64,000 bases of DNA from Escherichia phage OLB35: the sequence record MH992122.1, one strand, 5' to 3'. Positions 1 through 64,000 of the stretch are shown in pieces. Under the pieces are notes generated by a model, which had not been told where the DNA came from, did not search any database, and worked only from the letters and a program-made list of their open reading frames with translations. How positions within the stretch are numbered: the first letter of the stretch is position 1; every line of letters begins with the position of its first letter. The translations under genes were made by a program, and so were the position numbers.

Positions 1-1531
1 GCTTCTTTAATTATTTCACCATTACGTTGAGCTGCAAGCATGTAACCTTTATGTTCTTTACGTTGATTAAAGACCTTAGTGATTTCAGTTGGAACTACAC
101 CATCACGGTCTTTATAATACATCATGCCGTTAGGAGAGCAACTGTACACATCTGAAGGACGTTCAGCGATTGCGTTAATATAATCATGCAATGGAGCTAC
201 TTTAAACGTTCCTGCTATTGTTTCTGGGCTAATATTCACTTGGCGAATAATACTTGGATACAGAGATGTAAGGTCGAAACTCATTACATATTTGTATCGA
301 TTTGGAATAGGTTCCTTAACAAAAGCGCCAGGATAAGGTTGAACCTGGTGAGAACGACCTTGTGGAATCACCTTGTTCTGCTCTTTAAGGCTATTAAAAA
401 TAATAACATCCCATGTTTTAATTGGGCTAAACACAGATTGAATCTGTATCTTAGCATAATAACCCATGTCCAAACTCAAGTTTATGAACTGGCGTTTAGC
501 ATCAATTTGCAATACACGATACACGTCGATAATGTTATAAGAAATATATCGTTGGTGATTACTTTCACGAAGTTTAGAAATAGGACCGTCATATTTCAGT
601 TTACCGACATTCAATTCAAATTCTGAAATGTAATCCAGAGAATACGACGGTTGGTTTGTGAAAGAGAATTTTTTGTAAAGGTCGATATAATCAAGAACAG
701 AGATACCGAACAATGTAATGATTTCACGAGAACCGTACATGTTTTCAATAACTTTAACACGAGTCTTGCGATACTGCAAAAACCTAGATCATTGTCGGGT
801 GGTGATAAACGTTTCGCAGTAGATTCGCCAAAAATATTCTTGATTCGGTTATACACATATGGAATATCAAATGACTCAACGTTCCATCCAGTCAAAATGA
901 CAGGAGTTTTCTGTTGCCAGAAGTTGAGATATTCCATCAACAATTCTTTTTCGTTATCAAACGGCATATAAATGATTTTATCAATAATTTCGGATGGAAC
1001 TTCATCACCACCTTGTTCTTGAAGCTTAGCAGCGATTTCAATAGACCATTCTTCTACATTACCATATGGAGAATTCAATAGATCAAATACGTAGAACCTG
1101 TCGTCAATTGAGTCATAATGGGTGATAGCATCAATCGGATGTTTTGCTTGTGACGGCTCAGGGAACCCATCCGGAGATGTTACTTCGATGTCGAAGTTAG
1201 CCACACGAATTTTTGTATGGTCGTATTTGATTTCATAGTTATAAGTGTCAGACAAATACGCCAATTTGAAATCGTCCATACCTAATGCTTCAAGACCAAT
1301 ATCTTCCATGCGTTTAATCCATTGGGAGGCATCACGCATATTAGCGAACAACTTACGAGTACACGGCTTACCGTAGATATCGAAATATTTAGTAGCCTGA
1401 CTTTCTGGACAATGAGCAAACAATGATGGTTTATATTCTACTTCACGAGTACGTTCACGGCCATTAGAATCGATGTAACGTTCAAAAATTGAATCACCAA
1501 TCTGTTCAACCGTTAAGTAAAATTCTTTCAT
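1..1531 (-). CDS. 43: DNA polymerase gp43 (B-family), N-terminal ~500 codons; frame interrupted near 775-800; gene runs off the window start
   Basis: From ATG at 1531: MKEFYLTVEQIGDSIFERY...FDIEVTS...GESTAKRLSP, RB69/T4 gp43-like exonuclease domain. Below ~782 the polymerase continues in a different frame (RKTRVKVIENMYGSR...SLYPSIIRQVNISPE...) to position 1. Confidence 0.9.
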
Positions 1532-1591
1532 TTAATTTCCTTTAGACGAGTTATTGTCTTTTGTTTGTTGATGAACTTATTATACTCCAAA

Positions 1592-1607
1592 TGGGACCGA
1601 AGTCCCA
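1592..1607 (-). other. GC-rich palindrome/hairpin (GGGAC-UUCG-GUCCC) between regA and gene 43
   Basis: Perfect 5-bp stem with 4-nt loop, immediately beside a TATAAT-like -10 on the minus strand; could be a terminator or operator. Confidence 0.4.
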
Positions 1608-1612
1608 TTGCT

Positions 1613-1990
1613 TTAATTACCAATTGTGTATTTTGCTTTCAAAGTCCAGTCATCTTTCTGTTTAAAAGAGATAACACGGAAGTTATTAGTCAGGCCAAAC
1701 AGATCTTCACGAGCAGAGTCTTCAATAACAATCAATCCCCAGTCTTCAAGCAGCTGAGCAATCGAATCACGTCGCTGATAGTCTTCACCATCAATATCAA
1801 CCTGACGTCCGTCCATACGCAGCATTTCTTTAAAGTGGACGATGTAATATTTACCTTGCTTTTGGAGGATATGACAGGACTGATAAAGGACTTTATCTTT
1901 GTTATTAGCGATGCCCATACGGGTTAGAGTCTCTTTGACTTTCAGAAAATCTTCAGGGTTCTTCAATTTAATTTCAATCATTTTTACCAT
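1613..1990 (-). CDS. regA: RegA translational repressor
   Basis: [41 protein letters not shown]... closely matches T4 RegA; T4 order 43-regA-62. Confidence 0.9.
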
Positions 1991-2547
1991 TCCAATGCTA
2001 ATTTTTTAAATTGTTTTTGTTCTTTTACGTTTTTAGTAACTTCTTTGAGAAATTCATCAGTGACCATGGCCTTCAGTTCTTTAAGGACTATTGGCAACTT
2101 GTTATTTTTTTCAAGGAGCCGCTTATACTCGGTAGCATCATTCATGTTGATTGTGTAATGTTTCATCAACAGTTTGATAACTAGTAACTCTGAAGTGTCT
2201 TCGACTAGTTTAGCCCATTTAGAGAATCGACGACCACGTGGAATTGCCGCCATCATATAGTTGAAGTGCGCTTCATCACTTAATTCAGAACCGACTAAGT
2301 TCATCATGTAAACGGCTGGCATACATTCTGGAAACTGTGATAATGAGTTCTCAACCATAAATTTTGAGTAGTCGACCTGAGCAATTGACATAGATTTCTT
2401 TTCATTAATAGCATTAATGATTTTAAAGAATTCATTCTCAGGTTTTTCTTTAAACATATCAGCACATTTTTGAATCGCATCAGCGTCATTAGACTTCCAT
2501 GCAATTTGGTGCTCGTTAAGCTGGACGTCATCATCGAATAAGTTCAT
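1984..2547 (-). CDS. 62: Clamp loader small subunit gp62
   Basis: 187-aa ORF between regA and 44, overlapping stop/start; synteny and size. Confidence 0.8.
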
Positions 2548-2548
2548 A

Positions 2549-3511
2549 TTATTTCCAAGTCAGTTCGCAGGTCAGTTGAAGAAGCATATACATAACATGT
2601 AATTCAATATTACTTGCTAGTCCATGAAACTTATTATTTTCGCCTGCAATTTCGTAAAGCGAAATAATACTTTTACCAGGTGCAACTTGATCATAACATT
2701 CTGAAACTAATTTATCGATGAACCATGAATAATCTGCAGCATATTTTGGAGCTAATGCACGAAGTTGTTTGATATCTTTGTTCTTCATTGCTTCGATAAC
2801 ATCGGAGACTGTGCCACGGTCATTAGTTACGATAGACAGAATACCTGCATCAAGAACACCTTTAGACGAGTACTGGTCTAATTGGCCAATTGTACGACGA
2901 AAGTCTGGGAAGTTCTTTTTAACCAGAGCTGCAACAACTTTCATATCAGCGATTTCGATATTTTCGTTCTTACAGATTTCAACCATACGATGAATCATTT
3001 TCTTCATCATCGAGATTTTATCTTCTTCAGTCGGACGACCGAATTCGATAACTCGACAACGACTACGTAATGGTTCAATAATTCCATCAATATTGTTAGC
3101 AGTGATAATAATAGAGCAGTTACTAGAGAATTCTTCCATAAACGTACGAAGGTGACGTTGTGATTCGGCAAGGCCACTACGGTCAAATTCGTCAATAACA
3201 ATAACTTTAGGCTTGCCTTCCATTGAGACTGAACGAGCGAATGCAGTTAACGGACCACGCACAAAATCAATCTTACAATCAGAACCGTTGACGAACATCA
3301 TTTCGGCATTGATATCATTACATAATGCTTTTGCTACGGTTGTTTTACCTGTACCAGGAGAAGGAGAGTGCAAAATAATATGAGGAAGTTTTCCTTTAGA
3401 TACTAAAGACTTGAATATTTCATGGTCATACGCAGGCAGAATACATTCGTCAATGGAAGAAGGACGATATTTCTGTTCTAGAATGTGTTCTTTGGAATTG
3501 ATAGTAATCAT
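2549..3511 (-). CDS. 44: Clamp loader AAA+ ATPase gp44
   Basis: 320 aa; Walker [11 protein letters not shown], Walker B VIVIDEFD; position between 62 and 45. Confidence 0.9.
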
Positions 3512-3586
3512 GTAATTTTCCTCATTATCATTAATCTGGAGGATTTCTCCTCCATAATCGTACTACATTAAACGTAAAGCTTTGAC

Positions 3587-4273
3587 TTAGAAGTCGTGAG
3601 TAGAATCGGCTTCCATTGCAATAACATAACTTACTTGAGAGCTTTCAAACTTGGCTGCAACTTTATCACCAGCTCCCCACAACATTACTTTATAGTTACC
3701 TGGCTGGATTTTCATATTAGCCATGTTGATTACGAAGTTAAAGTTGTTAGAACCATCATAATCGGTAAGAGTCAAAGAATACTTAGGACGAGTCAAGCCA
3801 GAATCTTCAACTTTATTGTAACCATTGATAACAATTTTACCATCTTTATTTGTAATAGCAATTGTATCAATCTGGAGACCACGTGAAACTCGAAGCAATT
3901 GTTGAAGGTCTTCAGCTTTAATTTCAGTAATCACAGAAGCCACCGGGAATTGAATTGGCTTATTAGGAAAAACAATGGTGCTCTTGTCGGCGGCAGGCCA
4001 ATAAACTGTGGAACGCGTATCGGCAATTTTAATATTGCCGTCAGTGTGCATTGAAATTTCAGCATCGTCAGACACTAGACTCAAAATGCTTAAGAAGCTA
4101 TTCAAATCATAAAGTGCTACGTCAAAATCAATTTCATCAGAGATATTTGCTTCCGCATAAGTAGTGCCATTAACTGCACGCGTCATAATAAATTTACCTT
4201 GACTCAGCAGAATACCGGAGTTAATAGAGGCAAAGTTTTTCAGAATAGCGATAGTATCTTTAGACAGTTTCAT
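3587..4273 (-). CDS. 45: Sliding clamp gp45
   Basis: MKLSKDTIAILKNFASINSGILL... matches T4 gp45; the track ORF starts 5 codons upstream at 4288. Confidence 0.9.
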   Translation of the reverse strand: MKLSKDTIAILKNFASINSGILLSQGKFIMTRAVNGTTYAEANISDEIDFDVALYDLNSFLSILSLVSDDAEISMHTDGNIKIADTRSTVYWPAADKSTIVFPNKPIQFPVASVITEIKAEDLQQLLRVSRGLQIDTIAITNKDGKIVINGYNKVEDSGLTRPKYSLTLTDYDGSNNFNFVINMANMKIQPGNYKVMLWGAGDKVAAKFESSQVSYVIAMEADSTHDF

Positions 4274-4315
4274 TTTATTTCCTTTCAAGACAATTCAAAG
4301 TTTATAACAAATTTA

Positions 4316-4732
4316 TTATGCAGCGACCATCTGCTTTTTAATAGCTTCAGGTAGTGATTCAATATATTCTGGAATTTTAGAAGCAACAATTTCGCCAGCT
4401 GCAATTAATTGTTCGTCGGCATCAACACAGTAGAAATCTTCCAGACGCTCAGAACCATCTTTATCAAGAACGATTTTTCCACCAGCTTCAATAGAATCTT
4501 TATAGTGCTTACGCATCAGATGAATCCACATATCAGATACATCGTTATCAATAAAACCATAAATCATAAAACGAGTTTCTTGTGGCAAAGATTGAAGCTT
4601 TTTAGCACTTGCGTCATCACAATGCAGGACCCATGCTTTACGAACACGATTATGGTTATGCGGGTTAGCGTCAGTACGGATAGAAGTAACTTTCAGATCA
4701 GCAGCGGTAAAACCTTTAGCAGTAGTAAACAT
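4316..4732 (-). CDS. rpbA: RNA polymerase-binding protein RpbA (by synteny)
   Basis: 138-aa ORF directly downstream of 45, as in T4; sequence not independently recognised. Confidence 0.55.
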   Translation of the reverse strand: MFTTAKGFTAADLKVTSIRTDANPHNHNRVRKAWVLHCDDASAKKLQSLPQETRFMIYGFIDNDVSDMWIHLMRKHYKDSIEAGGKIVLDKDGSERLEDFYCVDADEQLIAAGEIVASKIPEYIESLPEAIKKQMVAA

Positions 4733-4744
4733 ATTATTTCTCTC

Positions 4745-4945
4745 TTATTCGTAGAAGTCAGTAACTGTCCATGCGGAATTGCGATTAGACATTATTTTAT
4801 TATACTCATCTTTAAAAGCAGATTTGAGCATTTGTTCAGTAACAATATGTTCTTCACCTGAAAACGTATTGGTCAAAACATATTTTTTAATTTCAGGGAC
4901 AACAAGAAGATGTTGTCCGGTTGAATACTCCATGTTGTTCTCCAT
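4745..4945 (-). CDS. 45.2: Small conserved early protein (45.2-like)
   Basis: 66-aa ORF between rpbA and 46 by synteny. Confidence 0.5.
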   Translation of the reverse strand: MENNMEYSTGQHLLVVPEIKKYVLTNTFSGEEHIVTEQMLKSAFKDEYNKIMSNRNSAWTVTDFYE

Positions 4946-4987
4946 TTAATTTGATGTGGTCATTATAACCACATCGTGTTAAAGCGT

Positions 4988-6676
4988 TTATGAAACAGTC
5001 ATTACAGTAAATCGTCCAACTTTACTCATCTGAAGATGTTGTCCATAACGTTGAGGGTCATGGTCTCGATGAGAGATAATGAACACGTTAGTATTTTGTA
5101 AACTTCCAAGAATGGTATCTATAGCCTTAACAGCTTCAGAATCTACAGCGCCGTCAAAAACCTCATCAAGAATCAACGTGTTGATTTTAACACCAGAAAC
5201 CTTTTCAGCAATATCTCGCCATGTAAACAACAATGCGATATCGATACGTGCCTTTTCACCTTGACTAAATGAAGCATAACTAAAATCTTCACGACCACGT
5301 GATTTTATAGATTCATTGAATTCTTCATCAATAGAAAACACGTAATCAGCTTCCATGATTTTAAGGTAATGGTTAATCTGCTTGTTGAACAGAGGCACAT
5401 ATTTTTTAATGATAGCACCTTTAATACCAGAATCTTTTAACATATCTGTGATAATACCACGATGGTATTTTTCAAGAACGATATCCGATTTTGTTTTAAT
5501 GATTTTATCAAGTTCTTTTTGAAGCAAAGCTATCTCATCGGCATGGTCGATAAATTCTGCCGAGGCTTGCTCTATTGCAGCTTTAACTTTCTTAGCTTTA
5601 TCAATAGTGGCAATCATTGCTTGTTTCTTGGTACGAATATCAGATGCAAGGTCCTGTTTAGTCTTAACATTAGCTCTATATTCGTCCACTAGGACACTCA
5701 GATTATCTCTGTGACAGGTAAGTTGCTCGAATGAGTGATTACATTCATGAAGCTTATCGGTAATCTTAGAGACAATAGGATCACCCTGGTGCAACTGTGA
5801 TGCACAAGTAGGACATGTACCGCCATCGTGATACATCTTAATAACTTTGTTATACGAGTCAATTTTAGATTTAATCAAGAATGCTTCTTGTCCGATCTTG
5901 TTGAATGCCTCAGTAGGGTCTTCGTCAAGAACGATATTAAGTAGTCGCTCATTAGCTTCTTCGATTTCTGCTTTTAATGAACGAGCTTCTTTGGCTAGGT
6001 CGTCATACATATTCTGTAGACGCGCTACATTATCGCCAGATAATTTCTTTTGACGTTCGATATTCTCGTTATAAATCTTAATTTGTTGGATAATACCATC
6101 TTTCTTGGCATCGAGAACTTGTCCCTGGGAATTAAGTTCTCGAACTTGAGACTTATTGATTTTATCCATTTCAGCGAGTGTTCCAACTTCTAATAAGTCT
6201 TCAACAAGCTTTCTGCGAGCAGGGGTGTTAAGAGCCATGAAAGGGGTATACCCTGCCGTCCCAAGCACAACGATCTGTTTAAAAGACGCGTATGACATTC
6301 CGATGCTACGTTCAAATTCTTCTTGGAAGTCACGACTGCTGGCAGATTCATCAAGACGAACACCGTCAACGGAGATTTCGAAAATATTGGGCTTTTGGCC
6401 ACGTTTAATGAAGTATTTTTTATCATCAAATTCCATCCAAAGCTCAACTAAGAGCTCTTTCTTGTTCGTGCTATTAATGATTTGTCCTTTCTTAACATCA
6501 CGAAATGGTTTACCGAAAAGTCCGAAAGTAATGGCTTCTAACATCGTAGATTTACCACCGCCATTTTTACCAGTGATTAATGTCTTTTGGACTTTATCTA
6601 ATTGGATATCAATAGGATTCCCACCTACCGACATGATGTTTTGATAACGAACACGATTTAATTTAAATGATTTCAT
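4988..6676 (-). CDS. 46: Recombination endonuclease subunit gp46 (SbcC/Rad50-like ATPase)
   Basis: 562 aa; P-loop GKNGGGKST, long coiled-coil middle, C-terminal ABC-type motifs; precedes 47. Confidence 0.9.
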   Translation of the reverse strand: MKSFKLNRVRYQNIMSVGGNPIDIQLDKVQKTLITGKNGGGKSTMLEAITFGLFGKPFRDVKKGQIINSTNKKELLVELWMEFDDKKYFIKRGQKPNIFEISVDGVRLDESASSRDFQEEFERSIGMSYASFKQIVVLGTAGYTPFMALNTPARRKLVEDLLEVGTLAEMDKINKSQVRELNSQGQVLDAKKDGIIQQIKIYNENIERQKKLSGDNVARLQNMYDDLAKEARSLKAEIEEANERLLNIVLDEDPTEAFNKIGQEAFLIKSKIDSYNKVIKMYHDGGTCPTCASQLHQGDPIVSKITDKLHECNHSFEQLTCHRDNLSVLVDEYRANVKTKQDLASDIRTKKQAMIATIDKAKKVKAAIEQASAEFIDHADEIALLQKELDKIIKTKSDIVLEKYHRGIITDMLKDSGIKGAIIKKYVPLFNKQINHYLKIMEADYVFSIDEEFNESIKSRGREDFSYASFSQGEKARIDIALLFTWRDIAEKVSGVKINTLILDEVFDGAVDSEAVKAIDTILGSLQNTNVFIISHRDHDPQRYGQHLQMSKVGRFTVMTVS

Positions 6677-6927
6677 ATGTATTCTCTTCGAATGAAGTCC
6701 TCTACATATTTTAACATGTCATCCCTATCAGCAAAATATTCATCTAGTTCTGCATACATAACAACACCTGGTGCGTACTCACAGGTAACATACATTGTTC
6801 CAAAGAAACGAGGAGTTGATTCCTCGTAATTCTCAGTCCATTCAACTATACCAATATAACCGTCACCAATACTAAATTCATGACGATGGATTTCATAATC
6901 AGTCTTCGTCATTATACGCATCCTCAA
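6673..6927 (-). CDS. Hypothetical protein (46.1-like)
   Basis: 84-aa ORF overlapping the gp46 start by 4 nt; synteny with T4 46.1. Confidence 0.5.
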   Translation of the reverse strand: MRMRIMTKTDYEIHRHEFSIGDGYIGIVEWTENYEESTPRFFGTMYVTCEYAPGVVMYAELDEYFADRDDMLKYVEDFIRREYI

Positions 6928-7156
6928 TACACGCTTCAGCCATTTTAAGAATAGAGCCAGGAGTATCGTTGTCCATTATATTAAAGCTAAATTCAATAGC
7001 CCAGTCGGTACAGACATGAACGGCTTTAACTTCATTGCCTTCAACGCGTAATGGCTCAATCCAATACTTGATAGTGTTCTCGAATCCATCATCATCTTTA
7101 ACGTCTATTTCAACTTCAAGCCCAAGCCCAGCATTGTTAAATTCATCTAAAGTCAT
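6899..7156 (-). CDS. Hypothetical acidic protein (46.2-like)
   Basis: 85-aa ORF between 46.1 and 47. Confidence 0.45.
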   Translation of the reverse strand: MTLDEFNNAGLGLEVEIDVKDDDGFENTIKYWIEPLRVEGNEVKAVHVCTDWAIEFSFNIMDNDTPGSILKMAEACIEDAYNDED

Positions 7157-8172
7157 TGTGTTGCCTCAATATAAAGTTCGTTGGAATATTTGACCAGCGC
7201 TTCTCTGTCTTCGTCTGAGATATCCGGAATCGCGTCAATATATTCTTTAATGATATCTTGAAGTGATTTAATCTCGATTTCCTGGTCGTCATCAGATTCA
7301 ACACTGTTATCAACTTTAGAAACCATACGAAGAGAGTGAACTACTTTTTCAAGTTCAGATTCAAACTTAGTCAACTCTGAATCAATTTCTGATACTATAA
7401 CACGTACGGCTAGATTAGTATAATCAGAATAATTAATTTTGCCTTTAAACGGATAAGTGATTCGTCGATGCCATGTCGTTTCATTGGGAATAAATTCCAT
7501 ACGTTCAACAACAGTGTCAAATACCCAGAATCCTCGCGGATCGTTCTCATCACCTGCAGTAAGGGTCCATGGTGTCCCAATATATTTGACGTTAGCAGCT
7601 TCAGAGATTGTGTGGAAGTGGCCAGACCAGACTTGTTTATAGGTCTTTAAGAAATCAGGTTCAAGCCCATGAGACTTCATTCCTTTATAGAAATAAAAGC
7701 CGTTCAGTTCCCAGTGCCCAACACAGTACGCTGCGGAAGAAGTCTTGATGTGCTCTAAGATTTCACCTGTATTTTCTTCACACATCCACGGAACGATATC
7801 GATCAGACATCCGTCAAAATCTACAGTAGTTGGATGTTCGTAAATAGTAAAGTTTTCAAATTGAGTTAACAATTCAGAAACAGTGTTAGGTGTTATTGTA
7901 TTCTTAAACGCCATGTCATGGTTTCCTATCGTGACATGAACGTGAATGCCTGCCTTAGAAATCATATCAACTATTTCACGATTGAATTCCATCGTACGAT
8001 GTGTAATTGCTTTACGGACGTCAAACCAATCACCGTACTGAATCCAAGTTTTAATACCGTGTTTCTTAGAGTATTCAATTGCTTGACGAATACCATCACG
8101 TTGAATATCTTGAACCCATGGGTCGTCCTGTTTAACGCCGATATGGAAGTCACCTAAATGTAAAATTTTCAT
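7153..8172 (-). CDS. 47: Recombination nuclease subunit gp47 (Mre11/SbcD-like)
   Basis: MKILHLGDFHIG...GNHD phosphoesterase motifs, T4 gp47-like; the track ORF (to 8250) carries 26 extra N-terminal codons. Confidence 0.9.
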   Translation of the reverse strand: MKILHLGDFHIGVKQDDPWVQDIQRDGIRQAIEYSKKHGIKTWIQYGDWFDVRKAITHRTMEFNREIVDMISKAGIHVHVTIGNHDMAFKNTITPNTVSELLTQFENFTIYEHPTTVDFDGCLIDIVPWMCEENTGEILEHIKTSSAAYCVGHWELNGFYFYKGMKSHGLEPDFLKTYKQVWSGHFHTISEAANVKYIGTPWTLTAGDENDPRGFWVFDTVVERMEFIPNETTWHRRITYPFKGKINYSDYTNLAVRVIVSEIDSELTKFESELEKVVHSLRMVSKVDNSVESDDDQEIEIKSLQDIIKEYIDAIPDISDEDREALVKYSNELYIEATQ

Positions 8173-8218
8173 AAGTCTAACGCCGTTATCGCGATGCAAA
8201 TTAAAACCACAGAAATAA

Positions 8219-8244
8219 ATAAAAAAGGAAGCACTAGGCTTCCT
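8219..8244 (-). terminator. Rho-independent terminator
   Basis: Minus-strand GGAAGC-CUAGU-GCUUCC hairpin followed by a U6 tract, just upstream of the gene 47 start. Confidence 0.6.
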
Positions 8245-8416
8245 TTCCAATTAATACACCGTACAGAGGCTCATTTGAACTTTTAAATCGAATTGGCTTG
8301 TACGTAATAGTTCCTTCGGCTTTAGCTTTATCATAAGACTCTTTAAAACGTCTCATTCTTTCTGCTTTGCCTTTACGGATTTTATCGAAATTTTCAGAAG
8401 TCGGGATGTTCGTCAT
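8234..8416 (-). CDS. Hypothetical small basic protein
   Basis: 60-aa ORF (MTNIPTSENFDKIRKGK...) in the slot where T4 has a-gt; the terminator hairpin overlaps its stop. Confidence 0.4.
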   Translation of the reverse strand: MTNIPTSENFDKIRKGKAERMRRFKESYDKAKAEGTITYKPIRFKSSNEPLYGVLIGKEA

Positions 8417-8455
8417 GCATAAGCACCTCTCAGAAAAAGCCACCTGTCCACGTTA

Positions 8456-8662
8456 TCATCGTTTCCACCATTTCTTAACTTGAAATGAATCAACCCACAC
8501 GAGTTGTTTTGGGTCTGCCTTTACAATAGGCGGACAAATTTCTGTAATAGAACCGTCGTGATATTCCTTTTCAGAAATTTTAACACAAAGAGGACCTCCC
8601 AATTTAAGGGTGAACCCTGCGTTCAAATTCAGACGTTTAAACTTTGTTTGAAGTAGTGCCAT
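8456..8662 (-). CDS. Hypothetical protein
   Basis: Minus-strand ORF of ~68 aa in the 47-55 interval. Confidence 0.4.
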   Translation of the reverse strand: MALLQTKFKRLNLNAGFTLKLGGPLCVKISEKEYHDGSITEICPPIVKADPKQLVWVDSFQVKKWWKR

Positions 8663-8960
8663 TAATGATGTCCTCAATAGCCTGACGAGTAGTAACCCAT
8701 TGGATTTTAATTAACTTTTCATTATATGGTTGTCGTAGAATATCCCGAGATTTCTTAATAGCATATTCGTAAGCTTCGAAGTTGTTTTGAATTGCTGCTT
8801 CTTGAGCATGAGCATAAAGACGGTTTAGTTCAAAACGATTCTTTTTAAGAATCTTTTCGGATTTTTTACGTGCTTCAGCTTCATTTTTCTTTTGGATTTC
8901 TTGTAGCATTTTAGCTACTGCATCTTCTGCTTCTTTATTTTCAATAATCTCGGTAGTCAT
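8637..8960 (-). CDS. Hypothetical protein
   Basis: 107-aa charged/helical ORF in the 47-55 interval. Confidence 0.45.
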   Translation of the reverse strand: MTTEIIENKEAEDAVAKMLQEIQKKNEAEARKKSEKILKKNRFELNRLYAHAQEAAIQNNFEAYEYAIKKSRDILRQPYNEKLIKIQWVTTRQAIEDIINGTTSNKV

Positions 8961-8961
8961 A

Positions 8962-9177
8962 TTATCTCATTAAATTAAAATAAAAACGTCCGTCCTCTTC
9001 AATACAGAACTCGTACTCAACTGGAGTCCCATTTATCGAAAATGACACGTCATGTGGGTTCAAAGGGTCGATGTCAAAATTAATTTTAAATTCTCGACCC
9101 AACAGTTTTACCAAATAAGGGATTGCTTCGTCAAAAGGTTCTTCTAAGTAGTTAGAGATATCAATTGTCATCCTCAT
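8962..9177 (-). CDS. Hypothetical protein
   Basis: ORF starting at an internal Met ([15 protein letters not shown]...) and overlapping the gp55 stop. Confidence 0.4.
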
Positions 9178-9718
9178 ATAAAAAATCCAAACTAGGCGAA
9201 TCGCTAACAACTTCCTTCTTTTCAGCCCCAGGAGCTTTATAAGCGGATTCTTCATAATGCGTCATTTTATCGTAGATGTCTTGAATAAACGTTTCATCTA
9301 CCAACGCTACCATATCATCGTCATGACTGTCGTAGACATTATGAACGAAGTAACTATATTTCTTTGCAACTTCCTTACGTTCTTTTTTGATACGTTGGAC
9401 AAAAGCATTAAAACAAGCTCGAGTTATGTATGCATGTGGGTTATTGTACTTAGTTTCGTCGAAATTATGAAGTCCCTTAATAGAGGCTTCAATCCCATCT
9501 GCAATCATCTCCTGCTTCCAAGACTGGGTATATCCTGAAAAGTTGAAACGTTTGGACAGGCCTTCGGCGATAAGCATAATTGCTAAACCGATGGTATCAT
9601 TCTGACGAATAATTTTGTTTGGGTCTTTATTATTTAAGAGCTCCTTTTTCCACTCGATTATAGCGGCGAGAAGCTCTTTATTATTCACATAGTTATTTTT
9701 AGGTTTTTGTTCAGTCAT
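9161..9718 (-). CDS. 55: Late-promoter sigma factor gp55
   Basis: ...[31 protein letters not shown]...[39 protein letters not shown] matches T4 gp55. Confidence 0.9.
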
Positions 9719-9790
9719 AAGTACCTCTTGGCTCAATTCATAGGTCTATTATATCATAATATTTAGAGACCTATCTTAAAGCACGAGATA

Positions 9791-10060
9791 CTATCGGAGC
9801 AAACAATACGCCTGGAATACTTTTTCCATTAAACGTTTGAACTCATGGATATCGATATAAAGCTCAGTAAGACCGGCATTATAAAGAAAATCTAAAAAGT
9901 TCTCATGTGTTTCGTTATAGTCGCCTTCGTTTAATTGAGATACATGAGTTTCCCAAAAACCAACACCTTTAACGAATGGAAAATACGTGACTTTCATGTA
10001 TTCGTCAACATAAAATTCGCCCAGCTTTTCTTCAGTTATACTGATTCGAGTTAATTTCAT
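9791..10060 (-). CDS. Hypothetical protein
   Basis: 89-aa minus-strand ORF in the densely packed early block. Confidence 0.45.
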   Translation of the reverse strand: MKLTRISITEEKLGEFYVDEYMKVTYFPFVKGVGFWETHVSQLNEGDYNETHENFLDFLYNAGLTELYIDIHEFKRLMEKVFQAYCLLR

Positions 10061-10284
10061 TCTAGTTCCTTTGCTGCTTCAAGAGCAGCATCCAGCGAAT
10101 CAAATTGGTCAACGAAATCAATATTCAACGCATCGTCAACCGTAGCATATAACCACCATTGTTTGAATTCGTATTCTAGAATAAATCCAGGACCTTCAAT
10201 CTGAGGAAGACCTAGGCTATTTGTACCAACTTCGTAACCAGCTAGACGCAGGTCATTAATCAAAGTTTCTGTTAATACGCTCAT
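10057..10284 (-). CDS. Hypothetical acidic protein
   Basis: 75-aa ORF with 4-nt overlap to its neighbour. Confidence 0.45.
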   Translation of the reverse strand: MSVLTETLINDLRLAGYEVGTNSLGLPQIEGPGFILEYEFKQWWLYATVDDALNIDFVDQFDSLDAALEAAKELE

Positions 10285-10661
10285 TTTACCGCCTTAACAA
10301 TTTTCAGGTCAACGAATTTTTTCTTACGTTGATTTTTCATACGACGGATAGTCTTTTCAGAGATTTCATGTTTCTGATAAGCTTTAGATTCAACACCAAA
10401 TGCAGCAACGTCAAATTCAGAAAGAATATATTGTACTAGAATTTCACGAATAGAATTACGTCCAATTTTCTGGTCATGTTTTTGCATAATTTCGTAAAGA
10501 CGGAATTCCCACGCGTCAAGAACTTGAGGAGTAACAATATTGCCGGATTCCAGAAGAGCAACAACTTTATCGAAAGCGAAAGAATTAACTACGTTTTTGA
10601 TTTTAGTAGACATATTATTTTCCTCGGTTATTTTATTATCCAACGAGAGAATTATACTCAT
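10281..10661 (-). CDS. Hypothetical protein
   Basis: 126-aa ORF; start may be the internal Met (MSTKIKNV...). Confidence 0.45.
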   Translation of the reverse strand: MSIILSLDNKITEENNMSTKIKNVVNSFAFDKVVALLESGNIVTPQVLDAWEFRLYEIMQKHDQKIGRNSIREILVQYILSEFDVAAFGVESKAYQKHEISEKTIRRMKNQRKKKFVDLKIVKAVK

Positions 10662-10679
10662 CTCTCAAGAGTTTGTATA

Positions 10680-10919
10680 CTATTTTTTAAGCATGAAAAG
10701 CAAGTAATTTGTATCGCGTGGAGTAATATCAACACCCATATCAAAGATGCCTTTATAGATTGGGTATTTGTTTTCGGTTGTATCGAAGCTGAAACTATTT
10801 CCATCACAACTAACAGTAATAGCATCTGTTAAAATGTCATACTCAATCCTAACAATTGAATCTCCAATTTTAACGTCGAGGTGTTTTTTGAATTTGATAA
10901 AATCTAATTCTTGGGCCAT
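10680..10919 (-). CDS. Hypothetical protein
   Basis: 79-aa ORF. Confidence 0.45.
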   Translation of the reverse strand: MAQELDFIKFKKHLDVKIGDSIVRIEYDILTDAITVSCDGNSFSFDTTENKYPIYKGIFDMGVDITPRDTNYLLFMLKK

Positions 10920-10982
10920 GATATTTTCCTCATTTTAAGACGATAGGAAGACATGTTATTATCTTCCTATCGTTGTACATTA

Positions 10983-11195
10983 TTAACCGAACTTTTTAGC
11001 GCCTTTCCAGCCTTCGTACATAACTGCACAAGTCAATAGTACAGCATGTTGGCATTCTTTGTATTTGTAAATCCAGAACCAGCGTAAGAAGTCTTCATCC
11101 TCAACGCCGTTGAGTTTCATATTGGCAAAGAATTCAGCACGTTCTTCACGAAGCTTTTGCGATAACATAGATTCAGGATTCATTTTGTGTTCCAC
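10983..11195 (-). CDS. Hypothetical protein
   Basis: 70-aa ORF. Confidence 0.4.
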   Translation of the reverse strand: MEHKMNPESMLSQKLREERAEFFANMKLNGVEDEDFLRWFWIYKYKECQHAVLLTCAVMYEGWKGAKKFG

Positions 11196-11314
11196 ACCCC
11201 ATTTTCATCGATGAACTTAATCCAGTCATTTACAGACCATTTAGTTGTATCACCCTTTGGATTAACATTTAAAGTATATAATCCCTGCTTAAAAAGCATT
11301 CGTTTGATATTCAT
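11180..11314 (-). CDS. Hypothetical small protein
   Basis: 44-aa ORF from an internal Met (MNIKRMLFKQ...) preceded by GAGGAAA; the longer track form overlaps the upstream gene. Confidence 0.35.
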   Translation of the reverse strand: MNIKRMLFKQGLYTLNVNPKGDTTKWSVNDWIKFIDENGVWNTK

Positions 11315-11321
11315 AATTTCC

Positions 11322-11615
11322 TCAACTGTAACGATAACATTCGTTAGCTTTACGTTTGGCTTCAGTATGAGAAGTATTATAATCATACTCTTCTTTACTG
11401 TAAACATCTTTTTTCAACTTACGAACTTCTTTGCGGAGTTGTTGATTCATTTCATTCTTGACTTCAGAATCAACGCCTTTCATACGTTTCCATTTATCTG
11501 AGCGGAAAATGTTTTCAACCATGTCTTTGTGGCTAACACCGTCAGGAGCTTTACGTTTACCAAAATAGTCATAATCGCGAACTTTCAAATCTTTACGACG
11601 ATACGTTTTACCCAT
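11322..11615 (-). CDS. Hypothetical basic protein
   Basis: 97-aa lysine/arginine-rich ORF. Confidence 0.45.
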   Translation of the reverse strand: MGKTYRRKDLKVRDYDYFGKRKAPDGVSHKDMVENIFRSDKWKRMKGVDSEVKNEMNQQLRKEVRKLKKDVYSKEEYDYNTSHTEAKRKANECYRYS

Positions 11616-11622
11616 AAGTACC

Positions 11623-11871
11623 TCAGAGGTTGATTGATACGATGCGTTTGATAAAATTCACTTCACTTACTGAAAGGTTTTTAAGACCGATTGATTCTAA
11701 ACGCTGAGTAAGCGTCAACATTGGGATATAGTCCCAATGAGTTTTATATGCTTGATAAGTACGAACGCCATTAGCAATTTCAACATGCAAATCAGAAATG
11801 GTAACGAATACCGGATGCTCGTCATTAACTCTAAGTGTTAGAACAACCTTCTTTGAATCTAAACTAATCAT
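11623..11871 (-). CDS. Hypothetical protein
   Basis: 82-aa ORF. Confidence 0.45.
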   Translation of the reverse strand: MISLDSKKVVLTLRVNDEHPVFVTISDLHVEIANGVRTYQAYKTHWDYIPMLTLTQRLESIGLKNLSVSEVNFIKRIVSINL

Positions 11872-12170
11872 AGTTTAATTTCCTTCGCAATTGAACAGAA
11901 GATACTACGGTCACAAAGCATTTCACCAATTTCTGGATATTTGATTGAACGGTACCAAACATCCAGGCTTGAAACTCTGGTTATCTGTACGGCATTACCG
12001 TTGACAGAATAGTACTGGTCAACCTTAATTTCTTTATCTTCAATTGTCATTTTGTTTTCCTCTATAGCAGATGGTTTAATCTTAACATAACTATCGAGGA
12101 TGTAAACTGTTTTATGAAAATATTTTTGATTTGAGAGGGGCACAAGGAGATAGTGAAGTGAAGATTCCAA
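11868..12170 (-). CDS. Hypothetical protein
   Basis: 100-aa ORF with 4-nt overlap to the downstream gene. Confidence 0.45.
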   Translation of the reverse strand: MESSLHYLLVPLSNQKYFHKTVYILDSYVKIKPSAIEENKMTIEDKEIKVDQYYSVNGNAVQITRVSSLDVWYRSIKYPEIGEMLCDRSIFCSIAKEIKL

Positions 12171-12215
12171 TGGATTATATTAGAAATAAGATAAAGAAGA
12201 CCAGGCGGCACCTGG

Positions 12216-12539
12216 TCAATCTTCTATGATATCAGAGTCGTATCCTAATGAAATCAAGGACTTTTTAAACTCTGCAATATTCTTTTGTTTCTTATCATTT
12301 AAAAATATGACAGGATAACGAATATTAAGTGAAGTGAATCCTGCACGTTTAGCAAGAGATACGATTAAAGAACGGTCGTATTCGATCTTACCATTATTAG
12401 TGAGGACTTTATAAAATGTATAAGGAACATTGAGCTCCTTTAAAAGTTTTATAACAGTATAACATCCTGGACAACGTCCTACTTCTTCAGGGATACCATA
12501 AATTTCAATCTTGTTCTTTAAGTTCGAGTTTTGTTCCAC
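12216..12539 (-). CDS. Thioredoxin/glutaredoxin-fold protein (CPGC motif), NrdH-like
   Basis: IEIYGIPEEVGRCPGCYTVIKLLKEL...; probable GTG start at 12539 with an AAGGA Shine-Dalgarno; the track ORF extends upstream into the neighbouring gene. Confidence 0.5.
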   Translation of the reverse strand: MEQNSNLKNKIEIYGIPEEVGRCPGCYTVIKLLKELNVPYTFYKVLTNNGKIEYDRSLIVSLAKRAGFTSLNIRYPVIFLNDKKQKNIAEFKKSLISLGYDSDIIED

Positions 12540-12822
12540 GAGAAATAATTCCTTGGTAAGCCCAATAAGGAGGATTAACAGAATCCTCGCCAGAGTTTTC
12601 TTCAGGAAAATAAACCTGGATAACAAATCCAGATGCATCAAAGGTAAAATAAACCGTAGGCAGTTCACCTAACAATTCGGCACGAGCATTAATTTCTTCG
12701 AGATCTCGTTCACGTCCAGCCCAAAAACTAGGATTTAGATTACATTCGTAAAAATAATAGTCATTACCGAACATATCAAACCCCTTCCAACTCTCTACCA
12801 CGTACCGCTCAAAACTAATCAT
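12505..12822 (-). CDS. Hypothetical protein
   Basis: 105-aa ORF. Confidence 0.45.
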   Translation of the reverse strand: MISFERYVVESWKGFDMFGNDYYFYECNLNPSFWAGRERDLEEINARAELLGELPTVYFTFDASGFVIQVYFPEENSGEDSVNPPYWAYQGIISRGTKLELKEQD

Positions 12823-12824
12823 AA

Positions 12825-13040
12825 TTAAGCCTTTTTATCAAGAACAGAATTCAGTTTGTTAGTAATTTTATCCAGACGCTCATTGAACTCATTAGAAGAT
12901 AAGCCCTTTTCTGGAGAAATTAAACTAATCACGAAAAATACACCAGTAAAAGGAATAAGAAAAATAGCTCCAACTGCCATAAACAAAAAGAACGTTACAG
13001 TTGTAAGAAAATCAGCTAAACCTTTACGAAATTTATACAT
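12825..13040 (-). CDS. Small membrane protein
   Basis: 71 aa with one long hydrophobic segment (FLTTVTFFLFMAVGAIFLIPFTGVFFVISLI). Confidence 0.45.
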   Translation of the reverse strand: MYKFRKGLADFLTTVTFFLFMAVGAIFLIPFTGVFFVISLISPEKGLSSNEFNERLDKITNKLNSVLDKKA

Positions 13041-13154
13041 ATTTACCCTTAATTAATTAACCAAGCATTGATAAGCACTAAACCATATTGCGAATAAAAT
13101 TCTGGACCAAAATGAAAAATCATATCATTTATAGTATCCATAATGTAATTCAAT

Positions 13155-13625
13155 TTAATCATGTTTCCACACCCCATCGGTATTTGACCAAAGTCGCTGA
13201 TTATCTGATCCTCGCCACAGCTTTTTGGTCGGAAGATTTTTCTCATACTTCCCATCAATAATAACATCAACATATTTAAGCATTTCTAGCTGTTTAATAT
13301 CTTCAAACTTATATCCTGTCCACAACCAAATGCTTTTATTGGGATAAAAATTTTTTACTGTTTGAACAATGCAATGAATAACATCTCGATTGTCAGGATA
13401 GAGAGGGTCTCCTCCAGATATAGTTAATCCTTCTATATAATCATTATTCAAACATTCAATTAATTGTTCTAGTGTTTCACCAGTGAATGGAATACCATTT
13501 CTAGCATTCCATGTTGATTTATTATAACACCCTTCGCATTTATGCAAACACCCTGTAACGAAAAGAACAGTCCTGCAGCCCGGGCCATTCACAAAATCGC
13601 AAGGATAAAATCTATCATAATTCAT
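13155..13625 (-). CDS. nrdG: Anaerobic ribonucleotide reductase activating protein NrdG (radical SAM)
   Basis: CxxxCxxC cluster (GCLHKCEGCYN); sits directly downstream of nrdD. Confidence 0.85.
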   Translation of the reverse strand: MNYDRFYPCDFVNGPGCRTVLFVTGCLHKCEGCYNKSTWNARNGIPFTGETLEQLIECLNNDYIEGLTISGGDPLYPDNRDVIHCIVQTVKNFYPNKSIWLWTGYKFEDIKQLEMLKYVDVIIDGKYEKNLPTKKLWRGSDNQRLWSNTDGVWKHD

Positions 13626-15439
13626 TGGTGTTTAACCCTATGCATGATTTCTTTATTTTTACCGAGATTAAATCCGCGTTCGTTCGGATTTCCCAAATAA
13701 CCGCATGTCCTTCTTATAGTGTTCATCTTTTTAGGATCAGTTTCTCCACAAACTGAACAAACAAATCCGTTTTCAGTAGGAGTCATTTCATGAGTACTTC
13801 CGCATGTAAAACATTTATCCACTGGCATATTAACACCAAAATAATCTAAATGTTGTGCAGCATAATCCCAGACAGCCTCAAGACCCTTTAAATTGTTTTT
13901 CATATCTGGAAGTTCAACATAAGAAATGTGACCACCTGTCGCAATGAAATGATATGGGGCTTCGCGAGAAATCTTTTCAAACGGAGTGATATTTTCTTCT
14001 ACTGAAACATGGAAACTGTTAGTGTACCAGCCTTTATCAGTAACATCTTTTACACTTCCATATTTTTCAGTATCAAGTTTACAGAAGCGATAACAAAGGT
14101 TTTCAGCAGGAGTAGAATATAAGCTAAAAGCAAATCCAGTTCTTTCAGTCCACTGTTTAAGATGAGCATTCATTTTAGTTAAAATTTCTTGTCCAATATC
14201 ACGACCAACAAGAATATTCAATTCATGAATACCAATGTATCCTAAAGACACTGAACTTCTACCGTTTTTAAATAACTCAATTATATCGTCATCAGGTTTA
14301 AGACGAACCCCGAATGCACCTTCTTGGTAAAGAATAGGAGCAACAGTAGCTTTAACTCCTTTTAAGGAACCAATTCTACACATCAAGGCTTCAAAGCACA
14401 GATCCATTCGTTCATTGAATAATTCAACAAATTTCTGTTCATTGAACTGTGTTCCAATATAAGAATCTAATGCGATACGAGGAAGATTCAGTGTTACAAC
14501 ACCAAGATTATTGCGACCATCAAGAATTTCATTACCAGTCGAATCTTTCCATACGCTCAAGAAACTACGACAACCCATTGGAGAAACTGGAACTGAAGAA
14601 CCAGTAATAGCTTTATTATTCTTAACCGAAATAATGTCAGGATACATTCTTTTGCTTGCACATTCTAACGCAAGTTGTTTAATATCATAGTTTGGATCAT
14701 CTTTATAAAGATTAACACCTTCTTCAACAAACATAACAAGTTTAGGAAAAATAGGAGTTATTCCATCACGACCGAGACCTTTAATACGATTTTTCAGAAT
14801 TGCTTTCTGAATCATTCGTTCAGTCCAATCAGTTCCAGTACCAAATGTAATTGTTACAAAAGGCGTTTGTCCGTTTGAACTAAAGAGAGTATTTACTTCA
14901 TATTCATAAGCTTGGAATGCGTCATAGACATCTTTTTCTGTTTTGGATTGAGCATAATTCAGAATGTCCGGTATTTGCCATTTTTCTGCATCTTCAACAT
15001 GTTTAGCGTATGTACGTTTAACATAAGGAGAAAGTACTTTATCGACATTCGCAAATGTAGTTCCGCCATACTGATGTGAAGCAACTTGTGCAGTAATTTG
15101 TGCCATAATTGCAGTAGCAACACCAATCGATTTAGGCGTTTCAATTTGAGCATTGCCTAATTTAAATCCGTTCTCAAGCATTCCTTTTAAATCTACTAAA
15201 CAACAATTAGTAAATGGCAATGATATACTGTAATCTAAATCATGAAAATGAATTAACCCGGCATTATGAGCATTTACAATATGGCTTGGAAGAATACTAC
15301 AAGCGATATGTTTAGAAACAATACCGGCCATTAAATCTCTTTTTGTTGGAAAGACACGAGAATCTTTGTTGGCGTTTTCGGTATTTAATTCTTTATCTTT
15401 ATTTGAAATAAAATATAATAGTTTATATACTACATTCAT
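13622..15439 (-). CDS. nrdD: Anaerobic ribonucleoside-triphosphate reductase NrdD (glycyl radical enzyme), intronless
   Basis: 605 aa; C-terminal glycyl-radical motif RRTCGYLG and CxxC zinc ribbon; one contiguous ORF. Confidence 0.9.
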   Translation of the reverse strand: MNVVYKLLYFISNKDKELNTENANKDSRVFPTKRDLMAGIVSKHIACSILPSHIVNAHNAGLIHFHDLDYSISLPFTNCCLVDLKGMLENGFKLGNAQIETPKSIGVATAIMAQITAQVASHQYGGTTFANVDKVLSPYVKRTYAKHVEDAEKWQIPDILNYAQSKTEKDVYDAFQAYEYEVNTLFSSNGQTPFVTITFGTGTDWTERMIQKAILKNRIKGLGRDGITPIFPKLVMFVEEGVNLYKDDPNYDIKQLALECASKRMYPDIISVKNNKAITGSSVPVSPMGCRSFLSVWKDSTGNEILDGRNNLGVVTLNLPRIALDSYIGTQFNEQKFVELFNERMDLCFEALMCRIGSLKGVKATVAPILYQEGAFGVRLKPDDDIIELFKNGRSSVSLGYIGIHELNILVGRDIGQEILTKMNAHLKQWTERTGFAFSLYSTPAENLCYRFCKLDTEKYGSVKDVTDKGWYTNSFHVSVEENITPFEKISREAPYHFIATGGHISYVELPDMKNNLKGLEAVWDYAAQHLDYFGVNMPVDKCFTCGSTHEMTPTENGFVCSVCGETDPKKMNTIRRTCGYLGNPNERGFNLGKNKEIMHRVKHQ

Positions 15440-15909
15440 TTTAAACTCTTTCTAAGCTGCTTTTTGAATGAAGCTATTAATTGTGTTTTAGTATCAGATT
15501 CATTATATTCAAATCCTCTTTGAAGCATCTCAGTCATCATTTCCTCTTTACCTAGTCTTGAGAACTCTTTAGTTTTGTCTGGAACAAAATTAGGATGGAT
15601 ATTATTATCAGAATAATCTTGTTTCAAATAAACAAGAAGAGCTTCAAGCCATTCGAGGTAGTCGACATCACGACCTTTAAGACCAGAACGGTTGAACTTA
15701 TGCTTCATTTGACCTTCTGCTGCATTGCACAGGTTACATAGTAAACCACGAACCTTACCAGCTTTTGGCCCGTTTAATTCATGGTCGTGGTCAAGATGGT
15801 TACCTTGAACATCAGGGTCTAATTCACGGTGGCAAATAGGACACTTACCGTTCTGTGCATCATAAAATTTTTGTTTTTCTTCTTTATATTTTGCGCCTGA
15901 TAATAACAT
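15436..15909 (-). CDS. 49: Endonuclease VII (Holliday junction resolvase) gp49
   Basis: MLLSGAKYKEEKQKFYDAQNGKCPICHRELDPDVQGNHLDHDHELNGPKAGKVRGLLCNLCNAAEGQ... near-identical to T4 EndoVII. Confidence 0.92.
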   Translation of the reverse strand: MLLSGAKYKEEKQKFYDAQNGKCPICHRELDPDVQGNHLDHDHELNGPKAGKVRGLLCNLCNAAEGQMKHKFNRSGLKGRDVDYLEWLEALLVYLKQDYSDNNIHPNFVPDKTKEFSRLGKEEMMTEMLQRGFEYNESDTKTQLIASFKKQLRKSLK

Positions 15910-15948
15910 GATAAACCCTTACCTTAAATAGATAAGGGTATTTATAAT

Positions 15949-16119
15949 TTAGTAAATGTTATAAAAGTTACGATGAGAACGTTTAGCTTTGCGAAGCTGA
16001 CGTTTAGTAGGACGAACTGTAAATGGTTGTCCAGAGAAAAAATTCGGATCGGTTTTAATAAGCAAATACCAATCACGCTTGCCATTTTTTAATAAACGGT
16101 ACAATAATTTAACTTGCAT
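15949..16119 (-). CDS. Hypothetical small basic protein (56 aa, below the track threshold)
   Basis: ATG at 16119 to TAA at 15949: MQVKLLYRLLKNGKRDWYLL...RQLRKAKRSHRNFYNIY. Confidence 0.35.
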   Translation of the reverse strand: MQVKLLYRLLKNGKRDWYLLIKTDPNFFSGQPFTVRPTKRQLRKAKRSHRNFYNIY

Positions 16120-16276
16120 AATAATCTCTTCCCATTTCCATATCGATTAATTCATTTATTGAAGGTTCATCATAACATGGTTCTTCGTCGTTGTAATCTG
16201 TTTCGACGTCTGGCTCGACAGTCTCCCATCGAGCAGAATACCACGGTTTAACCCCGGAGTTTATTGAGCTCTTCAT
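16109..16276 (-). CDS. Hypothetical small acidic protein (55 aa)
   Basis: ATG at 16276: MKSSINSGVKPWYSARWETVEPDVETDYNDEEPCYDEPS...; overlaps both neighbouring genes. Confidence 0.3.
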   Translation of the reverse strand: MKSSINSGVKPWYSARWETVEPDVETDYNDEEPCYDEPSINELIDMEMGRDYYAS

Positions 16277-16604
16277 AATCAATCCAGGATTCTAGCCCTG
16301 ACGGCAGGTCACATTCAATGTTCCACAGAAGCTCTTCAATGGCTTGCAGGCGATTATATTCTTCAACGGTAATGGTAACCATTGGTGCAACCGGTTCTGC
16401 CTTTTTAACCATCATGTCGTTCATCAGGACGTAAAGGTCATCACGAACGACAGTGTCGTTCCATCCCCATGATTTGGCTTCGTAAGCTAATGATGAAGGG
16501 AGCACATTTAAAACTTCAATAATAGTTGGAGCATCAGGACCAAGTTCATTGGCACAAACTTCGTATACATCCTGGAAATCTTTAAGATTTAATGAATATG
16601 TCAT
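16248..16604 (-). CDS. Hypothetical protein
   Basis: 118-aa ORF. Confidence 0.5.
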   Translation of the reverse strand: MTYSLNLKDFQDVYEVCANELGPDAPTIIEVLNVLPSSLAYEAKSWGWNDTVVRDDLYVLMNDMMVKKAEPVAPMVTITVEEYNRLQAIEELLWNIECDLPSGLESWIDYEELNKLRG

Positions 16605-16622
16605 TTAAAATTTTCTCGCAGG

Positions 16623-16919
16623 TTATTGTTCTACCCATGAACAAGAGACTTCAAAATCAGGACCACCGTATTCCCAGTGATATTCACCAACAGGAATCCA
16701 GTCACCGTGCTCGTTTTCTTCATAGTCCTCAGGCTCAAGGCCAACGAATCGCCATTGGACACCGATGATTCGATTACCCATCATTACTCGAAATTCGCCC
16801 CATGGATTATCGATAGCATACTGAATATCGTTCTTGGCACGAGAGCACATTTCTTGATATAATAAAGCTTCTAATTCACCCTGGTCATAAGGGCCAGGGA
16901 AAGTTAAATCAATACTCAT
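16623..16919 (-). CDS. Hypothetical Trp-rich protein
   Basis: 98-aa ORF. Confidence 0.45.
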   Translation of the reverse strand: MSIDLTFPGPYDQGELEALLYQEMCSRAKNDIQYAIDNPWGEFRVMMGNRIIGVQWRFVGLEPEDYEENEHGDWIPVGEYHWEYGGPDFEVSCSWVEQ

Positions 16920-17179
16920 TTAAAATATTCTCGTAGTTGGTCAAATCCACCAATGTGACTTCCGTCAGGAGCAAACACTTGAGGCATAGTCAATCCAACT
17001 TGTGATTCACGTCCAAGCTTAACCAGAAGCTCAGCAATTTTCTCATCGTCGAACACACCTTTTTCCGGCATAACATTAATGAATTCGAATGGCTGTTTCT
17101 TAACAGTCAGCAATCGTTTCGCATTATCACAATAAATGCATTTATGAATAGTAGAGTCATACCCGTACACTTTAAACAT
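16916..17179 (-). CDS. nrdC: Glutaredoxin NrdC
   Basis: MFKVYGYDSTIHKCIYCDNAKRLLTVKKQPFEFINVMPEKG... matches T4 NrdC with a CxxC active site. Confidence 0.9.
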   Translation of the reverse strand: MFKVYGYDSTIHKCIYCDNAKRLLTVKKQPFEFINVMPEKGVFDDEKIAELLVKLGRESQVGLTMPQVFAPDGSHIGGFDQLREYFK

Positions 17180-17585
17180 TATTTTTCCTTTCATCGATTA
17201 AATATGCAATGCCAAATACAATACATGTAATAAAACCTGTGATACAGATAGAAACCAACAACACTGTACCAAAGAACCAAATCAAGTTATCTTTAGTAGT
17301 TTGTTTGATATCCATCTCACGAATTTCTATAGCTATCGTATCACCTTTATTCAGAAGCGTATAAAACGATGGCGATACACACCTGTCAAAAACTCGTCCT
17401 TGCTCATCTTTATAGACTGCAATAAATTCTAATTTAGAATATTTTCCTGTAGATTGGCCTGAGATTAATTCCACTACCTCCACAGGAATTACTTTAGTTT
17501 CCATGTAAGTATTCTGACTGTTCCAAATGAATGGAATAATAGCAAAAACTAAAGCTGCGATAAAACAACGAAGGCTATATCTCAT
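17172..17585 (-). CDS. Membrane protein (two predicted TM segments)
   Basis: 137 aa with N- and C-terminal hydrophobic helices. Confidence 0.5.
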   Translation of the reverse strand: MRYSLRCFIAALVFAIIPFIWNSQNTYMETKVIPVEVVELISGQSTGKYSKLEFIAVYKDEQGRVFDRCVSPSFYTLLNKGDTIAIEIREMDIKQTTKDNLIWFFGTVLLVSICITGFITCIVFGIAYLIDERKNNV

Positions 17586-17890
17586 TATAATGTTCTCTCA
17601 AATTTGTGGAAGCATTTACGGCATTTCAATTTCAAGTTATCAGTGGTCCAGTTAACCAGTTGGACCTGGATAGTTCCACATTCCGGGCATGGATGTTTTG
17701 CTGCTGATTTGGCAGCATTTTCACGTCGTTCAACCATTTTCATTATTTCGTTCCATGCTGGAGGAACGAACTCTTCTTCACCGTGGATTTTATCTCGCTG
17801 AACAAATTCAATCTTTGAACTATCGTCAATAAACTTAGCCAAGCCATGATTAGTGCTCATATCAATATCCTCTAAAAGACGTAGTTTCAT
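17585..17890 (-). CDS. Zinc-ribbon protein
   Basis: 101 aa; CPECG...CRKCFHKF four-cysteine motif. Confidence 0.5.
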   Translation of the reverse strand: MKLRLLEDIDMSTNHGLAKFIDDSSKIEFVQRDKIHGEEEFVPPAWNEIMKMVERRENAAKSAAKHPCPECGTIQVQLVNWTTDNLKLKCRKCFHKFERTL

Positions 17891-18840
17891 TATAACACCT
17901 CAATGGCATTTCGTAAACCGTCCGCTTTCGCATTCAGAGCTTTTAACGATTTAGTTTGTTCTTTAATCTGGGCTTCGACTTCTTTCAGACGAGATTTGAG
18001 GTACTCACGTTCTTCTCTCAAGTTGTCAACTTTTTCTACTTTAGGTTCTTTAATAGTCTTAAGTTTATACTCGTTAGGGTTCTTCAGCTTAATTCGGGTG
18101 CGAGAACTGTATAACATTGAACCGTTATCTTCGGATTCGTCGAACGTTTCAACAACATCCATAGTCTCTAACAATGTAATAAGTTTATAAGACAATGAAC
18201 GAACGGTTTTGTTATGCTTATTAATTTCTTCAGCTTTCATGGTACCGAGATTACGTGAGTAGTAATAAGGAACCTGGATATCAATTGATAATGATGCGTT
18301 ACCATTACCGGTCGGTTTGAATACTGCAGTAACCCAATCTTTAACATGAACTTTATTTGTACGACCATCACCGCCCGTGAATAATTTACGAGAATGTTTA
18401 AAAAGCATATTCACTTGGTTATTGAATTCACAAGCAAATTTATCAGCAAATTTAGTTTCAGGAATGGTAGATAACCAATCAGCCAAATGAGTCTTTTTAA
18501 CATCATTAACAATAGTGAATTCAACCAAATCGGTTTTAGATGTCACAGATTTAATAAAGCTCGGCTTCATAAAGTTTTTAATGTTATCGCGAGCTACAGT
18601 AGAAGATAATAAACGAGAACGTTTGAACCATTGAAGCAGTGTCCCTAATGAATGAGAATATGCATTCTGAGTATCTTTACAGATATGATTTTCTTGGCCT
18701 GTGTATGTACCAAAATCGCGAAGAATACCACTTACTACATCTCGGTGTGGAACATCAAATCCTAGTGCACCAGAAGCGCGCTGAGCATGAACGTTAGCGA
18801 TAAGACCGGCAAAGTATTCAATGTAATGTGAACGTGTCAT
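17890..18840 (-). CDS. Hypothetical protein with C-terminal coiled coil
   Basis: 316-aa ORF; C-terminal heptad-rich segment (REEREYLKSRLKEVEAQIKEQTKSLKALNAK). Confidence 0.55.
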   Translation of the reverse strand: MTRSHYIEYFAGLIANVHAQRASGALGFDVPHRDVVSGILRDFGTYTGQENHICKDTQNAYSHSLGTLLQWFKRSRLLSSTVARDNIKNFMKPSFIKSVTSKTDLVEFTIVNDVKKTHLADWLSTIPETKFADKFACEFNNQVNMLFKHSRKLFTGGDGRTNKVHVKDWVTAVFKPTGNGNASLSIDIQVPYYYSRNLGTMKAEEINKHNKTVRSLSYKLITLLETMDVVETFDESEDNGSMLYSSRTRIKLKNPNEYKLKTIKEPKVEKVDNLREEREYLKSRLKEVEAQIKEQTKSLKALNAKADGLRNAIEVL

Positions 18841-18868
18841 AATATTTTCCTCTAGTTAAGATAGATTC

Positions 18869-18897
18869 ATTATACTCCAACCATCCTTGGTTGTAAA
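18869..18897 (-). promoter_or_regulatory. Early sigma70-type promoter (GTTTACA-N17-TATAAT) with a palindromic spacer
   Basis: Minus strand reads GTTTACAaccaaggatggttggagTATAAT about 30 nt upstream of the ATG at 18840. Confidence 0.6.
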
Positions 18898-18902
18898 CTA
18901 TT

Positions 18903-19862
18903 TTATGATTTTAATGCATTCATTGCGTTAAAAAGTTTAGAATACTGCAACTGGAGATTCGTTACAACACTTTGAGCATCACGAAGCTTAGCTTGTGCTT
19001 TGTCAAGTTCAACAGACAGTTGGTCCATAGTGGCCTTGATTTGATTGTAATGGTAATCTTCGACCGGAAGAAGGTCATTAGAAACATTTAGTTTTACTGC
19101 AGACAGTTTGCACACATTTGGCAAACCTTTAAACATTGATTTACCCGAAGTAGAATATGAACCTAGAACTTCAGCATTACCAATTGGGGTTGCAGTAATT
19201 GACGCTTCAAATGTTGCATTTTCCTTTTTAAGATTTTGATAGTATTCAGAGTCTTTGTGCCACCACGGCGCAGGAACCTTTTTACCAATAGATACACGAG
19301 CCTGGATAGCGATATGGCCCTTATTCTTGATAGGGTCGATAATATTAAGCTCACGAGAATAAATTGCTTTAATCTGGTGGATATTATCACCTAAAACTTC
19401 CAACGCTTGGTGGAATACACGAGCAACGTTATCATTCTTAGGTTTATACGTAAGAGTGAACTCGTTCTCACTGATAACCATGATTTCTAACTTATCGTAA
19501 GTATATTTCAAATGTTTCATGTTAATTGCTTGAGGACGAATACGAGAAGCAATGGCCATCAGATTGTTAAGGTTATTCCGGAACTGCTTAGCGAAATATT
19601 GACCTTCACCGCCAATACAAAAATTACGAAGTTTCTGTTTGGCCAATAAACGGCTGAACTCACCATTTTTAATGAACTCTTTAACGGGTGTGTTAGTAAC
19701 GCATTCAAATTGGGTAAACATACGAGAAGTAATCCCATAATATGAACAGATTTCCTCAATCTCTTCAGGAGTCTTTACAGGCATACGGATAGGATTAGGT
19801 CCTGGAGTATATGCGTTCGAGGTAAATTCTTTGATAAGTTCTCTACGTGTAATAAAAGCCAT
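18903..19862 (-). CDS. Hypothetical protein with C-terminal coiled coil
   Basis: 319-aa ORF. Confidence 0.55.
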   Translation of the reverse strand: MAFITRRELIKEFTSNAYTPGPNPIRMPVKTPEEIEEICSYYGITSRMFTQFECVTNTPVKEFIKNGEFSRLLAKQKLRNFCIGGEGQYFAKQFRNNLNNLMAIASRIRPQAINMKHLKYTYDKLEIMVISENEFTLTYKPKNDNVARVFHQALEVLGDNIHQIKAIYSRELNIIDPIKNKGHIAIQARVSIGKKVPAPWWHKDSEYYQNLKKENATFEASITATPIGNAEVLGSYSTSGKSMFKGLPNVCKLSAVKLNVSNDLLPVEDYHYNQIKATMDQLSVELDKAQAKLRDAQSVVTNLQLQYSKLFNAMNALKS

Positions 19863-19888
19863 TTTATATTCCTCATGTTGAAAAATTT

Positions 19889-19917
19889 ATTATACTCCAA
19901 CCATCCTTGGTTGTACA
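19889..19917 (-). promoter_or_regulatory. Early promoter; core identical to the one at 18869-18897
   Basis: Identical ~28-nt core (ttatactccaaccatccttggttgta on the plus strand) upstream of the ATG at 19862. Confidence 0.6.
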
Positions 19918-20913
19918 TCATTCCTTAAGAAGTTTTACTACTTGAATAAGATTAGCTCGTTCTGTTTTATTTTTACCGTTTAAGCCTGCTAATCGTGAGA
20001 TTTCATCGTCAGTCTGTTGAATAGTTACATTAAGTTCGTTAATCAAAGCTTCAAAGTATTTGATTTGCTCAGCATGTTTTGATTCAAATTTCTGAACAGG
20101 AATAACATCTTGGTTCAGTTCATCAATAAGGTCTTTAAGAGCATCTTCTTGGTTGATATCATATTCAACTTCTTTTATTTCTTCAACGAGCTCGTCTTTA
20201 TATCTAACGTCTTTTAGTCCTGGAGCTGGTCCTGAAATCTCTTCTTTAAGAGTACAAACATACCCAATACGGTATCCAATGCCGTCTCGCTTGATATCAA
20301 CTTCGTCGATAAATCCACAATGTTTAAGACCAGAGCCGATTATGTCAAAATATCCTTGACGTCGTCCTTCAAACGTTACACGAACTACTAAGACAGTTTT
20401 ACCACCAACCTTTTGAAGCTCACATTTATAAAAGTCTGTTGAACCTGAATAACGTGGATGAGTTTTAAAGTTCATCTGACGATCTAGGCCCATTTGTAAA
20501 CGTGCTGTTACGGCCATAAAACGTGTTTGGTTCTCGTTAAGATGAGCAACAATCCATTTCAAAGGCATTTTACACTGTTCACGACCGAACAAATCAGTAC
20601 GTCCTAGATTACGCAGGATATTGTTAGAGTTAATCATCGACAGAACGTTAAGTTTATTCAGCGCGCTGAAGATTCCATCAGCCATTGATTTTCCATAACC
20701 TTTACACGCTTTAATAAGTGCTCGCGGCAGATTAGTATAGATTTCAGACGGCATATGAAAATCAAATTTACTAGTCAGTAATTGATGAACTTGGATAGCA
20801 ATTTGCTCGTAATTAAGTGCTCTGCGATCATTATGGTCTTTAAACCACACTTTAATCTGTGAAGCACATAAACCGTTAATTTCATGTTTTACCGCATCAG
20901 ATGTAATACTCAT
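19918..20913 (-). CDS. Hypothetical protein with C-terminal coiled coil
   Basis: 331-aa ORF. Confidence 0.55.
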   Translation of the reverse strand: MSITSDAVKHEINGLCASQIKVWFKDHNDRRALNYEQIAIQVHQLLTSKFDFHMPSEIYTNLPRALIKACKGYGKSMADGIFSALNKLNVLSMINSNNILRNLGRTDLFGREQCKMPLKWIVAHLNENQTRFMAVTARLQMGLDRQMNFKTHPRYSGSTDFYKCELQKVGGKTVLVVRVTFEGRRQGYFDIIGSGLKHCGFIDEVDIKRDGIGYRIGYVCTLKEEISGPAPGLKDVRYKDELVEEIKEVEYDINQEDALKDLIDELNQDVIPVQKFESKHAEQIKYFEALINELNVTIQQTDDEISRLAGLNGKNKTERANLIQVVKLLKE

Positions 20914-20975
20914 AACTATTTCCTCAGATTGAATTGGAACTCAAAACCATTATAACCCGTCCTTGGGTAAAGCGT

Positions 20976-21503
20976 TTATGCGTGAACCGTCTTTAAACGT
21001 TCTTCAAATTTCCGAAGAGTACTAATACGTTCTGCTTTCTGTTTTGTATAGTTTGCAATACGTTCTGAAGTGAGAGCGTATCGTTCGTTTACTGTTTCTT
21101 TCATGAAGTCAGGGATTTCACGAGAAGCTTTAATTTCATCAAACTTGTCGAGTACTGCCTGGTCTTCAGCGATTAAATTTTCGTACATCTCGATATCTTT
21201 CTTGATAAACTCGATATCTTCCTGGGTTACTTTGGATAAACGAGACGCTTTATCCTTTTTGTACTGCTCGTTAGTTTCACGAGACCAGAATAATGTACGT
21301 TTTTTGTTAGTGTTTTTGTAGACTTCCACAATTCCAACTGAATCGATGATAACAATCCAATTCCAGCGAGATTTGAAAATCTGACCTCCGTCCACGGTAA
21401 TCTCGTTATCATAAGCAACGTCATTAAAGAACTTGCTTTGTGCTTCAGATTTAAATTTACCGTCGTTATAATTTACCAGGTTGAAAATATCTTTAGCGTT
21501 CAT
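20976..21503 (-). CDS. Hypothetical protein
   Basis: 175-aa ORF with a Shine-Dalgarno GGAGGT upstream. Confidence 0.55.
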   Translation of the reverse strand: MNAKDIFNLVNYNDGKFKSEAQSKFFNDVAYDNEITVDGGQIFKSRWNWIVIIDSVGIVEVYKNTNKKRTLFWSRETNEQYKKDKASRLSKVTQEDIEFIKKDIEMYENLIAEDQAVLDKFDEIKASREIPDFMKETVNERYALTSERIANYTKQKAERISTLRKFEERLKTVHA

Positions 21504-21530
21504 GTTTTACCTCCAGTAGTTGATAGGTCT

Positions 21531-21559
21531 ATAATAACATAACCATAGACCTTGTAAAC
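21531..21559 (-). promoter_or_regulatory. Early promoter / PeSL-like element
   Basis: Minus-strand TTTACA, ~16-nt spacer, TATTAT; -10 flanked by inverted repeat AGGTCTAT/ATAGACCT. Confidence 0.5.
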
Positions 21560-21561
21560 AA

Positions 21562-21849
21562 CTAAAAGAAACTTTTTTCAGTATTTTTTCCACTGAACCA
21601 AACAGACTTCGGGATTTTTTGTAATTTTTCAGACTTAAGTTTCTCTTCCTGTTCTTTCTTATATACTCCCTTGTCGTACTGGAGCATCTCTAGGGCATTC
21701 TTTTGCAAACGATCTAAGGTAATTAAGGCTTTAGTTTTTCCTTTCAAGGAAGAGTCCTGGCGAACTTCCTCGCTATATTGCATCGTAGAACTAACCATAC
21801 GATGTGCATACAGTTCGACTGCGGCTTTGATTTTTTGCATAAAATCCAT
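21562..21849 (-). CDS. Hypothetical protein
   Basis: 95-aa ORF. Confidence 0.45.
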   Translation of the reverse strand: MDFMQKIKAAVELYAHRMVSSTMQYSEEVRQDSSLKGKTKALITLDRLQKNALEMLQYDKGVYKKEQEEKLKSEKLQKIPKSVWFSGKNTEKSFF

Positions 21850-21987
21850 AACATATCCTCTTTGATTTGTACATCATTATTTTTAAATATTTCTATGCCC
21901 TCAGTAGGTTCCTGGTGTCCTTCTTTGAGGTAAGCCATATGGTTATTAATCTTTATGGCTTTTGTTACCTCAGGACTTCCTGTAAGC

Positions 21988-22980
21988 TTATTTCAGTAAA
22001 GTTACTTCAGAGATTTCCTCCCAACCATCTTTATCAGTTGAAATAAAATCTGCTACATAAAGAGCCGTACGTAATGATACATTGCGAAGACGAGATACGT
22101 TAGCCTTCATCCAGGACAATGCTTTGTACGTTTCAGCATCAGTCAAGCCACGTTTCTGCATCATGTCAGTAGATAATATTACATCTTCAACTCGAACCAT
22201 AATCTCTTCATTAGAGTGTACTCCAAGGTCCAAATACACTGAACGAGATACTAAAGCTTGAAGGTGTGGAGCAAGTTTCGAACCGCGTTCTAACTCTTTA
22301 TCAATATCAACGTTTGTAATGAAAACGATAGTACCTTCAAACTCAAATTCTTTATCGATACCCTTATCATCGAGATAAGATGACGCAGTGCTCCAGCAAA
22401 CTTTGCGTTTATCACCAGTATCTAATGCTGCTTTAAGAAGGTTCAAGATGTCCATATCCGAGAATACGTCAACGTCGTCGATTAAGAGAACGCTGTCTGC
22501 ATCACGGTTGAGCCAAAGTTGTTCGTAAAGGCCAATACCAGAGATTTTACCATTAATGCTTTTGTATTTGATGAAACCGTTATCATTAGCATTATTAAGT
22601 GCTTTATCCAGAGAATACGTCTTACCAATACCGGCTGCACCTGAAATAATGAGTGAACGAATTTTGCCATCGATAATACCATTCGTCATCATGTTCATTA
22701 CTTTAAAGCGTTTGTTGATACGAGTTTTCATATCTTCAGTGCTTTCAACAACTGCAACTGGTGATGTCTCAACTCCTTCCATTACGATGTCTGATTTGAA
22801 GACCCATACTCCACGTTCAGAACCATCAATCATAACGAAAATTTTACCGTCACCTAAGTGGGAACATTCAGGATTAAGCTTTGCCGGGAACCATGTCTTT
22901 GTGGCAACATAAGAACCAGAGATTTCGTTATTACGATAGATACCTTTTTTGATTTGAACGTTGAACATTTTATTCTCCAA
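21988..22980 (-). CDS. P-loop NTPase
   Basis: 330 aa; Walker A GAAGIGKT and Walker B VLLIDDVD. Confidence 0.6.
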   Translation of the reverse strand: MENKMFNVQIKKGIYRNNEISGSYVATKTWFPAKLNPECSHLGDGKIFVMIDGSERGVWVFKSDIVMEGVETSPVAVVESTEDMKTRINKRFKVMNMMTNGIIDGKIRSLIISGAAGIGKTYSLDKALNNANDNGFIKYKSINGKISGIGLYEQLWLNRDADSVLLIDDVDVFSDMDILNLLKAALDTGDKRKVCWSTASSYLDDKGIDKEFEFEGTIVFITNVDIDKELERGSKLAPHLQALVSRSVYLDLGVHSNEEIMVRVEDVILSTDMMQKRGLTDAETYKALSWMKANVSRLRNVSLRTALYVADFISTDKDGWEEISEVTLLK

Positions 22981-23007
22981 ATTTACTCATTTCGTTTCGA
23001 TAGGTCT

Positions 23008-23036
23008 ATAATAACATGTTTAAAGCAAAAGTAAAC
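23008..23036 (-). promoter_or_regulatory. Early/middle promoter
   Basis: Minus-strand TTTACT-N17-TATTAT; a MotA-box-like TTGCTTTA overlaps the spacer. Confidence 0.45.
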
Positions 23037-23038
23037 AA

Positions 23039-23257
23039 TTATTTGCGACGAGATTTTTTGGTAAGAGGTTGAAAGAACACTGCTTTACCGGCAGGAGTCA
23101 AAGTGACTCGTAATGCATTACCGATTCCCAAGGATGCTTTAACCAGACCTTTAGATTTCAGTTCACCGAATGCTTGACGTTGGTCTGCATTACGAGTGTT
23201 AACCATAAGACCTTTATCACCAGCTTCACGAATCATTTCTAGCATTTTGGTTTTCAT
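23039..23257 (-). CDS. Small basic protein, possibly DNA-binding
   Basis: 72 aa from the internal Met (MKTKMLEMIREAGDKGLMVN...) preceded by GAGGAGAA. Confidence 0.45.
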   Translation of the reverse strand: MKTKMLEMIREAGDKGLMVNTRNADQRQAFGELKSKGLVKASLGIGNALRVTLTPAGKAVFFQPLTKKSRRK

Positions 23258-23346
23258 TTTGTTTTCTCCTCTTGTTTTGATAGGTCCTATAATAACATAT
23301 CCTAAAAGCATGTACACTACTTTTTAAAAATATTTTGACCCCTAAA

Positions 23347-23360
23347 GGGCCCGAAGGCCC
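23347..23360. terminator. GC hairpin (GGGCC-CGAA-GGCCC), bidirectional terminator candidate
   Basis: Perfect 5-bp GC stem with T-rich flanks on both strands, immediately 3' of the nucleotidyltransferase gene. Confidence 0.5.
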
Positions 23361-23363
23361 TTA

Positions 23364-24353
23364 TCATTTATAGTATGAATTATGATTTTCGAGATAGACT
23401 TGCTCAAGGAAATCATCCCAGAAACTCATATCTACCTTTTGTTGCATACCGTTCTTAGCGGCTTGTTCTGACGCGTGTTCAACTTGGTCAACGATATCTT
23501 CTAGGAATTCTTGTACAGTTTTAAACGTATGTTTACCAAGCTTAACATCGAGAATAAATGGAGCATCCTGAAGTGGGTAAACCAGGTCGCCGGTTTTGTA
23601 AATTTCCAATAATTGAAGTCCACCACGACACGCATGACTCAATGCTTTCCAGTCAATACCTTCATTGGCTTCTGCCTTACGAGCACGTTCACCATAGTTC
23701 TCTTCCAGTTTAACCAGGATGGCATTGAACTCTTTATTGGTTAACGTGTCTTGGAATTTACGGTCTAACAGATTATAGAATGTTTGCTTACCTGTTTTCT
23801 CGTTTTCGGTTTCAACCCACGAAGCAAATTCACCTATAGGCAGAACATTCTTCATATGTGATAAACGAATTACTGCACCGTTATCAAAGTATTGTCCCCA
23901 TTCATTAGAACGTTTAAGGGCTTGACGAAGAACAGCCAGTCGAGAACCCTTGACGCCATATTTAGAAGCTTGCTTACGGACATACCCTAAATAAGATTTC
24001 ATGTTAGTGGTATAGAAACGAGACCTGTTATCTTGAATATACTTCCATACATCAGGCAAATCAGATTTAACTACTAGACTTGGTGGAGTGTGAAGCATAT
24101 CTAATGCGACGGTTTCACCATCAGCAGCTAGTTTAAAGAAATATTTGAGACTATACAACTCATGGTCCACGTCGTCTTTTGTGTTCTTAGAAGATGTGTT
24201 ATTCGTGTTCTTGCTCATATGTTCTTTAACGTTACCGGTCAAGATATCACGAGCATGAGGGACATAAATTTCTTTAAAATCGACGTCAGATTCAGGAGTA
24301 GACGTTCCATAAAGGTGGCTACCAAAGTAGCCTTTCATAATTGTTTTCATCAT
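23364..24353 (-). CDS. Pol-beta-superfamily nucleotidyltransferase
   Basis: 329 aa; N-terminal GSHLYGTSTPESDVD fits the G[SG]x9-13Dx[DE] motif. Confidence 0.55.
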   Translation of the reverse strand: MMKTIMKGYFGSHLYGTSTPESDVDFKEIYVPHARDILTGNVKEHMSKNTNNTSSKNTKDDVDHELYSLKYFFKLAADGETVALDMLHTPPSLVVKSDLPDVWKYIQDNRSRFYTTNMKSYLGYVRKQASKYGVKGSRLAVLRQALKRSNEWGQYFDNGAVIRLSHMKNVLPIGEFASWVETENEKTGKQTFYNLLDRKFQDTLTNKEFNAILVKLEENYGERARKAEANEGIDWKALSHACRGGLQLLEIYKTGDLVYPLQDAPFILDVKLGKHTFKTVQEFLEDIVDQVEHASEQAAKNGMQQKVDMSFWDDFLEQVYLENHNSYYK

Positions 24354-24823
24354 TTAGCCTTATATTCAAGAGTAGGACAGACTTTTTCTTTACGAGCTTT
24401 AAGGTATTCACCTATTAATGATTTCTTACGTTCAATAGGCTCAAGTCCATTTTTAATTCGTTCTTGGTTTTGTGCAATGAGCTCAACTTCTTTATAATAC
24501 TTCCGCTCTCTGTATAAGTCGATTAGCCACGGTATGCCTAATACTAAAACTATAGAAATACCAACACATAATGCAATGAATAAAACACCTACACCAATTG
24601 AGGCCGGAACCAATGTCCATAAACTACTAAAGACAAAGAATTTAGTTAAAATTTCCTGGCCAACGATTGTGGCCGCTGCTAAAATCGCAAATCCAATAAT
24701 CGAAACAAACAATACCGGGAGAAACGTTTTCCAAAAATAAGCACACAACGTTTTCGGACGATTCCATGTACTATTAAACGCGGCATAAATTTTAAAGTGC
24801 CAAGAGTTTTCATTGATAATCAT
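24350..24823 (-). CDS. Integral membrane protein (3 predicted TM segments)
   Basis: 157 aa; stop/start overlap (ATGA) with the nucleotidyltransferase gene. Confidence 0.55.
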   Translation of the reverse strand: MIINENSWHFKIYAAFNSTWNRPKTLCAYFWKTFLPVLFVSIIGFAILAAATIVGQEILTKFFVFSSLWTLVPASIGVGVLFIALCVGISIVLVLGIPWLIDLYRERKYYKEVELIAQNQERIKNGLEPIERKKSLIGEYLKARKEKVCPTLEYKAK

Positions 24824-24832
24824 AATAATTCC

Positions 24833-25363
24833 TTATTTCAAAGTTGGGATAATAGAATCGAGATAAGCTTTAAGAGCAACTGCTTCATCTTTGTCTAATG
24901 TAACGATATGTTGACGAAGGTCATCAATTTGACGAATAACTACAACATCGCCATCTTCATAAGAAGGATTAACGCCTAGGACCGTTGTATAGTCAGGGCG
25001 GTCCTGATTTGTAATAAAAGCATTACGGCATTTAGCCCATTGAAGTTTGGCCTTTTTGGCTGTTTCAGATTCCATTAATTCTTTCACCTTAGTGACGAAT
25101 GTTTTCCAATTATTAATAGAAAGGCATTCATCTTCTGTTTCGATATTAACCCCACTATAAAGACCGTGATAAAAACGAACTTGAAGGTCTTCATCGATGT
25201 TAATTACAGATGCATGGCCGGGCGGATTGAGTTTCAAAATCTTGTCCAGTTCCATAGGAAGAATAGTAACAGAATCATCTTCTTGTGTCAGAACATACAC
25301 ATAACCACGTTTTTCGATACATAAATCGCCAAACAACTCGGTTGTTTCAATTACAGTTTTCAT
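24833..25363 (-). CDS. Hypothetical protein
   Basis: 177 aa from the ATG at 25363 (MKTVIETTELF...); the track form begins at a TTG four codons upstream. Confidence 0.5.
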   Translation of the reverse strand: MKTVIETTELFGDLCIEKRGYVYVLTQEDDSVTILPMELDKILKLNPPGHASVINIDEDLQVRFYHGLYSGVNIETEDECLSINNWKTFVTKVKELMESETAKKAKLQWAKCRNAFITNQDRPDYTTVLGVNPSYEDGDVVVIRQIDDLRQHIVTLDKDEAVALKAYLDSIIPTLK

Positions 25364-25364
25364 A

Positions 25365-25544
25365 TTATTCACCAATTAAAGTTTCAACAAAATTCACCAA
25401 ATCATTCAGACAAGCATCAACCTGTTTTTCATAAAAGTCTTCGTTATCATTTACTGCATGATAAGCTACATCATTCAAATCTGAATCGGCTTCACGTAAG
25501 TTACGGATAAGTTCCATCAATTTATTAGCTTGTTCACGGGTCAT
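25365..25544 (-). CDS. Hypothetical small acidic protein (59 aa)
   Basis: MTREQANKLMELIRNLREADSDLNDVAYHAVNDNEDFYEKQVDACLNDLVNFVETLIGE. Confidence 0.35.
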   Translation of the reverse strand: MTREQANKLMELIRNLREADSDLNDVAYHAVNDNEDFYEKQVDACLNDLVNFVETLIGE

Positions 25545-25651
25545 TTTACCATACTCGTTTCAATAAGATTCACTATGCCGTTTACCATGTTATAAGTAAA
25601 CATCGGATAATTGTATTGTACTACAACATAAGCGATAAGCAAAAGTTTCAT
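25541..25651 (-). CDS. Hydrophobic micro-protein (36 aa)
   Basis: MKLLLIAYVVVQYNYPMFTYNMVNGIVNLIETSMVK; Shine-Dalgarno GGAGAACAAA; its TGA overlaps the next ATG (ATGA). Confidence 0.35.
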   Translation of the reverse strand: MKLLLIAYVVVQYNYPMFTYNMVNGIVNLIETSMVK

Positions 25652-25679
25652 TTTGTTCTCCGTTCGTTTTGGTAGGACT

Positions 25680-25708
25680 ACTATAACATAATCCTACCAA
25701 GATGTAAA
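25680..25708 (-). promoter_or_regulatory. Early promoter / PeSL-like element
   Basis: Minus-strand GTTTACA-N17-TATAGT; -10 embedded between arms GGTAGGA/TCCTACC. Confidence 0.5.
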
Positions 25709-25945
25709 CTACCGATTGTGTTTTAAATGTTGATAAAGTTCTTCAACTTGTTTAGGGTCCAAAACAATTAGGTCATTTTCTTGACGAAGATAAATCCATC
25801 CCTTATCACCAGGTCCATTTTTACAAAACATCACCGTCGTCATATCATCATCTTCAGCGCTTTCAGGTAAAAGTTCAAGTACACCGTCTTCAGATTTTCC
25901 AGTATAATCGTAAAGCATAATATCCTCACATAATCTCGTTAACAT
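25709..25945 (-). CDS. Hypothetical protein
   Basis: 78-aa ORF. Confidence 0.45.
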   Translation of the reverse strand: MLTRLCEDIMLYDYTGKSEDGVLELLPESAEDDDMTTVMFCKNGPGDKGWIYLRQENDLIVLDPKQVEELYQHLKHNR

Positions 25946-26108
25946 ACATTTGCAATTCGGTGTGGGCGTCGGCCATCTTTTTCATTGCCTTATTGATATC
26001 AATATCGCCATCTTCGCACCCATGAGCATTTTCCCAATCGGATACAGAATTAGCATACTCTTCAATCAAAAACATCAACTTAGAAATCTTTTCTTTACGT
26101 GTCATAAC
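25926..26108 (-). CDS. Hypothetical protein
   Basis: Internal-Met start (MTRKEKISKLMF...) with Shine-Dalgarno GAGGAGAA. Confidence 0.4.
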   Translation of the reverse strand, partial: VMTRKEKISKLMFLIEEYANSVSDWENAHGCEDGDIDINKAMKKMADAHTELQMYVNEIM

Positions 26109-26172
26109 GTTCTCCTCTAGTAAGTAAGGACTACTATAACACAACCTGAGGAGAAGTAAACTGATAATATCC

Positions 26173-26200
26173 AAAAAGCCCCAACCATAAGGAAGGGGCT
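26173..26200 (-). terminator. Rho-independent terminator
   Basis: Minus-strand AGCCCC-UUCCUUAUGGUU-GGGGCU hairpin followed by a U5 tract. Confidence 0.6.
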
Positions 26201-26206
26201 AGTAAA

Positions 26207-26509
26207 TTAGATAGATGTAGACTCTAATTTTATTTTCATGAACTCGGCAAATTGTTTGGCAGTTTTTATGCCTTGTTCATGACATTCAAATGCATCATCA
26301 CAGGGGCTATTTTTGTAATGCTTTGCCATATACTTATAGAATTTTTCAGAGTTCTCGACATTTTGAATTTCAAACAAAGTATATACGTTTTTAATCCCTG
26401 ATTCCATAAAGTTATCAAAGTATGGGTCAACATATGCAGTACCAACGATAGGAGTTGTTGCTGCAAAAAACCCAAGCATCGCCATGACAGCTATCGCTCT
26501 TAAGGCCAT
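26207..26509 (-). CDS. rI: Lysis-inhibition regulator RI (periplasmic, signal-anchored)
   Basis: MALRAIAVMAMLGFFAAT...VDPYFDNFMESGIKNVYTLFE... matches T4 RI; lies just before tk. Confidence 0.8.
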   Translation of the reverse strand: MALRAIAVMAMLGFFAATTPIVGTAYVDPYFDNFMESGIKNVYTLFEIQNVENSEKFYKYMAKHYKNSPCDDAFECHEQGIKTAKQFAEFMKIKLESTSI

Positions 26510-26521
26510 ATAGGCCTCCTG

Positions 26522-26734
26522 TTAATTTTGGCCAGTATTTATTTTTCGCCTTTGGACGGCCTTAACATCTGCGAGGTATTTTTCCAGCTTTCGCTTGCGT
26601 GTATAATCAGCTTTAGAACCAGTTTGACGGATATCCTCGTTTAAATGAGAAATAGAATGTCCTAATTCTCTTCGGATTTCGTCCAATTGGGTTACAGTAA
26701 GATTACGAAGTTGTCTTTCGTTTAATTGCTGCAT
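26522..26734 (-). CDS. Hypothetical protein (rI.1 position)
   Basis: 70-aa ORF between rI and tk. Confidence 0.45.
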
Positions 26735-26761
26735 ATATACCTCTTGGTTAGATATTAGTAT

Positions 26762-27343
26762 TTATAACAACCCTGTCAAATCATTCCAATGCTTCCGGCA
26801 TAATGACACGTATCTATCGGTATCACCAATTTCAATTTGACTGCCATCTGTAATTGGAAGTCCGTCTTCCGTGACTCTAGCTACCATTGTGGCTTTTTTA
26901 CCGCAATGACAGACACCTTTAAGTTCAACAAGCTTATCGGCAATAGCCATTAATGCTTGAGAACCTTCAAATAGATTACCTTTAAAATCTGTTCGTAGTC
27001 CGTATGCCATTACCGGCACATTGTATACGTCAACAATACGACTAAGTTGATACACCTTTTCAGTAGTTAAGAACTGAGCTTCGTCAACAAATACACAGTG
27101 AATATCCTTTTGTGCTGCAGCCCATTTATAAAATTCAAAGATATCCATGTCTTTTGTAATTATATTGGCATCCTGACGAATACCAATACGGGAGACTATT
27201 TCACCTTTTGAATCGCGAGTATCAATAGCCGGTTTAAGAACTAATACACCCATGCCACGTTCTTTATAGTTATGTGCGGCAGTAAGTAATGAAGCAGACT
27301 TACCAGCGTTCATAGCGGCATAGGTAAAAATTAAACTAGCCAT
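26762..27343 (-). CDS. tk: Thymidine kinase
   Basis: 193 aa; P-loop YAAMNAGKS and C-terminal zinc ribbon CHCGKKA...CRKHW; T4 Tk-like. Confidence 0.9.
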   Translation of the reverse strand: MASLIFTYAAMNAGKSASLLTAAHNYKERGMGVLVLKPAIDTRDSKGEIVSRIGIRQDANIITKDMDIFEFYKWAAAQKDIHCVFVDEAQFLTTEKVYQLSRIVDVYNVPVMAYGLRTDFKGNLFEGSQALMAIADKLVELKGVCHCGKKATMVARVTEDGLPITDGSQIEIGDTDRYVSLCRKHWNDLTGLL

Positions 27344-27352
27344 AAGAGTCCC

Positions 27353-27535
27353 TTATAGTGAATTCACGTAGTCAATGAGTTCTTGTTCTTTCCTGTCAAA
27401 TGATTCCATCAATGCTTGATATTCTTCGTCTGTTAAAGGAGCATATTCATCGTACGCATTAGTGGCTGCTTGCTCATCCAATAGGTCATGGATAAGTTCG
27501 AACAGTTTAGTTTTCTCTTCTTTAGTTAATTTCAT
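27353..27535 (-). CDS. Hypothetical acidic protein
   Basis: 60-aa ORF. Confidence 0.4.
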   Translation of the reverse strand: MKLTKEEKTKLFELIHDLLDEQAATNAYDEYAPLTDEEYQALMESFDRKEQELIDYVNSL

Positions 27536-27753
27536 TTAGGTTCACCTTCTTTAATGAAATCCGGATAAGGATTAAATCCAGAATAAAATCCTTCACCTTT
27601 ATGATTGCTACAACCCTTGTTCGAGCAATAGCACCAATAATCAAAATCACAAGCCATTTCGTCATTGCATAGAGCAAATACTACAGGCCATTCACATTTT
27701 TCACATTTAGCACCTGTAAGAATTTTTGTTTGGCTCATAACAATGGTTCCCAA
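27532..27753 (-). CDS. Cysteine-rich small protein
   Basis: 73 aa with 9 Cys (CEKCEW...CNDEMACDFDYWCYCSNKGC). Confidence 0.45.
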   Translation of the reverse strand: MGTIVMSQTKILTGAKCEKCEWPVVFALCNDEMACDFDYWCYCSNKGCSNHKGEGFYSGFNPYPDFIKEGEPK

Positions 27754-28232
27754 TCAACAATCACAATTTCTAGTTTAGTGGAATACGTATCTAAAATCTC
27801 TTCGATGACATCCCAGTTTCCGCCACCGATACCTGCACCAATTCTTGGCATATAAATTACAGGCTTTGTTATCTTATTCTTTCCGAATTCATTTAATTCT
27901 ATTATACAATTCATTAAAGCAGGGTACTCAAAATTAGGTCCCGGCTCAAACTGTGTATAAAGATTAAAGCAATAAGCTTTATGGGTCTTAAAATATTTTT
28001 CATAAACCGAATAAGTCCCGAGTTTAGACTCGTCTCCGAATTCGGTTTGAAGTTTATCTGCTTCCAGAATTTTTGGATAAGCCTTTGCCAATTGACCTGC
28101 TACACCGGCACCCATTGTATGAAAACAATTGCACCCATGAGCAATATTATTACCTTTAGAAAACAGGGCGACAATATCGCCCTTGATATAGTTTTTAATC
28201 ACTTGCTGCAAGTCCTCTAGTATAAGAGTCAA
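27735..28232 (-). CDS. Macro-domain-like protein (putative ADP-ribose binding/processing)
   Basis: 165 aa; glycine-rich motifs MGAGVAGQLA and RIGAGIGGGNW resemble macro-domain signatures. Confidence 0.45.
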   Translation of the reverse strand: MTLILEDLQQVIKNYIKGDIVALFSKGNNIAHGCNCFHTMGAGVAGQLAKAYPKILEADKLQTEFGDESKLGTYSVYEKYFKTHKAYCFNLYTQFEPGPNFEYPALMNCIIELNEFGKNKITKPVIYMPRIGAGIGGGNWDVIEEILDTYSTKLEIVIVDWEPLL

Positions 28233-28533
28233 CTAGACGGTCCACCATAGAATTGCATGCTGCCTTATCTTTAGGTTCCGCCACCGAGCATTCTAATATT
28301 TGCCATTTTTTATGATATCGTTTAATTAAGGTAGACGCCTTGAACCTACTAGACGCCCCATCTTTTTCTCCGTCTTTATATGCGTATAACAATTTTTGTG
28401 AAAAATCTACTTTACACTCTTGACTTTTACCACAATAATCAGACGCCGTTCTGTTTGTATACTCCGTTACATCAGTATATGTAGTATTAGCAAGAGCGTT
28501 AAATGAAACCAAGCCAACTATTAAAGCCAACAT
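28195..28533 (-). CDS. Secreted/periplasmic protein with signal peptide
   Basis: MLALIVGLVSFNALA signal peptide; 4 Cys in the mature part. Confidence 0.5.
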   Translation of the reverse strand: MLALIVGLVSFNALANTTYTDVTEYTNRTASDYCGKSQECKVDFSQKLLYAYKDGEKDGASSRFKASTLIKRYHKKWQILECSVAEPKDKAACNSMVDRLVDSYTRGLAASD

Positions 28534-28538
28534 TTTGG

Positions 28539-29081
28539 TCATTCTTTTACTTCCAGTAGTTTATTTGATTTAAGGTAATTAGCCTTTTCTAGGACTTCAG
28601 AAGCATATTTACTGCCAGCACTTGTCTTCCATCCCGCATTATATGAGGATATAGCTTTTCTTATATCCCCGTTATGTATATTTAACCAATAAGAAAATTC
28701 GATATAAGCCCATCTTGTTGAATTAGACCGCTTAGATAGCATTTTCTTAATTTGGGCATCAGTCATATTATAACCAAGCTGGTTAATTCTTGCCCTCATT
28801 GTTGGTAGATAGTTTTGGAACATTCCATACGCATGGTGACCTTTCTTATCTTTAAGATTAATACCGGCAGATGATTCTTGCCATAGTATTGCGGCCATTA
28901 TGTATCCAAGTCCTTTCTTATGCATATTTTCATGCGTTTTAAATTTTCCGTCCTTAGAAAACTGTTCCCCAAACTGATAAGCATAATTCAAGTTATCGAG
29001 TTGGACATTACTAAAAGTATGCTCGGAGCTATGTGCTGATAACGAAAGAGCAAATAGACCAGCGAGTAGTGCTTTTCTCAT
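28539..29081 (-). CDS. Secreted lytic-transglycosylase-like (SLT domain) protein
   Basis: Signal peptide MRKALLAGLFALSLSAHS; WQESSAG...YGMFQ and SYNAGW resemble SLT catalytic motifs. Confidence 0.5.
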   Translation of the reverse strand: MRKALLAGLFALSLSAHSSEHTFSNVQLDNLNYAYQFGEQFSKDGKFKTHENMHKKGLGYIMAAILWQESSAGINLKDKKGHHAYGMFQNYLPTMRARINQLGYNMTDAQIKKMLSKRSNSTRWAYIEFSYWLNIHNGDIRKAISSYNAGWKTSAGSKYASEVLEKANYLKSNKLLEVKE

Positions 29082-29089
29082 GTTTACCT

Positions 29090-29548
29090 CTAGATTTTAA
29101 TCACTGCTTTAGAAGCTTTTCCTGGTAGTCGTTTACTGTTAATAATAGCCATTCTACATTGAAGAGTCTTCATTTTGAATGCCGGATTTTCGCGACAAAC
29201 TGTAAGTCCTAACCAAAGATTTCCATCAGTTATTTCTAAACGGCCTGGGCGATATTCGACACCTTCGACAAAATCTTCATCAACATCTGGACGTGCCGGC
29301 ATTGATAAAAATTCTGCAACTTCTTTAACATGATTTTTTACTTTACGAAATAATTCAAAAACGTAATTCTCATCTATTTCTCTCTGGATGGCACGATCTA
29401 AGAGATGTTGAGAATACTTGATATGAAAGCCTGGTAGTCCAAGAGACTTTGCAGCATCTTTTATACCGGCATTGATTTGACGAAACTCCGTTTCAAAGAT
29501 TCGACGGAGTTTATTGCGACGGATAAAAACTTCCGAATTGATAGTCAT
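29090..29548 (-). CDS. regB: RegB site-specific endoribonuclease
   Basis: MTINSEVFIRRNKLRRIFETEFRQIN...RLEITDGNLWLG...RLPGKASKAVIKI matches T4 RegB; the track ORF has 19 extra N-terminal codons. Confidence 0.88.
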   Translation of the reverse strand: MTINSEVFIRRNKLRRIFETEFRQINAGIKDAAKSLGLPGFHIKYSQHLLDRAIQREIDENYVFELFRKVKNHVKEVAEFLSMPARPDVDEDFVEGVEYRPGRLEITDGNLWLGLTVCRENPAFKMKTLQCRMAIINSKRLPGKASKAVIKI

Positions 29549-29628
29549 TTTTATTTCTCCTCTAGTTGACAGGTCTATAGTAACACAACTAGAGGAGAAG
29601 TAAACCACTTTTTGATAGGAATTAACTT

Positions 29629-29905
29629 TTAAACTGCTTTAGATACTTCGTCACGAACCTGGTGGAAGTTCTTGAGCTGTTCAAGGCGTTGTTCGTAATA
29701 CGCAATCTCATCTTCTTCAAGACAATCGTCAGCGTCTTCTTTCAGATATGCCTTGTACTCATTAAAGAGGGCCCATAGGCGGTTCTCAAAGTCATCAAGG
29801 CTTTGAATTTTCTTGTGCTTAGGAACAAGGCTAAAAGGATTGCTTTCAGTTATGCTTGTGACCTTTTCTTATGAGTTCCAAATACCCAGTAATAGTAGAA
29901 GCCAT
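29629..29905 (-). pseudogene. Frameshifted ORF ([14 protein letters not shown] then frame change)
   Basis: ATG at 29905 runs 19 codons to a TGA; an adjacent frame continues ...[15 protein letters not shown]...[28 protein letters not shown]; break at the T4 run 29864-29867. Confidence 0.5.
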
Positions 29906-30174
29906 TAGTATTTTTCCTCAGGTCGAAATACTGCACGACACGCCCACATGCTGGCTTCTTTTAGATGTTGCTTAGCGTACTTAAGAGCCTGCACTGCATC
30001 CATATCTTCTTTGGTTTGCTGCTCTGTTTCATTTTCTTTCAAGATATATGCTTCTTCAATAAGAGCATCAAACAGCAATCCAAGACGGACTTCTGCATCT
30101 TTAATAGCGTTCACTTTACCGATTTTATCATCGGTATGCGGCTTGTAGCCTTTGATGTCTTCAATCGACATAAG
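29905..30174 (-). CDS. Hypothetical protein
   Basis: Internal-Met start (MSIEDIKGYKPH...), ~89 aa; the longer track form overlaps the upstream gene. Confidence 0.45.
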   Translation of the reverse strand, partial: LMSIEDIKGYKPHTDDKIGKVNAIKDAEVRLGLLFDALIEEAYILKENETEQQTKEDMDAVQALKYAKQHLKEASMWACRAVFRPEEKY

Positions 30175-30385
30175 GAATTTCCTCATCGGTGGCAAGGTCA
30201 TATTCGACCAATTGGATAGGCTCGTTAATACCATATCCACGTACAGTGATATCGGTTGTCGGATATTTTCCAGTAATATCACCCATTCTAAATGATTCAG
30301 TGAATGATTGCTCGCCTGAATTACTAAACCATTCTGCGAAAGCATTTAGCACATCTTTAGACCCTTCTATAATCAATTTAGCCAT
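30161..30385 (-). CDS. Hypothetical acidic protein
   Basis: 74-aa ORF. Confidence 0.45.
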   Translation of the reverse strand: MAKLIIEGSKDVLNAFAEWFSNSGEQSFTESFRMGDITGKYPTTDITVRGYGINEPIQLVEYDLATDEEIPYVD

Positions 30386-30747
30386 TATAGACTCTCAGTA
30401 AAGGTACGAGCGATAACGTCGCGCTGCTGTTCCGGAGTCAGAGAGTTAAAGCGAACTGCATAACCGGATACACGGATGGTCAGCTGCGGATATTTTTCCG
30501 GATGCTTAACTGCATCTTCCAGAGTTTCACGTCGCAGAACATTAACGTTCAGGTGTTGTCCACCTTCAATTTTAACTTTAGGTTGATGTTCAATTTCAAT
30601 TTCACGGGCATTCAAACCGTAGAAAATTTCCGGGTCTACAATAGCGTCTTCTTTAAAAGTCTTAGAGGCAATAATCCGGGCTTGAGTACCGTCTTCAAAA
30701 TAAATAGTGCCTTTATGTGCACCTTCAAGAATTTGATATGCTTTCAT
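30385..30747 (-). CDS. Autonomous glycyl radical cofactor (GrcA/YfiD-like; T4 Y06I family)
   Basis: C-terminal [29 protein letters not shown] glycyl-radical motif; the last ~60 aa look like E. coli GrcA as recalled. Confidence 0.85.
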
Positions 30748-30753
30748 ATAACC

Positions 30754-31062
30754 TCAATTAGAAAATAAATTTATCCAAGTTTTTTCTTTAATCAAAAATG
30801 GGTCGGAATTAAACGCCATTAAACTTTGAGTGATTAATCCCTTAAATGGACCATCAATAAATTCCATTTTGAAATGCGGAATAGTAGTCATCAACCGTGC
30901 ATTAGGAGCAGTACAAAGAACCTGCTGCCCTGCGAACGGACCTTTAGTCAAACGGTATCGTTTAGGTTTAAAATGGTAAATCTCATAATTTTCTACAAGG
31001 GCCCTTTTATTGCATACTGGGCTGTTATAACAATATTCAAAAACTTCAATAGTGGTCATCAT
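30754..31062 (-). CDS. Hypothetical protein
   Basis: 102-aa ORF. Confidence 0.45.
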   Translation of the reverse strand: MMTTIEVFEYCYNSPVCNKRALVENYEIYHFKPKRYRLTKGPFAGQQVLCTAPNARLMTTIPHFKMEFIDGPFKGLITQSLMAFNSDPFLIKEKTWINLFSN

Positions 31063-31634
31063 TGCATTCCAATCACAAAAAATTGAGGACGAGCATTACC
31101 GCCGATGCAATATTTGCTTTTGCAGCAGTACTGTACTGTTTTAATATGGACATTGTAAATCTTATCCATATCAGGAGCTTTAATAGGCTCGTCAATTATA
31201 TACAGAATACGAGAAAGCGTTAATCCACGGAATTTAGAACCTTCATTGCCAATAAAACTACGGACAGAATCAGTAAATAAACGGAATCGAATATCATCGC
31301 TAGAATAACGAGAAAATTCTTTTTCAATGTTGCCAGCAGAAATTTTAGCATAAGCTGAAGTATTAGAAAGAACAATAACTGTTCCACCATCATACAGCCA
31401 ATTAGCAGCAAAATTAGTCACAGCAATTGATTTACCTGATTGTCTGCCGCCGTCTAAACGAAGTGTACAGTACTGCTTGAGTACGTCTTCAAATGGTGGG
31501 ATATAACCGTTCTTACAAATTTCTTCTACTCTAGCATCAGAATGGTGTGTAAAAGCATTCATCAGGGATAGATAAGGTCCAGTTAAAAATGTTCTCATAT
31601 TATTTCTCTTAAGGTTTGGGCCATTCCGTGGCAC
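31059..31634 (-). CDS. Hypothetical protein
   Basis: 191-aa ORF; true start may be the internal Met at 31598. Confidence 0.5.
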   Translation of the reverse strand: MPRNGPNLKRNNMRTFLTGPYLSLMNAFTHHSDARVEEICKNGYIPPFEDVLKQYCTLRLDGGRQSGKSIAVTNFAANWLYDGGTVIVLSNTSAYAKISAGNIEKEFSRYSSDDIRFRLFTDSVRSFIGNEGSKFRGLTLSRILYIIDEPIKAPDMDKIYNVHIKTVQYCCKSKYCIGGNARPQFFVIGMQ

Positions 31635-31711
31635 ATGTTAGGTCCTTCGACTCGCTATGTAAACCCATTACCGCATTGCGCTCGACCACAATTCTAGGAG
31701 AAAGTAAACTG

Positions 31712-32014
31712 TTATTTACCTTTAATTACTTTAGCTGCTTCGATAGCCGCTTGCTGAAGGTCATCCATAGACATACCGAATTTAGAAGCAAAGTTATCAA
31801 TTTTCTTTTCGACAGCATTCAAAGGCTTGGCCTGTTTACCTTCATTAGCGCCAGGAAGAGCGAGAATACGCTCTTTGTCAATATAAAGGCTTACAAGTTT
31901 CTTACGGTCTTTATCGGACAAATCATGAAATGAATGGGCCTTTTTATTTATAGCGGCTTCTAATTTACCTGCACTCACTCGCGCTTCAGTAATAAATTCT
32001 TGATATGTTTTCAT
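31712..32014 (-). CDS. ipII: Internal protein II-like (capsid-targeted)
   Basis: N-terminal capsid targeting sequence MKTYQEFITEA...; 100 aa; resembles T4 IPII as recalled. Confidence 0.8.
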   Translation of the reverse strand: MKTYQEFITEARVSAGKLEAAINKKAHSFHDLSDKDRKKLVSLYIDKERILALPGANEGKQAKPLNAVEKKIDNFASKFGMSMDDLQQAAIEAAKVIKGK

Positions 32015-32078
32015 TTTTTGTTTCCTTGTTTGTTTTGATAGAGTAATTATACCATATTAATACTTAAGCGTAAACAAT

Positions 32079-32339
32079 TTAAGCTTTACCGCCAGAAATA
32101 ATTCCGAAGTTGTTAAAATCGTATCCAATATCGTCAACATCTACTTTAGGATTTACTACAACATAAGCAATTTCACTACGTTTTGCATAGGTGTTGATTT
32201 CTTTACCATCGCCACCTAAGAAAGAATACCCATTACGTTTTAATGAGCCAAAGTCTTCGGCATCACCAATTTACTTCGATAGCAGCTTTCTGTTCCGCAG
32301 ATAATGTACTTCAGTGATAAACTCTTGATATGTTTTCAT
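32079..32339 (-). pseudogene. Internal-protein-like gene with in-frame TAA after codon 22
   Basis: ATG at 32339: MKTYQEFITEVHYLRNRKLLSK, TAA at 32271-32273, then the same frame stays open to 32079 (IGDAEDFGSLKRNGYSFLGGDGKEINTYAKRSEIAYVVVNPKVDVDDIGYDFNNFGIISGGKA). Confidence 0.5.
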
Positions 32340-32345
32340 TTTTCC

Positions 32346-32756
32346 TTAGTAAATTGATTTACCATAGTATTTGTACCAAGTCGGACGTTGAGCAATTTTT
32401 TCATCTAAGCGTGCTTGACTTATCGCAATGGACGCTTCGGACGGGACATAATTATTACGAAATTCGGCAGGGATGTCGGAAATATCCTGGACTGTCGTGT
32501 CCTTGATTTTGAAACCACGTTTCAAACATTCAGCGATTAGCTCGATTTGACGTAAACGTAAAAATTCGAGTTTGTCGTAAAAGAATGTTACGTGACCTGT
32601 GCCTAAGATAAATGTTGGAGAGATTTTAAAATCCTTTACACATTTACCATTTTGAACATGTTTACGGACTGCACCAAATACGCGTGGTAATTCACGATAC
32701 TCAGCCATAAGATGTTGGTCGGACAGTTCAGAAACAAGTGTTAAATTGATACGAGT
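32346..32756 (-). CDS. denV: Endonuclease V (pyrimidine-dimer DNA glycosylase) DenV
   Basis: [35 protein letters not shown]... near-identical to T4 DenV. Confidence 0.92.
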
Positions 32757-32817
32757 CATAATTTCCTCCAAGTAGTTGATGAATGTATAGTATCAAAACT
32801 CTTGGAGGAAGTAAACA

Positions 32818-33099
32818 CTATTTTTCTGAAGCGCCTGAAATATATTTTTCAAGACGTTGTTTCATCAGCGAGCCGTTCTTAGCGATTTCTTCCGGTTTAT
32901 CGCACATACGCAACAAGGCTTCAAGCTTAGCGATATCACTGGTGCGCTCAAATTTGCGAGTATCTATCTTACTAGCAAGTTCAGAAATACGTGCTAATAG
33001 ACTTTCAGCTTCAACCAAAGCTGCACCTAGCTTAGTTGCAAATGTGTCAGTAGCTTCGTTAAGAATAGATTCTGATAAAAATTCACTATATGTTTTCAT
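32818..33099 (-). CDS. Internal protein (CTS-bearing)
   Basis: Starts [10 protein letters not shown]...; 93 aa; adjacent to lysozyme e. Confidence 0.6.
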
Positions 33100-33557
33100 A
33101 TATACGCTTTCCAAGTTCCTGTTTTAAATGTTGAGATTACGCGTTTCGCGCGATTAGGTGTCTGACGATACCATTTAGATTGGGCTAGATTTACTGCCGC
33201 TTCATCCCAACGTTTCTGTTGAAGCATACGAAGAGAATTAGTAAAACCAGCGACGCCTGCTACACCCATTTGGAAGACCATATTGACCAATGCACACCGA
33301 CGAACTGCATCTAAAGAATCATATACCGGTTTAAGTTTAGCATTAACGTCTTCATTAAATAGCTTTTCAGCCTCATCAAGGGTAATTGTACCGTTGCATT
33401 TACGACCGATCATTCTGTCAAGTTCAGCTTTAGCTACGGCTAAAGACGGGTTCTTTGTTACTAAATGGCCTATGCCAATCGTCCAAAAGCCTTCAGTGTC
33501 TTTGTATAAAGTCAGTCTAAGACCTTCGTCATTACGAAGCATTTCAAATATATTCAT
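33096..33557 (-). CDS. e: Lysozyme (endolysin) e
   Basis: [32 protein letters not shown]... matches T4 lysozyme; appears to lack ~9 residues near T4 positions 70-80. Confidence 0.92.
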
Positions 33558-33591
33558 AATACCTCCCACGTTTATAGGAGGTATTTATTAC

Positions 33592-34050
33592 TTATATGAC
33601 GGTAGTGAGCACCTTATATAATGATTTGCCCATTACATATTCCCATTGAGAAGGTTTAATTAAAGCGTATGCATCAAATTCAGGAATCTGTCGTCCGTCT
33701 GGGAATGTATGATAGGAATTACAAACACTGTTTCTGAATTGCTCGTGCTCTACAGGGATGGTATATAGGAACAGATGAATATTCTTATTGTCTGAGTAAT
33801 GATGTTCACCTAGGTCTTTCAGGAAGGCAGGGTCATATTGTGTAAACCCAGTTTCTTCTTCGCATTCACGAATAGCGGCTTCAATAGGAGATTCGCCAGG
33901 TTCGACACGGCCTTTAGGAATATCCCACCGATGAGCTAAAGAACCTTTAGGACGAGAACCAGTTACACGGCCCATGAATAACTCTTTATCTTCGGTAAGG
34001 AAAATAATACCGGCTGATAGCTCTTTCACTTTATTTTTCTTACTCATCAT
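33592..34050 (-). CDS. nudE: Nudix hydrolase NudE (e.1)
   Basis: Nudix box GRVEPGESPIEAAIRECEEETG; downstream of e as in T4. Confidence 0.85.
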   Translation of the reverse strand: MMSKKNKVKELSAGIIFLTEDKELFMGRVTGSRPKGSLAHRWDIPKGRVEPGESPIEAAIRECEEETGFTQYDPAFLKDLGEHHYSDNKNIHLFLYTIPVEHEQFRNSVCNSYHTFPDGRQIPEFDAYALIKPSQWEYVMGKSLYKVLTTVI

Positions 34051-34276
34051 CTCGGTCCCATGATTTGGCCATTAATTCGGACATAAATTCTTCAATGCGC
34101 GTTTCTTTAGATGGACTTTCACTATTAGAGACCGCAAGTTTGTAATCTGCAATAGGACAGAACATATCAAGGTCCATATTAAGATCGTCTTTGATTTTTT
34201 CTTCTGACACATCTTTATCATATGTGTACAGATAACTATCACATGATTCTGATTTAATGTAAATTGCTATACTCAT
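34040..34276 (-). CDS. Hypothetical acidic protein
   Basis: ~78-aa ORF. Confidence 0.4.
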   Translation of the reverse strand: MSIAIYIKSESCDSYLYTYDKDVSEEKIKDDLNMDLDMFCPIADYKLAVSNSESPSKETRIEEFMSELMAKSWDRDDE

Positions 34277-34764
34277 CTCAAATTCCTGCATTCGGTAATA
34301 AAACGTTCAACTTCATTATTCTTGGCCTTTATCTTGTCTTTACGTTCCTGTAAACTACTTTTAACAAGATTAATAATGATGCCTATAGTACCTCCACCAA
34401 TAATACCACCAATAATACTTACGATAGTAGATGCTAATAAGATAGCGATAATATCTAATATAGCAAAGGCACTTACTTTAGTACTAAAAAACCACACCGA
34501 TGGTACAAATATAATCCATCCTGTTATCCATTGGCACTTATTGAAAAACTTTTCAAGCTCAGCTTGAGTTGTTCGTATTACTTCATCGATAGGTTGATAT
34601 CCATTAATGTATCTGTTCACGATAATACCTGCTGGTTTGTCGATTTTAAATGCTTGACATTGGTGTTTCACTAAATAAGATGGACATCCTGTCCAATCTA
34701 CTGAATAGTATGAAATACCTTCGTTGCCATCGTCTATATTAGACCAATATGTTTTGTTAATCAT
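34273..34764 (-). CDS. Membrane protein with glycine-zipper C-terminus
   Basis: 163 aa; two TM segments including IIGGIIGGGTIGIIINLV. Confidence 0.5.
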   Translation of the reverse strand: MINKTYWSNIDDGNEGISYYSVDWTGCPSYLVKHQCQAFKIDKPAGIIVNRYINGYQPIDEVIRTTQAELEKFFNKCQWITGWIIFVPSVWFFSTKVSAFAILDIIAILLASTIVSIIGGIIGGGTIGIIINLVKSSLQERKDKIKAKNNEVERFITECRNLR

Positions 34765-35450
34765 TACCAGCCTTCCATAGGGAATTCCAGATAAACTTGG
34801 GCATTGACACGAATTTCATTGGTGATCTTTTTAACTCGGTCTGTATTACGAGATACACGTCCGAACCAACGCCATCCATTACTAATTGCACGAGAACCAG
34901 TGTGCCATGTTTGCCAATCGAACTGAAGAAGAGTACGGTCTGGAGCTTCCCATTTCTCTAGTTCGCCTTTTTCAATTTTTTCGAGGACTTCTTTGTGCCA
35001 TTGGCGATAGATAAGTTCGCCATCAGGAATCTGACTGAACTCTGCAGTTCCTGTTGCAAAATGAGTAGGACACACGTCAGCGTTAACAAGACCAAGAATA
35101 TGTTCAGACAAATAGCGAGGATTGTCATAGTCAGGTTGTCCTGCAGTAATAAAATGTTGACCAACCGGAATATCCCGGCGCGGTACATCATCATGGTGAT
35201 AACCTGGAATAGCAGGATACCAACCAGGCATCAGCATATGAACCCGAGAATCAAATACAACATGTTGATTAGTCCAATCAATTGGGAGATTGACAATAAA
35301 GCTACGAGTAATAGGACCGCCGTTATCCTAAGCAAATTTTAAACTACAGTTAAAGAACATAGGCTCGTTCTTGATTTGATCATTAGAAATACCGCCGGCA
35401 AAACCACCTACTGCACGAGCTTGACTATTAAACACTTTAGAACTATTCAT
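34764..35450 (-). pseudogene. 229-codon reading frame interrupted by an in-frame amber codon
   Basis: ATG at 35450 (MNSSKVFNSQARAVGGFAGG...SLKFA), TAG at 35328-35330, same frame continues (DNGGPITRSFIVNLPIDW...) to 34764; the track sees only the C-terminal 157 aa. Confidence 0.5.
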
Positions 35451-35451
35451 A

Positions 35452-35757
35452 TTATTTTCCTCGACATTCTTTAATGAAATTTTCTAGATTGGTAGATTCA
35501 ATAGCTTTTTTACGAGCTTCTGCGTGTTCTTCTTCAGACAATTTACATTTATAATTAACCCAGACGTTATGGTCAAAACTAGTCGTGGCATATAATAACA
35601 AAGCCCCGACGAATAATAAAAATGGTGATAAGAATACAAAACCAGGAACACCATCCATATCGTAAGCCTTTTGTAATACTGCAACAGAAAGAGCTACGTA
35701 AAAAGGTGATACAAATATAGTTAAAAGACCAATTCGGTTGGTTTCGCCTAATTTCAT
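35452..35757 (-). CDS. Membrane protein
   Basis: 101 aa with two hydrophobic helices. Confidence 0.5.
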   Translation of the reverse strand: MKLGETNRIGLLTIFVSPFYVALSVAVLQKAYDMDGVPGFVFLSPFLLFVGALLLYATTSFDHNVWVNYKCKLSEEEHAEARKKAIESTNLENFIKECRGK

Positions 35758-35785
35758 AATATTCTCCTCATGTTTTAATAGGACT

Positions 35786-35814
35786 ACTATAACATAGTCC
35801 TATAATTGTGTAAA
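35786..35814 (-). promoter_or_regulatory. Early promoter / PeSL element
   Basis: Minus-strand TTTACA-N17-TATAGT; -10 between inverted arms ATAGGACTA/TAGTCCTAT. Confidence 0.55.
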
Positions 35815-35827
35815 CAGTTTTGCGAAA

Positions 35828-36784
35828 TTATTTGAAAGGTTTTACCATATGGAAATTTTGTTTAAAACGTTTTACATAATCGTCATGTCCTAAGCTTTGG
35901 TACATACTTACAACTTTGCTGTAGTTTTCCCAAGCGTATTCACGGAACCAGCCTGACGTGATTGAAGTACAGACTTTTTCTAATGCCATCATAAAACTAT
36001 CACGTGGATGGATTTCAAAGTTATTAGGAATCTGAGAACGTTCTAACGCTAGTACACATGATTCTTCGTATACGCCGGCTAATTTGACCATTTCTGGTAA
36101 TGATTCGAACTTCTCGCGTGAGGTCATGACTTCAGAACCATCTTTCATATAAAATGTATACGCTGGACGGTCTGTTAGTGCAATGGCTTCGTGAATAGTA
36201 TCATGGTCATACGTATAGATGTCATCTTTAAAGAATGCGCTTTTAGAAGTGTCAAGAACTGGGTGAGCATAGTTCAAGGTTTCTTTCTGGCGTTTCAGCA
36301 TAATTTCAGTAAGTTCATCGTTCAGTGTAACACCTTTACCACGAAGATACTGAATATGGTTCATAGTCTTTAAAAAGAATGGATTATTTTTCTTGAAACG
36401 ATGAGACATCTTAATTGCAAGACACATCTCAGGAGTTGCCCAGTAAAACCCGTTCAAACGGTCTTTAGTCAAATTTTTCTTGGCGTATTTTAAAAGGTCA
36501 TAAGAAGACGTGAAATCTTCAGGAGTGAGTTCACCGACTAATTCACGGACATTAGTGATTGCCGGAACAATATATGCTTCAAAATGAGTTTCGCGTCCAT
36601 TATGGAAGCATTTGAAAACTTGGACATCAGGGTTATCTTGGTGAACATATACACCCATCATTTGATTTTTGAATACATTCCAAGAACCTTGGTCCGCAAT
36701 AAAGTCCCAATCACTATTTTTGATAGCGCTAGAATCAATAAGGCCGTGATAGTGAAGTGCACGAGAACCAATAACTAACATCAT
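35828..36784 (-). CDS. Hypothetical protein (318 aa), candidate enzyme
   Basis: Large ORF (MMLVIGSRALHYHG...) with no motif I can assign. Confidence 0.55.
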   Translation of the reverse strand: MMLVIGSRALHYHGLIDSSAIKNSDWDFIADQGSWNVFKNQMMGVYVHQDNPDVQVFKCFHNGRETHFEAYIVPAITNVRELVGELTPEDFTSSYDLLKYAKKNLTKDRLNGFYWATPEMCLAIKMSHRFKKNNPFFLKTMNHIQYLRGKGVTLNDELTEIMLKRQKETLNYAHPVLDTSKSAFFKDDIYTYDHDTIHEAIALTDRPAYTFYMKDGSEVMTSREKFESLPEMVKLAGVYEESCVLALERSQIPNNFEIHPRDSFMMALEKVCTSITSGWFREYAWENYSKVVSMYQSLGHDDYVKRFKQNFHMVKPFK

Positions 36785-36812
36785 AATATTTTCCTCGGAT
36801 TAATTCATTAAC

Positions 36813-37064
36813 TTAAATTTCGCGACATGCGATATTATATTCATCCCAGAGGTCGTCATGTGAAGCCTCTACCAATGGAACGATTGTGCCGTTTATGTCT
36901 TCATTATAAGGGCAAATTGTACAGTGCGCATCTTCGAATCGGATGCCTTTGTGTTCAGATTTTTTATAACGCATATCGAATATCTTTGCAAACTTTTCAC
37001 GAGTAATAGTTTTAGCAACTACTTCTGTTCCTATACTTTCGTAATAAACCATTGTTGTCTCCAT
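36813..37064 (-). CDS. Cys/His-rich small protein
   Basis: 83 aa; HCTICPYNEDINGT...CREI. Confidence 0.45.
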   Translation of the reverse strand: METTMVYYESIGTEVVAKTITREKFAKIFDMRYKKSEHKGIRFEDAHCTICPYNEDINGTIVPLVEASHDDLWDEYNIACREI

Positions 37065-37080
37065 TTAATTTGATAGGACT

Positions 37081-37109
37081 ACTATAACATAGCCCTATCT
37101 TGTTGTAAA
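37081..37109 (-). promoter_or_regulatory. Early promoter / PeSL element
   Basis: Minus-strand TTTACA-N17-TATAGT with flanking GATAGGACT/AGCCCTATC arms. Confidence 0.5.
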
Positions 37110-37114
37110 CTGTT

Positions 37115-37312
37115 TTAGCAAGAATAACTAGATGATACCCAGCCTTGAACAGTAATACTATTATTTGATAACGAGATTGCGTCCTGGAGATTCAGACCTG
37201 CATTATCTTCAATCCACAATGTAACTTCTTCACGCTCTTCGGTTGCAATCTGGAACAGGTTTTCTAGAGCAGCTACTGCCGTACGTACAGCACAATCTAA
37301 TTCACGAGACAT
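37115..37312 (-). CDS. Small protein, WVSSSxxC-tail family, member 1
   Basis: 65 aa ending ...VQGWVSSSYSC. Confidence 0.5.
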   Translation of the reverse strand: MSRELDCAVRTAVAALENLFQIATEEREEVTLWIEDNAGLNLQDAISLSNNSITVQGWVSSSYSC

Positions 37313-37321
37313 ATGATTTCC

Positions 37322-37595
37322 TTAACAAGTGTGAGAAGATGCAACCCAACCACCATCTTCAAGGCTCAAGTTGTAGTCGTATTGGTAAACGTCGGCCCAT
37401 TCAGCATAACCGTTTTTTTGTACAACGTTCAAGATCGGCTTTAAGATGTCCTGGTGAATGATAGGTTCCACCCATGCCATAAGCTGGATACAAGTTGAAT
37501 GTTGTGTTTTGTTTATTAGCAATTTCTTTGGCAGCCTCAATAGCTGCATAGATTTTTGCTACAGCTTCAGCCAGTTCGGTTTGTTCTTTAGACAT
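37322..37595 (-). pseudogene. WVSSSxxC-tail family member 2, frameshifted
   Basis: N-terminal frame (37595-37401: MSKEQTELAEAVAKIYAAIEAAKE...YGMGGTYHSPG) and C-terminal frame (to 37322: ...NGYAEWADVYQYDYNLSLEDGGWVASSHTC) each match the intact paralogue. Confidence 0.5.
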
Positions 37596-37604
37596 AATGA
37601 TTCC

Positions 37605-37910
37605 TTAGCACAACGCAGAAGACGAAACCCAAGCACCTTCAGTAATAACGTAACCATTACCTTCACGCTTAACATCGCCACCATTATTTTCAATTTCATC
37701 TTTCATCCACTGGGATACGATTTCACCCTTAGGATAATAAGTACGACCGCTACCATAATCACCTACAGAAAATGATACTGCATATTGGTCTGCGATCTTT
37801 GTTGCTTCTTCTTCGATACGTTCAGCTTGATTCAGAAGTTTATAAATTGCATCTGAAGCGGATTTGGCATCATTAAACTCTGGTACTTTAATTTCAATAA
37901 TCTTACTCAT
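37605..37910 (-). CDS. WVSSSxxC-tail family member 3 (intact)
   Basis: 101 aa: MSKIIEIKVPEF...GDYGSGRTYYPKG...GNGYVITEGAWVSSSALC. Confidence 0.55.
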   Translation of the reverse strand: MSKIIEIKVPEFNDAKSASDAIYKLLNQAERIEEEATKIADQYAVSFSVGDYGSGRTYYPKGEIVSQWMKDEIENNGGDVKREGNGYVITEGAWVSSSALC

Positions 37911-37935
37911 TTTCTACATTCCTTAATAAAGTTTT

Positions 37936-38321
37936 CGATTGTTTCATTTTCACGTTTAGCTAGGAGTTCATTATAACTAATCATTTGAGAAGCGTAAACA
38001 GCATAAATTCAGTTAAGGCTTTTGCATCTTATTTCCTTAACGAATTCCATAGCTTCTTCATATTCATACTTTTTAACAGCTTCGATTGTTTCATTTTCAC
38101 GTTTAGCTAGGAGTTCATTATAACTAATCATTTGAGAAGCGTAAACAACGCCGTCAATAAGAAATCCAACTAATCCAAAGGCAAATCCCATGCCAATACT
38201 CATAATAAAAATTAGAATGTTCTCACCAAGAGAAGGCCAGCATAAATTCAGTTAAGGCTTTTGCATCTTATTTCCTTAACGAATTCCATAGCTTCTTCAT
38301 ATTCATACTTTTTAACAGCTT
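37936..38321. repeat. Segmental duplication, units A-B-A-x-B (A ~65 bp, B ~83 bp)
   Basis: A at 37936-38000 and 38083-38147; B at 38001-38083 and 38239-38321, near-identical; unit A carries GTTTAC-N17-TATAAT on the minus strand. Confidence 0.8.
38009..38203 (-). CDS. Chimeric small membrane protein sharing its C-terminus with the next gene
   Basis: 64 aa; last 22 aa (VKKYEYEEAMEFVKEIRCKSLN) identical to the end of 38248-38640 because of repeat unit B. Confidence 0.4.
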   Translation of the reverse strand: MSIGMGFAFGLVGFLIDGVVYASQMISYNELLAKRENETIEAVKKYEYEEAMEFVKEIRCKSLN

Positions 38322-38640
38322 CATCATACTGAGCTTGGGCTTTTGCGCACTGAACTTTCCATTCTCTTAATCGGGCTCTGTGATGACGTCCTTGGTACCA
38401 ATATCCCATCCAGTTAATAGGCATTAATAAAAACGGTACAATAAGTGGTGCGACGAACATTAATGAAAATGCTGCATCAGACGATATAACTTCACTAGAA
38501 TCTAAAACGGCTCCTATAATCATAAAGATTAAAAATGCTAAAGCTAAAATAGGGCCAAATAGTACTTCATTTGGGATTAATTTACGCTTGTATTCATACG
38601 CCCAGGGCTTACTTGGCATGTATAGGGTTGGCTTTGACAT
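38248..38640 (-). CDS. Membrane protein
   Basis: ~130 aa from the internal Met (MSKPTLYMPSKPWAY...); two TM helices. Confidence 0.5.
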   Translation of the reverse strand: MSKPTLYMPSKPWAYEYKRKLIPNEVLFGPILALAFLIFMIIGAVLDSSEVISSDAAFSLMFVAPLIVPFLLMPINWMGYWYQGRHHRARLREWKVQCAKAQAQYDEAVKKYEYEEAMEFVKEIRCKSLN

Positions 38641-39232
38641 ATTCTCTACATTCCATAATAAATTGCTCAAGGATTAAATTGTTAGTGAAATTAGGACTAA
38701 CAACCATAGTTTCATAAAGCGCATCAATAGCACTTAAAGCATCAACTCTCTTAAGCAAAGGCTTGCCTTCATACATAGTTTCAGAATCGACGATTAACGT
38801 AAAGTAGTATTTTTTATTATCGACTAGAACTTCTGTATCGATATAAAACATATTAGTCCTCAGAAGCTTATCTCTAAAACCATAATAATCTTCAGAGCGT
38901 TCGCTGATATATTCCCATTCAGTGTTTAAACAACAAACAGACCACGTAGGAGCAACGAAATCAGTGAATCTAATATCATGGTCTGCAACTAGTTTAGCAA
39001 TAGCTCCGATATCATGAATCATAATACCTGGGGCTAATAAAGATTTTCTGCTATGGCTAGCCGTTTTCTCGGTGGTCTCATAAGAAGACGACCAGTACCA
39101 TTTACGTCCGGTTGCAACATATCGTAATGAATCAACTAAAGACGTAGGTGGATTTACCTTATCTCGGAACTCTTCGAACATTGAGTCAATATCATTATTT
39201 TGGTTTCGCATGTTAACTCCTTTATTATCCAA
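38609..39232 (-). CDS. Hypothetical protein
   Basis: 207-aa ORF; start may be at 39211. Confidence 0.5.
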   Translation of the reverse strand: MDNKGVNMRNQNNDIDSMFEEFRDKVNPPTSLVDSLRYVATGRKWYWSSSYETTEKTASHSRKSLLAPGIMIHDIGAIAKLVADHDIRFTDFVAPTWSVCCLNTEWEYISERSEDYYGFRDKLLRTNMFYIDTEVLVDNKKYYFTLIVDSETMYEGKPLLKRVDALSAIDALYETMVVSPNFTNNLILEQFIMECREYVKANPIHAK

Positions 39233-39260
39233 AAGGAGGACCGGAGTCCTCCGTATTATT

Positions 39261-39854
39261 TTATTTCAAAGAGTTAATATATTCTTGTACATCAGCAGAA
39301 GTGGTTTCGACACCGGCTGGAGTGCCATTGAACGTTTCAACACGAGTCAGAGTGTCTTCGATATCAACCTTAGTCAGTGCAGCAATTTCAATCACATCAT
39401 CAGCCGTAGAGATACCAAGGGCATTGGCTGCTCGAGTTTCACGAATGTATTCGAGTTTGATTGCCAGATTCTGACGAGCATCATCAAGTTCAACCACCTT
39501 ACGAGCAATTTCAATTCGCATAGCGGCATAACCGTCAGCTTTTGTATTAAGTTGTTCGGCAGTTCGACGATACAGAAGACCAAGCTTAGCATGCATGGTA
39601 ACATCTTGTCCTTCAGCCAGGAGCTTACGAATTTCACGTTCCTTAGAAGCGGCTTGCTTGTTCTTTTCATTAACAAGTTCGCGAATACGTTTTTCTTCAT
39701 TAATAGATTTAACAGAAGCCGTTTTTAGTTCTTTGATTTGGGTAATCAACTTATCTGCAGCTGCGTTATACTGTTCTTCGACAGTCAGATTTTTAGCCAT
39801 AGCAGTACCCAGTTTAGTGCGGATGAATTCAACAAGTTTCTTCAGTGTGTTCAT
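39261..39854 (-). CDS. Alpha-helical coiled-coil protein (possibly PspA/IM30-like)
   Basis: ~198 aa, Ala/Lys/Glu/Arg-rich heptad pattern; family assignment is tentative. Confidence 0.4.
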
Positions 39855-39924
39855 ATTATTACCTTTCAATTGGTGGTTTATTATCCAATGAGAGCATTAT
39901 ACTCTGCTCTCAAGAGTTTGTAAA

Positions 39925-40152
39925 TTATTTTTTAATCAAATTGACATAAAACTTGGCGTCTTCCGGGTGCATGCCTTCGCAGTATTCTTCAACCATGAAC
40001 TTCTTAACAGCTTCATAAGGACCACTCAGATTAAGCTCAGTTGTCCAAAACTTGGAATCTTGGGCTGAATCGATACGAACTTCAGGGTGTCGGTTGCGAA
40101 TAACTTCTTCGGTGTATTCATAATCAACGACATCAATACTAACTTTAGCCAT
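39925..40152 (-). CDS. Hypothetical protein
   Basis: 75 aa: MAKVSIDVVDYEYTEEVIRNRHPEV... Confidence 0.5.
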   Translation of the reverse strand: MAKVSIDVVDYEYTEEVIRNRHPEVRIDSAQDSKFWTTELNLSGPYEAVKKFMVEEYCEGMHPEDAKFYVNLIKK

Positions 40153-40700
40153 TTTGTTTCTCCTCTGTAGTTGATAAGTCTTAACTATAGTATCACCATC
40201 ATTGGTGTTTGTACATCATTATTTTTAATTTTTCCAACTTAACAACCTTCAGCCAAGATACAACAGAGTTTTTATCTGAGGATTCAAATTCAGGCATTGG
40301 ACTTTCACCGCGAATAACTTCTTCGGTGTATTCATAATCAACGACATCAATACTAACTTTAGCCATTTTGTTTCTCCTCTGTAGTTGATAAGTCCTATAG
40401 TATCACCATCATTGGTGTTTGTACATCATTTATTTTTAATTTTTCCAACTTAACAACTTGTAGTGTCCTTCATTCATACGTGGTTTATCCCAAGAAATAC
40501 TAATATATGATTCGCCATCAATAGCTTTTTCTTCACCACCACCACTGATAGTCCTCTGTAGTTGATAAGTCCTATAGTATCACCATCATTGGTGTTTGTC
40601 AACTATTATTTTTAATTTTTCCAACTTAAAACTTGTAGTGTCCTTCATTCATACGTGGTTTATCCCAAGAAATACTAATATATGATTCGCCATCAATAGA
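40085..40700. repeat. Three tandem copies of a ~160-230-bp module (gene 3' end, promoter, leader, gene 5' start)
   Basis: Core ...ttttgtttctcctctgtagttgataagtc(c/t)ta...tagtatcaccatcattggtgtttgt... recurs at ~40153, ~40366 and ~40549 with flanking duplicated coding ends. Confidence 0.8.
40199..40366 (-). CDS. Chimeric 55-aa ORF created by the duplication
   Basis: MAKVSIDVVDYEYTEEVIRG...; first 19 aa identical to the start of 39925-40152, then diverges. Confidence 0.3.
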   Translation of the reverse strand: MAKVSIDVVDYEYTEEVIRGESPMPEFESSDKNSVVSWLKVVKLEKLKIMMYKHQ

Positions 40701-40916
40701 AGTCGCCGGGTTTTTCTCTACCGTAAGACCTTCACTTTCCAGCCATTCAATAGTATTTGCGCATAAATCTGAAGAACACCTCATCGGAAACTGGCAAGAT
40801 TTTTCACCTTTAGATGCAGCGTTATACATCTTTTCTAAAATACGCTTTTGCACGTTTTTAAAAATGGTTTCAGCAGATTCTTCAGATTTTTTATTCAGTT
40901 CAGTATAAAGACTCAT
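40626..40916 (-). CDS. Hypothetical protein
   Basis: Start at the second Met (MSLYTELNKK...) after GAGGAG; C-terminal coding end is duplicated in repeat copy 2. Confidence 0.5.
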   Translation of the reverse strand: MSLYTELNKKSEESAETIFKNVQKRILEKMYNAASKGEKSCQFPMRCSSDLCANTIEWLESEGLTVEKNPATSIDGESYISISWDKPRMNEGHYKF

Positions 40917-41005
40917 AATATTCTCCTCATTAATAGGGCTCATAATATCTCAATCATTAGCTCATTTACGTATTTATAGTAACAGCATTCTCTGAGAGAT
41001 TCAAA

Positions 41006-41033
41006 CTAAAAAGCCCCAACCTTTTGGCTAGGG
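41006..41033 (-). terminator. Rho-independent terminator
   Basis: Minus-strand AGCC-loop-GGCU hairpin followed by UUUUU, 3' of 41043-41507. Confidence 0.5.
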
Positions 41034-41042
41034 TACAGAATG

Positions 41043-41507
41043 TTATTTGATTTGTTTAGCAGACCAAATGCGGTCTTTAATAAGTTTTTGGATATCTTCA
41101 ACATACTCAAGGCTATGAGCGTGAGGATTATCTTTGAAGCTATGTGCTCGTGCCAGTTTCTGGCCTTCAGTTTTGATTACCAAAAGTTCTTTAAGAATTG
41201 CTTCATACTTAGAAATAATTCCTTTGGCGATATTTTTTTCTTGAGCTGCTTTAGGGCCCGCTTTTGGTGCTGGTGCTTTACCTGTAGCTTTCTGGAACAA
41301 TTCACCTGATGCAGCTAGGCTTTTAAAAACTCGGCTAACAGTATTAGCATTAGTAAAACCTTCGGCTTTAAAATCTCTAATAAAACGGAAACGTTCTTCA
41401 TCAGAGGCGTCTTTGTAAGAATATTTACCTGCTTGAATTGCTGCAATCGCAGCGGCTTTTACATCTGAACTAGATTGTTCAGTCAAAAATTCTGCATATG
41501 ATTTCAT
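41043..41507 (-). CDS. Internal-protein-like (CTS-bearing) protein
   Basis: N-terminus MKSYAEFLTE resembles the capsid targeting sequence; 154 aa, Ala/Lys-rich. Confidence 0.5.
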   Translation of the reverse strand: MKSYAEFLTEQSSSDVKAAAIAAIQAGKYSYKDASDEERFRFIRDFKAEGFTNANTVSRVFKSLAASGELFQKATGKAPAPKAGPKAAQEKNIAKGIISKYEAILKELLVIKTEGQKLARAHSFKDNPHAHSLEYVEDIQKLIKDRIWSAKQIK

Positions 41508-41551
41508 GTTACTTTTCCTAAGTTAATTAACTTATCTATTTATTATTATGC

Positions 41552-41580
41552 AAAAAAGCCCCAACCTTTCGGAAGGGGCT
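41552..41580 (-). terminator. Rho-independent terminator at the end of the tRNA/stable-RNA transcription unit
   Basis: Minus-strand AGCCCC-loop-GGGGCU hairpin followed by a U6 tract. Confidence 0.6.
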
Positions 41581-41582
41581 AA

Positions 41583-41886
41583 GCCTTGCGGTAACCTTGT
41601 CGGGGTTCCACCTGCTAAGGCAAGTGTTTGTACGAAACGCCGGGATTCGAACCCGGTTATTAAGCAGTTGACGCTACTCAATATTTTTAAAAGGCCATAT
41701 CTCGACCATATCCGAACGTTCCGTCAAAAACGCTACTCGGCTTACGGCAAAGATATTTCCTCGAATCGATAATTCGGTGCGCCGTTTCTGCTGTGATAGT
41801 AAAGAATCAGAACACAGTAAAACTGTGGGAGAAACTATACTCCAGGGAACATCAGTCCGACGACTTACCGGTAGCGACCCGGTTTC
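41583..41886 (-). ncRNA. Non-coding stable-RNA region with a tRNA-like T-arm (possibly analogous to T4 small RNAs)
   Basis: No plausible minus-strand ORF; contains CCGGG-TTCGAAT-CCCGG plus a repeated GAGTAGCG; bounded by tRNA-Arg and the terminator. No cloverleaf could be folded by hand. Confidence 0.3.
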
Positions 41887-42231
41887 TCATTTTGGCATAT
41901 CATCAATTTGCTCTCGACGCCGACGCCATAGATTAATCGCTTCATTAACACATTCGGCGTTTGGTATATGACGGCAATAATATAATGATTCGCGTTTCTG
42001 GAACCGATGTTGCAACGGGATTTCGTTTAAAAGATCTTTACGATCAAAGTATTCAAAACTAGTTAACCCTGAACGGTTTTTAATGAACTTCCAATGTCCG
42101 AATTCGTTTTGAACATAGATGTAATCGGCATGCTGATACAGCGAATTAATCAACCGGTCGGAAATAACTGTATCCTGTTCGTTAAAATAAAACGTTAAAT
42201 CATGAACTACCAGATAAATATTACCTTTCAT
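41887..42231 (-). CDS. Hypothetical protein inside the tRNA cluster
   Basis: 114 aa from the ATG at 42231 (MKGNIYLVVHDLTFYF...) with GAGGAAA; the longer track form would overlap tRNA-Arg. Confidence 0.5.
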   Translation of the reverse strand: MKGNIYLVVHDLTFYFNEQDTVISDRLINSLYQHADYIYVQNEFGHWKFIKNRSGLTSFEYFDRKDLLNEIPLQHRFQKRESLYYCRHIPNAECVNEAINLWRRRREQIDDMPK

Positions 42232-42249
42232 ATTTTCCTCACTTGAAGT

Positions 42250-42326
<77 letters not shown>

Positions 42327-42329
42327 AAT

Positions 42330-42404
42330 TGGTGACCCTGGCTGGTTTCGATCCAGCTACCTATCAGTTATGAGCTGACAGCTCTCCCATTGAGCTACAG
42401 GGCC
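42330..42404 (-). tRNA. tRNA with anticodon CAU (Met or Ile2-type)
   Basis: Acceptor GGCCCTG/CAGGGTC, D-arm GCTC-AATGGGA-GAGC, anticodon loop CTCATAA, T-arm GCTGG-ATCGAAA-CCAGC, encoded CCA; C4-G69/C5-G68 fit an Ile2-type tRNA. Confidence 0.8.
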
Positions 42405-42483
42405 TAAATAACTTTCTATTATGAAAGGCACTTTAGAGCACCTTTGGTAATAGAGGGTATGAATTAATAATAACACATAATTC

Positions 42484-42999
42484 TTAAAGCAAATCAATCA
42501 TTTTAACGGTTGGCAAAACGATTTCTTCTTCAATATAAGCAAATTCGACACGTTCAACTACACGCAAGAAATCGTAATCATAGTATTCAGAAGCATAGCC
42601 AAGAATATCAATAAGTCCTTGAGATATCTCATCGCCTTTCACAAAGAACAGGTCGAATACGCGGGCTTCGTCTTCTTCAGATTTATCACCAAGGTCTACT
42701 TCGATGCCAAAGACCTTTTTAATAAATTCCGGTTGGAGTTGGTCTGAGAACAGTCCTTCAACCAGATATTCGTAGATAATAAGCGAGCAACGACCGAATG
42801 GTGTATTACCGCAATAACGTTCGGCTTTGGTGCTAGAATGACGGCTCTTAAATTTCTTCAAGAGATATTTAAACTGTTGGAGCTCATGCTCTTCCACTTC
42901 AAACAATGTTTTGGTTTTATAGTTGTCACCATCACTTTCATAGGTAGTGACATCAATTACGTAGCCCTTAGGAATTGTACTGCCTAATCGAATATTCAT
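42484..42999 (-). CDS. Hypothetical protein
   Basis: 171-aa ORF. Confidence 0.5.
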   Translation of the reverse strand: MNIRLGSTIPKGYVIDVTTYESDGDNYKTKTLFEVEEHELQQFKYLLKKFKSRHSSTKAERYCGNTPFGRCSLIIYEYLVEGLFSDQLQPEFIKKVFGIEVDLGDKSEEDEARVFDLFFVKGDEISQGLIDILGYASEYYDYDFLRVVERVEFAYIEEEIVLPTVKMIDLL

Positions 43000-43003
43000 T
43001 TAA

Positions 43004-43294
43004 TCACCGTACCATATTAATGTAATTATATTCAATGCAACGTAATTTCAAAGGATTCTTGAAAATATCATATTCAAGAGGGCCTTTTTCTGTTTCAATA
43101 AAGAAATCAAAGTTAACTGTGTTAAATTTATCATCTTCACAGAGTAATTTAACCTGTGAAGACGAACGGTCAATGTAAACCTTTTCAACTTCAAAATATG
43201 TTAAAATGCCATAATCATCGATCAATGCTTTAGCTGCACGTTGATCGCTTTCGTATCCATTCTCGACAGATTTTACTTTAGCATAAAGAATCAT
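43004..43294 (-). CDS. Hypothetical protein
   Basis: 96-aa ORF. Confidence 0.45.
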   Translation of the reverse strand: MILYAKVKSVENGYESDQRAAKALIDDYGILTYFEVEKVYIDRSSSQVKLLCEDDKFNTVNFDFFIETEKGPLEYDIFKNPLKLRCIEYNYINMVR

Positions 43295-43653
43295 GAGTGT
43301 TCCACCGCTTCAAAAGTATGTGCATTTACAATCTGGTACCAGTCAAAATTTTCTTCAGCATTTTTGTAGATTTCACGAAGAGCTTCAACAGTTTTTCCTG
43401 TAGCAACAAGATCATCAATACCACCAAGAGGATAACAGTCATAACCAGCAAACAGAAGGAAATTAATAGTTTCTGTAGGTTCTGGATGCAGTGTACCATT
43501 GTCATCGACTACTTCAAAGAACATATAACCAGGCGATTTAGATTTAATCCAAGCCCATGCTTGAGCTGCTGAATCAAATGGTCTGCGTATCAAACGACAA
43601 TCAGGGTCTTTAGAAGGATTTGCTTCAAAATCTGCATATACATGATATTTCAT
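43291..43653 (-). CDS. Hypothetical protein
   Basis: 120-aa ORF with 4-nt overlap. Confidence 0.5.
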   Translation of the reverse strand: MKYHVYADFEANPSKDPDCRLIRRPFDSAAQAWAWIKSKSPGYMFFEVVDDNGTLHPEPTETINFLLFAGYDCYPLGGIDDLVATGKTVEALREIYKNAEENFDWYQIVNAHTFEAVEHS

Positions 43654-43839
43654 TTACTCACCTTTTGCAATTTTATCCATAACGATAGCGATTAAGCCGA
43701 TTAGAAATGCTACTACCAATGAGATAGAGTTTTCAGTTGTTGTCAGTAGTCCACAAATGAATCCTACAAACATCGAAAAGCTAAAAGCCATTGAAGCAAT
43801 TACTACAGCAACATTACGAATCAGTTCAGCGCGTTTCAT
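43654..43839 (-). CDS. Small membrane protein
   Basis: 61 aa with two hydrophobic helices (MKRAELIRNVAVVIASMAF...). Confidence 0.5.
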   Translation of the reverse strand: MKRAELIRNVAVVIASMAFSFSMFVGFICGLLTTTENSISLVVAFLIGLIAIVMDKIAKGE

Positions 43840-44265
43840 TTTATTTCTCCTTTACTCATTTTGTTTTGATAGGACTACTATAACATATCCATATAGGCTT
43901 GTATATCTTTATTTCAAATATATTGCGTATTTTTTATAGCCACCAGGCTCGTGTCGAAGACCTTTATCATTCGCAAAACGTTGAATGTTATTGAACTGGT
44001 TTTCATCGAATGATGATTTAATCTTAGCTTTAGATCCTTTAGTTATAGAAATAAACATCTCGGAAGACCCTTTCTTAAAGTCTGATGCAGATACTTCAAC
44101 ACCGTTCTTAGCAAGTGACCTCAGAATTGCATCTGCGTACACTTCATATGTGTCGAATATGAAAAAGTTTTGTTAGCTACCAAGCGTGATATATTGAGAA
44201 TCAGTTCAGCGCGTTTCATTTTATTTCTCCATTTACTCATTTTGTTTTGATAGGACTATTATAAC
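43819..44265. repeat. Direct repeat pair (~65 bp each) carrying a PeSL promoter plus the first codons of a gene
   Basis: gaatcagttcagcgcgtttcattttatttctcc...gataggact...ataacat at 43819-43885 and 44198-44265; the second copy starts a 32-codon ORF sharing MKRAELI with 43654-43839. Confidence 0.75.
43909..44142 (-). CDS. Hypothetical basic protein
   Basis: 77-aa ORF. Confidence 0.45.
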   Translation of the reverse strand: MYADAILRSLAKNGVEVSASDFKKGSSEMFISITKGSKAKIKSSFDENQFNNIQRFANDKGLRHEPGGYKKYAIYLK

Positions 44266-44286
44266 ATAGTCCTATCGGCATGTAAA
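44258..44286 (-). promoter_or_regulatory. Early promoter / PeSL element with perfect 10-bp inverted repeat around the -10
   Basis: Minus-strand TTTACA-N17-TATAAT; GATAGGACTA ... TAGTCCTATC arms flank the -10. Confidence 0.6.
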
Positions 44287-44290
44287 CTAC

Positions 44291-44578
44291 TTACAGAAGA
44301 GTTTTTGCAATAATTTTAAGCTGAGCTACAGAAATGTGCTTAGCTTTAAACAGTGCAGTCTCTTCAGCCGGAGAGATAACAATAGTAGCGCCATCTTTCT
44401 TAGCAGACCATCCATCCCCTAAGTAAACAGTACCTTTTACTTCTTCGCCGTCAGCCAGACTAATCATTGGTTTGCCCTCACGTCCTTTATTTGCTTTAAT
44501 AACTTCGGAAGTAAGGGTTGCTTCAGTCAGAGTAGAAACGTTAGCATCAGGTGATATAAATTCTTTATAGGTTTTCAT
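44291..44578 (-). CDS. Internal protein I-like (capsid-targeted)
   Basis: Starts MKTYKEFIS...; 95 aa; sits between the tRNA region and 57B as T4 ipI does. Confidence 0.6.
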   Translation of the reverse strand: MKTYKEFISPDANVSTLTEATLTSEVIKANKGREGKPMISLADGEEVKGTVYLGDGWSAKKDGATIVISPAEETALFKAKHISVAQLKIIAKTLL

Positions 44579-44624
44579 TTTATTTCCTTGAGGCTGTTTA
44601 TTTGATAGGATGATAGTAACACAC

Positions 44625-45395
<771 letters not shown>

Positions 45396-45399
45396 TTTA

Positions 45400-46134
45400 T
45401 TACCTTAAGATTTTTTCAATTTTATAATAAAGCTCTTCTAACGAGCCGTCGTTTGTAATAACTAAATCGCCTTCTTCAATAGGCAACCCAGCTTCTGTAA
45501 TATGTTTATCAGTGGATTCCGTACCAGAGCGAACCACATGAATAACTGTAGCACCCATCGCTCTAGCGGTTTCCATTTCATGGACTTGGCGTGTATCGGT
45601 TACAACATAGTAATCGAAATCACTTCCAATATAATCCATATAGTTTAATGCAAAAAGCTTAACCCAATACATACGGTCAAATAAATTAACGACAACATCC
45701 GTACCGAGGGCTTGCATAAGACGGCGGATCGACCATGTGTCGTTGATATTATTTATAGCTTCACGCAGGGCTTCATATGGTTTAATATCTAGATATGAAT
45801 ATCCACCTTCTAACGATGATAATACTTTAACATTATTAATTGGTAAATATTGACTTTGTAAATAAATTAGCGCTTCTTCCAATAATTCAATAACATCCAA
45901 CTTATTGAGATTTAATGGTGTTTCACGGTCGTATCCAATGCCTTCAAAGTATTCGTATTTCAACTCTGTGAATACATCAGGATTTTCAGCATGTCTACGT
46001 CCCCAGGCTATTGCTAGAGCGTCTTTAATTGGATATGCTAATTGGTATTTTACGGATTTAAAGTTTGAATTGATGTAATCAGCAGTAGTGTCTTTACCAC
46101 TACGTTTGATGCCACTTAAAAAGATTAGCTCCAT
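45400..46134 (-). CDS. 1: Deoxynucleoside monophosphate kinase gp1
   Basis: P-loop LSGIKRSGKDTTADY; T4 gp1-like; synteny 57A-1-3-2-4. Confidence 0.88.
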   Translation of the reverse strand: MELIFLSGIKRSGKDTTADYINSNFKSVKYQLAYPIKDALAIAWGRRHAENPDVFTELKYEYFEGIGYDRETPLNLNKLDVIELLEEALIYLQSQYLPINNVKVLSSLEGGYSYLDIKPYEALREAINNINDTWSIRRLMQALGTDVVVNLFDRMYWVKLFALNYMDYIGSDFDYYVVTDTRQVHEMETARAMGATVIHVVRSGTESTDKHITEAGLPIEEGDLVITNDGSLEELYYKIEKILR

Positions 46135-46187
46135 AGGTTTTCCTCATATAATTTATAAGTGATTATAACATACGGAGCTAGAAGCGA

Positions 46188-46778
46188 TTAACGCAAGGAA
46201 GGGTGTCTAGAAATGGATTTAGATTCGGCTGCTTGACGAGGCTGTTGAGATACAATGACTTCGCCGTCTTTTTCTATCGTCATATACGCGTAGTGAATAG
46301 TTGCTACGCACGTAACGGCAGGGTCAGAATCTTCAGTGTAACTAAATTCAATTTCGCTCAAATCAGAAATCCATGGTTTATAGAAATTTGCCGTCAAAAC
46401 GACTTCAGTCTTATTGTTGTTTAAAATGTGCAAAGTAACAAACTCAGGACCATCAGCATGGGCCGTATTATGTCCGGTTATATAGTTATTAGTGCTGAGC
46501 ATCCATTTATACATGTTCATCCAGGACGTCATGTCTTCATCAACTATAAATCGTACAATAAAAGGGTCATATTCAAATGTTGTGCCTGCACGCATTGCAC
46601 GCCCTAGCCCCATTGTGCCTGTCACAGTTTCAACAACAGGAATTCTCACACCTGGCAGTGGAGCCGTTTGGGCATTGAGCACAAAACCTGAAGTTCGTGT
46701 ACTATCCGGGATATCCACAACAAAGTTTGTTATATTTGTTTGGTTAAAAATCTGTCTCGCTGGACGAGTCATAAGCAC
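46188..46778 (-). CDS. 3: Tail completion / sheath stabiliser gp3
   Basis: ...MTRPARQIFNQTNITNFVVDIPDSTRTSGFVLNAQTAPLPG...; position between 1 and 2. Confidence 0.8.
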   Translation of the reverse strand: MLMTRPARQIFNQTNITNFVVDIPDSTRTSGFVLNAQTAPLPGVRIPVVETVTGTMGLGRAMRAGTTFEYDPFIVRFIVDEDMTSWMNMYKWMLSTNNYITGHNTAHADGPEFVTLHILNNNKTEVVLTANFYKPWISDLSEIEFSYTEDSDPAVTCVATIHYAYMTIEKDGEVIVSQQPRQAAESKSISRHPSLR

Positions 46779-46874
46779 CTCAAAAACGCTTTAATAAAAA
46801 TGCAGTATAATGGTTTTAGGTCTCTTCCATTAATCCGGTTCAACAGAATATCAGAAGAACGGAAGAGAATAGAA

Positions 46875-47696
46875 TTAAGATTTCCAAACAGTATTCGCAG
46901 AGAAACGTTTTCCTTTTGACATAAATTGCTGAGTAGGTAACATGATTATGTTAGCCCAGTCTTTAGGAGCGATTTCTGTTATTGTTCCTCTAATGTGTCC
47001 TGGTAGGTATGCTTTAATCATTTTGTCAGCACCTTGAAATCCTTTCACCTTGCTCCAGTCTATCTTCAACTTTGTGTTATTAGTAATAGTAGTTGTGCTA
47101 GCATATTGCTTCAGCAATTCTTCAAGAAACTGTTGACGTGCTTTAGGTGGGATATAGTGCAAGTTTAACCCGTACATCAAATTATGTTTACCTAATCCTA
47201 AATAAATAATCAAAGGATATCGGTCCCAATACGGCAGAGTATCTTTATGTTTGGCATCATACATGTAAGTATAAATTTTGCCTGGCGTAGGCTTGACTAC
47301 TTTATGACCTTTTACACTTTTCTTAATTGTTTCAACGAACCACTTAGATGATTTGTTGTTTACTGCTGCGCCTTCATTTCTAATCTTTTCTCGTATTGAA
47401 CTGCGAAACGAGTTTATCATCAGAAGTTGACGTTCTTGCTTATTTAGTTTATTTTTAGGTTTAGATTCAAGCGTTTCAATTTTCTGTGCAGTCTTAATAG
47501 ATGATGCATATCTAGACATTGCAGATGTAAACGATGAGTATTTTATTCCTTTTGATTCTGCAAATGCTTTTGCAGTGATTCCTTTCTCTTTAGCTTTCTT
47601 GTATTCTAATCCTATCTCAATCCATTTTCTTTCATTCATAGACTGAGCAATCTTAGGGGCTTGTACGCCTTCAGATATAATTTGGAATATGCTCAT
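46875..47696 (-). CDS. 2: DNA end protector protein gp2
   Basis: 273-aa lysine-rich ORF between 3 and 4. Confidence 0.8.
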
Positions 47697-47698
47697 AA

Positions 47699-48148
47699 TT
47701 ACCCCTTGTATCCGAGTTTCCTAAGTCCGTCTTCGGTTAAAACTCGAAATTTTATATTTCTCTTTTCTGCGACAGCAGAAGCAGCTTTCCATTTGTCACA
47801 GTTCACAGACCACACGTAGATCTCGTTCATATAACGTTTCTTTGCTGCGGTCGTAAGATTTACAGGCTTAATAGGTGGTTGAGTTTCTTTCTTTGGTTTT
47901 ATTTCTACAAAGAACTCTTGACCTGATGCATCTTTCATCCATATGTCCATATAGTATCGACGTTTCTTACCTTCAGCATTACAAAAATATGGAATTACGG
48001 CTGTTTCACTACCCCATGCAATAATTTCCGGATTTTTATCCAACCATTCGAAAAAGAATTTTTCCCAGTTTGAACGATACGTTATTTTGGTATGGTCTCC
48101 ACGGTATTTTTTTAAATTTTTTGGGACCCATTTACCAGAGTAGGCCAT
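47699..48148 (-). CDS. 4: Head completion protein gp4
   Basis: [49 protein letters not shown]... matches T4 gp4. Confidence 0.88.
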
Positions 48149-48159
48149 GTTGTCCTCCT

Positions 48160-48167
48160 TATAAATA
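48160..48167 (+). promoter_or_regulatory. Late promoter (TATAAATA) for gene 53
   Basis: Exact TATAAATA ~40 nt upstream of the gene 53 ATG. Confidence 0.7.
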
Positions 48168-48174
48168 GTATTAT

Positions 48175-48182
48175 TATTTATA
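48175..48182 (-). promoter_or_regulatory. Late promoter (TATAAATA on the minus strand) for gene 4
   Basis: Reverse-complement TATAAATA ~27 nt upstream of the gene 4 ATG; divergent with the gene 53 promoter. Confidence 0.65.
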
Positions 48183-48209
48183 CCAATTTAATATTGGAAG
48201 GAGACTATT

Positions 48210-48785
48210 TTGTTATTTACATTCTTCGACCCAATAGGATATAGTGCTAAAACAGTTGATAAGAATGCACCTACTATTCCTATGACAGACATATTTCGTA
48301 ACTATAAAGAGTACTTTAAACGTGTTGCTGCCAATTATAGATTACGTTCTTATTACATTAAAGGCTCTCCACGTCCTGAAGAACTAGCAAACATAATTTA
48401 TGGCAACCCTCAATTATACTGGGTCCTTTTGATGTGTAATGATAACTATGATCCGTATTATGGTTGGATTACATCTCAGGAAGCAGCGTATCAAGCGTCT
48501 ATTCAGAAATATGCAAATGCTGGCGGAGACCAAATTCTTTACCATATTAACGAGAACCGTGAGAAATTTTACAATTTAGTTTCATATCCAGACGAGCCTT
48601 TAGTATGGTATGATAAAGGTGATGAAGCTCGTAAGTATCCGCAATATAAAGGACCTTTGGCTGCAGTAGATACTTATGAAGCAGCTGTACTAGATAACGA
48701 AAAACTTCGTAAAATAAAAATTGTTGCAAAGGAAGATATAAACTCGTTTATCACTGATTTGATTCGTGAGATGGAGATTGCATAA
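48210..48785 (+). CDS. 53: Baseplate wedge protein gp53
   Basis: MLFTFFDPIGYSAKTVDKNAPTIPMTDIFRNYKEYFKR... matches T4 gp53. Confidence 0.9.
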   Translation: MLFTFFDPIGYSAKTVDKNAPTIPMTDIFRNYKEYFKRVAANYRLRSYYIKGSPRPEELANIIYGNPQLYWVLLMCNDNYDPYYGWITSQEAAYQASIQKYANAGGDQILYHINENREKFYNLVSYPDEPLVWYDKGDEARKYPQYKGPLAAVDTYEAAVLDNEKLRKIKIVAKEDINSFITDLIREMEIA

Positions 48786-50518
48786 TGGAAATGATTAGTA
48801 GTAGCCTTAATTGGTTCGTGGGTGTTGTCGAGGACAGAATGGACCCATTGAAACAAGGGCGTGTTCGAGTACGAGTCGTAGGACTTCATCCAGCGCAGAG
48901 AGCACAAGGTGACGTACAAGGTATTCCTACCGAAAAACTTCCATGGATGACTGTTATTCAACCTATTACATCGGCATCAATGTCGGGTATTGGTGGTTCT
49001 GTTACAGGCCCTGTCGAAGGAACTCGAGTATATGGTCATTTCTTAGACAAATGGAAAACAAACGGTATTGTACTCGGTACATATGGTGGAATTGTACGCG
49101 AAAAGCCTAATAGACTAGAAGGTTTTTCCGACCCTACAGGTCAATATCCACGACGTTTAGGTAATGATACGAACGTATTAAACCAAGGTGGTGAAGCTGG
49201 TTATTATTCGAATTCTAACGTAATTCAAGACAACAACTTGGATTATGGTATAAACCCAGATGATACAGATTTAGCAAATATTCCAGAAGATGATGACCCT
49301 AATTTTACAATAACAGAAATGTTACGTCGTGATGAAGGTCTTCGTGATAAAGTGTATTGGGACCATCTAGGGTATCCTACAGTAGGTATTGGACACCTTA
49401 TCGTAATGGAAAAGACCCGAGATATGTCTCGAATTAATAAATTATTATCTGATCAAGTAGGGCGTGAAGTAACAGGAAATCCCGGGACTATTACATTAGA
49501 AGAAGCAACAGCGTTATTTGAGAAAGACCTTGCTAAGATGCAGAAAGACATTCGTTCTAATTCTAAAGTAGGTCCTGTTTATGCTAAAATGAACAGGTCT
49601 CGTCAAATGGCATTAGAAAACATGTGCTTCCAAATGGGCGTTGGCGGTGTAGCAAAATTCAATACTATGCTTAAAGCAATGGCCACAGGTGATTGGAAAA
49701 CTGCATACAAATCTGGGCGTGATTCATTATGGTTCCAACAGACTAAAGGACGTGCTTCACGCGTAACAACAATTATTTTAACTGGTAACATGGAATCATA
49801 CGGTGTTCCTGTTAAAACACCACCTTCGCCTGGTGTTGGTGCCGATTTAGTTACTAGAAATACAGATCCAGAAGACCCGGCTGGTCCTCCTGTTCCATTA
49901 GATTCGCGTATCCTTTTTAAAGAACCTGAATCAAGTTATCGCGGTGAATACCCGTATGTTCATGCTATGGAAACAGAAAGCGGTCATATCCAAGAATTTG
50001 ATGACACTCCAGGTAACGAACGTTATCGCTTAGTTCATCCAACAGGGTCATATGAGGAAGTTTCTCCATCCGGGCGTCGTACTCGTAAAACTGTAGAAGA
50101 CCTTTTTGACATCACTAATGGTGATGGGAATTTCCTGGTTTCTGGTGATAAACTTGTTAACGTTGGTGCTAATGAAATATATTATAACATGGCAGACCGC
50201 CTCCATCAAATAGATGGCAGCGACACAATCTTTATTCGTGGTAACCAAACTAAAACTGTTGAAGGCGATGGAACTCTTTACGTTAAGGGCAATATCAAAA
50301 TAGTTGTTGACGGAAATGCAGATATTCTTGTTAAAGGTGATGCTAAGACTCAAGTTGAAGGGAATCATGACTATACTGTCAATGGTAATGTTAAATGGAC
50401 TGTCAATGGTAATGTTGATATGACTGTTGCTGGCAATTGGTCTGAGACAATGACTACAATGAGCTCAATAGCTTCAGGACAATATACTGTTGACGGATCT
50501 CGTATTGATATTGGGTAA
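48785..50518 (+). CDS. 5: Baseplate hub / tail lysozyme gp5
   Basis: 577 aa; N-terminal OB domain, central lysozyme domain (RDEGLRDKVYWDHLGYPTVGIGHL), C-terminal VxGxxxxxV beta-helix repeats. Confidence 0.92.
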   Translation: MEMISSSLNWFVGVVEDRMDPLKQGRVRVRVVGLHPAQRAQGDVQGIPTEKLPWMTVIQPITSASMSGIGGSVTGPVEGTRVYGHFLDKWKTNGIVLGTYGGIVREKPNRLEGFSDPTGQYPRRLGNDTNVLNQGGEAGYYSNSNVIQDNNLDYGINPDDTDLANIPEDDDPNFTITEMLRRDEGLRDKVYWDHLGYPTVGIGHLIVMEKTRDMSRINKLLSDQVGREVTGNPGTITLEEATALFEKDLAKMQKDIRSNSKVGPVYAKMNRSRQMALENMCFQMGVGGVAKFNTMLKAMATGDWKTAYKSGRDSLWFQQTKGRASRVTTIILTGNMESYGVPVKTPPSPGVGADLVTRNTDPEDPAGPPVPLDSRILFKEPESSYRGEYPYVHAMETESGHIQEFDDTPGNERYRLVHPTGSYEEVSPSGRRTRKTVEDLFDITNGDGNFLVSGDKLVNVGANEIYYNMADRLHQIDGSDTIFIRGNQTKTVEGDGTLYVKGNIKIVVDGNADILVKGDAKTQVEGNHDYTVNGNVKWTVNGNVDMTVAGNWSETMTTMSSIASGQYTVDGSRIDIG

Positions 50519-50521
50519 TAT

Positions 50522-51037
50522 ATGGCACAAATACTTCCTTTAAATACCGACTTAGGAGAAGACATGGAAGGGGCGTCTATTGACGTCCTTTTTACTCCTC
50601 AGCTAGAAACGTCCGAAACTTTAGTGTCAATAAATATAACAGATTATGAACCGACACAAGGCATTACGGTAGATGGTAATCGTTTATATGGAACATATGA
50701 AAGTGTGTTTAGCTTTTCTTCGGATGCATTGAAATATCGATTAAATGATGATTTTAAAACTGCATCTTCATGGGATGATTTACCGAAAGATGAATCCGCA
50801 CAGTTATATTTGTGGAGAGCTCCTCAGAATCTTCGTAAAGTGTTTAGTTATACGGTTGAAATGATTTATAACTACCAAGAAGAAAGTTCATCAGGCGGCA
50901 CAAGAAGTGACTCTGGTGCAGAACCTCCACCGGCTCCAGTACAAAAAACTCTTACTAAGGTTTATACAAAAACTATAGTAGGAAATTGGAGCAAATGGGC
51001 ACAACAATTACGAAACTATGTTTATATGAGGCCATAA
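50522..51037 (+). CDS. 5.1: gp5.1-like protein
   Basis: 171-aa ORF immediately after gene 5. Confidence 0.55.
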
Positions 51038-51039
51038 AA

Positions 51040-51333
51040 ATGTCTGGCTTAAGTTACGACCAGTGCGTTACAACAGGTCATGAAGCATGGCCTCCTACGG
51101 TAATTAACGCTTCTCAATCTAAAGTATTCACCGGTGGTATTCCTGTTCTTGTAGCAGGAGACCAAATAACACCTCATACAGAAATTAAAAAACCATACGA
51201 GACTCATGGAGGTGTTACTGAACCTCGTACATCTAAAGTATATGTCACCGGTAAAAAGGCCGTTCAAATGGCTGACCCAATTTCATGCGGGGACACTGTT
51301 TCTCAGGCCTCGTCAAAAGTCTTTATCAAATAG
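51040..51333 (+). CDS. 5.4: gp5.4 PAAR-like spike tip protein
   Basis: 97 aa from [19 protein letters not shown]...; PAAR-like [15 protein letters not shown] region; between 5.1 and 6. Confidence 0.75.
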
Positions 51334-51341
51334 GAATTAAA

Positions 51342-53312
51342 ATGGCAAACACTCCTGTAAATTATCAATTAACCCGAACAGCGAATGCTATTCCCGAGAT
51401 TTTTATCGGGGGCACATTTGCCGAAATCAAACAAAACATTATCGAATGGCTCAATGGACAGAACGAATTTCTTGATTATGATTTTGAAGGTTCGCGTTTA
51501 AACGTATTGTGCGACCTTTTAGCATATAATACTCTTTATATCCAACAGTTCAGTAATAGTGCGGTGTATGAAAGCTTTATGCGCACTGCAAACTTGCGTA
51601 GCTCTGTTGTACAAGCGGCTCAAGATAACGGATACCTGCCTTCATCTAAATCGGCAGCACAAACAGAAATTATGCTCACATGTACGGATGCATTAAATAG
51701 AAACTATATCACTATTCCACGTGGTACTCGTTTCCTGGCGTATGCTAAAGGTACTTCTGTAAATCCATATAACTTTGTTTCCACAGAAGACGTCATTGTA
51801 GTTAAAGACAAAAATAATCAATATTTCCCACGTCTTAGGTTAGCTCAGGGACGTATTGTTCGTACTGAATTAACATTTGATAAATTAAAACCTATCATTA
51901 TTCGTGATAAGAACATTGACCGTAATTTGGTTAAATTGTATGTTGACGGAGCAGAATGGATTAACTGGACTCGCAAATCGATGGTTCATGCTGGTTCTAC
52001 TTCAACCATTTATTATATGCGAGAAACTGTTGACGGGAACACTGAATTTTATTTTGGTGAAGGTGAAATCTCTATTAACACATCAGAAGGTGCTTTAACA
52101 TCTAACTACGTTGGCGGCCTTAAACCTGTCCAGGGTTCTAAAATCGTAATTGAATATATTTCTACTAATGGTGCTGAAGCAAATGGTGCAGTAGGATTCT
52201 CTTATGCTGATACATTAGCTAATATCACAGTTATTGGAATTAATGAAAACCCAAGTAATAACCCTGACTTCGTTGGTGCGGATGGCGGTGGCGACCCTGA
52301 AGATATTGAACGTATCCGTGAATTAGGTACAATTAAACGCGAAACTCAACAACGATGTGTGACTGCGACAGATTACGACACATTCGTCTCTGAACGATTT
52401 GGTTCTATTATTCAAGCGGTTCAGACATTTACGGATTCATCTAAGCCTGGGTACGCATTTATTGCTGCTAAACCTAAGTCTGGGTTATATTTGACTTCCG
52501 TCCAACGAGACGATATTAAAAATTATCTTAATGAGTATAACTTAGGGACGATAACTCCTGTTGTTATTTCTCCTGATTATTTGTTTATTAAAATGAATAT
52601 TCGCGTTACGTATGCATTGAACAAATTACAGGAATCTGAACAATGGTTAGAAGGCCAAATTATTAATAAAATCGACCGGTATTATATTGAAGACGTGGAA
52701 ATTTTTAACTCGTCATTCGCAAAATCTAAAATGCTAACGTATGTCGATGACGCAGATATTTCTATCATTGGTTCGTCTGCGACTATTCAAATGGTTCGCG
52801 AGGTACAGAACTTCTACAAAACACCTGAAACAGGTATTAAATACAATAACCAGATTAAAGATAGAACATTAGAATCTAACGTGTTTTCATTTGATAGTTT
52901 ACGCGTTGACCCTGAAACGGAAGATACTATTAAATATGACGTTCGCATTGTAGGTTCAGATAGAAATGACCGTGGCATTGGACAAGTTATTATTGGCCCG
53001 TTTGCAGATGGCGACGTTATAGAAAATGCTTATATTCAACCATATACTGGTGACGATTTTAATAAACTTCATGTTACGGACGGAAGAAACAAATATTACT
53101 CTATAGGTGAAGTAAATTATCCGGCTGATTCAATTTATTGGAATATAGCTAAAATTGATTTAACTTCCGATAGATTTGAAGTTCAAACTATTGAACTCTA
53201 TTCAGACCCAGCTGATGATGTTATCTTTACTAAAGACGGGTCATTAATTGTATTTGAAAATGACTTACGTCCACAATATTTAACCATAGATTTGGAGCCT
53301 ATTTCACAATGA
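51342..53312 (+). CDS. 6: Baseplate wedge protein gp6
   Basis: ~656 aa from MANTPVNYQ...; the track ORF starts 19 codons earlier; synteny 5-6-7. Confidence 0.88.
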   Translation: MANTPVNYQLTRTANAIPEIFIGGTFAEIKQNIIEWLNGQNEFLDYDFEGSRLNVLCDLLAYNTLYIQQFSNSAVYESFMRTANLRSSVVQAAQDNGYLPSSKSAAQTEIMLTCTDALNRNYITIPRGTRFLAYAKGTSVNPYNFVSTEDVIVVKDKNNQYFPRLRLAQGRIVRTELTFDKLKPIIIRDKNIDRNLVKLYVDGAEWINWTRKSMVHAGSTSTIYYMRETVDGNTEFYFGEGEISINTSEGALTSNYVGGLKPVQGSKIVIEYISTNGAEANGAVGFSYADTLANITVIGINENPSNNPDFVGADGGGDPEDIERIRELGTIKRETQQRCVTATDYDTFVSERFGSIIQAVQTFTDSSKPGYAFIAAKPKSGLYLTSVQRDDIKNYLNEYNLGTITPVVISPDYLFIKMNIRVTYALNKLQESEQWLEGQIINKIDRYYIEDVEIFNSSFAKSKMLTYVDDADISIIGSSATIQMVREVQNFYKTPETGIKYNNQIKDRTLESNVFSFDSLRVDPETEDTIKYDVRIVGSDRNDRGIGQVIIGPFADGDVIENAYIQPYTGDDFNKLHVTDGRNKYYSIGEVNYPADSIYWNIAKIDLTSDRFEVQTIELYSDPADDVIFTKDGSLIVFENDLRPQYLTIDLEPISQ

Positions 53313-56300
53313 CAGTAAAAGCGCCAGCAGTCACGAGTCTCAGATTATCTAAATTGTCCGCAAACCAAGTTCAAATTCGCTGGGATGAGGTTGGCGCTAA
53401 TTTCTACTATTTTGTGGAAATAGCTGAGACCAAAACAGCTAATGGGGAAGCAATTCCCCGTAATAGCTATAGATGGACTAATTTAGGATATACCGCTGAT
53501 AACAATTTCTTTGAGTCTGGTTTAAATTCATTAACAACATATATGATGCGTGTGGCTACAGCAGCGGAGGGATTTGAGCAGTCTGATTGGAGATACACCG
53601 AAGAGTTTGAAACATTTGAAATAAACGCTTACACATTCCAACATATGATTGAAATGCAATTAGCTAACGAGTTTATTTCTGAAAAATTTACAAAAAATAA
53701 TACAAACTACGTTGATTTTAATAATGACACTATCATGGCAGCACTGATGAGCGAGTCGTTCCAATTTAGTCCTGCATACACCGATGTGTCATCGATTAGA
53801 AATTTTATAATTGGTGAAAATCGGTATCATGAAATCCAGGGGCATATCCAGGACGTATGTAAAGATATAAATCGAGTATATCTAATGGAATCTGAAGGAA
53901 TTCTTTACCTTTTTGAAAGATTCCAACCTATTGTAAAAGTGTCTAATGATAAAGGCCAAACATGGAAAGCGGTTAAATTGCTTAATGACCGTGTAGGATA
54001 TCCACTTTCACGAACTGTATATTACCAATCAGAATATACGACGTATTTGCTCGGCTATGATAAGATTTTTTACGGGCGTAAATCATCCGATATTCGTTGG
54101 TCTGCTGATGATGTTCGTTTCAGTTCACAAGATGTAACATTTGCTAAAATCGGGGACCGATTAAATTTAGGTTTTGATGTAGAGATTTTCGGTACATACG
54201 CATCATTACCAGGAAACGTATCACGTATTGCAGAAGCTATTACTTGTAATGATGACTATGTTTATATTGCGGCCAGAGATAAAGTTCGCTTCGTTAAAAC
54301 CAGTAACGCTCCTATTGATTCAGATCCATTATCTCCGACCTATTCCGAACGGTTGTTTGAACCTGAGACGTTTACAATAACAGGCAACCCTAAAGCAGTT
54401 TGTTATAAAATGGATTCTGTTGGTGGAAGAATATTCGCTCTTATTATTGGTGAAGTCGAAAACGTTAATGACGACCCAAGAACAAAGCCTATTTTAGATT
54501 CCGTTGATAAAGGTGTATACGTTTTAGACCATGACGCTGGAAAATTTAAAAGGATATTTGGTAATACCGAAGAAGAACGCCGTCGTATAGAACCGGCTTT
54601 CACCAATATGTCTACTGATGGTGTTGAGCTTTATATCTCTTCTAGTAATTTTAAATTTTTAGAATCTGATATTGTTGACGACCCAGAAACGCAATCTAAG
54701 TATGGACTTTTAGGAGCAGTTAAGTATGAATATCCTAGAGAATGGCTCGCAGATAAACATTACCATATGATGATTTTCGCATCAAACGAAGAAAGTAATT
54801 GGGAAACTTTTTCACCAACTCCTATGCAGTATTATGCAGAACCTTTCTTTAGTTATTCTAGAAAATCAGGCACACGTTCTTGGATTAATAACTCTGATAG
54901 AGCGGTAGTGATTTATTCTGATTTGCTTTACACAAAGGTAGTGGAAAGCCACCCTAGCACTTCACCTGATCGTAAAGTTCATGAATACTGGAATGATGGC
55001 GATTGTAAGATTGTTATGCCGAATATAGAATTCACTGGATTTAAAAAATACGCATCTGGTATGTTGTTTTATAAATCATCAGGTGAAATAATTTCATATT
55101 ACGATTTTAGTTATCGTGTTAGAGATAACGTTTCTATAATTTGGAAGCCCACTAACGTATTTTTGACCTCCTCATTACAAAACCAAGAAAAAGAAACTTC
55201 TTGGGTTCCTGTTGAAGAGACTGGTCTAGCTGACCCGGATTTACGCCCATTACTCACTACAATGATGCCAGAGTCTTATCTGTTGGATAATACAAACTTT
55301 GAAGCATTTTGTGAAGCGTATATTCAATATCTTTCTGATGGATACGGGACTCATTATAATAACTTATTGAATTTGATTAAAAATAAATACCCACGAGAAG
55401 AACACGCATGGGAATATCTTTGGTCTGAAATTTATAAACGGAACATTTATTTGAATGCTGAGAAACGTGATTTAGTTTCTAGGTTCTTTGAGTCCAGAAG
55501 TTATGATTTTTATTCTACTAAAGGAACTGAAGCGTCGTATAAGTTTTTGTTTAAAGTTCTTTATAACGAAGACGTTGAAGTGGAAATTGAGTCATCTGCT
55601 GGAACAGAGTACGATATCATAATTCAATCTGATTCTATAAGTGAAGATTTGGTTGGACAAACTATATACACCGCTACAGGTAGATGTAATGTTACATATT
55701 TAGAAAGAAGCTATTCTAAAGGTAAATTACAATGGACTGTGACTATTCATAACCTTTTAGGTAGGCTTTTAGTCGGTCAAGAAGTAAAAGCCGAAAGACT
55801 AGCAGATTTTGAAGGTGAAATAGTTCGCGGTATTAAAGGTAAAGAACTTGCCCAAAACACTATCGATTATTTTAATCGTGGTAGAGCTTATTACGTCATG
55901 AAAATAAAGTCAAATCTTCCATCCTCTCGTTGGAAATCTGACGTACTACGTTTTGTACATCCGGTAGGATTTGGATTTATTGCAATAACCTTATTAACAA
56001 TGTTTATTAATACAGGATTAACGCTTAAACATGTTGAAACTATTATTAATAAATATAAAAATTATAAGTGGGATTCCGGACTGCCTACGGAATATGCAGA
56101 CCGCGTCGCTCGTTTAGACCCTCAAGGTAATGTAGAATTCAATCCTGTTACAGGTGAAGTAATTTATGATGCTGGTCCTTATGCCGGTATCGAATACCCT
56201 TTACCTGCAAATTATAACGAAGAAAATGATAACTCTATTTTCCAAGGACAATTACCGTCCGAACGACGCAAGCCAATGAGCCCATTATTTGATGCATCAG

Positions 56301-56407
56301 GTACAACGTTCTCTAGATTTAGAGAGCTTGTTAATGAAAGATTGTTAGATAACGTGGGAAATCCTAGAGACCCGATTAATCCACCACAGGTTAAATTAGA
56401 TGAATGA
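53309..56407 (+). CDS. 7: Baseplate wedge initiator gp7
   Basis: 1032 aa, same length as T4 gp7; overlapping stop/start with genes 6 and 8. Confidence 0.9.
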   Translation: MTVKAPAVTSLRLSKLSANQVQIRWDEVGANFYYFVEIAETKTANGEAIPRNSYRWTNLGYTADNNFFESGLNSLTTYMMRVATAAEGFEQSDWRYTEEFETFEINAYTFQHMIEMQLANEFISEKFTKNNTNYVDFNNDTIMAALMSESFQFSPAYTDVSSIRNFIIGENRYHEIQGHIQDVCKDINRVYLMESEGILYLFERFQPIVKVSNDKGQTWKAVKLLNDRVGYPLSRTVYYQSEYTTYLLGYDKIFYGRKSSDIRWSADDVRFSSQDVTFAKIGDRLNLGFDVEIFGTYASLPGNVSRIAEAITCNDDYVYIAARDKVRFVKTSNAPIDSDPLSPTYSERLFEPETFTITGNPKAVCYKMDSVGGRIFALIIGEVENVNDDPRTKPILDSVDKGVYVLDHDAGKFKRIFGNTEEERRRIEPAFTNMSTDGVELYISSSNFKFLESDIVDDPETQSKYGLLGAVKYEYPREWLADKHYHMMIFASNEESNWETFSPTPMQYYAEPFFSYSRKSGTRSWINNSDRAVVIYSDLLYTKVVESHPSTSPDRKVHEYWNDGDCKIVMPNIEFTGFKKYASGMLFYKSSGEIISYYDFSYRVRDNVSIIWKPTNVFLTSSLQNQEKETSWVPVEETGLADPDLRPLLTTMMPESYLLDNTNFEAFCEAYIQYLSDGYGTHYNNLLNLIKNKYPREEHAWEYLWSEIYKRNIYLNAEKRDLVSRFFESRSYDFYSTKGTEASYKFLFKVLYNEDVEVEIESSAGTEYDIIIQSDSISEDLVGQTIYTATGRCNVTYLERSYSKGKLQWTVTIHNLLGRLLVGQEVKAERLADFEGEIVRGIKGKELAQNTIDYFNRGRAYYVMKIKSNLPSSRWKSDVLRFVHPVGFGFIAITLLTMFINTGLTLKHVETIINKYKNYKWDSGLPTEYADRVARLDPQGNVEFNPVTGEVIYDAGPYAGIEYPLPANYNEENDNSIFQGQLPSERRKPMSPLFDASGTTFSRFRELVNERLLDNVGNPRDPINPPQVKLDE

Positions 56408-57404
56408 TTCAAGTGTTGTCTATCGTTCGATAGTTACTTCAAAATTTAGAACTGAAAAAATGTTGAATTTCTACAATTCAATAGGTGATGGTGATAATAA
56501 AAACACCATCTTTATAACGTTTGGTCGGTCTGAACCATGGGCTGCTAATGAAAATGAGGTGGGCTTCGCCCCACCGTATCCAACAGACTCGGTTTTAGGT
56601 GTAACAGATATGTGGACTAACATGATGGGTTTAGTTAAAGTTATCCCATCTATGTTAGACTCGGTTATTCCTAGACGTGACTGGGGAGATATTCGTTATC
56701 CGGACCCTTATACGTTCAAAATAAATGATATAGTCGTATGTAATACAGCCCCATATAACGCCACTGAAGTCGGAGCTGGATGGTTAGTATACCGTTGCGT
56801 AGATGTTCCTGATGTTGGGATGTGTTCTATTGAGTCTCTCGACAACAAAGAAGAATGTCTTAAATTAGGCGGTAAATGGACTCCATCTGTTAGGTCTTTA
56901 ACCCCTCCTGAAGGCCGTGGAGATGCTGAAGGGATTATCGAAGTTGGTGATGGATATATATGGGAGTATCTTTATGAGATTCCACCCGATGTGTCTATAA
57001 ACCGATGTACTAATGAATATATAGTCGTTCCATGGCCGGAAGAAGTTAAAGAAGATCCTGCTCGTTGGGGATATGAAAACAATCTAACCTGGCAACAAGA
57101 TGATTTTGACCTTGTGTATAGAGTTAAAGCAAACATAATTCGTTTTAAAGCCTATTTAGACTCAGTTTATTTCCCTAATGCAGCACTGCCTGGTAATAAA
57201 GGATTTAGACAAATTTCTATTATCACAAACCCCTTGGAAGCTAAACTCCGTCCTAATGACCCTAATATAAAAGCTGAAAAGGATTATTATGACCCCAGAG
57301 ATTTACAGCGTCATTCTGGTGAAATGATTTATATGGAAAACCGTCCACCTATTATTATGGCAATGGACCAAACCGAAGAGATCAATATTTTGTTTATGTT
57401 CTAA
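56400..57404 (+). CDS. 8: Baseplate wedge protein gp8
   Basis: 334 aa, same length as T4 gp8; synteny. Confidence 0.88.
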   Translation: MNDSSVVYRSIVTSKFRTEKMLNFYNSIGDGDNKNTIFITFGRSEPWAANENEVGFAPPYPTDSVLGVTDMWTNMMGLVKVIPSMLDSVIPRRDWGDIRYPDPYTFKINDIVVCNTAPYNATEVGAGWLVYRCVDVPDVGMCSIESLDNKEECLKLGGKWTPSVRSLTPPEGRGDAEGIIEVGDGYIWEYLYEIPPDVSINRCTNEYIVVPWPEEVKEDPARWGYENNLTWQQDDFDLVYRVKANIIRFKAYLDSVYFPNAALPGNKGFRQISIITNPLEAKLRPNDPNIKAEKDYYDPRDLQRHSGEMIYMENRPPIIMAMDQTEEINILFMF

Positions 57405-57433
57405 TTTAGGGAGACTTCGGTCTCCCTTTCGCG

Positions 57434-57441
57434 TATAAATA
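57434..57441 (+). promoter_or_regulatory. Late promoter (TATAAATA) for gene 9
   Basis: Exact TATAAATA ~25 nt upstream of the gene 9 ATG. Confidence 0.7.
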
Positions 57442-57466
57442 GTATAAACTATTAAGGATTAGCCAC

Positions 57467-58330
57467 ATGTATATTCAAACTCCAAAACAATTGATTGACG
57501 TTGGCGAAATTGGTAACGCTTCTACAGGCGATATCCTTTTTGACGGCGGTGTTAAAATAAACAATGATATAAATGCTATTTACAATGCGTTTGGTGACCA
57601 ACGAAAAATGGCAACTGCTAATGGGACAGGACCAAATGGACAAATAATCCATGCTACTGGATACTACCAAAAAGGAGGTCCTACTGATTATTTCACCCCT
57701 GTTCCAGTAGGAAGTAGACACGACATAGATGCTTCTACCGGTGGTGTTATTGTTACTGTTGCTAGAGGTGAACTCGGCGATTCCGTGGAATTTATAAATT
57801 CAAACGGGTCAATTTCGGTAAACAACCCATTAAGTATCCAAGCATTAGATTCTATTAAAGGTGTTGCAGGTAATTTAGTTATAACTACACCTTATACTAA
57901 AGTTACTCTTCGTTGTATTTCTTCTGGTGCAGGCGGTTCAATATGGGATTATTCTACAGAAAGTATGTTTAGTCATACCGAAATTCCTGTAGACGGGACA
58001 TGGAATATTATTTCAGACTATGTCAATATTCCTCTATTTTATAAAACTGAATATAATGCTGCTAAACTTTTGGTTACATGCCAATCTGCCAATGGCAGAA
58101 AAATTAAATCATGCGAAATAAATATTCTAATAGATACAATTAATTCAAGAGTTATTTCAACCGAATACGCAGTGATGCGCGTTGGTAATGATAACGAAGA
58201 AGATGAAATTGCGAATATTAGTTTTTCGATAATTAACAATTTTGCCACTATGACAGTTTCTTCACGTATAAATGGTCTTCGAGTGGCAGCTAAAGTTATT
58301 TCAACTCAGAAAATTAGGGTCGCTCAATAA
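57467..58330 (+). CDS. 9: Baseplate protein gp9 (long tail fibre socket)
   Basis: 287 aa; MYIQTPKQLIDVGEIGNASTGDILFDGG...; synteny. Confidence 0.88.
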   Translation: MYIQTPKQLIDVGEIGNASTGDILFDGGVKINNDINAIYNAFGDQRKMATANGTGPNGQIIHATGYYQKGGPTDYFTPVPVGSRHDIDASTGGVIVTVARGELGDSVEFINSNGSISVNNPLSIQALDSIKGVAGNLVITTPYTKVTLRCISSGAGGSIWDYSTESMFSHTEIPVDGTWNIISDYVNIPLFYKTEYNAAKLLVTCQSANGRKIKSCEINILIDTINSRVISTEYAVMRVGNDNEEDEIANISFSIINNFATMTVSSRINGLRVAAKVISTQKIRVAQ

Positions 58331-60144
58331 TGAAACAAAATATTAAAATTGGGAACGTCGTTGATGACGGACAAGGCGATTACCTTCGTCGTGGTGGTGC
58401 AAAAATTAATGAAAACTTTGATGAGTTGTATTATGAATTAGGCGATGGCGAAGTTCCATATTCCGCTGGTGCCTGGAAAACATACCATTCTTCAGATGGA
58501 CTTAATTTAGCTGCTGAATGGGGTAAATCATACGCAATTGATACTTCAACAGGGCGTGTTTCTATAAATTTACCTAAAGGAACAGTGGAAGATTATAATA
58601 AAGTAATTAGAGCCCGTGATGTATTCGCCACATGGAATATTAACCCTGTAACATTAATTGCTGCCAGTGGTGATACTATTAAAGGTTCTTCTAGCCCAGT
58701 AGAAATCAATGTGCAGTTTTCAGACTTAGAATTAGTTTACTGTTCTCCTGGACGCTGGGAATACGTTAAAAATAAACAAATAGACAAAATTACTAGTTCT
58801 GATATTAGTAGTGTAGCTCGTAAAGAATTTTTAGTCGAAGTTCAAGGTCAAACTGATTTTCTTGATGTATTTGGGTCTGTTTCTTATAATGTGAATAATA
58901 TCCGTGTAAAACATCGTGGTAACGAATTATACTACGGTGATGCGTTCAGTGACAATAGCGACTTTGGTTCTCCAGGAGCTAATCCTGGAGAAATCGTTGC
59001 ATTAGATGGTAAAAACATCCGTTTAAGACAACCATGTAATATTGGCGACACCGTACAAATTGAAACCTTTTTGGATGGGATTACACAATTACGCAGTTCT
59101 TATTCTCGCCGCCAAATACGTATTTTAGATTCAAAATTAACAACCCGTCCTTCCTTAGAAGGAAGTGTATATGTCGCTGATTTGTCAACTTTGAAATCTA
59201 TTCCTTTTTCCGCATTTGGAGTTAATCCTTCAGAACCGGTCAATACCAATTCTTTAGAAGTTCGTTTTAACGGTATTCTTCAAGAATTAGCTGGTACTGT
59301 TGGTTTACCTATGTTCAGATGTGAAGGAGCTGACGCAGAAACTTCTACTGAGTGTTCAGCTTTAGGTGGGACTTGGGTTACATCTAACACAGATTATTCT
59401 ATTGAATATGATGATAACGATGCAACTATCGCACGTGCTTTAGTCTTTGACCGTAAGTTTGAAGACCAAGACATTATTGATATTACATGGTTTAATAACG
59501 ATTTAGGCACTTTATTAAGTATCGATGACATTTTAGATACAACTGATGAAAGGTATGTCGCACAAGGTGCAACCGTAAATGTGACAGGCGATGTGGCTTT
59601 GACCGATTTCAATAATATCGGATGGCCTAATGTAGAACCTGTTCCGACATATAGCAGGGAATTCTCGTCTATTGCAAATATTTTTAACACTATTTACCCT
59701 GTCGGTACTATTTACGAAAATGCAGTGAACCCTAATAACCCAGCCACATATTTAGGATTTGGCTCTTGGAAATTATGGGGACAAGGAAAAGTATTAGTTG
59801 GATGGAACGACGATATTAGCGATCCTAATTTTGCATTAAATAATAACGACCTTGATTCTAGCGGGAATCCTACACATACCGCCGGTGGAACAGTCGGAAC
59901 AACGTCTAACACACTAACTAATTCTGATTTACCTCCTACTCAAACTGACGAGAAAGTTCTTATTTCCGATGAGAACGGTACAATTATTATTGGTGGTTGT
60001 CAATATGACCCTGATGCGGAAGGTCCTATATACACCAAATACCGTGAAGGCCACGCCACAACGAATAGTACACACGTACCGCCTCAAGCTGTAAATAATA
60101 TTCAACCGTCAATTACCGTATACCGTTGGGTAAGGATTGCATAA
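58330..60144 (+). CDS. 10: Baseplate wedge / short-tail-fibre attachment protein gp10
   Basis: 604 aa; synteny 9-10-11. Confidence 0.88.
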
Positions 60145-60803
60145 TGACCATACTTAATACTAAAGCGGGAGTAATATCCCGCGAAGCAGATTTTTTAGGA
60201 TTTAGAAAAAATCCTACTCAAATTGATATTTTAAACAACCAAGGCGTAGGTTCTGTAACTATTTCTCAATTGGCAAAAGGATTCTACGATGATAACGTGG
60301 AATCTGCAATAAACGATGTTCATAATATTGCTAGAGCAGATGTAGGAACAGTTACAATTAACACCTCAGGTGTATCTCCTGAAGGAACTTCACAGGTAGA
60401 TTATTGGTCCTTTAGTGGAAGTGTAACTGACCCTAGTTTGCCCGATGGAAGCCCTGTTATTGTAAAAGTTTACGGGCTTCCTGTTAACGCTACTGTAGGT
60501 ATGACAGCCGACGAATTTGTTGTACAATTACGTACTACTCTCCGGAATGCGATTTCCGACCAATTGGCTATTGCAGAGTATAAAGATGACCCTACTGTTG
60601 GGACTAAATTACAAATAACATATTTAGATAACCAAAGACACATACTCCCAACGTATTCCGCTTATGGTATCACGGTTTCTCAAGAAATAGTGTCTCAGGC
60701 TAAGTCCGGATACGGCACTTGGAATTTACTAGGTGCGCAAACCATTACTCTTGACAACCATACTTCACCTACAACCTTTTATTATTTTGTGAGAAGCGCA
60801 TGA
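60144..60803 (+). CDS. 11: Baseplate wedge protein gp11
   Basis: 219 aa from [20 protein letters not shown]...; ATG overlaps the gene 10 stop (TAATG). Confidence 0.88.
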
Positions 60804-62350
60804 GTAACAATACATATCAACACGTTTCGAATGAATCGGTATATGTTGAATTTGACCCTGCAGGGTCAAATTTTGATAGTTCAATAACCAATGTCCAGGC
60901 AGCCTTAGCCTCAATTAGCGCATATGGTGTTAAAGGTGTTCCGGACGCAAGCGAAGCAGAAAAAGGTGTAATTCAATTAGCGACAGAACAAGAAGTTCTT
61001 GATGGATTTAATAGTACTAAAGCCGTTACACCCGCCACATTAAATGCAAGACTTCAGTATCCGAACGCGTCAGAAACACAATACGGTGTAACTAAATATG
61101 CAACACAAGAGGAAGCCATTGCCGGCACTTTAGACACTGTTTCTATTACTCCACTTAAATTAAACCAAACTATTGATAACACGTTCTCTACTCGTTATTC
61201 CACCGAAACAACTAATGGTGTTATTAAAATTGCAACTCAAACCGCTGCACTTGCCGGGTCTGATGATACCACAGCAATGACACCGCTTAAAACTCAGCAA
61301 TTAGCAATAAAATTAATTTCTCAAATAGCTCCTAATAACGACCCGGCTTCAGAATCTATTACCGGTGTTGTGCGTTTAGCTACAGTGGCTCAAACACGTC
61401 AAGGAACTCTTCGCGAAGGATATGCAATTTCCCCGTATACCTTTATGAATTCTGTTGCAACACAAGAATATAAAGGTGTTATACGTCTAGGAACACAAGC
61501 AGAAATTAATAGTAATTTAGGAGATGTTGCTGTAACGGGTGAAACGCTAAATGGTAGAGGAGCTACCGGTTCTATGCGTGGAGTCGTAAAATTAACGTCA
61601 CAGGCCGGTGTTGCACCCGAAGGCGATAGCTCTGGAGCATTAGCATGGAACGCAGATGTAATTAATACACGCGGTGGGCAAACTATTAATGGTTCTTTAA
61701 ATTTAGACCATCTCACAGCAAATGGAATTTGGTCACGTGGCGGAATGTGGAAAAACGGTGACCAGCCGGTTGCAACAGAGCGATATGCATCTGAACGTGT
61801 TCCTGTTGGAACAATTCAAATGTTCGCAGGTGATAGCGCTCCTCCGGGTTGGGTTTTATGTTATGGCGGGACCATTTCTGGAGACCAATTTCCGGACTAT
61901 CGAAATGTGGTTGGAACGAGATTTGGCGGTGATTGGAATAATCCTGGAATTCCAGATATGCGCGGCCTTTTTGTTAGAGGAGCTGGTACAGGTAGCCATA
62001 TTTTAAATAATCGCGGACAAGACGGCTATGGAAAGGATAGATTAGGTGTAGGATGTGACGGCATGCATGTTGGCGGTGTCCAAGCGCAGCAAATGTCATA
62101 TCATAAACACGCTGGTGGATGGGGCGAATATCAACGTCACGAGGCACCATTCGGAGCATCCGTATATCAAGGTTATTTGGGTACTAGAAAATACTCTGAT
62201 TGGGATAATGCGTCGTATTTCACAAATGACGGCTTCGAATTAGGTGGTCACCGTGACGCAACAGGCACTCTTAACCGTGAAGGACTTATCGGATATGAGA
62301 CTCGTCCATGGAATATATCTTTAAATTATATTATTAAAGTCCATTACTAA
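60800..62350 (+). CDS. 12: Short tail fibre protein gp12
   Basis: 516 aa; N-terminal repeats (GV(I/V)(Q/K/R)LAT..) and C-terminal receptor-binding region with His-rich metal site (HKHAGGW). Confidence 0.9.
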
Positions 62351-62359
62351 GGGTAAAAA

Positions 62360-63802
62360 ATGATCGAATTAAAAAGTCTACCATACGTTGATGGCCCTCC
62401 TGATGAGGGTCAAAAACGTTTAAACTGGATTAAAAATTCAGAAGAAATAACTGGCGCTGATACGTTATACGGTTCTGAAGGAGTAATGAACCGTCCAATA
62501 ACAGAAGTTCAACGAAATGTAGAAACAATTAACGATAACGTTAAGACTATAGCAGAATCTTTAGATACCGCTAATGCTGATATTGACACAATTAAAAGTA
62601 TCTTGGATGTTTCTGGTGACGTAGATGCTTTAGCACAAATTGGACATAACACTGATGATATTGAAGTATTAAAACACACTGTAAATTCACACGGTGTTGA
62701 TATTTTAAACACTGAAGAAAAACTAGATGATACTATTGCTAATATCGGAGTAGTTAATCCAGAAACAGATTCGGTGTATCGTACGGTGCGTAACGACCTT
62801 CTTTGGATTAAAACCGAATTAGGGCAATATACTGGACAAGATATTAATGGTGTCCCAACCGAAGGTAATGAAAGCACCGGTATGAAACGACGTATTATTA
62901 CTAACAGTTCAGTGTTGGTTGACCAAGGCGTTCGTTTAACCGAGTTAGAAAATAAATTTGCCGATTCTGATGTTGGGGCTCTGACAACCGAAGTTGAAAA
63001 CCTCCGTCAAGAAATAGGTCCTAGACCATCGTTAACAGTACCGGTTTACACTCGTTTATCCGGTATTGATTCATCCATTTCTATCCAAACTAGAGATATT
63101 GCGGCATTAAAAGATTTTGTTGGATATCCTAATTCAACCGCTATTAAAACTCAAGTCGAGGCCAATAGTCTTTCTATATCAACAATAAATTCAGTCATTA
63201 ACTCGACTGGCGGTATTAAACCACGTTTGACAACGTTAGAAACTACTATAGGCTCTCCAGATTTACCAACTACTCTTCAGGGTAAGATCAAATTAAATAC
63301 CGATTCCATTTCAGGTATTAACACAGTTTTAGGTGTTGATTCTTCTAGTGGTTTACGTTTTAACGTAGCATGGCTTAATCAGGTGGTTGGAGTTGATTCA
63401 AACGGTGGACAACCTGAACCGGCTGGTTCACTTTTATATAGGACTCGTATTCTTGAAACTGGTGTTACCGACCTAGGCAATAACATTCAAAACGTTCAAA
63501 CCGAATTGGGAACTAATTCGTCTGGTATTAAAGGACAAGTAACTAGTTTAAATAAACTTATAAGCGGCACCAACCCAAACGGTCAAACCATAGAAGAACG
63601 TGGTATATTGCCAACAGTTAAAAACCACGACACGACAATTACGGATTTAACTACGCGTGTTACCACTTTAGAAACAGACCTTGCTGCAGCAGAAGCAGAA
63701 ATTCAGGCCCTTGAAGAGGCTGGATATATCGAAGATGCTCCTTCAGACGGTAAATTCTATGTTCGTAAAGATGGTGCTTGGGTTGAACTTCCTACAGCTT
63801 AA
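62360..63802 (+). CDS. wac: Fibritin (whisker antigen control) Wac
   Basis: 480 aa coiled-coil protein ending ...EAGYIEDAPSDGKFYVRKDGAWVELPTA (foldon). Confidence 0.9.
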   Translation: MIELKSLPYVDGPPDEGQKRLNWIKNSEEITGADTLYGSEGVMNRPITEVQRNVETINDNVKTIAESLDTANADIDTIKSILDVSGDVDALAQIGHNTDDIEVLKHTVNSHGVDILNTEEKLDDTIANIGVVNPETDSVYRTVRNDLLWIKTELGQYTGQDINGVPTEGNESTGMKRRIITNSSVLVDQGVRLTELENKFADSDVGALTTEVENLRQEIGPRPSLTVPVYTRLSGIDSSISIQTRDIAALKDFVGYPNSTAIKTQVEANSLSISTINSVINSTGGIKPRLTTLETTIGSPDLPTTLQGKIKLNTDSISGINTVLGVDSSSGLRFNVAWLNQVVGVDSNGGQPEPAGSLLYRTRILETGVTDLGNNIQNVQTELGTNSSGIKGQVTSLNKLISGTNPNGQTIEERGILPTVKNHDTTITDLTTRVTTLETDLAAAEAEIQALEEAGYIEDAPSDGKFYVRKDGAWVELPTA

Positions 63803-63808
63803 TGAAAA

Positions 63809-64000
<192 letters not shown>

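Follow-up and report, generated by a model that had tools for sequence, protein, structure and literature searches.

The closest described counterpart of the gene analysed here is tk.4 of bacteriophage T4, whose RefSeq entry reads 'phosphatase; contains A1pp phosphatase motif'. A November 2025 preprint recovered tk.4 as the single significant hit of a T4 transposon-library screen on a DarTG2-expressing host, found that its clean deletion renders T4 sensitive to DarTG2, renamed the gene adfM (anti-DarT factor, macrodomain) and proposed that its product removes ADP-ribose from DNA (bioRxiv 10.1101/2025.11.20.689424); DarTG2 was assayed there at 30 °C in M9 glucose. This result fits the earlier finding that T4 lacking both adfA and adfN is still DarTG2-resistant, from which a further factor was to be expected (PMC11825919). 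T-even phages carry several anti-DarT tools, represented in T4 by AdfA, AdfN (gene 30.3) and AdfM. For Tk.4 itself, the basis is the genetic requirement in T4 together with sequence and structure, from which we infer both its enzymatic activity and its chemistry.

A second phage protein carries the same name. PhiKZ gp104, also called AdfM, has been shown by biochemistry to remove DarT2-made ADP-ribose from DNA, and an N23A substitution weakens its activity (PMC13309987, Cell Reports 2026); of the two proteins so named, it is the one for which biochemical proof exists. Hydrolysis of thymidine-linked ADP-ribose (thymidine-ADPr) is common to several members of the same macro class, namely DarG, SCO6735 and also TARG1 (PMC12879935). 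Among these, SCO6735 of Streptomyces coelicolor cleaves DarT-made thymidine-ADP-ribose on DNA and carries a glutamine, Gln85, in its active site: the Q85A variant is inactive and N27S nearly so, and the proposed reaction relies on a water molecule positioned by the backbone, in place of a nucleophilic lysine, with the glutamine orienting the distal ribose (PMC9411070).

The window, that is, the whole 64,000-nucleotide stretch of Escherichia phage OLB35 (MH992122.1), belongs to a T4-like phage, as indicated by roughly 3 kb around the gene that are 97–98% nucleotide-identical to numerous T4-like phages of Escherichia and Shigella, TH12, AlbertHofmann and Shf125875 among them. The minus strand encodes, in order, a GrcA-like glycyl-radical protein, RegB, Vs.1, Vs, the gene under study, a zinc-binding small ORF, a DUF7438 (Tk.2-like) ORF and thymidine kinase (Table 1), which matches the T4 order regB–vs.1–vs–tk.4–tk.3–tk.2–tk.1–tk, with O157 typing phage 6 also included in the comparison. 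Downstream of the gene, the PF23895 zinc-binding ORF takes the place that tk.3 occupies in T4. The sequence-only reading had located the gene next to thymidine kinase; it does lie near tk, but the two do not adjoin, as two small genes intervene. The upstream neighbour vs is genomic context and not a functional partner.

The encoded protein is 83% identical to T4 Tk.4 (AdfM, NP_049723), with 129 of 155 residues shared over the full length and 0 gaps, and the two are alike in length, start position, place between vs and the small tk.x genes, and all family-invariant residues, which together identify the window gene as the tk.4 (adfM) ortholog. The differences comprise 26 substitutions, including GGG in the second pocket loop where T4 has GKG, and a GTG start codon in place of the T4 ATG. 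The anti-DarTG2 phenotype is that of T4, described in a single preprint; the genetic requirement for an ortholog this similar on a DarTG2 host supports the earlier proposal that the protein could counter ADP-ribosylating host defences, with DarTG named as a test case. The window itself contains one macro ORF only, and neither an AdfN (T4 30.3) homolog nor, with a single DarT2 seed of limited sensitivity, a DarT2 homolog was found in it. Relatives were found in 2,799 of the 50,697 phage records, and phage annotations call the gene a 'macro domain protein', a 'phosphatase' or a 'Poa1p-like family protein', or leave it hypothetical. Both the gene and the anti-DarTG2 role of its T4 ortholog are already known, and the discovery value of the locus as such is small, since the gene is widely annotated and the role of the T4 ortholog already assigned.

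Table 1. Features at and around the tk.4 (adfM) ortholog, in window coordinates.
Feature	Position	Strand	Basis or remark
vs (valyl-tRNA synthetase modifier, 115 aa), upstream neighbour	28195..28542	-	Position and length as T4 vs
10-codon 5' extension, TTG start	28203..28232	-	Within 3' end of vs; probably not translated as part of the protein
GAGGA, possible Shine-Dalgarno	28213..28217	-	11 nt upstream of GTG; read from sequence
tk.4 / adfM CDS (most likely extent)	27735..28202	-	155 aa; single macro domain; GTG 28202..28200; TGA 27737..27735
Loop 1 region HGCNCFHTMGAGVAG, residues 22-36	28095..28139	-	Translation and alignments
NLYTQ, residues 80-84	27951..27965	-	Translation, hhalign and multiple alignment
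Loop 2 PRIGAGIGGGNW, predicted diphosphate/distal-ribose loop, residues 119-130	27813..27848	-	Translation and alignments
PF23895 zinc-binding small ORF	27532..27738	-	
DUF7438 (Tk.2-like) small ORF	27353..27535	-	
tk (thymidine kinase)	26762..27343	-	

The gene had previously been read as a 165-aa ORF at 27735..28232. That minus-strand frame exists and its translation is the 165-aa sequence quoted earlier; its length, however, is probably overstated, the protein more likely comprising 155 aa. When the DNA is aligned with that of T4 and Escherichia coli O157 typing phage 6, the T4 tk.4 ATG falls on the GTG at position 28202. Owing to a 1-nt indel immediately 5' of this codon, the longer, TTG-started frame is not conserved in T4; a 1-nt indel also displaces the vs stop between the window and T4. 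T4 tk.4 measures 468 nt and encodes 155 aa, as does the gene annotated in O157 typing phage 6, a close relative, and tblastn matches in T4-type phages start at residue 11 of the 165-aa translation. On these grounds we dropped the TTG start at 28232 and took the gene, most likely, to have the shorter extent, with the ten extra codons probably not translated as part of it.

Further features of the 5' region are consistent with initiation at the GTG. The GAGGA upstream of the start, which is also found in T4, may serve as a ribosome-binding site, and the last codons of vs overlap the GTG (GTGATTAA, with the vs stop TAA at 28197..28195), an arrangement that suggests translational coupling of the two genes. 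Other candidates in the region were set aside. Two plus-strand ORFs that overlap the conserved minus-strand gene, at 27730..27855 and 27981..28220, were taken as its shadow ORFs, and a terminator-like hairpin within its 5' portion (28183..28165, minus strand) found no support as a functional structure, the 121-nt fold scoring z = -0.98 against shuffled sequences. Promoter-like sites in 26500..30000 numbered 8, below the 11.3 obtained in shuffles.

The initial macro-domain call had been made from motif resemblance only, and it is now confirmed by a Pfam profile, by sequence matches to solved structures and by a predicted structure. The Pfam Macro model (PF01661) matches over positions 2–117 of 118 with 26.7 bits, above its curated gathering cut-off of 22 (E = 5.7e-6), and PHROG 335, a family labelled 'phosphatase', matches with E = 1.4e-66. 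All significant sequence matches in the PDB are macro domains, namely BT1257, Poa1p, SCO6735, DarG and TARG1, and a profile built from 72 homologs, mostly from phage-like contigs and reaching down to ~36% identity, lifts these matches to E-values between 1e-18 and 1e-12, with 70 bits for BT1257, 62 for TARG1, 60 for SCO6735, 55 for Poa1p and 50–52 for DarG. Profile-profile comparison with hhalign assigns a probability of 99.4% to both DarG and TARG1. An AlphaFold2 model built on the homolog alignment (pLDDT 94.8, pTM 0.90) retrieves Poa1p, TARG1, BT1257 and DarG as its best Foldseek matches in the PDB (E ~1e-10 to 1e-7, TM 0.7–0.8); 145 PDB matches have E <= 0.001, and the best 50 of the 145 are all macro domains or macro-scaffold designs. 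The profile and structure comparison with DarG that had been put forward as a check therefore returned a match by both Foldseek and hhalign, with the macro fold present in the model. Taken together, sequence profiles and the predicted structure identify the protein as a genuine macro domain with a three-layer alpha/beta/alpha fold, and assign it to the stand-alone macro domains of the TARG1/DarG/SCO6735/Poa1p (ALC1-like) class. Within this class its best neighbours, by structure and sequence alike, are human TARG1/OARD1 (4J5Q-4J5S), yeast Poa1p (6LFQ-6LFU) and Bacteroides BT1257 (2FG1/2AFC).

Both glycine-rich motifs on which the first call had been based are present in the translation (Table 1), and in alignments with TARG1, DarG and SCO6735 they coincide with the pair of loops lining the ADP-ribose pocket, through which ADP-ribose binding is predicted. 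In the first loop, Asn25 aligns with SCO6735 N27, with the second Asn of the DarG 'NTVN' motif and with PhiKZ AdfM N23, and it is invariant in the 72 homologs, as are G23 and G33, with H22 nearly so. In the second, P119, I121, G122 and G124 are invariant in the same set, G122 and G124 aligning with SCO6735 G126 and G128. Between the two loops lies the NLYTQ motif, in which N80, Y82, T83 and Q84 are likewise invariant. Profile-profile, HMM and multiple alignments concur in placing Q84 at the position of the catalytic lysine of DarG (K80) and TARG1 (K84), where SCO6735 has Gln85. Q84 is furthermore invariant in 79 bacterial homologs; as the patterns used to fetch these sequences spanned both loops and left out the NLYTQ motif, its conservation in this set is independent of how the sequences were chosen. 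N25, Q84, G122 and G124 are invariant across the 72 mostly phage-derived and the 79 bacterial homologs, and the wider pocket set of H22, N25, G31, G33, Q84, G122, G124 and W130 is invariant or nearly so in phage and bacterial members; the family signature reads HGCNCF…D…K…NxYTQ…PxIGxGxxGGxW.

The catalytic residues of TARG1 and DarG are replaced in this pocket: both positions of the TARG1 K84/D125 dyad are changed, to Q84 and G126, and the DarG catalytic Lys80 (FPTK motif in Thermus aquaticus DarG) corresponds to the same glutamine. The functional precedent for such a pocket is SCO6735 (PDB 5E3B), which shares the Gln at the catalytic-lysine position, the Asn holding it in place (N27; N25 in the window protein) and the loop-2 glycines, belongs to the same macro class and is likewise encoded by a stand-alone gene without an adjacent DarT. 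The two proteins are only ~23% identical, and by profile score the family is no nearer to SCO6735 (60 bits) than to TARG1 (62 bits). SCO6735 and BT1257 have a loop after the Gln that is 6–7 residues longer, which the alignment renders as a gap in the window protein; the mobile SCO6735 loop with Lys89 and Lys94, proposed to bind DNA, is absent, and at the position of V25, the SCO6735 residue thought in that proposal to fix the catalytic water through its backbone, the window protein has Gly23. BT1257 has the Gln as well, and so does the non-catalytic ALC1 macro domain, so the residue alone is no proof of activity.

With orthology, fold and pocket observed, we consider it probable that the protein is a counter-defence thymidine-ADPr hydrolase that would undo the damage done by DarT2 to phage DNA under replication. 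The host toxin DarT2, part of DarTG2, attacks single-stranded phage DNA by ADP-ribosylating thymidines within TNTC motifs, which blocks replication; in the proposed sequence of events, the phage macro enzyme would then bind the ADP-ribose through its two glycine-rich loops and hydrolyse the thymine-ribose bond, restoring the DNA. Because an invariant Gln84 replaces the catalytic lysine of DarG and TARG1 while Asn25 is kept, the chemistry would most likely be lysine-independent, as proposed for SCO6735.

The resemblance to Poa1p invites a different reading, in which the protein would act on small ADP-ribose derivatives, as an ADP-ribose-1''-phosphate phosphatase or an O-acetyl-ADP-ribose deacetylase, and the DarTG2 phenotype would reflect an indirect effect or a side activity. 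Poa1p, known for its phosphatase activity on Appr-1''-p, is the top Foldseek match; its HxCNC motif recurs in the window protein, and the conserved H22 and T29 align with Poa1p H23 and S30, residues mutated in deposited Poa1p structures. The labels 'phosphatase' for T4 tk.4 and PHROG 335 and the 'Poa1p-like' names elsewhere point the same way, but these database names were assigned by homology transfer rather than by experiment. Poa1p moreover has a Ser at the Q84 position, whereas the family Gln is the one that SCO6735 needs for hydrolysis of DNA-linked ADPr, and the sole experimental result on an ortholog is DarTG2-specific. Appr-1''-p arises from Tpt1/KptA-type RNA repair, to which no tie was seen for the window gene. 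We therefore regard a primary role in small-molecule metabolism as improbable.

The loss of the DarG catalytic lysine could also be taken to mean that DarT2 is neutralised mainly by binding and inhibition of the toxin, a form of antitoxin mimicry without catalysis. Indeed, the catalytically dead variants SCO6735 Q85A, DarG K80A and TARG1 K84A still inhibit DarT in vitro, SCO6735 most strongly (PMC9411070). The window protein, however, has no counterpart of the DarG C-terminal DarT-binding domain, at 155 aa against the 338 positions of the DarG model, and its pocket residues are kept in homologs near which a single-seed search found no DarT, a pattern that points to catalysis or ligand binding, and not a toxin interface, as the target of selection; we consider inhibition as the main mode of action distinctly improbable.

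A third possibility, to which we give little credence, is that the protein reverses ADP-ribosylation of protein or RNA, be it the phage's own Alt/ModA/ModB marks or those set by host RNA-targeting toxins such as CmdT. T-even phages do encode ADP-ribosyltransferases, T4 alt for example; the Alt and Mod enzymes modify arginine, and macro domains are not known to hydrolyse arginine-linked ADP-ribose, which counts against reversal of Alt/Mod marks. TARG1 and SCO6735 act on protein-linked ADPr as well (PMC9411070), and CmdTAC restricts T-even phages through mRNA ADP-ribosylation, but the CmdTAC paper names neither Tk.4 nor any phage macrodomain (PMC11618068), and we dropped the link to CmdTAC on that account. 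Degradation of the Thoeris gcADPR signal, or another counter to NAD-depleting defences, is hardly credible: it draws on no more than the broad notion that cyclic ADPR derivatives could be substrates of macro domains (PMC9503650), nothing was found that ties tk.4 to Thoeris, and among characterized relatives the closest are glycohydrolases or phosphatases with 1''-linked ADPr as their substrate, not cyclic ADPR hydrolases. Accordingly, the earlier suggestions that the protein might oppose NAD-targeting defences or control the phage's own ADP-ribosyltransferases found no support.

Returning to the thymidine-ADPr hydrolase reading, the relationship to DarG merits separate consideration. The DarG macrodomains of T. 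aquaticus (5M31/5M3E) and Mycobacterium tuberculosis (5M3I) share with the window protein the fold and class (Foldseek TM ~0.75), the conserved Asn, the Gly-rich loops and DarT2 as the biological opponent. Beyond the catalytic residue, the two differ in that the window gene has no adjacent darT. Scores of DarG models mark the window protein as a distant relative of DarG: the NCBIfam model antitoxin_DarG (NF048014) yields 30.4 bits, far from its cut-off of 250, over model positions 4–146, and the PADLOC DarG model yields 31.8 bits, against 132.9 for PhiKZ AdfM. PhiKZ gp104, in turn, is a close DarG relative that matches M. tuberculosis DarG with E = 9e-25 and retains the FPTK lysine. It resembles the window protein as a stand-alone phage macro domain directed against DarTG2, down to the conserved Asn, yet the two are only 21% identical. 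The sequence comparisons thus place the two 'AdfM' proteins on different branches of the macro class, as non-orthologous proteins.

Homologs of the window protein are also common on bacterial chromosomes at 35–43% identity, in Rhodobacterales, Desulfobacter and Hymenobacter, for example, with at least 473 confirmed stretches. Around 80 such homologs, a tblastn search with P. aeruginosa DarT2 that covered 4 kb to either side gave no DarT2-like match below E = 2, although divergent DarT genes could escape this single seed; clustering of the ORFs at the same 80 loci revealed no universal partner gene, neighbours being shared within taxa only. We therefore disfavoured an origin from DarG, given the absence both of DarT, as judged with that single seed, and of a universal partner. 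Provisionally, the distribution suggests that T4-like phages took up a stand-alone cellular macro enzyme and PhiKZ-like phages a DarG-type domain.

We accordingly put forward, as a proposition that we hold to be evenly balanced, that T4-type AdfM represents a separate Gln-bearing macro family, stand-alone and widespread in bacteria, instead of a captured DarG; that macro domains were recruited twice, independently, against DarT2; that the family cleaves its substrate by a lysine-independent, SCO6735-like reaction; and that its bacterial members may be toxin-free DNA de-ADP-ribosylases. The specialist interest of the locus, beyond the tk.4 literature, lies in a T4-type AdfM with the glutamine of SCO6735 and without the lysine that DarG and TARG1 need. 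If the protein is confirmed as a thymidine-ADP-ribose hydrolase, the lysine-independent mechanism would reach a very large phage and bacterial family, and the shared name 'AdfM' would span two non-orthologous enzymes.

The stop codon of tk.4 is overlapped, in an ATGA arrangement, by the start codon of a directly downstream Cys-rich ORF whose product matches the Pfam 'Phage zinc binding domain' (PF23895, E 5.9e-29) and which is present in 743 phage records. T4 carries Tk.3 at the same position, although the two products are unrelated. Between this ORF and tk sits a second small gene, encoding a product that matches DUF7438 (PF24219) and whose C-terminus is closer to T4 Tk.2 than to Tk.1. The phage thus has two small genes between tk.4 and tk, as compared with the three of T4 (tk.1-tk.3). 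In many close relatives, the 3-kb region around tk.4 is longer by approximately 209 bp.

Features of the tk.4 neighbourhood in the window
Feature	Coordinates	Strand	Remarks
DUF7438 ORF	27353..27535	-	60 aa; PF24219 match
Zinc-binding ORF	27532..27738	-	68 aa, Cys-rich; Pfam PF23895
Terminator-like inverted repeat	28165..28183	-	AGGGCGATATTGTCGCCCT; within tk.4 codons 7-13
vs (valyl-tRNA synthetase modifier)	28195..28542	-	overlaps tk.4 start
Vs.1 ortholog	28539..29081	-	180 aa
RegB, true gene	29090..29608		in the window
Stand-alone glycyl-radical domain protein	30385..30747	-	120 aa; Pfam Gly_radical

At its other end, tk.4 starts within an overlap with vs, the T4 counterpart of which is reported to show the strongest depletion of any T4 gene in minimal medium (HIDEN-SEQ preprint). 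Unlike its T4 counterpart, vs does not end in an ATGA overlap here, because a 1-nt indel places its stop at a TAA lying 5 nt beyond. Codons 7-13 of tk.4 also harbor the terminator-like inverted repeat AGGGCGATATTGTCGCCCT, followed by GTTTTCT, and T4 likewise carries this repeat. Folding of this region is no better than that of shuffled sequences (z = -0.98), and the repeat is therefore probably a by-product of the tk.4 coding sequence.

Further upstream, the Vs.1 ortholog features a hydrophobic N-terminus that, judged by eye, resembles a signal peptide, and the protein scores just below threshold against the SLT lytic transglycosylase domain (19.4 bits; cut-off 21.3). In the record of O157 typing phage 6, a close relative, vs.1 and several neighbours all bear the name 'endoribonuclease RegB', apparently carried over during annotation. 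The glycyl-radical protein (Gly_radical, E 2e-18) matches T4 vs.6 in both position and annotation, the latter being GrcA, a spare glycyl-radical cofactor.

Beyond phages, the bacterial genome contigs of loci L003-L082 encode a large family of stand-alone macro-domain proteins of about 150 aa. A tblastn search within 4 kb of these genes, using a single DarT2 seed, detected no adjoining DarT-like gene. Common to phage Tk.4 and this bacterial family are the motifs HGCNCF, NxYTQ and IGxGxAGGxW, together with invariant Asp49 and Lys60.

Follow-up and report, generated by a model that had tools for sequence, protein, structure and literature searches.

An early gene pair of the T-even phage OLB35 encodes Vs.1, a predicted exported lytic transglycosylase, and Vs, an annotated valyl-tRNA synthetase modifier with predicted export signals

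Introduction

Why would a protein that is annotated as the modifier of a cytoplasmic host enzyme carry the signals of an exported one? This question is raised by two overlapping genes of Escherichia phage OLB35 (MH992122.1), which we analysed within a window of 64,000 nucleotides. The upstream gene corresponds to vs.1 of phage T4 and the downstream gene to vs, whose product is named after valyl-tRNA synthetase (ValRS). In the papers of Neidhardt, Marchin and McClain from the 1960s-70s, Vs is said to bind host ValRS and to stabilise a temperature-sensitive ValRS in vivo. Such cytoplasmic binding and stabilisation lies beyond what an exclusively periplasmic Vs could explain. A Vs that carries export signals yet has this cytoplasmic textbook role is a concrete contradiction, which bears on the purpose of ValRS modification, a question that the field calls unanswered. 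The pair itself is already known, and so is the prediction of a soluble lytic transglycosylase (SLT) domain for vs.1, which is nearly 20 years old. An earlier note on this DNA, made from the letters of the window alone, had missed that the pair is T4 vs.1/vs, together with the Vs annotation and the SLT publication of 2006.

Results

The two ORFs are orthologues of T4 vs.1 and vs

Two minus-strand ORFs, of 180 aa (28539-29081) and 115 aa (28195-28542), were found in the window where the earlier note had placed them.

28539..29081, minus strand: vs.1 orthologue, 180 aa, 81% identical to T4 Vs.1 (NP_049725) over the full length
28195..28542, minus strand: vs orthologue, 115 aa, 67% identical to T4 Vs (NP_049724)
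28539..28542, minus strand: ATGA overlap of the vs.1 stop and the vs start, 4 bases shared

Judged by sequence comparison, these ORFs are the orthologues of T4 vs.1 and vs, not new genes. The 180-aa protein matched phrog_600 over residues 1-178 (E=3e-66) and the 115-aa protein matched phrog_1256 (E=1.8e-35). The Pfam family PF26829 (ValRS_modifier) was found on P0121, a cluster representative 99% identical to OLB35 Vs, and OLB35 Vs had no match in a copy of Pfam that lacks PF26829. Searches of NCBIfam and PADLOC gave no match at E<=0.1 for either protein, and an Rfam search found nothing. OLB35 is a Mosigvirus-like T-even phage, and the gene order regB-vs.1-vs-tk.4 is conserved, as in T4. The rI gene lies at 26207-26509, 1.7 kb downstream of the pair. 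Small uncharacterised early ORFs (tk.1-tk.3, vs.3-vs.8) crowd the region between rI and e.

The ATGA overlap suggests translational coupling of vs.1 and vs. The junction between the two genes ranged from -8 to +2 nt in T4, VR26, F48, IME341, Acinetobacter phage Konradin and two metagenomic contigs, and vs.1 stood directly upstream of vs in 27 of 27 IMG/VR loci. This adjacency is weak evidence of a functional link, since it belongs to a block of generally conserved gene order. Among 50,697 phage records, about 2,000 had a homologue of Vs.1; Aeromonas, Pseudotevenvirus and Kuttervirus phages carry Vs.1 without Vs, indicating that Vs is not an obligatory partner. When 1.84 billion representative proteins were searched exhaustively with HMMER for matches to the Vs profile, 8 clusters came back, every one in a T4-like context, so that no bacterial relative was available as a source of function.

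The pair probably belongs to an early transcript that starts upstream of regB

We searched the minus strand upstream of the pair for promoter-like and terminator-like sequences.

29577..29605, minus strand: T4-early-promoter-like GTTTAC-17-TACTAT, a pattern match upstream of regB (true ATG at 29548)
about 29430-29443, minus strand: weak terminator-like match with a 5-bp stem, inside regB
30706-30723, minus strand: weak terminator-like match with a 5-bp stem, upstream of vs.1

Going by this pattern match, the promoter-like sequence at 29577-29605 probably drives regB, vs.1 and vs. The window contained seven copies of a stricter pattern, GTTTAC-N16-18-TAnAAT, against an expectation of 0.3, and each of them lay on the minus strand. 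The start of vs.1 lies 8 nt past the regB stop, with no terminator-like match between them, and the two weak matches listed above were the only ones upstream of vs.1 on the same strand. A scan for the MotA box of middle promoters gave no match from regB to vs. In T4, both vs and vs.1 were classed as 'early RNA, middle protein', and both proteins were seen by mass spectrometry, rising over the same time points (PMC9697503 supplement). The promoter match and the T4 classification agree with the placement of the pair in the early region by the earlier note.

Both proteins carry conserved predicted export signals

Signal peptides were called by a simple home-made heuristic for n-, h- and c-regions, not by SignalP. 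Each N-terminal segment begins with a positive n-region, continues with a core of 11-13 uncharged, hydrophobic residues and ends in a small-x-small cleavage site.

28489..28542, minus strand: Vs signal peptide, aa 1-18, called by the heuristic, likely cut between MTKMLALIVGLVSFNALA and NTTY
29028..29081, minus strand: Vs.1 signal peptide, aa 1-18, MRKALLAGLFALSLSAHS followed by SEH, with the cut uncertain (after 15, 16 or 18)

Of the 158 ATG-initiated ORFs in the window that reach 60 aa, only 7 passed the heuristic, namely rI, vs, vs.1 and four short ORFs. The feature was kept in 35 of 36 Vs homologues and in 62 of 63 Vs.1 homologues, which marks it as a conserved feature rather than a hydrophobic segment that arose by chance. 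This agrees with the signal peptides that the earlier note had read at both N-termini. In Vs, it is the property that is conserved among the homologues, not the sequence. In the structure models described below, the N-terminus of Vs.1 was detached from the folded domain (pLDDT about 60), and that of Vs was without secondary structure (pLDDT below 50). Signal peptides were also present on the distant Vs family member P0162 and on the Vs copy of the Acinetobacter phage, and another distant member, P0164, had a lipobox, LSGC, in the same place as the signal cleavage region. The signal peptide, this lipobox variant and the invariant cysteines described below lead us to predict that the Vs family is periplasmic, against the cytoplasmic role of the textbook.

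Vs.1 is predicted to be a family-1 lytic transglycosylase

The 180-aa protein had been noted for transglycosylase motifs, and the E-S, GMFQ and YNAG motifs were all located in it.

28869..28877, minus strand: motif I, WQ-E69-S70-S71, with the predicted catalytic Glu69 (codon 28875-28877); E69 and S71 invariant in 63 homologues
28815..28826, minus strand: motif II, G86-M-F-Q89; G86 and Q89 invariant, aligned with GLMQ of Slt70 and MltE
28632..28643, minus strand: motif III (A-Y-N-x-G), Y147-N-A-G150; Y147, N148 and G150 invariant in 63 homologues
28605-28607, minus strand: Y159, candidate motif IV; invariant in 63 homologues

In Vs.1, motif III is preceded by S146. When the Vs.1 profile was aligned by hhalign with single sequences, E69 fell on E505 of the Slt70 precursor, which is E478 of the mature enzyme, and on E64 of MltE, with matching E-S motifs; these alignments (E ~0.1) give residue correspondence only and are not evidence of homology. 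Slt70 E478 and MltE E64 are the catalytic residues. The alignment check of the catalytic Glu that the earlier note had proposed therefore came out in favour of its assignment.

OLB35 Vs.1 scored 19.4 bits (E=7.8e-4) against the Pfam SLT family (PF01464), whose gathering score is 21.3, and 55 of the 63 Vs.1 homologues matched this family at E<=0.01, the best at 1.3e-7. An AlphaFold2 model of Vs.1 (pLDDT 89.7) gave GH23 chitinase 3w6e, MltD 8rhi and Slt 6fcq as the top Foldseek matches in the PDB, with probabilities of 0.99-1.00. All of the top 16 matches were GH23 chitinase, MltD, Slt or LtgA-type proteins (probability 0.96-1.00, TM 0.44-0.52), with E-values of only 1e-2 to 4e-1. The predicted fold of Vs.1 is the lysozyme-like helical fold of GH23. 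At the sequence level, neither Vs.1 nor Vs as a single sequence matched any PDB chain, and the Vs.1 family profile gave only non-significant matches to PDB sequences, a metacaspase and EtgA (E=0.94). Taken together, the motifs, the Pfam matches of the homologues and the model suggest that Vs.1 is very probably an exported, single-domain lytic transglycosylase of family 1 (SLT/GH23).

The likeness of T4 Vs.1 to SLT was published in 2006 by Nolan et al. (PMC1524935), and Vs.1 is labelled as an SLT domain-containing protein in several GenBank records. In our literature search, no Vs.1 family member turned up with a function established by experiment. A tether of the SAR type was also considered for Vs.1 and set aside, because its hydrophobic core of only ~13 residues is too short to span a membrane.

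Vs has four invariant cysteines and a predicted four-helix fold

OLB35 Vs contains exactly four Cys (C37, C43, C85 and C96), the number that the earlier note had counted. An AlphaFold2 model (pLDDT 86.7) placed helices at residues 20-37, 41-64, 69-85 and 90-114.

28414..28434, minus strand: C37-x5-C43 pair at the turn of helices 1 and 2; invariant in 36 homologues
28255..28290, minus strand: C85-x10-C96 pair at the turn of helices 3 and 4; invariant in 36 homologues
28210..28251, minus strand: C-terminal helix motif, S98-MVDRLVDSYTRGL-111; near-invariant, the most conserved stretch of the alignment

P0162 and P0164, distant as they are, retain all four Cys, and so does the copy of the Acinetobacter phage. 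Conservation and model together suggest that both pairs probably form disulfides. From its conservation, we infer that the C-terminal helix motif is a candidate binding surface. A Foldseek search of Vs against predicted viral structures returned members of the Vs family only, and the Vs family profile gave only non-significant matches in the PDB, with an SLH-domain protein at E=0.067; the predicted four-helix fold had no informative structural counterpart. With the predicted cleavage, full-length Vs of 12.8 kDa would give a mature OLB35 protein of about 10.9 kDa that begins NTTYTD; in T4, a 13.1-kDa precursor would give a form of 11.0 kDa that begins DTSYTE. N-terminally His-tagged T4 Vs made in the cytoplasm was insoluble (PMC8076793). 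Our literature searches found nothing on the localisation of Vs.

Insertions in vs and vs.1 are depleted together in published transposon data

We then consulted the transposon data of the HIDEN-SEQ preprint (doi 10.1101/2025.11.20.689424), from which all figures in this section are taken; each pair of counts gives the mean number of insertions in vs, then in vs.1. The T4 reference library had 103 / 76. After growth in liquid LB, the counts were 26.6 / 22.6, and 33.9 / 15.0 in a second experiment; in M9Glc they were 5.0 / 11.9 at 37 C and 9.9 / 9.4 at 30 C. The flanking genes regB and tk.4 had counts of ~180-290 in the tables that were read for them. In the comparison of LB with M9, vs had a log2FC of -2.19 (adjusted p 0); for vs.1, the value was -0.87 (p 0.0055, adjusted p 0.155). 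The same pattern was seen in phage Bas37, with 23.5 / 73.8 for vs / vs.1 and about 325 for the flanks. The joint depletion of vs and vs.1 was thus strongest in minimal medium, and the flanking genes were spared. In addition, a clean deletion of vs had a defect in M9Glc (doi 10.1101/2025.11.20.689424). The joint depletion could be partly a polar effect, because insertions in vs.1 would break its translational coupling to vs.

In both the LB-versus-M9 table and the M9Glc 30 C table, insertions in T4 sp and rI were neutral; for imm, read in the M9Glc 30 C table, they were neutral as well (doi 10.1101/2025.11.20.689424). This profile, set against the depletion of vs and vs.1, is indirect evidence and lends no support to the suggestion of the earlier note that the pair could act in superinfection exclusion or lysis control. 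Its further suggestion, help with DNA entry, is not supported either, since a protein that is synthesised after infection and exported through Sec would probably not assist the entry of the genome that encodes it.

Discussion

We propose that vs.1 and vs are an early-transcribed, coupled pair whose products, an exported transglycosylase and an exported Vs, jointly remodel the host wall and raise phage yield, a proposal to which we give an even chance. Early transcription of the two genes would probably start at the regB promoter, and their translation would be coupled. Vs.1 would be exported via Sec and probably set free in the periplasm as a soluble enzyme of about 18.6 kDa. Using Glu69 as its only acid/base catalyst, it would cut peptidoglycan at the MurNAc-GlcNAc bond and leave 1,6-anhydro-MurNAc ends. 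Vs would be exported and cleaved to a four-helix protein of ~10.9 kDa, stapled by two disulfides, and in the periplasm it may be a partner, regulator or targeting factor that acts with Vs.1 or on the process that Vs.1 serves. The joint effect would be a remodelled wall and a higher phage yield, which may count above all in hosts growing slowly on minimal medium. We infer the functional link between Vs and Vs.1, any contact between them and their physiological role, as well as, from sequence and models, the enzymatic activity of Vs.1 and the actual localisation of both proteins.

A more specific form of this proposal concerns the annotation itself, and we put it forward only tentatively, as rather less probable than its opposite. 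The 'valyl-tRNA synthetase modifier' would really be an exported, disulfide-bonded periplasmic protein, partner of Vs.1 in a wall module that serves yield in minimal medium; ValRS would associate with it secondarily, in part or only once cells had been broken, or else the ORF would have been mis-assigned.

The textbook account explains the same observations differently. Vs would be the cytoplasmic 'tau' peptide on host ValRS, with an N-terminus that is unused or only partly used for export; the defect in minimal medium would reflect translation under amino-acid limitation, and the adjacency to vs.1 would be inherited gene order. We regard this as possible, if doubtful. The gene vs was reportedly defined genetically by its in-vivo effect on a temperature-sensitive ValRS, which counts for this account, and the ValRS-modifier annotation stands in hundreds of phage records, in PHROG and in Pfam. 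The authors of HIDEN-SEQ interpret the M9Glc defect of their clean vs deletion in this way, and vs was depleted more than vs.1 in M9 at 37 C (log2FC -2.19 versus -0.87) (doi 10.1101/2025.11.20.689424). The occurrence of Vs.1 without Vs in several phage groups also fits. However, a cytoplasmic protein would hardly be expected to keep the property of a signal peptide in 35 of 36 homologues, to have a lipobox in a distant family member and to carry four invariant Cys where its helices turn, and vs.1 was depleted alongside vs in five T4 conditions and in Bas37, whereas regB and tk.4 were not. Moreover, the reported size of the tau peptide, about 10 kDa, lies nearer to cleaved Vs (10.9 kDa in OLB35, 11.0 kDa in T4) than to a precursor of 13.1 kDa, which would imply transit through the export machinery. 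It also tells against the textbook account that we found no accessible paper in which protein sequencing ties the sequenced vs ORF to the tau peptide. The same gap, the clash between the predicted location and the ValRS function, and the abundance of small uncharacterised early ORFs nearby (tk.1-tk.3, vs.3-vs.8) would be explained if the ORF named vs had been mis-assigned, so that the ValRS modifier is another small early gene of the rI-e region and this ORF is purely periplasmic. We consider this very improbable: the assignment of vs is decades old and could have its basis in marker rescue or in cloning, and mature Vs is near the reported size of tau.

A periplasmic Vs might also be an inhibitor or immunity protein that, by a Spackle-like logic, restrains Vs.1 and so averts damage to the wall before its time, or blocks the lysozyme of superinfecting phage, a role near to the exclusion or lysis control that the earlier note had suggested. 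T4 uses the small periplasmic proteins Sp and RI in such a manner, a precedent that suits Vs as a small helical protein with predicted export, whose gene directly follows that of a wall-degrading enzyme and is coupled to it, and the loss of vs is harmful. But if Vs did nothing other than neutralise Vs.1, insertions in vs.1 would be expected to be neutral, and they were depleted about as much as those in vs. The neutrality of insertions in sp and rI (LB-versus-M9 and M9Glc 30 C) and in imm (M9Glc 30 C) likewise argues against this role, and the search of predicted viral structures led to Vs family members only. We therefore hold an inhibitory Vs to be decidedly unlikely.

Returning to the proposed wall module of Vs.1 and Vs, its interest lies in the fact that vs.1 and vs were the only genes of their neighbourhood with a fitness cost on loss in the transposon data of two T-even phages. 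If Vs is periplasmic, the present account of why vs is needed in minimal medium must change. If the periplasmic Vs-Vs.1 module is real, 'ValRS modification' would be reopened, and T-even phages would have a third wall-active system beside gp5 and the endolysin.

Comparison with known systems

Among the known early envelope proteins of T-even phages, Spackle (Sp) and RI, whose targets are wall or lysis functions, resemble Vs and Vs.1 in being early, exported, small and largely helical. Sequence and fold searches gave no similarity of Vs or Vs.1 to factors of the Sp/RI type, and the fitness profile of T4 Sp and RI in the transposon data is unlike that of vs and vs.1.

Small transglycosylases of bacterial machines offer another comparison. 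EtgA, VirB1 and P19, small lytic transglycosylases of secretion or conjugation machines, are similar to Vs.1 in size (about 150-190 aa), in their single SLT domain and in their Sec signal. EtgA was the only transglycosylase that the Vs.1 profile caught among PDB sequences (residues 61-176), at the non-significant E = 0.94. Enzymes of the EtgA type serve secretion machines, whereas no such machine is encoded near vs.1, and membership of Vs.1 in this group is unsupported. With the catalytic domain of Slt70 and with MltE/EmtA, Vs.1 shares the E-S, G-x-x-Q and Y-N-x-G motifs in the same order. However, it is very divergent from the family-1 bacterial enzymes (14-20% identity in structural alignments), from which it also differs in an extra N-terminal helix (residues 25-38), in being encoded by a phage and in having no lipobox; unlike Slt70, it is a single domain without superhelical domains.

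The closest relatives of the OLB35 pair are those of T4. OLB35 Vs.1 shares with T4 Vs.1 (NP_049725; UniProt P13311, Y06E_BPT4) the signal peptide, the motifs and the position between regB and vs, and it shows no difference of substance, being the orthologue in a Mosigvirus-like genome. OLB35 Vs shares with T4 Vs (NP_049724; P13310; PF26829; phrog_1256) the length, the four Cys and the position, and the C-terminal motif SMVDRLVDSY-RGL is common to both. Between these two proteins there is no sequence difference of note, and only the reading differs: export as predicted here, against the cytoplasmic annotation of T4 Vs.

Identity and genomic context of the gene pair

The two ORFs lie in the early region of this T-even phage, which is ~98% identical across 27700-29700 to its nearest fully sequenced relatives, the Mosigvirus phages TH12 and AlbertHofmann. 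The genes of the region are:

26207-26509 (-), rI
26762-27343 (-), tk, followed by small tk.x ORFs
27735-28232 as listed (-), tk.4, a macro-domain gene
28195-28542 (-), vs, the 115-aa ORF
28539-29081 (-), vs.1, the 180-aa ORF
29090-29608 as listed, true ATG at 29548 (-), regB

This order is the same as rI-tk-tk.1..4-vs-vs.1-regB in T4, and the 180-aa and 115-aa proteins are 81% and 67% identical to T4 Vs.1 and Vs, respectively. Therefore, the pair pointed out in the earlier note is the known vs.1/vs pair, an assignment that we regard as near certain; the description given there was confirmed for the two ORFs and their lengths, for the motifs ES, GMFQ and YNAG, and for the four cysteines. The 115-aa protein is a member of phrog_1256 and of Pfam PF26829 ('ValRS_modifier').

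Several features of the flanking genes were also observed. The tk.4 orthologue matches Pfam Macro (E=5.7e-6) and is 83% identical to T4 Tk.4, which a 2025 preprint named 'AdfM', an anti-DarTG2 counter-defence factor. Its TTG start at 28232 is probably over-extended, since T4 tk.4 begins at the vs stop codon. The mechanical regB ORF (GTG 29608) is likewise over-extended, and the real start, ATG 29548, gives 152 aa and is preceded by a GGAG Shine-Dalgarno sequence, the motif cleaved by RegB itself. Just upstream of this start, at 29577-29605 (-), is a sequence resembling T4 early promoters (GTTTAC-17-TACTAT). The T4 early-promoter pattern GTTTAC-N16-18-TAnAAT occurs seven times in the whole window, always on the minus strand (11376, 17889, 18869, 32046, 37970, 38117 and 44258), whereas chance would give 0.3; two of these sites, 37970 and 38117, share an identical 30-mer and are separated by 147 nt. 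The vs.3 homologue at 29609-29904 (-) looks disrupted: compared with AlbertHofmann, its 5′ part shows a 1-nt indel and a stretch of divergent sequence, and TAA replaces AAA near the 3′ end. The window ORF listing has no entry there that reaches 40 aa from a standard start codon. Pseudogene formation, mosaic replacement or a sequencing error could each account for this.

Vs.1 is a predicted lytic transglycosylase

The Pfam SLT profile scored 19.4 bits on the window Vs.1, just under the gathering score of 21.3 (E=7.8e-4), and matched 55 of 63 diverse Vs.1 homologues at E<=0.01 (best E 1.3e-7). Across the alignment of these 63 sequences, E69, S71, G86, Q89, Y147, N148, G150 and Y159 are invariant, and by sequence these correspond to the full set of motifs that defines family-1 lytic transglycosylases. 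The earlier note had named absence of the catalytic Glu as the finding that would count against it. In profile alignments, E69 falls on RQ-E505-S of the E. coli Slt70 precursor, which we take to be catalytic E478 of the mature enzyme, and on I-E64-S of MltE, so this objection fails. The AlphaFold2 model was confident (pLDDT 89.7, pTM 0.83), and the structures closest to it in the PDB were those of a GH23 chitinase and of lytic transglycosylases such as MltD and Slt (probability 0.96-1.00, TM about 0.45-0.52), with modest E-values. Sequence-level PDB searches with Vs.1 were negative, indicating a divergent member. Taken together, Vs.1 is very probably an exported family-1 lytic transglycosylase, a prediction in which the sequence does not separate it from a hydrolase.

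Vs.1-like proteins are widespread: tblastn found them in 2,016 phage records, among them Acinetobacter, Aeromonas and Kuttervirus phages as well as some whose genomes are ~87 kb long. The resemblance to SLT has been described before, by Nolan et al. 2006 (PMC1524935) in six vs.1 orthologues, citing earlier PSI-BLAST results for T4, and several GenBank records already carry the annotation 'SLT domain-containing protein'. The observation itself is real; it concerns known genes and a published SLT prediction.

Vs carries a conserved predicted export signal

The signal peptides claimed in the earlier note were recovered on both ORFs: each N-terminus begins with a positive n-region, continues with 11-13 hydrophobic residues free of charge and ends in a small-x-small site. 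With a simple home-made check for this three-part pattern, only seven of the 158 window ATG-ORFs of at least 60 aa passed, namely rI, vs, vs.1 and four short ORFs. The same check was passed by 35 of 36 Vs and 62 of 63 Vs.1 homologues, the two failures looking like truncated or mis-called starts, and each Vs.1-like protein inspected from other phages had a signal peptide. The N-terminal sequences vary widely across lineages and yet keep these properties, as is typical of signal peptides that function. Among distant Vs members, P0164 carries a lipobox (L-S-G-C) in place of the signal-peptidase-I site, and the signal peptides of P0162 and of the Acinetobacter phage copy are of the ordinary kind, with an unchanged cysteine pattern.

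The Vs family is tiny: when 1.84 billion representative proteins were searched exhaustively with its profile, eight clusters were found, and the two most distant clusters again lie in a regB-vs.1-vs context on T4-like contigs. In 36 homologues, C37, C43, C85 and C96, the R-T-A-x-D-Y-C motif and the C-terminal helix S-M-V-D-R-L-V-D-S-Y-x-R-G-L show little or no variation. Four helices (20-37, 41-64, 69-85 and 90-114) make up the model (pLDDT 86.7), in which residues 1-16 lack structure and have low confidence. The cysteine pairs flank the modelled turns between helices 1-2 and 3-4, a layout that would be expected for two stapling disulfides. In Dhakavirus phage vB_EcoM_005 (2393-2650 of its locus), Vs is just 85 aa, an internal deletion having removed the first Cys pair and helix 2 and left the signal peptide and C-terminal motif. 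From these sequence features combined, Vs is predicted to be a periplasmic protein, exported and oxidised, and we consider its export likely. The precursor would be 12.8 kDa in the window phage and 13.1 kDa in T4, and the mature protein ~10.9 and 11.0 kDa. No discussion of a Vs export signal was found in the searchable literature.

vs.1 and vs are linked in position and in fitness

The vs.1 stop lies within -8 to +2 nt of the vs start, overlapping or adjoining it, in T4, the window, Gaprivervirus, Dhakavirus, Marfavirus, an Acinetobacter phage and two metagenomic contigs, and vs.1 is directly upstream of vs in 27/27 IMG/VR loci. This adjacency is weak evidence of a link, because the whole block is syntenic. 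In distant contigs, an extra gene is inserted after vs and the vs.1-vs junction is retained.

A third signal-peptide protein directly follows vs in a distant T4-like metagenomic contig (4724-5143 of locus L006) and in Acinetobacter phage Konradin-v2 (2285-2710 of locus L008), giving three exported proteins in a run. The two copies (139 and 141 aa) share 31% identity (E=8e-16); no homologue was found in the window.

According to the supplementary tables of the HIDEN-SEQ preprint (doi 10.1101/2025.11.20.689424), vs and vs.1 mutants lose fitness under the same conditions.

Mean transposon-insertion counts from the HIDEN-SEQ preprint supplementary tables (condition; vs; vs.1; other genes)
T4 reference library; 103.3; 75.7; regB 230, tk.4 259
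T4, liquid LB; 26.6; 22.6; regB 179, tk.4 290
T4, second LB experiment; 33.9; 15.0; vs.3 650
T4, M9Glc at 37 C; 5.0; 11.9; regB 403, tk.4 275
T4, M9Glc at 30 C; 9.9; 9.4; regB 267, tk.4 288
Bas37 (genes 0224, 0225), LB; 23.5; 73.8; flanks about 325

For LB against M9, the preprint gives log2FC -2.19 (adjusted p 0) for vs and -0.87 (p 0.0055, adjusted p 0.155) for vs.1. Depletion of vs.1 parallels that of vs in the tables examined (Extended Data Tables 6 and 7); the main text discusses vs and never mentions vs.1. Insertions in regB, which precedes the pair in its transcription unit, have no effect, making gross transcriptional polarity unlikely; part of the vs.1 effect could be lost translational coupling to vs. 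In T4 proteomics (PMC9697503 supplement), Vs and Vs.1 were both detected with similar kinetics, and both genes were classed as early RNA, middle protein. In Aeromonas, Pseudotevenvirus and Kuttervirus phages, Vs.1 is present and no Vs can be recognised, which, together with the Dhakavirus Vs deletion, counts against an obligatory partnership.

Possible roles of Vs and Vs.1

The vs locus was defined by T4 modifying and stabilising the host valyl-tRNA synthetase (ValRS) through a phage-coded peptide of ~10 kDa. This is a cytoplasmic function, contradicting the predicted export of Vs. A serious rival to any periplasmic role, although one we consider rather unlikely, is that Vs is indeed a cytoplasmic ValRS modifier whose adjacency to vs.1 is incidental; the HIDEN-SEQ preprint still treats Vs in this way, and describes the purpose of the modification as unknown. 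In a structural-genomics study (PMC8076793), T4 Vs with an N-terminal His tag was insoluble in the cytoplasm, which is loosely compatible with a protein requiring export and oxidation. Both readings may be partly true, through incomplete export or ValRS association after lysis.

We tentatively propose, as a possibility, that Vs and Vs.1 act together in the periplasm as a wall-remodelling module that would matter most in minimal medium. The idea that Vs is purely an inhibitor, holding back Vs.1 or the lysozyme of a superinfecting phage, fits poorly, because loss of vs.1 is itself costly and because mutants of sp, rI and, in the M9Glc 30 C table, imm do not behave like those of vs/vs.1. Nothing was found in support of the role in DNA entry suggested in the earlier note. 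The remaining interest of the pair is that Vs, annotated with a cytoplasmic function, looks like an exported protein, and that vs.1 and vs share a fitness loss absent from the discussion of the source paper; with both points, a long-unexplained T4 function becomes directly testable.

Follow-up and report, generated by a model that had tools for sequence, protein, structure and literature searches.

The window analysed here is a 64,000-nt stretch of the genome of Escherichia phage OLB35 (MH992122.1). On its minus strand, in the early region, lies a small gene for a stand-alone glycyl radical protein, with the following features and neighbours.

29905–30171, minus strand: vs.4 ortholog, an Acb2/Tad1-family anti-CBASS sponge (Pfam PF24729, 63.9 bits)
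30161–30385, minus strand: vs.5 ortholog, downstream neighbour (dS 2.16 versus T4)
30385–30747, minus strand: vs.6 (T4 Y06I) ortholog, an ATG open reading frame for a 120-aa GrcA/YfiD-like autonomous glycyl radical cofactor
30463–30465, minus strand: codon of Gly95, the predicted radical-bearing glycine (motif TIRVSGYAV), placed by alignment with GrcA (G102) and PflB (G734)
30752–30755, minus strand: GAGG, Shine-Dalgarno-like as read from the letters, 4 nt 5' of the vs.6 ATG and overlapping the vs.7 stop codon
30754–31062, minus strand: vs.7 ortholog, upstream neighbour (99% aa identity to RB69 vs.7; dS 1.07 versus T4)

The gene is a small open reading frame with its own Shine-Dalgarno sequence and start codon among unrelated small genes, and its stop codon overlaps the start of vs.5 (TAATG). 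The protein matches the Pfam Gly_radical family (PF01228) at residues 59–101 with 67.3 bits against a cut-off of 22.2, and its best matches among solved structures are YfiD (6OWR, E = 2.4e-42) and PflB. It is identical to T4 Y06I/Vs.6 at 112 of 120 positions (93.3%), all eight differences lying within residues 1–60, and shows 97.5% aa identity with RB69 Vs.6 (NP_861810). With the NCBIfam equivalog model for GrcA (TIGR04365; InterPro IPR011140), which aligns to residues 19–120, it scores 158.8 bits, under the cut-off of 170, because its N-terminal half has diverged; the RB69 and JS09 orthologs are nevertheless named GrcA in RefSeq. The role of the radical glycine is known from the YfiD and PFL literature (PMC8683613), and vs.6 is conserved across six T4-like genomes (PMC1524935).

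The gene order vs.8-vs.7-vs.6-vs.5-vs.4-...-regB agrees with the RB69 annotation, although RB69 carries one additional ORF (117c) between vs.4 and regB, and within the early region from regB to denV vs.6 is flanked by vs.7 and vs.5, as it is in T4 and RB69. Genes near vs.6 are separated from RB69 by dS of 0.03–0.14, and the sampled vs.6 alleles closest to that of the window (L084 and L085) are classified as Mosigvirus; on these grounds we rejected an assignment of the window to Tequatrovirus. The gene thus belongs, by similarity and by position, to the vs.6 orthologous group of the Straboviridae and is the Mosigvirus (RB69-like) ortholog of T4 vs.6/Y06I, a 14-kDa stand-alone glycyl-radical domain. 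Both the gene and its biochemical role are already known, and the window gives no new functional biology. The vs.4 ortholog (88 aa in RB69) is context only and stands outside the mechanism considered for vs.6.

The two halves of vs.6

The gene falls into two parts of different composition and affinity, the second of which is probably derived from E. coli grcA.

30568–30747, minus strand: 5' half, codons 1–60, of the phage lineage, a diverged homolog of the GrcA N-terminus (GC 0.36, GC3 0.23)
30556–30570, minus strand: recombination junction interval, from codon-by-codon alignment
30385–30567, minus strand: 3' half, codons 61–120 plus stop, glycyl radical domain, putatively E. coli grcA-derived (GC 0.48, GC3 0.40)
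30395–30531, minus strand: 137 nt that match E. coli grcA without a mismatch (gene nt 217–353)

The 5' half matches phage orthologs only, and an N-terminus beginning MKAYQILEG... is common to the vs.6 of the window and to the orthologs in Jiaodavirus, Slopekvirus and Karamvirus. The first-pass annotation had called the N-terminal 60 residues unrelated to GrcA, which is not borne out: BLASTP aligns them with GrcA residues 25–67 at 30% identity over 43 aa (E = 7e-6), and in phmmer residues 18–120 align with residues 25–127 of 6OWR. As judged from these alignments, the N-terminal half of vs.6 is a strongly diverged GrcA homolog. A fresh capture of the host gene, one of the two origins that the annotation proposed, does not fit this structure; instead, half of an old phage gene appears to have been replaced.

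Identity to grcA rises from 67–70% through 83% to 90–100% over about 45 nt (30-nt windows, in an ungapped register set from the 3' end). The final phage-specific base is gene nt 178, and orthologs of the E. coli type and of the phage type first differ at nt 186–192. The earlier suggestion that near-identical DNA might mark a recombination junction is thus upheld, the junction being sharp. The 137-nt run is bounded by private changes at gene nt 216 and 354. The 3' end of the tract is compatible with several positions, since all four combinations of AGC or AGT with CTG or TTG occur at nt 357/358. The match extends 8 nt past the stop codon (30377–30384) through a GGCT..AA similarity with one gap, which lies within the coding start of vs.5 and was taken as chance.

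DNA identity of the 3' half to E. coli grcA

Residues 61–120 (EGGQHLN...TFTESL) are identical to E. coli GrcA (WP_000627804) at 60 of 60 positions, as the first-pass annotation had stated in essence. Its step from this identity to a transfer, however, is invalid: the 60-aa C-terminus of GrcA varies little or not at all across about 80 species of Enterobacterales and Pasteurellaceae, so that its identity is uninformative on transfer. We rejected amino acid identity as evidence of capture for this reason, and because the same C-terminus is found in phages with saturated dS.

The nucleotide alignment is informative. Over the final 183 nt, bases identical to those of E. coli grcA number 177 in the window (96.7%), 181 in T4 (98.9%) and 178 in RB69, and all six differences in the window are synonymous. 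The longest exact run is 137 nt in the window and 176 nt in T4, against a background median of 18 nt between bacterial species and at most 51 nt between E. coli and any other genus. The similarity is greatest to Escherichia: the 3' half of T4 matches Escherichia sp. at 179/183, Citrobacter amalonaticus at 168/183, Salmonella at 152/183 and the remaining bacteria at 139–167/183, and in a neighbour-joining tree the phage 3' halves group with Escherichia (bootstrap 197/200). The 3'-half dS between these phages and E. coli is 0.046–0.145, compared with 1.02 between E. coli and Salmonella, about 0.36–1.0 between E. coli and other genera, and 1.7–2.6 between E. coli and unconverted phage orthologs, including contig L095 with its identical 60 aa. 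As a donor, pflB was rejected, its match being 78.7% only.

In a megablast search, window positions 30377–30569 matched all 5,426 E. coli genomes, and the rest of the 64-kb window had no DNA match in any of them. A second glycyl-radical enzyme of the window served as control and may be a functional partner of vs.6:

13622–15439, minus strand: nrdD, phage anaerobic ribonucleotide reductase (Pfam NRDD, 570 bits; Gly_radical, 90 bits)

Although a host homolog exists, the phage nrdD has no DNA-level match to E. coli. The concern that identity to grcA might be no higher than that of other conserved proteins is thereby answered, as nothing else in the 64 kb matches, nrdD included.

It could be argued that no DNA was transferred and that the C-terminal identity stems from extreme purifying selection for fit to host PflB and PflA, to which convergent codon usage may have contributed. 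The near-invariance of the C-terminus across bacteria agrees with this, as do phage contigs L095–L097, which share the identical 60 aa. Yet these contigs differ from E. coli at 31/183 nt, with a dS of about 2, against 2–6 nt for T4 and the window, and Krischviruses that infect E. coli reach 126–138/183 only. Moreover, the phages keep the AAG, CAT, CAA, TTT and TAT codons of E. coli in the tract. These are non-major codons in highly expressed E. coli genes, and their retention means that codon optimisation cannot account for the match. We regard selection without transfer as very improbable.

Sequence identity by itself is directionless, so the 3' half of E. coli grcA might in principle have been taken from a T-even phage. 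Three lines of evidence speak against this. The two halves of grcA diverge concordantly from bacterial relatives (5'/3' dS of 0.07/0.05, 0.57/0.36 and 0.80/1.02, in comparisons with Escherichia sp., Citrobacter, Salmonella and Klebsiella), the tract has the composition of the host gene rather than that of the phage, and related phage genera have AT-rich, diverged versions. The concordance with the bacterial phylogeny together with the host-like composition sets the direction as host to phage, and the reverse is scarcely credible.

Distribution and age of the tract

The tract, at ≥95% identity to E. coli grcA, occurs in 638 phage records, and among the matches listed the similarity always begins at grcA nt 199/200. 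T4 Y06I, the YfiD-like protein to which the first-pass annotation pointed, is an ortholog with the same E. coli-like 3' half. Of the proposed recent capture or conversion from the host, the host origin of the DNA stands on the low dS; recency on the scale of this phage does not, the tract being shared by all these records. On this distribution, the tract is an acquisition of long ago, common to hundreds of related phages and not specific to this phage.

We inspected 20 alleles from two genera, Tequatrovirus and Mosigvirus. Fixed differences between the genera number 11 in nt 1–180 and 1 in nt 181–360 (p = 0.0056), from which the host-like half appears younger than the genus split recorded in the 5' halves, although few fixed differences with many polymorphisms could also be obtained from weak purifying selection on synonymous sites. 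Derived variants comprise 16 GC>AT and 7 AT>GC changes. Three synonymous tract changes of the window (gene nt 189, 207 and 216) are absent from L084 and L085, and other Mosigviruses (MM02 and CCU7) have two of the three.

The presence of the tract in both genera may be explained by one conversion in one T-even lineage, followed by spread between Tequatrovirus and Mosigvirus through phage-phage recombination in co-infection. The common start position in grcA agrees with this, though a shared junction is expected under any scenario because phage/host homology starts only there. The block at about 30300–30900 is more similar to T4 (83–100%) than its surroundings. About 1 kb from vs.6 the window also carries a T4-type ipII (94.6% nt identity) that is absent from RB69 at that place, which indicates natural exchange between the two genera. 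In addition, a common C/A polymorphism of E. coli at tract nt 282 is not mirrored among the phage alleles (17 C, 2 A in L089 and PP01, and 1 T; n = 20), and a query with the E. coli A allele found no phage at ≥99% identity. On the other side, RB69 reportedly fails to recombine with T4 or other RB phages in the laboratory (PMC6024577), and the 11 to 1 distribution of fixed differences would confine inter-genus exchange to about 180–250 bp. A single conversion with later spread is a serious possibility that falls somewhat short of probable.

Alternatively, conversion by host grcA may have recurred, with one or more events in Tequatrovirus, one or more in Mosigvirus and another from Klebsiella in Jiaodavirus, so that the phage copy is reset periodically to the sequence of the local host. 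The contrast in fixed differences between the two halves agrees with this, and so does the laboratory isolation of the two genera. The polymorphisms in the 3' half are mostly of low frequency and arranged round the E. coli state, and the four haplotypes at the adjacent nt 357/358 point the same way. However, Tequatroviruses from Hafnia, Serratia, Salmonella and Yersinia retain the E. coli-type tract, on account of which short-term host tracking was rejected. The nt 282 polymorphism, unmirrored in the phages, speaks if anything against frequent ongoing conversion. We hold repeated conversion to be plausible, but only tentatively.

Jiaodavirus, represented by KP179 (locus L003 was left out as it contains N's), bears on the same question. 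In KP179 the residues LLDAVEH are of the Klebsiella type, and GC3 rises from 0.20 in the 5' half to 0.55 in the 3' half. Over its first 105 nt, the KP179 tract agrees with Klebsiella grcA at 100/105 positions and with E. coli grcA at 90/105. Over the whole tract, however, KP179 joins Klebsiella with a bootstrap of 42/200 only, and the species of two Klebsiella contigs rests on the NCBI protein name 'Klebsiella variicola'. These features are suggestive of a Klebsiella-derived tract and make Jiaodavirus a possible exception among the other phages with GrcA-like genes. We found no host-like tract in Slopekvirus, Karamvirus, Krischvirus, Proteus and Morganella phages, T5-like phages or Pasteurellaceae-type contigs, and the absence from Slopekvirus, Karamvirus, Krischvirus and the T5-like orthologs counts against repeated conversion. 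The genes of Jiaodavirus, Slopekvirus, Karamvirus, Krischvirus, the Proteus/Morganella T4-like phages and the T5-like Demerecviridae likewise encode small Gly_radical proteins whose C-terminal domain is conserved; unlike in the window, the identity of their 3' halves to any bacterial grcA in the sample is only 126–163/183, and, Jiaodavirus possibly excepted, they carry no fresh host tract.

Proposed function and origin

T4 Y06I and E. coli YfiD are, according to Wagner et al. 2001 as cited in PMC8683613, biochemically demonstrated autonomous glycyl radical cofactors. Given the 93% identity to the T4 protein and the identical C-terminal domain, host PflA would install the radical on Gly95 of vs.6. 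The activated protein would then dock on pyruvate formate-lyase that oxygen has cleaved at Gly734 and stand in for the lost radical domain, bringing back PFL activity. An infected cell exposed to oxygen would thereby keep up its flow of acetyl-CoA and formate. NrdD, the class III ribonucleotide reductase that the phage also encodes, uses formate as its reductant, and so vs.6 may, by inference only, protect the anaerobic dNTP supply.

As to origin, vs.6 is best explained as a chimera. Codons 1–60 would be the old, AT-rich phage version of the GrcA N-terminal region, and gene conversion, by homologous or homeologous recombination, would have overwritten codons 61–120 with chromosomal grcA DNA. 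The 5' crossover probably lies where phage/host similarity first begins (GAA GGT GG...), and the converted tract would reach the stop codon, or nearly so. The donor would be E. coli or a very close relative, and the conversion would have taken place after E. coli had separated from Citrobacter and Salmonella. The tract in both genera would reflect at least two installations, or one installation and then passage between them. It would since have been decaying slowly, mostly by GC-to-AT synonymous changes, with six present in the window. Taken together, it is highly probable that this gene is a vs.6 ortholog with the spare-part function, whose converted, host-derived 3' half is younger than the genus split.

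Comparison with known systems and implications

The vs.6 genes of T4 and RB69 resemble that of the window in length (120 aa), in having vs.7 upstream and vs.5 and vs.4 downstream, and in the E. coli-like 3' half with the same junction; from T4 Vs.6 the protein of the window is separated by its eight N-terminal substitutions. E. coli GrcA (YfiD) is likewise a stand-alone radical domain of similar size, and shares its C-terminal 60 residues with the window, at 177/183 nt. It differs in its N-terminal half (about 30% identity, the phage half being 7 residues shorter) and in location, since grcA lies between ung and eamB whereas vs.6 is phage-borne, in an early-gene cluster.

The photosystem genes psbA and psbD of cyanophages have reportedly undergone intragenic recombination between host and phage. 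There, too, a metabolic gene of a lytic phage is partly exchanged with the host copy, leaving mosaics with host-like segments and compositional shifts. In vs.6, by contrast, a very short gene contains one continuous tract of about 180 nt, the donor of the tract can be named to species level, and the remaining phage region is without DNA-level similarity to the host.

A literature search returned functional papers and Nolan 2006, without a statement on DNA identity. In the papers covered by this search we found no description of the DNA-level mosaic of vs.6, which may have been reported elsewhere.

Some 180 bp of T-even DNA are essentially E. coli chromosome, while the other 63.8 kb of the window are without host DNA similarity. 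Half of a gene can be younger than the remainder of the same gene. Identity to an invariant host protein is no proof of recent transfer, which synonymous sites alone can show. It is possible, though rather unlikely, that host chromosomes repeatedly overwrite this gene of strictly lytic phages, with a hot spot in its 3' half: independently from E. coli in Tequatrovirus and in the genetically isolated Mosigvirus, and from Klebsiella in Jiaodavirus. If so, the radical domain would be periodically reset to the PflB/PflA-compatible sequence of the local host, and vs.6 would preserve a natural record of past hosts and of recombination from host into lytic phage. The host-derived tract itself suggests that lytic phages with hydroxymethylcytosine DNA, which destroy the DNA of their host, can still fix short host tracts by homologous recombination.

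Identity and Context of the Gene

The gene under study is a single reading frame:

30385..30747 (-), vs.6 ortholog: ORF with ATG start, 120 codons

Its ATG is preceded, at a distance of 4 nt, by a Shine-Dalgarno GAGG that shares bases with the stop codon of the ORF before it; the vs.6 stop in turn overlaps the start codon of the following ORF (TAATG). The gene is flanked by vs.7 and vs.5 orthologs, followed by vs.4 (Acb2/Tad1 family), regB, vs.1, and vs. Because these neighbors and their order agree with the annotated T4 and RB69 genomes, the gene is the ortholog of T4 vs.6 (product Y06I), that is, a gene already known as the vs.6/Y06I spare part and annotated as GrcA in RB69. It is conserved in T4, RB69, RB49, RB43, 44RR, and Aeh1 (PMC1524935). 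The neighboring genes show dS of 0.03–0.14 to RB69 and 0.6–2.6 to T4, and the nearest vs.6 alleles come from phages classed as Mosigvirus; the window is thus RB69-like. Two genes downstream, the vs.4 ortholog (29905..30171 (-); it runs to 30345 in the mechanical ORF list, and the RB69-sized gene begins at an internal ATG) matches the Acb2/Tad1 hairpin domain of Pfam at 63.9 bits, the signature of an anti-CBASS nucleotide sponge.

Protein Identity to GrcA Does Not Establish Transfer

The Pfam Gly_radical domain covers residues 59–101 of the product (67.3 bits, cut-off 22.2). The top matches among solved structures are E. coli YfiD/GrcA (6OWR, E = 2.4e-42, residues 18–120 aligned) and pyruvate formate-lyase (PFL), residues 696–759. 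As the first-pass annotation had noted, the last 60 residues are those of E. coli GrcA (60/60 identical). The N-terminal 60 residues, which it took to be unrelated, are not: the N-terminal halves alone are 30% identical over 43 residues (E = 7e-6), and the phmmer and NCBIfam GrcA alignments both begin at about residue 18. The gene therefore encodes a full-length GrcA homolog whose front half has strongly diverged, and it is this half that keeps the score (158.8) below the NCBIfam equivalog cut-off of 170. The product is identical with T4 Vs.6 at 112 of 120 residues, all eight differences lying within the first 60.

Host capture had been argued from this protein identity, and in that form the argument does not hold. 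The 60 C-terminal residues are identical or show one to few changes in 80 grcA loci of Enterobacterales and Pasteurellaceae, and phage contigs L095–L097 encode exactly the same residues with DNA only 152/183 identical to E. coli (dS about 2). Transfer can be decided only at synonymous sites.

DNA of the 3′ Half Matches E. coli grcA

The last 183 nt were compared codon by codon with E. coli grcA (table below). The two T4 differences are confined to the last two sense codons. The longest exact run to E. coli grcA is 137 nt in the window and 176 nt in T4, against a median of 18 nt between bacterial species and at most 51 nt between E. coli and any other genus. In a neighbor-joining tree of the 3′ 180 nt, Tequatrovirus, Mosigvirus, E. 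coli, and Escherichia sp. form one clade (bootstrap 197/200). The likeness is specific to Escherichia, and the window's identity is far above the bacterial cross-genus background.

Table. Nucleotide identity of the 3′ tract and synonymous divergence (dS) of the two grcA halves
Comparison	Identical nt	dS 5′ half	dS 3′ half
T4–E. coli	181/183	–	0.046
Window–E. coli	177/183	–	0.145
T4–Escherichia sp.	179/183	–	–
T4–Citrobacter amalonaticus	168/183	–	–
T4–Salmonella	152/183	–	–
T4–all other bacteria compared	139–167/183	–	–
E. coli–Escherichia sp.	–	0.07	0.05
E. coli–C. amalonaticus	–	0.57	0.36
E. coli–Klebsiella	–	–	0.65
E. coli–Salmonella	–	0.80	1.02

The control was a megablast search of the whole window, cut into three pieces, with the complete genomes of 5,426 E. 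coli strains as the database. The sole match was 30377..30569 to grcA, found in every genome at about 96–97%; phage nrdD had no DNA match despite its host homolog. Host nucleotide identity is thus unique to the vs.6 3′ half and exceeds that of other conserved proteins, since nothing else in the window matched. Since nrdD (13622..15439 (-)), 15 kb away from vs.6, encodes NRDD and Gly_radical domains, the genome has two glycyl-radical proteins.

In ungapped 30-nt windows with the register fixed at the 3′ end, identity climbs from 67–70% through 83% to 90–100% over about 45 nt at the junction; farther upstream it is 27–50%, where the ungapped register is meaningless. Across the junction GC rises from 0.36 to 0.48 and GC3 from 0.23 to 0.40 (whole window, 37% GC). 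The suggestion that near-identical DNA may mark a recombination junction is borne out by these steps in identity and GC3 around the junction at 30556–30570.

Distribution among Phages

With E. coli grcA as the query, 752 phage records matched, none covering the grcA 5′ part, and among the matches listed all begin at nt 199/200. In 638 records the identity is at least 95% (maximum 99.5%), and RB69 shows 178/183. The 638 include isolates from Hafnia, Serratia, Salmonella, and Yersinia, so the tract is not tied to the host of isolation; Krischviruses infecting E. coli show only 126–138/183. The host-like tract is absent from the Slopekvirus, Karamvirus, Proteus, Morganella, and T5-like phages examined. 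The DNA supports host origin, as first proposed, but the transfer is common to hundreds of phages and not peculiar to the OLB35 genome.

T5-like (Demerecviridae-sized) Salmonella and Escherichia phages carry a GrcA-like gene of 122 aa whose product shares about 53% of its residues with the window protein (L126–L150, L154, L155, and L163, IMG/VR contigs of 104–121 kb, and records such as H8, oselot, and rutana). It shows no fresh host tract, its 3′ half being 127–139/183 identical to any sampled bacterial grcA.

Direction and Age of the Conversion

Both halves of E. coli grcA diverge from its relatives concordantly, so the host gene is native and the transfer was from host to phage. The pflB gene was rejected as donor (78.7% match). 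The phage 5′ half has an N-terminus (MKAYQILEG...) common to Jiaodavirus, Slopekvirus, and Karamvirus orthologs. Because this half is phage-type and vs.6 is conserved across T4-like genomes, an old phage gene had its 3′ half replaced and was not captured whole.

The T-even recombination system is very active, and unconverted phage 3′ halves are about 75–85% identical to host grcA, which would suffice for homeologous recombination. Upstream of a GAA GGT GG motif the two sequences would be too unlike to recombine; since homology ends there, any crossover would map to the one apparent junction. A literature search that excluded the main T4 genome review found no paper on the DNA-level vs.6/grcA mosaic.

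Among 9 Mosigvirus and 11 Tequatrovirus alleles, 11 fixed inter-genus differences are located in nt 1–180, whereas 1 is in nt 181–360 (P = 0.0056, Fisher's exact test). The ratio of fixed to polymorphic sites is 11/19 in the former and 1/22 in the latter (P = 0.007; third codon positions only, P = 0.03). By this contrast the host-like half postdates the split of the 5′ halves; weak selection at synonymous sites could be part of the reason why polymorphisms outnumber fixed differences. Across the tract, the majority base among the 20 alleles is the E. coli base at all sites except in the last few codons, most variants are singletons or confined to few phages, and individual phages show 1–9 differences from E. 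coli in 180 positions. Derived variants comprise 16 GC>AT and 7 AT>GC changes; the half is drifting slowly toward phage composition. At three of the six tract sites where the window differs from E. coli (gene nt 189, 207, and 216), its nearest relatives in the sample, L084 and L085, are unchanged; the nt 189 change is also found in MM02 and the nt 207 change in CCU7.

The Tequatrovirus vs.6 of Escherichia phages OES_C-1 (L178 101..457) and OES_C-2 (L179 129..485) bears a 6-nt in-frame deletion (IEIEPQP to IETQP) just upstream of the junction, and no other tract seen comes as close to E. coli (1 difference/180 nt, AGC CTG kept at the 3′ end).

One Conversion or Several

Tequatrovirus and Mosigvirus may have been converted independently. 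This is favored by the 11 versus 1 contrast in fixed differences, by a report that RB69 and T4 cannot recombine with each other (PMC6024577), and by the presence of all four combinations of AGC/AGT and CTG/TTG at adjacent nt 357/358. Conversion that is frequent and ongoing is argued against by nt 282, where a C/A polymorphism is common in E. coli: the phages do not mirror it (17 C, 2 A, and 1 T among 20), and the E. coli A allele as a query found no phage at least 99% identical.

Alternatively, a single event may have been followed by phage-to-phage spread between genera. Identity between the window and T4 is raised in a block at about 30300–30900, and a T4-type ipII, absent from RB69 at this position (flanks only), lies about 1 kb away. 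This internal-head-protein gene (31712..32014 (-)) is 94.6% identical to T4 ipII over 332 nt (protein 94%, dS 0.08), in surroundings with dS of 0.6–2.6 to T4. It resembles a T4-type cassette that a Mosigvirus acquired recently, and it shows that the genera exchange DNA in nature. The vs.7 gene (30754..31062; T4, L002 2113..2493) is itself mosaic between genera: its 5′ part is about 57–60% identical to T4, with an indel, and its 3′ 150 nt are 80–95% identical. Because its 3′ part alone is T4-like, the similarity block around vs.6 begins inside vs.7.

A Possible Second Case in Jiaodavirus

The vs.6 of Klebsiella phage KP179 (Jiaodavirus; L166 401..763) carries the Klebsiella-type residues LLDAVEH, with GC3 of 0.55 in the 3′ half and 0.20 in the 5′ half. 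Its first 105 tract nt match Klebsiella grcA (contigs carrying the protein named by NCBI for Klebsiella variicola) at 100/105, the next best bacterium at 95/105, and E. coli at 90/105; the whole tract matches Klebsiella at only 161–163/183 (clade bootstrap 42/200). These results are only suggestive, and may reflect a host conversion of its own, older or partial. KP179 was used in place of Klebsiella phage ValerieMcCarty01 (L003, OR354875.1, 2501..2863), whose deposited vs.6 sequence of 363 nt has about 10 scattered N's, probably bases that were called ambiguously.

Functional Implications

Wagner et al. (2001), cited through the summary in PMC8683613, showed that E. coli YfiD and T4 Y06I are radicalized by PFL activase and then complex with PFL cleaved by oxygen at Gly734, restoring activity. 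Because the radical domain is identical (Gly95 in TIRVSGYAV corresponds to GrcA G102), the window protein would act likewise as a PFL spare part. Class III ribonucleotide reductase, which the phage encodes as NrdD, uses formate as its reductant, so by protecting PFL vs.6 may also protect anaerobic dNTP synthesis. Nolan et al. (PMC1524935) likewise suggested that vs.6 is connected with nucleotide metabolism.

The vs.6 case is a warning against inferring transfer from protein identity and, at the DNA level, offers a clean, datable instance of a host-to-lytic-phage conversion tract.

Follow-up and report, generated by a model that had tools for sequence, protein, structure and literature searches.

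In phage T4, the internal proteins (IPs) Ip1, Ip2 and Ip3 act as inhibitors of type IV restriction enzymes of the GmrSD kind, each on a different one (PMC12373910), and the IP genes constitute a highly diverse cassette family in which the leader alone is conserved (PMC3012670). For capsid targeting in T4, a stretch of 10 N-terminal residues is enough; within this capsid targeting sequence (CTS), positions 4 and 7 matter most for targeting itself and positions 8 and 10 for processing. The protease gp21 cleaves after the Glu of L/I-X-E, and the cleaved propeptides and small fragments mostly exit the head (PMC9026906). The IP loci are recombination hotspots (PMC2839356, PMC3012670), and the plasticity of the two loci has been ascribed to promoter and stem-loop elements situated between the cassettes (PMC2839356). 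In the cassette-shuffling model of Repoila et al. 1994, as it is outlined in two articles (PMC2839356, PMC3012670), whole cassettes are exchanged via conserved promoter/stem-loop or leader sequences.

Here we analyse an interrupted IP gene in a 64,000-nt stretch of Escherichia phage OLB35 (record MH992122.1; hereafter the window), which genome comparison assigns to Mosigvirus, that is, to the RB69-like T4-type phages, the closest record being phage CCU7 (97.5% over 20 kb). As in T-even cassette shuffling, different IP cassettes have recombined in a hypervariable IP locus; unlike in that model, the right-hand end-point lies inside coding sequences, without homology, and the product appears dead. 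As with T4 Ip1, Ip2 and Ip3, the gene has a 10-residue CTS with an L/I-X-E site and lies in the locus around denV and e. Unlike them, the bodies of the two RB69-type genes of which it is composed (RB69ORF125c and RB69ORF123c, ORF125c and ORF123c for short) showed no detectable sequence similarity to the T4 proteins and belong to different PHROGs, and the copy present here is non-coding.

The locus between denV and ipII

On the minus strand of the window the gene order is nudE, e, an ORF127c-like IP gene, denV, the interrupted ORF, ipII and vs.8. The denV gene (endonuclease V; 32346-32771, minus strand), assigned from the ORF listing and from annotated homologues, adjoins the ORF upstream; the AAGGA Shine-Dalgarno sequence of the ORF (32347-32343) falls partly within the TAA stop of denV (32348-32346), both on the minus strand. 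Translation from the ATG at 32339-32337 (minus strand) opens with the CTS MKTYQEFITE, whose 10 codons, start included, occupy 32310-32339 and which keeps Y4, F7, I8 and E10 together with the prohead-protease site I-T-E. Codon 23 is TAA (32273-32271), after which the frame stays open for 63 sense codons (32270-32082) until a second TAA at 32081-32079. Downstream, at 31712-32014 (minus strand), lies an intact ipII orthologue of 100 aa (PHROG 7857), starting MKTYQEFITEA and 94% identical to T4 IpII across 86 aligned residues, which forms part of the LF82-1-like right-hand haplotype discussed below. A sequence-only reading of this DNA had described the CTS opening, the stop after 22 codons, the 63 further codons in the same frame down to 32079 and a leader common to the neighbouring ipII, and all four stand. 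Both the leader and the placement between denV and the ipII orthologue are those of a T4-type IP; behind the leader, where such a gene has an uninterrupted ORF, there is the TAA of codon 23.

An open run of 63 codons has a probability of 0.010 by chance, as calculated from the base composition, and 1.4% of the inter-stop runs in shuffled sequence are this long. More decisively, its 192 nt exactly match the intact genes of LF82-1 and CCU7. No in-frame ATG, GTG or TTG occurs 3' of the TAA of codon 23, so the 3' part is untranslatable here, and the ORF listing of the window holds no ORF of at least 20 aa ending at 32079. The spacer between the 3' part and ipII carries a promoter-like element (TTTACG, 17 nt and TATAAT with TG; 32046-32074, minus strand), called by consensus match only; the element is kept in relatives, and the spacer that holds it is identical in LF82-1.

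The relatives differ in the arrays that follow denV. In RB69 these are ORF125c, ORF124c and ORF123c, and in LF82-1 and CCU7 they are ORF125c and ipII, in both cases followed by vs.8. The ORF125c-type gene is the first cassette after denV in RB69, LF82-1, CCU7, PNJ-6 and DCP548; the ORF123c-type gene comes third in RB69, PNJ-6 and DCP548, and adjoins denV in ATK47 and in O157 typing phage 13. In the GenBank records of the last two phages the ORF123c-type IP gene is unannotated (ATK47, L004 1523-1852; O157 typing phage 13, L005 1524-1949), and the copy of O157 typing phage 13 includes a run of N. In the ATK47-type array, the cassettes ORF125c and ORF124c seem to have been cleanly deleted via the shared Shine-Dalgarno sequence and leader. 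The window has a second IP locus, near the tRNA genes, with two more ORFs that bear a leader, a 154-aa ORF (41043-41507, minus strand) starting MKSYAEFLTEQ... and a 95-aa ORF (44291-44578, minus strand) starting MKTYKEFISPD..., the latter having Pro-Asp at the expected Glu cleavage site.

ORF125c corresponds to PHROG 2667 ('internal head protein') and ORF123c to PHROG 3966, which has no assigned function. Pfam gave no match for ORF125c, ORF123c or the ORF127c-like IP, a PDB sequence search with RB69ORF125c returned chance-level matches only (E 0.35 or worse), and the AlphaFold2 model made from a 6-row alignment of the ORF125c family (mean pLDDT 45.5, pTM 0.35) was too poor for a fold search. 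We found no mention of RB69ORF123c, 124c, 125c or 127c in the literature searched. By analogy with the T4 IPs, the lost ORF125c protein may have had a function of their kind.

A chimera of two internal-protein cassettes

The ORF at 32079-32339 is a chimera of two IP cassettes, RB69ORF123c-type in its 5' part and RB69ORF125c-type in its 3' part. The 5' part consists of two blocks on the minus strand. The first one (32 nt, 32308-32339) exactly matches the start of the ORF123c-type gene of ATK47 and PNJ-6, and tblastn places ORF123c residues 1-11 there at 100% identity; the second one (34 nt, 32274-32307) is an exact match to all six ORF123c-type loci tested and encodes ORF123c residues 12-22, TLSAEQKAAIE, again at 100% by tblastn. 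Between 32308 and 32307 a T is absent, GTTACA having become GTACA (the site reads GAAGTACATT), and residues 1-11 and 12-22 therefore lie in two frames, with base 32307 common to both. One missing T thus puts codons 11-22 out of frame, and the second block, read from the ATG of the chimera, gives VHYLRNRKLLSK.

The 3' part (32079-32270, minus strand) is a remnant of an RB69ORF125c-type IP gene that comprises 63 codons plus stop and matches LF82-1 and CCU7 at 192/192 nt; the intact gene of these phages has 84-86 codons, and the 63-residue fragment matches the PHROG 2667 profile with E=1.6e-10. Between the two parts stand the three bases of codon 23 (TAA; 32271-32273, minus strand), which are traceable to neither parent, since at this position the ORF123c types have AAA or AAG and the ORF125c types TTC. 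The joint accordingly reads ...ATCGAAG / TAA / ATTGGTGATGCC. The 39 nt from the leader to ATTGG are unrelated to those of ORF125c genes, with which they agree in length, and represent ORF123c-type sequence (MKTYQEFITEVTLSAEQKAAIEE...). The segment proper to ORF125c, ADAKxPKFKVKAF, which runs from the leader to the conserved GDAEDFG motif, is absent, the ORF123c-derived sequence standing instead. ORF123c residues 23-109 were not found by tblastn in the 64-kb window, so no reciprocal product was located there; of the approximately 109 residues of a full-length member of PHROG 3966, the chimera has residues 1-22 only, spread over two frames.

Apart from the missing T and the three joint bases, the ORF contains no non-parental change. 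If the TAA alone is reverted, an 86-codon ORF results in which 12 residues are scrambled, being read out of frame; if the T alone is restored, the frame continues as ...AAIEVNW and meets a TGA after 25 codons. The sequence-only reading had regarded the ORF as either a decaying IP paralogue or a nonsense allele. What survives of this is that we are dealing with an inactivated IP-type gene with an intact leader; neither slow decay nor a simple nonsense mutation describes it. There is no sign of gradual decay, as each half, these changes aside, matches living genes perfectly, and the TAA sits exactly at the non-homologous joint of the two cassettes. A simple point-nonsense allele is ruled out: 34 of 252 nt differ from CCU7, all of them within the first 63 nt, ahead of the part coding for GDAEDFG, and the replaced stretch exactly matches another gene. 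The comparison with the same locus in RB69-like genomes that had been suggested thus identifies a positional orthologue of RB69ORF125c, except that its first 66 nt come from the ORF123c type.

Set against the two parental families, the chimera is like the RB69ORF125c genes in its position, in the Shine-Dalgarno context over the denV stop and in its total of 86 codons plus stop, and unlike them in that its codons 3-23 are foreign and end in TAA, so that no protein body is possible. With the RB69ORF123c genes it shares the first 66 nt, exact bar one missing T and including the MKTYQEFITE leader; unlike those genes, it stops short after residue 22 of 109, with residues 12-22 out of frame.

The allele is known from a single sequence. 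Among 50,697 phage genomes no record has this joint, the best full-length match being 91.7% identical. A search pattern that covers intact versions of the joint too, GCTGCTATCGAAG-N(0-12)-ATTGGTGATGC, has one occurrence in the window and none in IMG/VR, the JGI metagenomes or the GTDB genomes; likewise, the T-deleted 5' block is absent from IMG/VR, where the undeleted form is present. When the chimera was made intact (TAA to Lys) and searched against 5.8 billion protein clusters, only ordinary ORF125c proteins were returned, at 76% identity or less.

Origin of the joint and rival explanations

For the denV of the window, the SNP map counts 2 differences from ATK47, 6 from RB69, 8 from O157 typing phage 13, 9 from DCP548 and 11 from each of PNJ-6, LF82-1 and CCU7. 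On the right-hand side of the joint, the window matches LF82-1 without a single difference over 584 nt (32270 to 31687), a stretch that takes in ipII. These flanking polymorphisms point to a left parent that would be ATK47-like and a right parent that would be LF82-1-like. We consider it very probable that the ORF is a recent, recombination-generated null allele, a chimeric IP pseudogene in the denV-proximal locus of an RB69-like phage. In the origin that we propose as the simplest, two haplotypes would have crossed over, an ATK47-like one on the left, contributing denV directly followed by an ORF123c-type cassette, and an LF82-1/CCU7-like one on the right, with denV, an ORF125c-type cassette, ipII and vs.8; their junction would lie 66 nt inside the coding sequences, at a position without homology, and one T would have been lost at GTTACA as an additional lesion. 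We infer both an illegitimate crossover between genomes in a mixed infection and the order of the two lesions. Alternatively, a copy of the 5' end of the third cassette may have replaced that of the first inside a single array. In the spacer that precedes the ATG there are four A's, the number seen in the ORF125c-type genomes, whereas ATK47 has five; this slightly favours the copy within an array, or else the crossover model needs one extra change. As for microhomology at the joint, the placements AAAGT/AAA and AT were tried and gave no convincing single-step junction. The reading frame is preserved overall across the joint, which has a 1-in-3 chance, so a short-lived intact chimeric intermediate is possible.

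Such an intermediate is the starting point of a different account, according to which an intact 86-codon fusion, with the leader followed by 12 new residues (VHYLRNRKLLSK), one Lys codon and the body of ORF125c, was once functional and then suffered a single AAA-to-TAA substitution. ATK47 ORF123c does have AAA right after ...ATCGAAG, one substitution away from TAA, and with the T deletion the frame of the ATG becomes that of ORF125c, for the same total of 86 codons as in RB69ORF125c. We nevertheless regard both the account and the fusion so composed as unlikely: the frame match would arise by chance in one case out of three, the 12 residues come from reading out of frame and have CGG, AGA and CTA among their codons, all three rare in E. 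coli, the intact protein is missing from the 5.8 billion clusters, where the best match (76%) is of the ordinary ORF125c type, and three events (joint, T loss and substitution) are required, versus two for the recombination-generated null allele. Far less probable again is a functional short product, either the 22-residue leader peptide, which would leave a basic 12-mer after cleavage, or a product of readthrough or bypass of the TAA. The Shine-Dalgarno sequence, the ATG and the complete leader with its I-T-E site are kept, and the total frame is continuous across the TAA; however, conservation of the allele in other genomes, and with it any sign of selection, is lacking, the 12-mer is an accidental out-of-frame reading, and most propeptides and small fragments exit the head after cleavage (PMC9026906). 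Recoding is further disfavoured by the tRNA genes of the 64-kb window, which are Arg-TCT and Met-CAT only, neither of them a suppressor, and a programmed event such as readthrough, or bypass as in T4 gene 60, goes with a conserved arrangement, whereas the junction and the stop are confined to the window. The least credible proposal of all is that incomplete termination at the TAA would allow an 86-residue chimeric IP to be packaged, with a basic 12-residue segment before the ORF125c body, or that the 22-residue peptide would be packaged and injected. If either recoding or a packaged peptide were real, new injected cargo would arise by recombination inside IP genes and not by whole-cassette exchange.

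A sequencing or assembly artefact, in which the true genome has an intact IP gene and the interruption reflects base-calling errors or the mis-joining of co-cultured phages, is about as doubtful as the later nonsense mutation of a working fusion. Uniqueness of the allele to the OLB35 sequence speaks for it, as do the other frame-breaking 1-nt indels in the vicinity, including one that affects an A-run (about 37419), and the resemblance of the left and right flanks to two different known phages; some base-calling error, the missing T in particular, could be involved. However, the ORF is not restored by any single error, as described above, and most of the 60 indels between the window and CCU7 are compensated pairs in divergent patches or are intergenic. 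A strain-switch assembly chimera is unlikely, since the parents have no common sequence at the joint and therefore no shared k-mer at which an assembler could switch; the conserved leader and denV are where one would look for such a switch. Moreover, some 15 kb of essential baseplate ORFs in the window are uninterrupted. Nine long ORFs follow one another at 48785-63802 (577, 675, 1032, 334, 287, 604, 225, 516 and 480 aa; within this interval the 766 bp at 50519-51284 hold no ORF of at least 200 aa), and their lengths fit those of gp5, 6, 7, 8, 9, 10, 11, 12 and wac of T4. With these long essential genes intact, gross sequencing error and a high indel rate are unlikely, and disruptions confined to small accessory genes are expected from real decay.

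Several small accessory genes in the 20 kb around the ORF are disrupted relative to CCU7, which at first suggested poor sequence. A 228-aa gene at 34764-35450 (minus strand), homologous to XYS98122 of CCU7, has a TGG-to-TAG amber change at codon 41 (stop 35328-35330) and a divergent 13-nt patch (35385-35397), which leaves a 157-aa ORF from an internal ATG; no phage record matches its N-terminal allele at more than 90.5% identity. At about 37419 (minus strand), within a gene at about 37325-37595, an extra A in the A-run ACAAAAAAACG frameshifts a 90-aa gene relative to CCU7, for which slippage in nature and a base-calling error in the homopolymer are both possible causes. A 99-aa gene at 29608-29904 (minus strand), homologous to XYS98136 of CCU7, carries three single-nucleotide indels (net +1) close to its start, stops 8 codons early and appears disrupted. 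A 110-aa gene at about 40195-40630 (minus strand) has a 1-nt deletion near its 3' end, and its last 52-120 nt, together with the following spacer, are present in three copies (approximately 40582-40700, 40405-40524 and 40195-40246), which may represent a repeated regulatory cassette. The CCU7 genes at L010 2995-3558, 3799-4062 and 16689-16901 have no counterpart between 24000 and 44000 of the window, so that accessory content differs even from the closest relative.

Recurrent loss of ORF125c and IP-locus turnover

As regards the product of the null allele, translation from 32339, which probably takes place on the transcript of denV, would yield at most a 22-residue peptide, predicted to be MKTYQEFITE followed by VHYLRNRKLLSK, whose leader should still target the prohead core and be cleaved after Glu10. 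The 63-codon ORF125c body would not be made, and the phage would be without this cargo protein. Further downstream, ipII and the promoter-like element in front of it are unchanged.

Gain and loss had been expected at an IP locus, and the protein-cluster search bears this out with at least seven independently broken alleles of the ORF125c family. A frameshifted tail is seen in three of them (P0007, P0008 and P0009) and an in-frame internal deletion in two (P0006 and P0010); one is a leaderless copy from phage UFV13 (P0005) and one is a denV::ORF125c fusion (P0011), in which a deletion joins residues 1-30 of denV to the C-terminal 24 residues of ORF125c. P0010 is of the PhAPEC2/UGJNEcP2 type, with a 38-residue product that has a PHROG of its own (35655). 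In UGJNEcP2 (L006 1463-1573), PhAPEC2 (L007 1522-1638) and P0010 we observed a recurrent 144-nt in-frame deletion of ORF125c, apparently between two CCTAAA repeats, giving a leader-bearing mini-protein of 38 residues. P0011 comes from a 1657-nt contig of a Logan assembly and has another non-homologous end-point within ORF125c. That so many alleles have been damaged independently indicates that ORF125c is dispensable and often lost. The OLB35 allele resembles these other loss alleles (PhAPEC2/JS09/UGJNEcP2, P0007-P0009 and P0011) as an independent inactivation or shortening of a dispensable gene, and in them too the end-points often fall inside the ORF, via deletion or recombination. Unlike them, which are single-gene deletions or frameshifts or, in one case, a denV fusion, it is fused to a second IP cassette and has a stop that was created at the joint.

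Taken together, the allele is ordinary gene loss at a well-known recombination hotspot, and the annotation of 32079-32339 should be pseudogene or chimeric remnant, not internal head protein. On its own the chimera matters little; it is a cleanly resolved case of IP-locus turnover in a T4-like phage, in which cassettes recombine as whole units via the leader and also at non-homologous points within genes, so that a dead fusion may result. Together with the other broken ORF125c alleles, it indicates that a cargo gene of these phages is dispensable and repeatedly lost, which is the pattern expected of narrow-spectrum counter-defence genes such as those for Ip1, Ip2 and Ip3 of T4.
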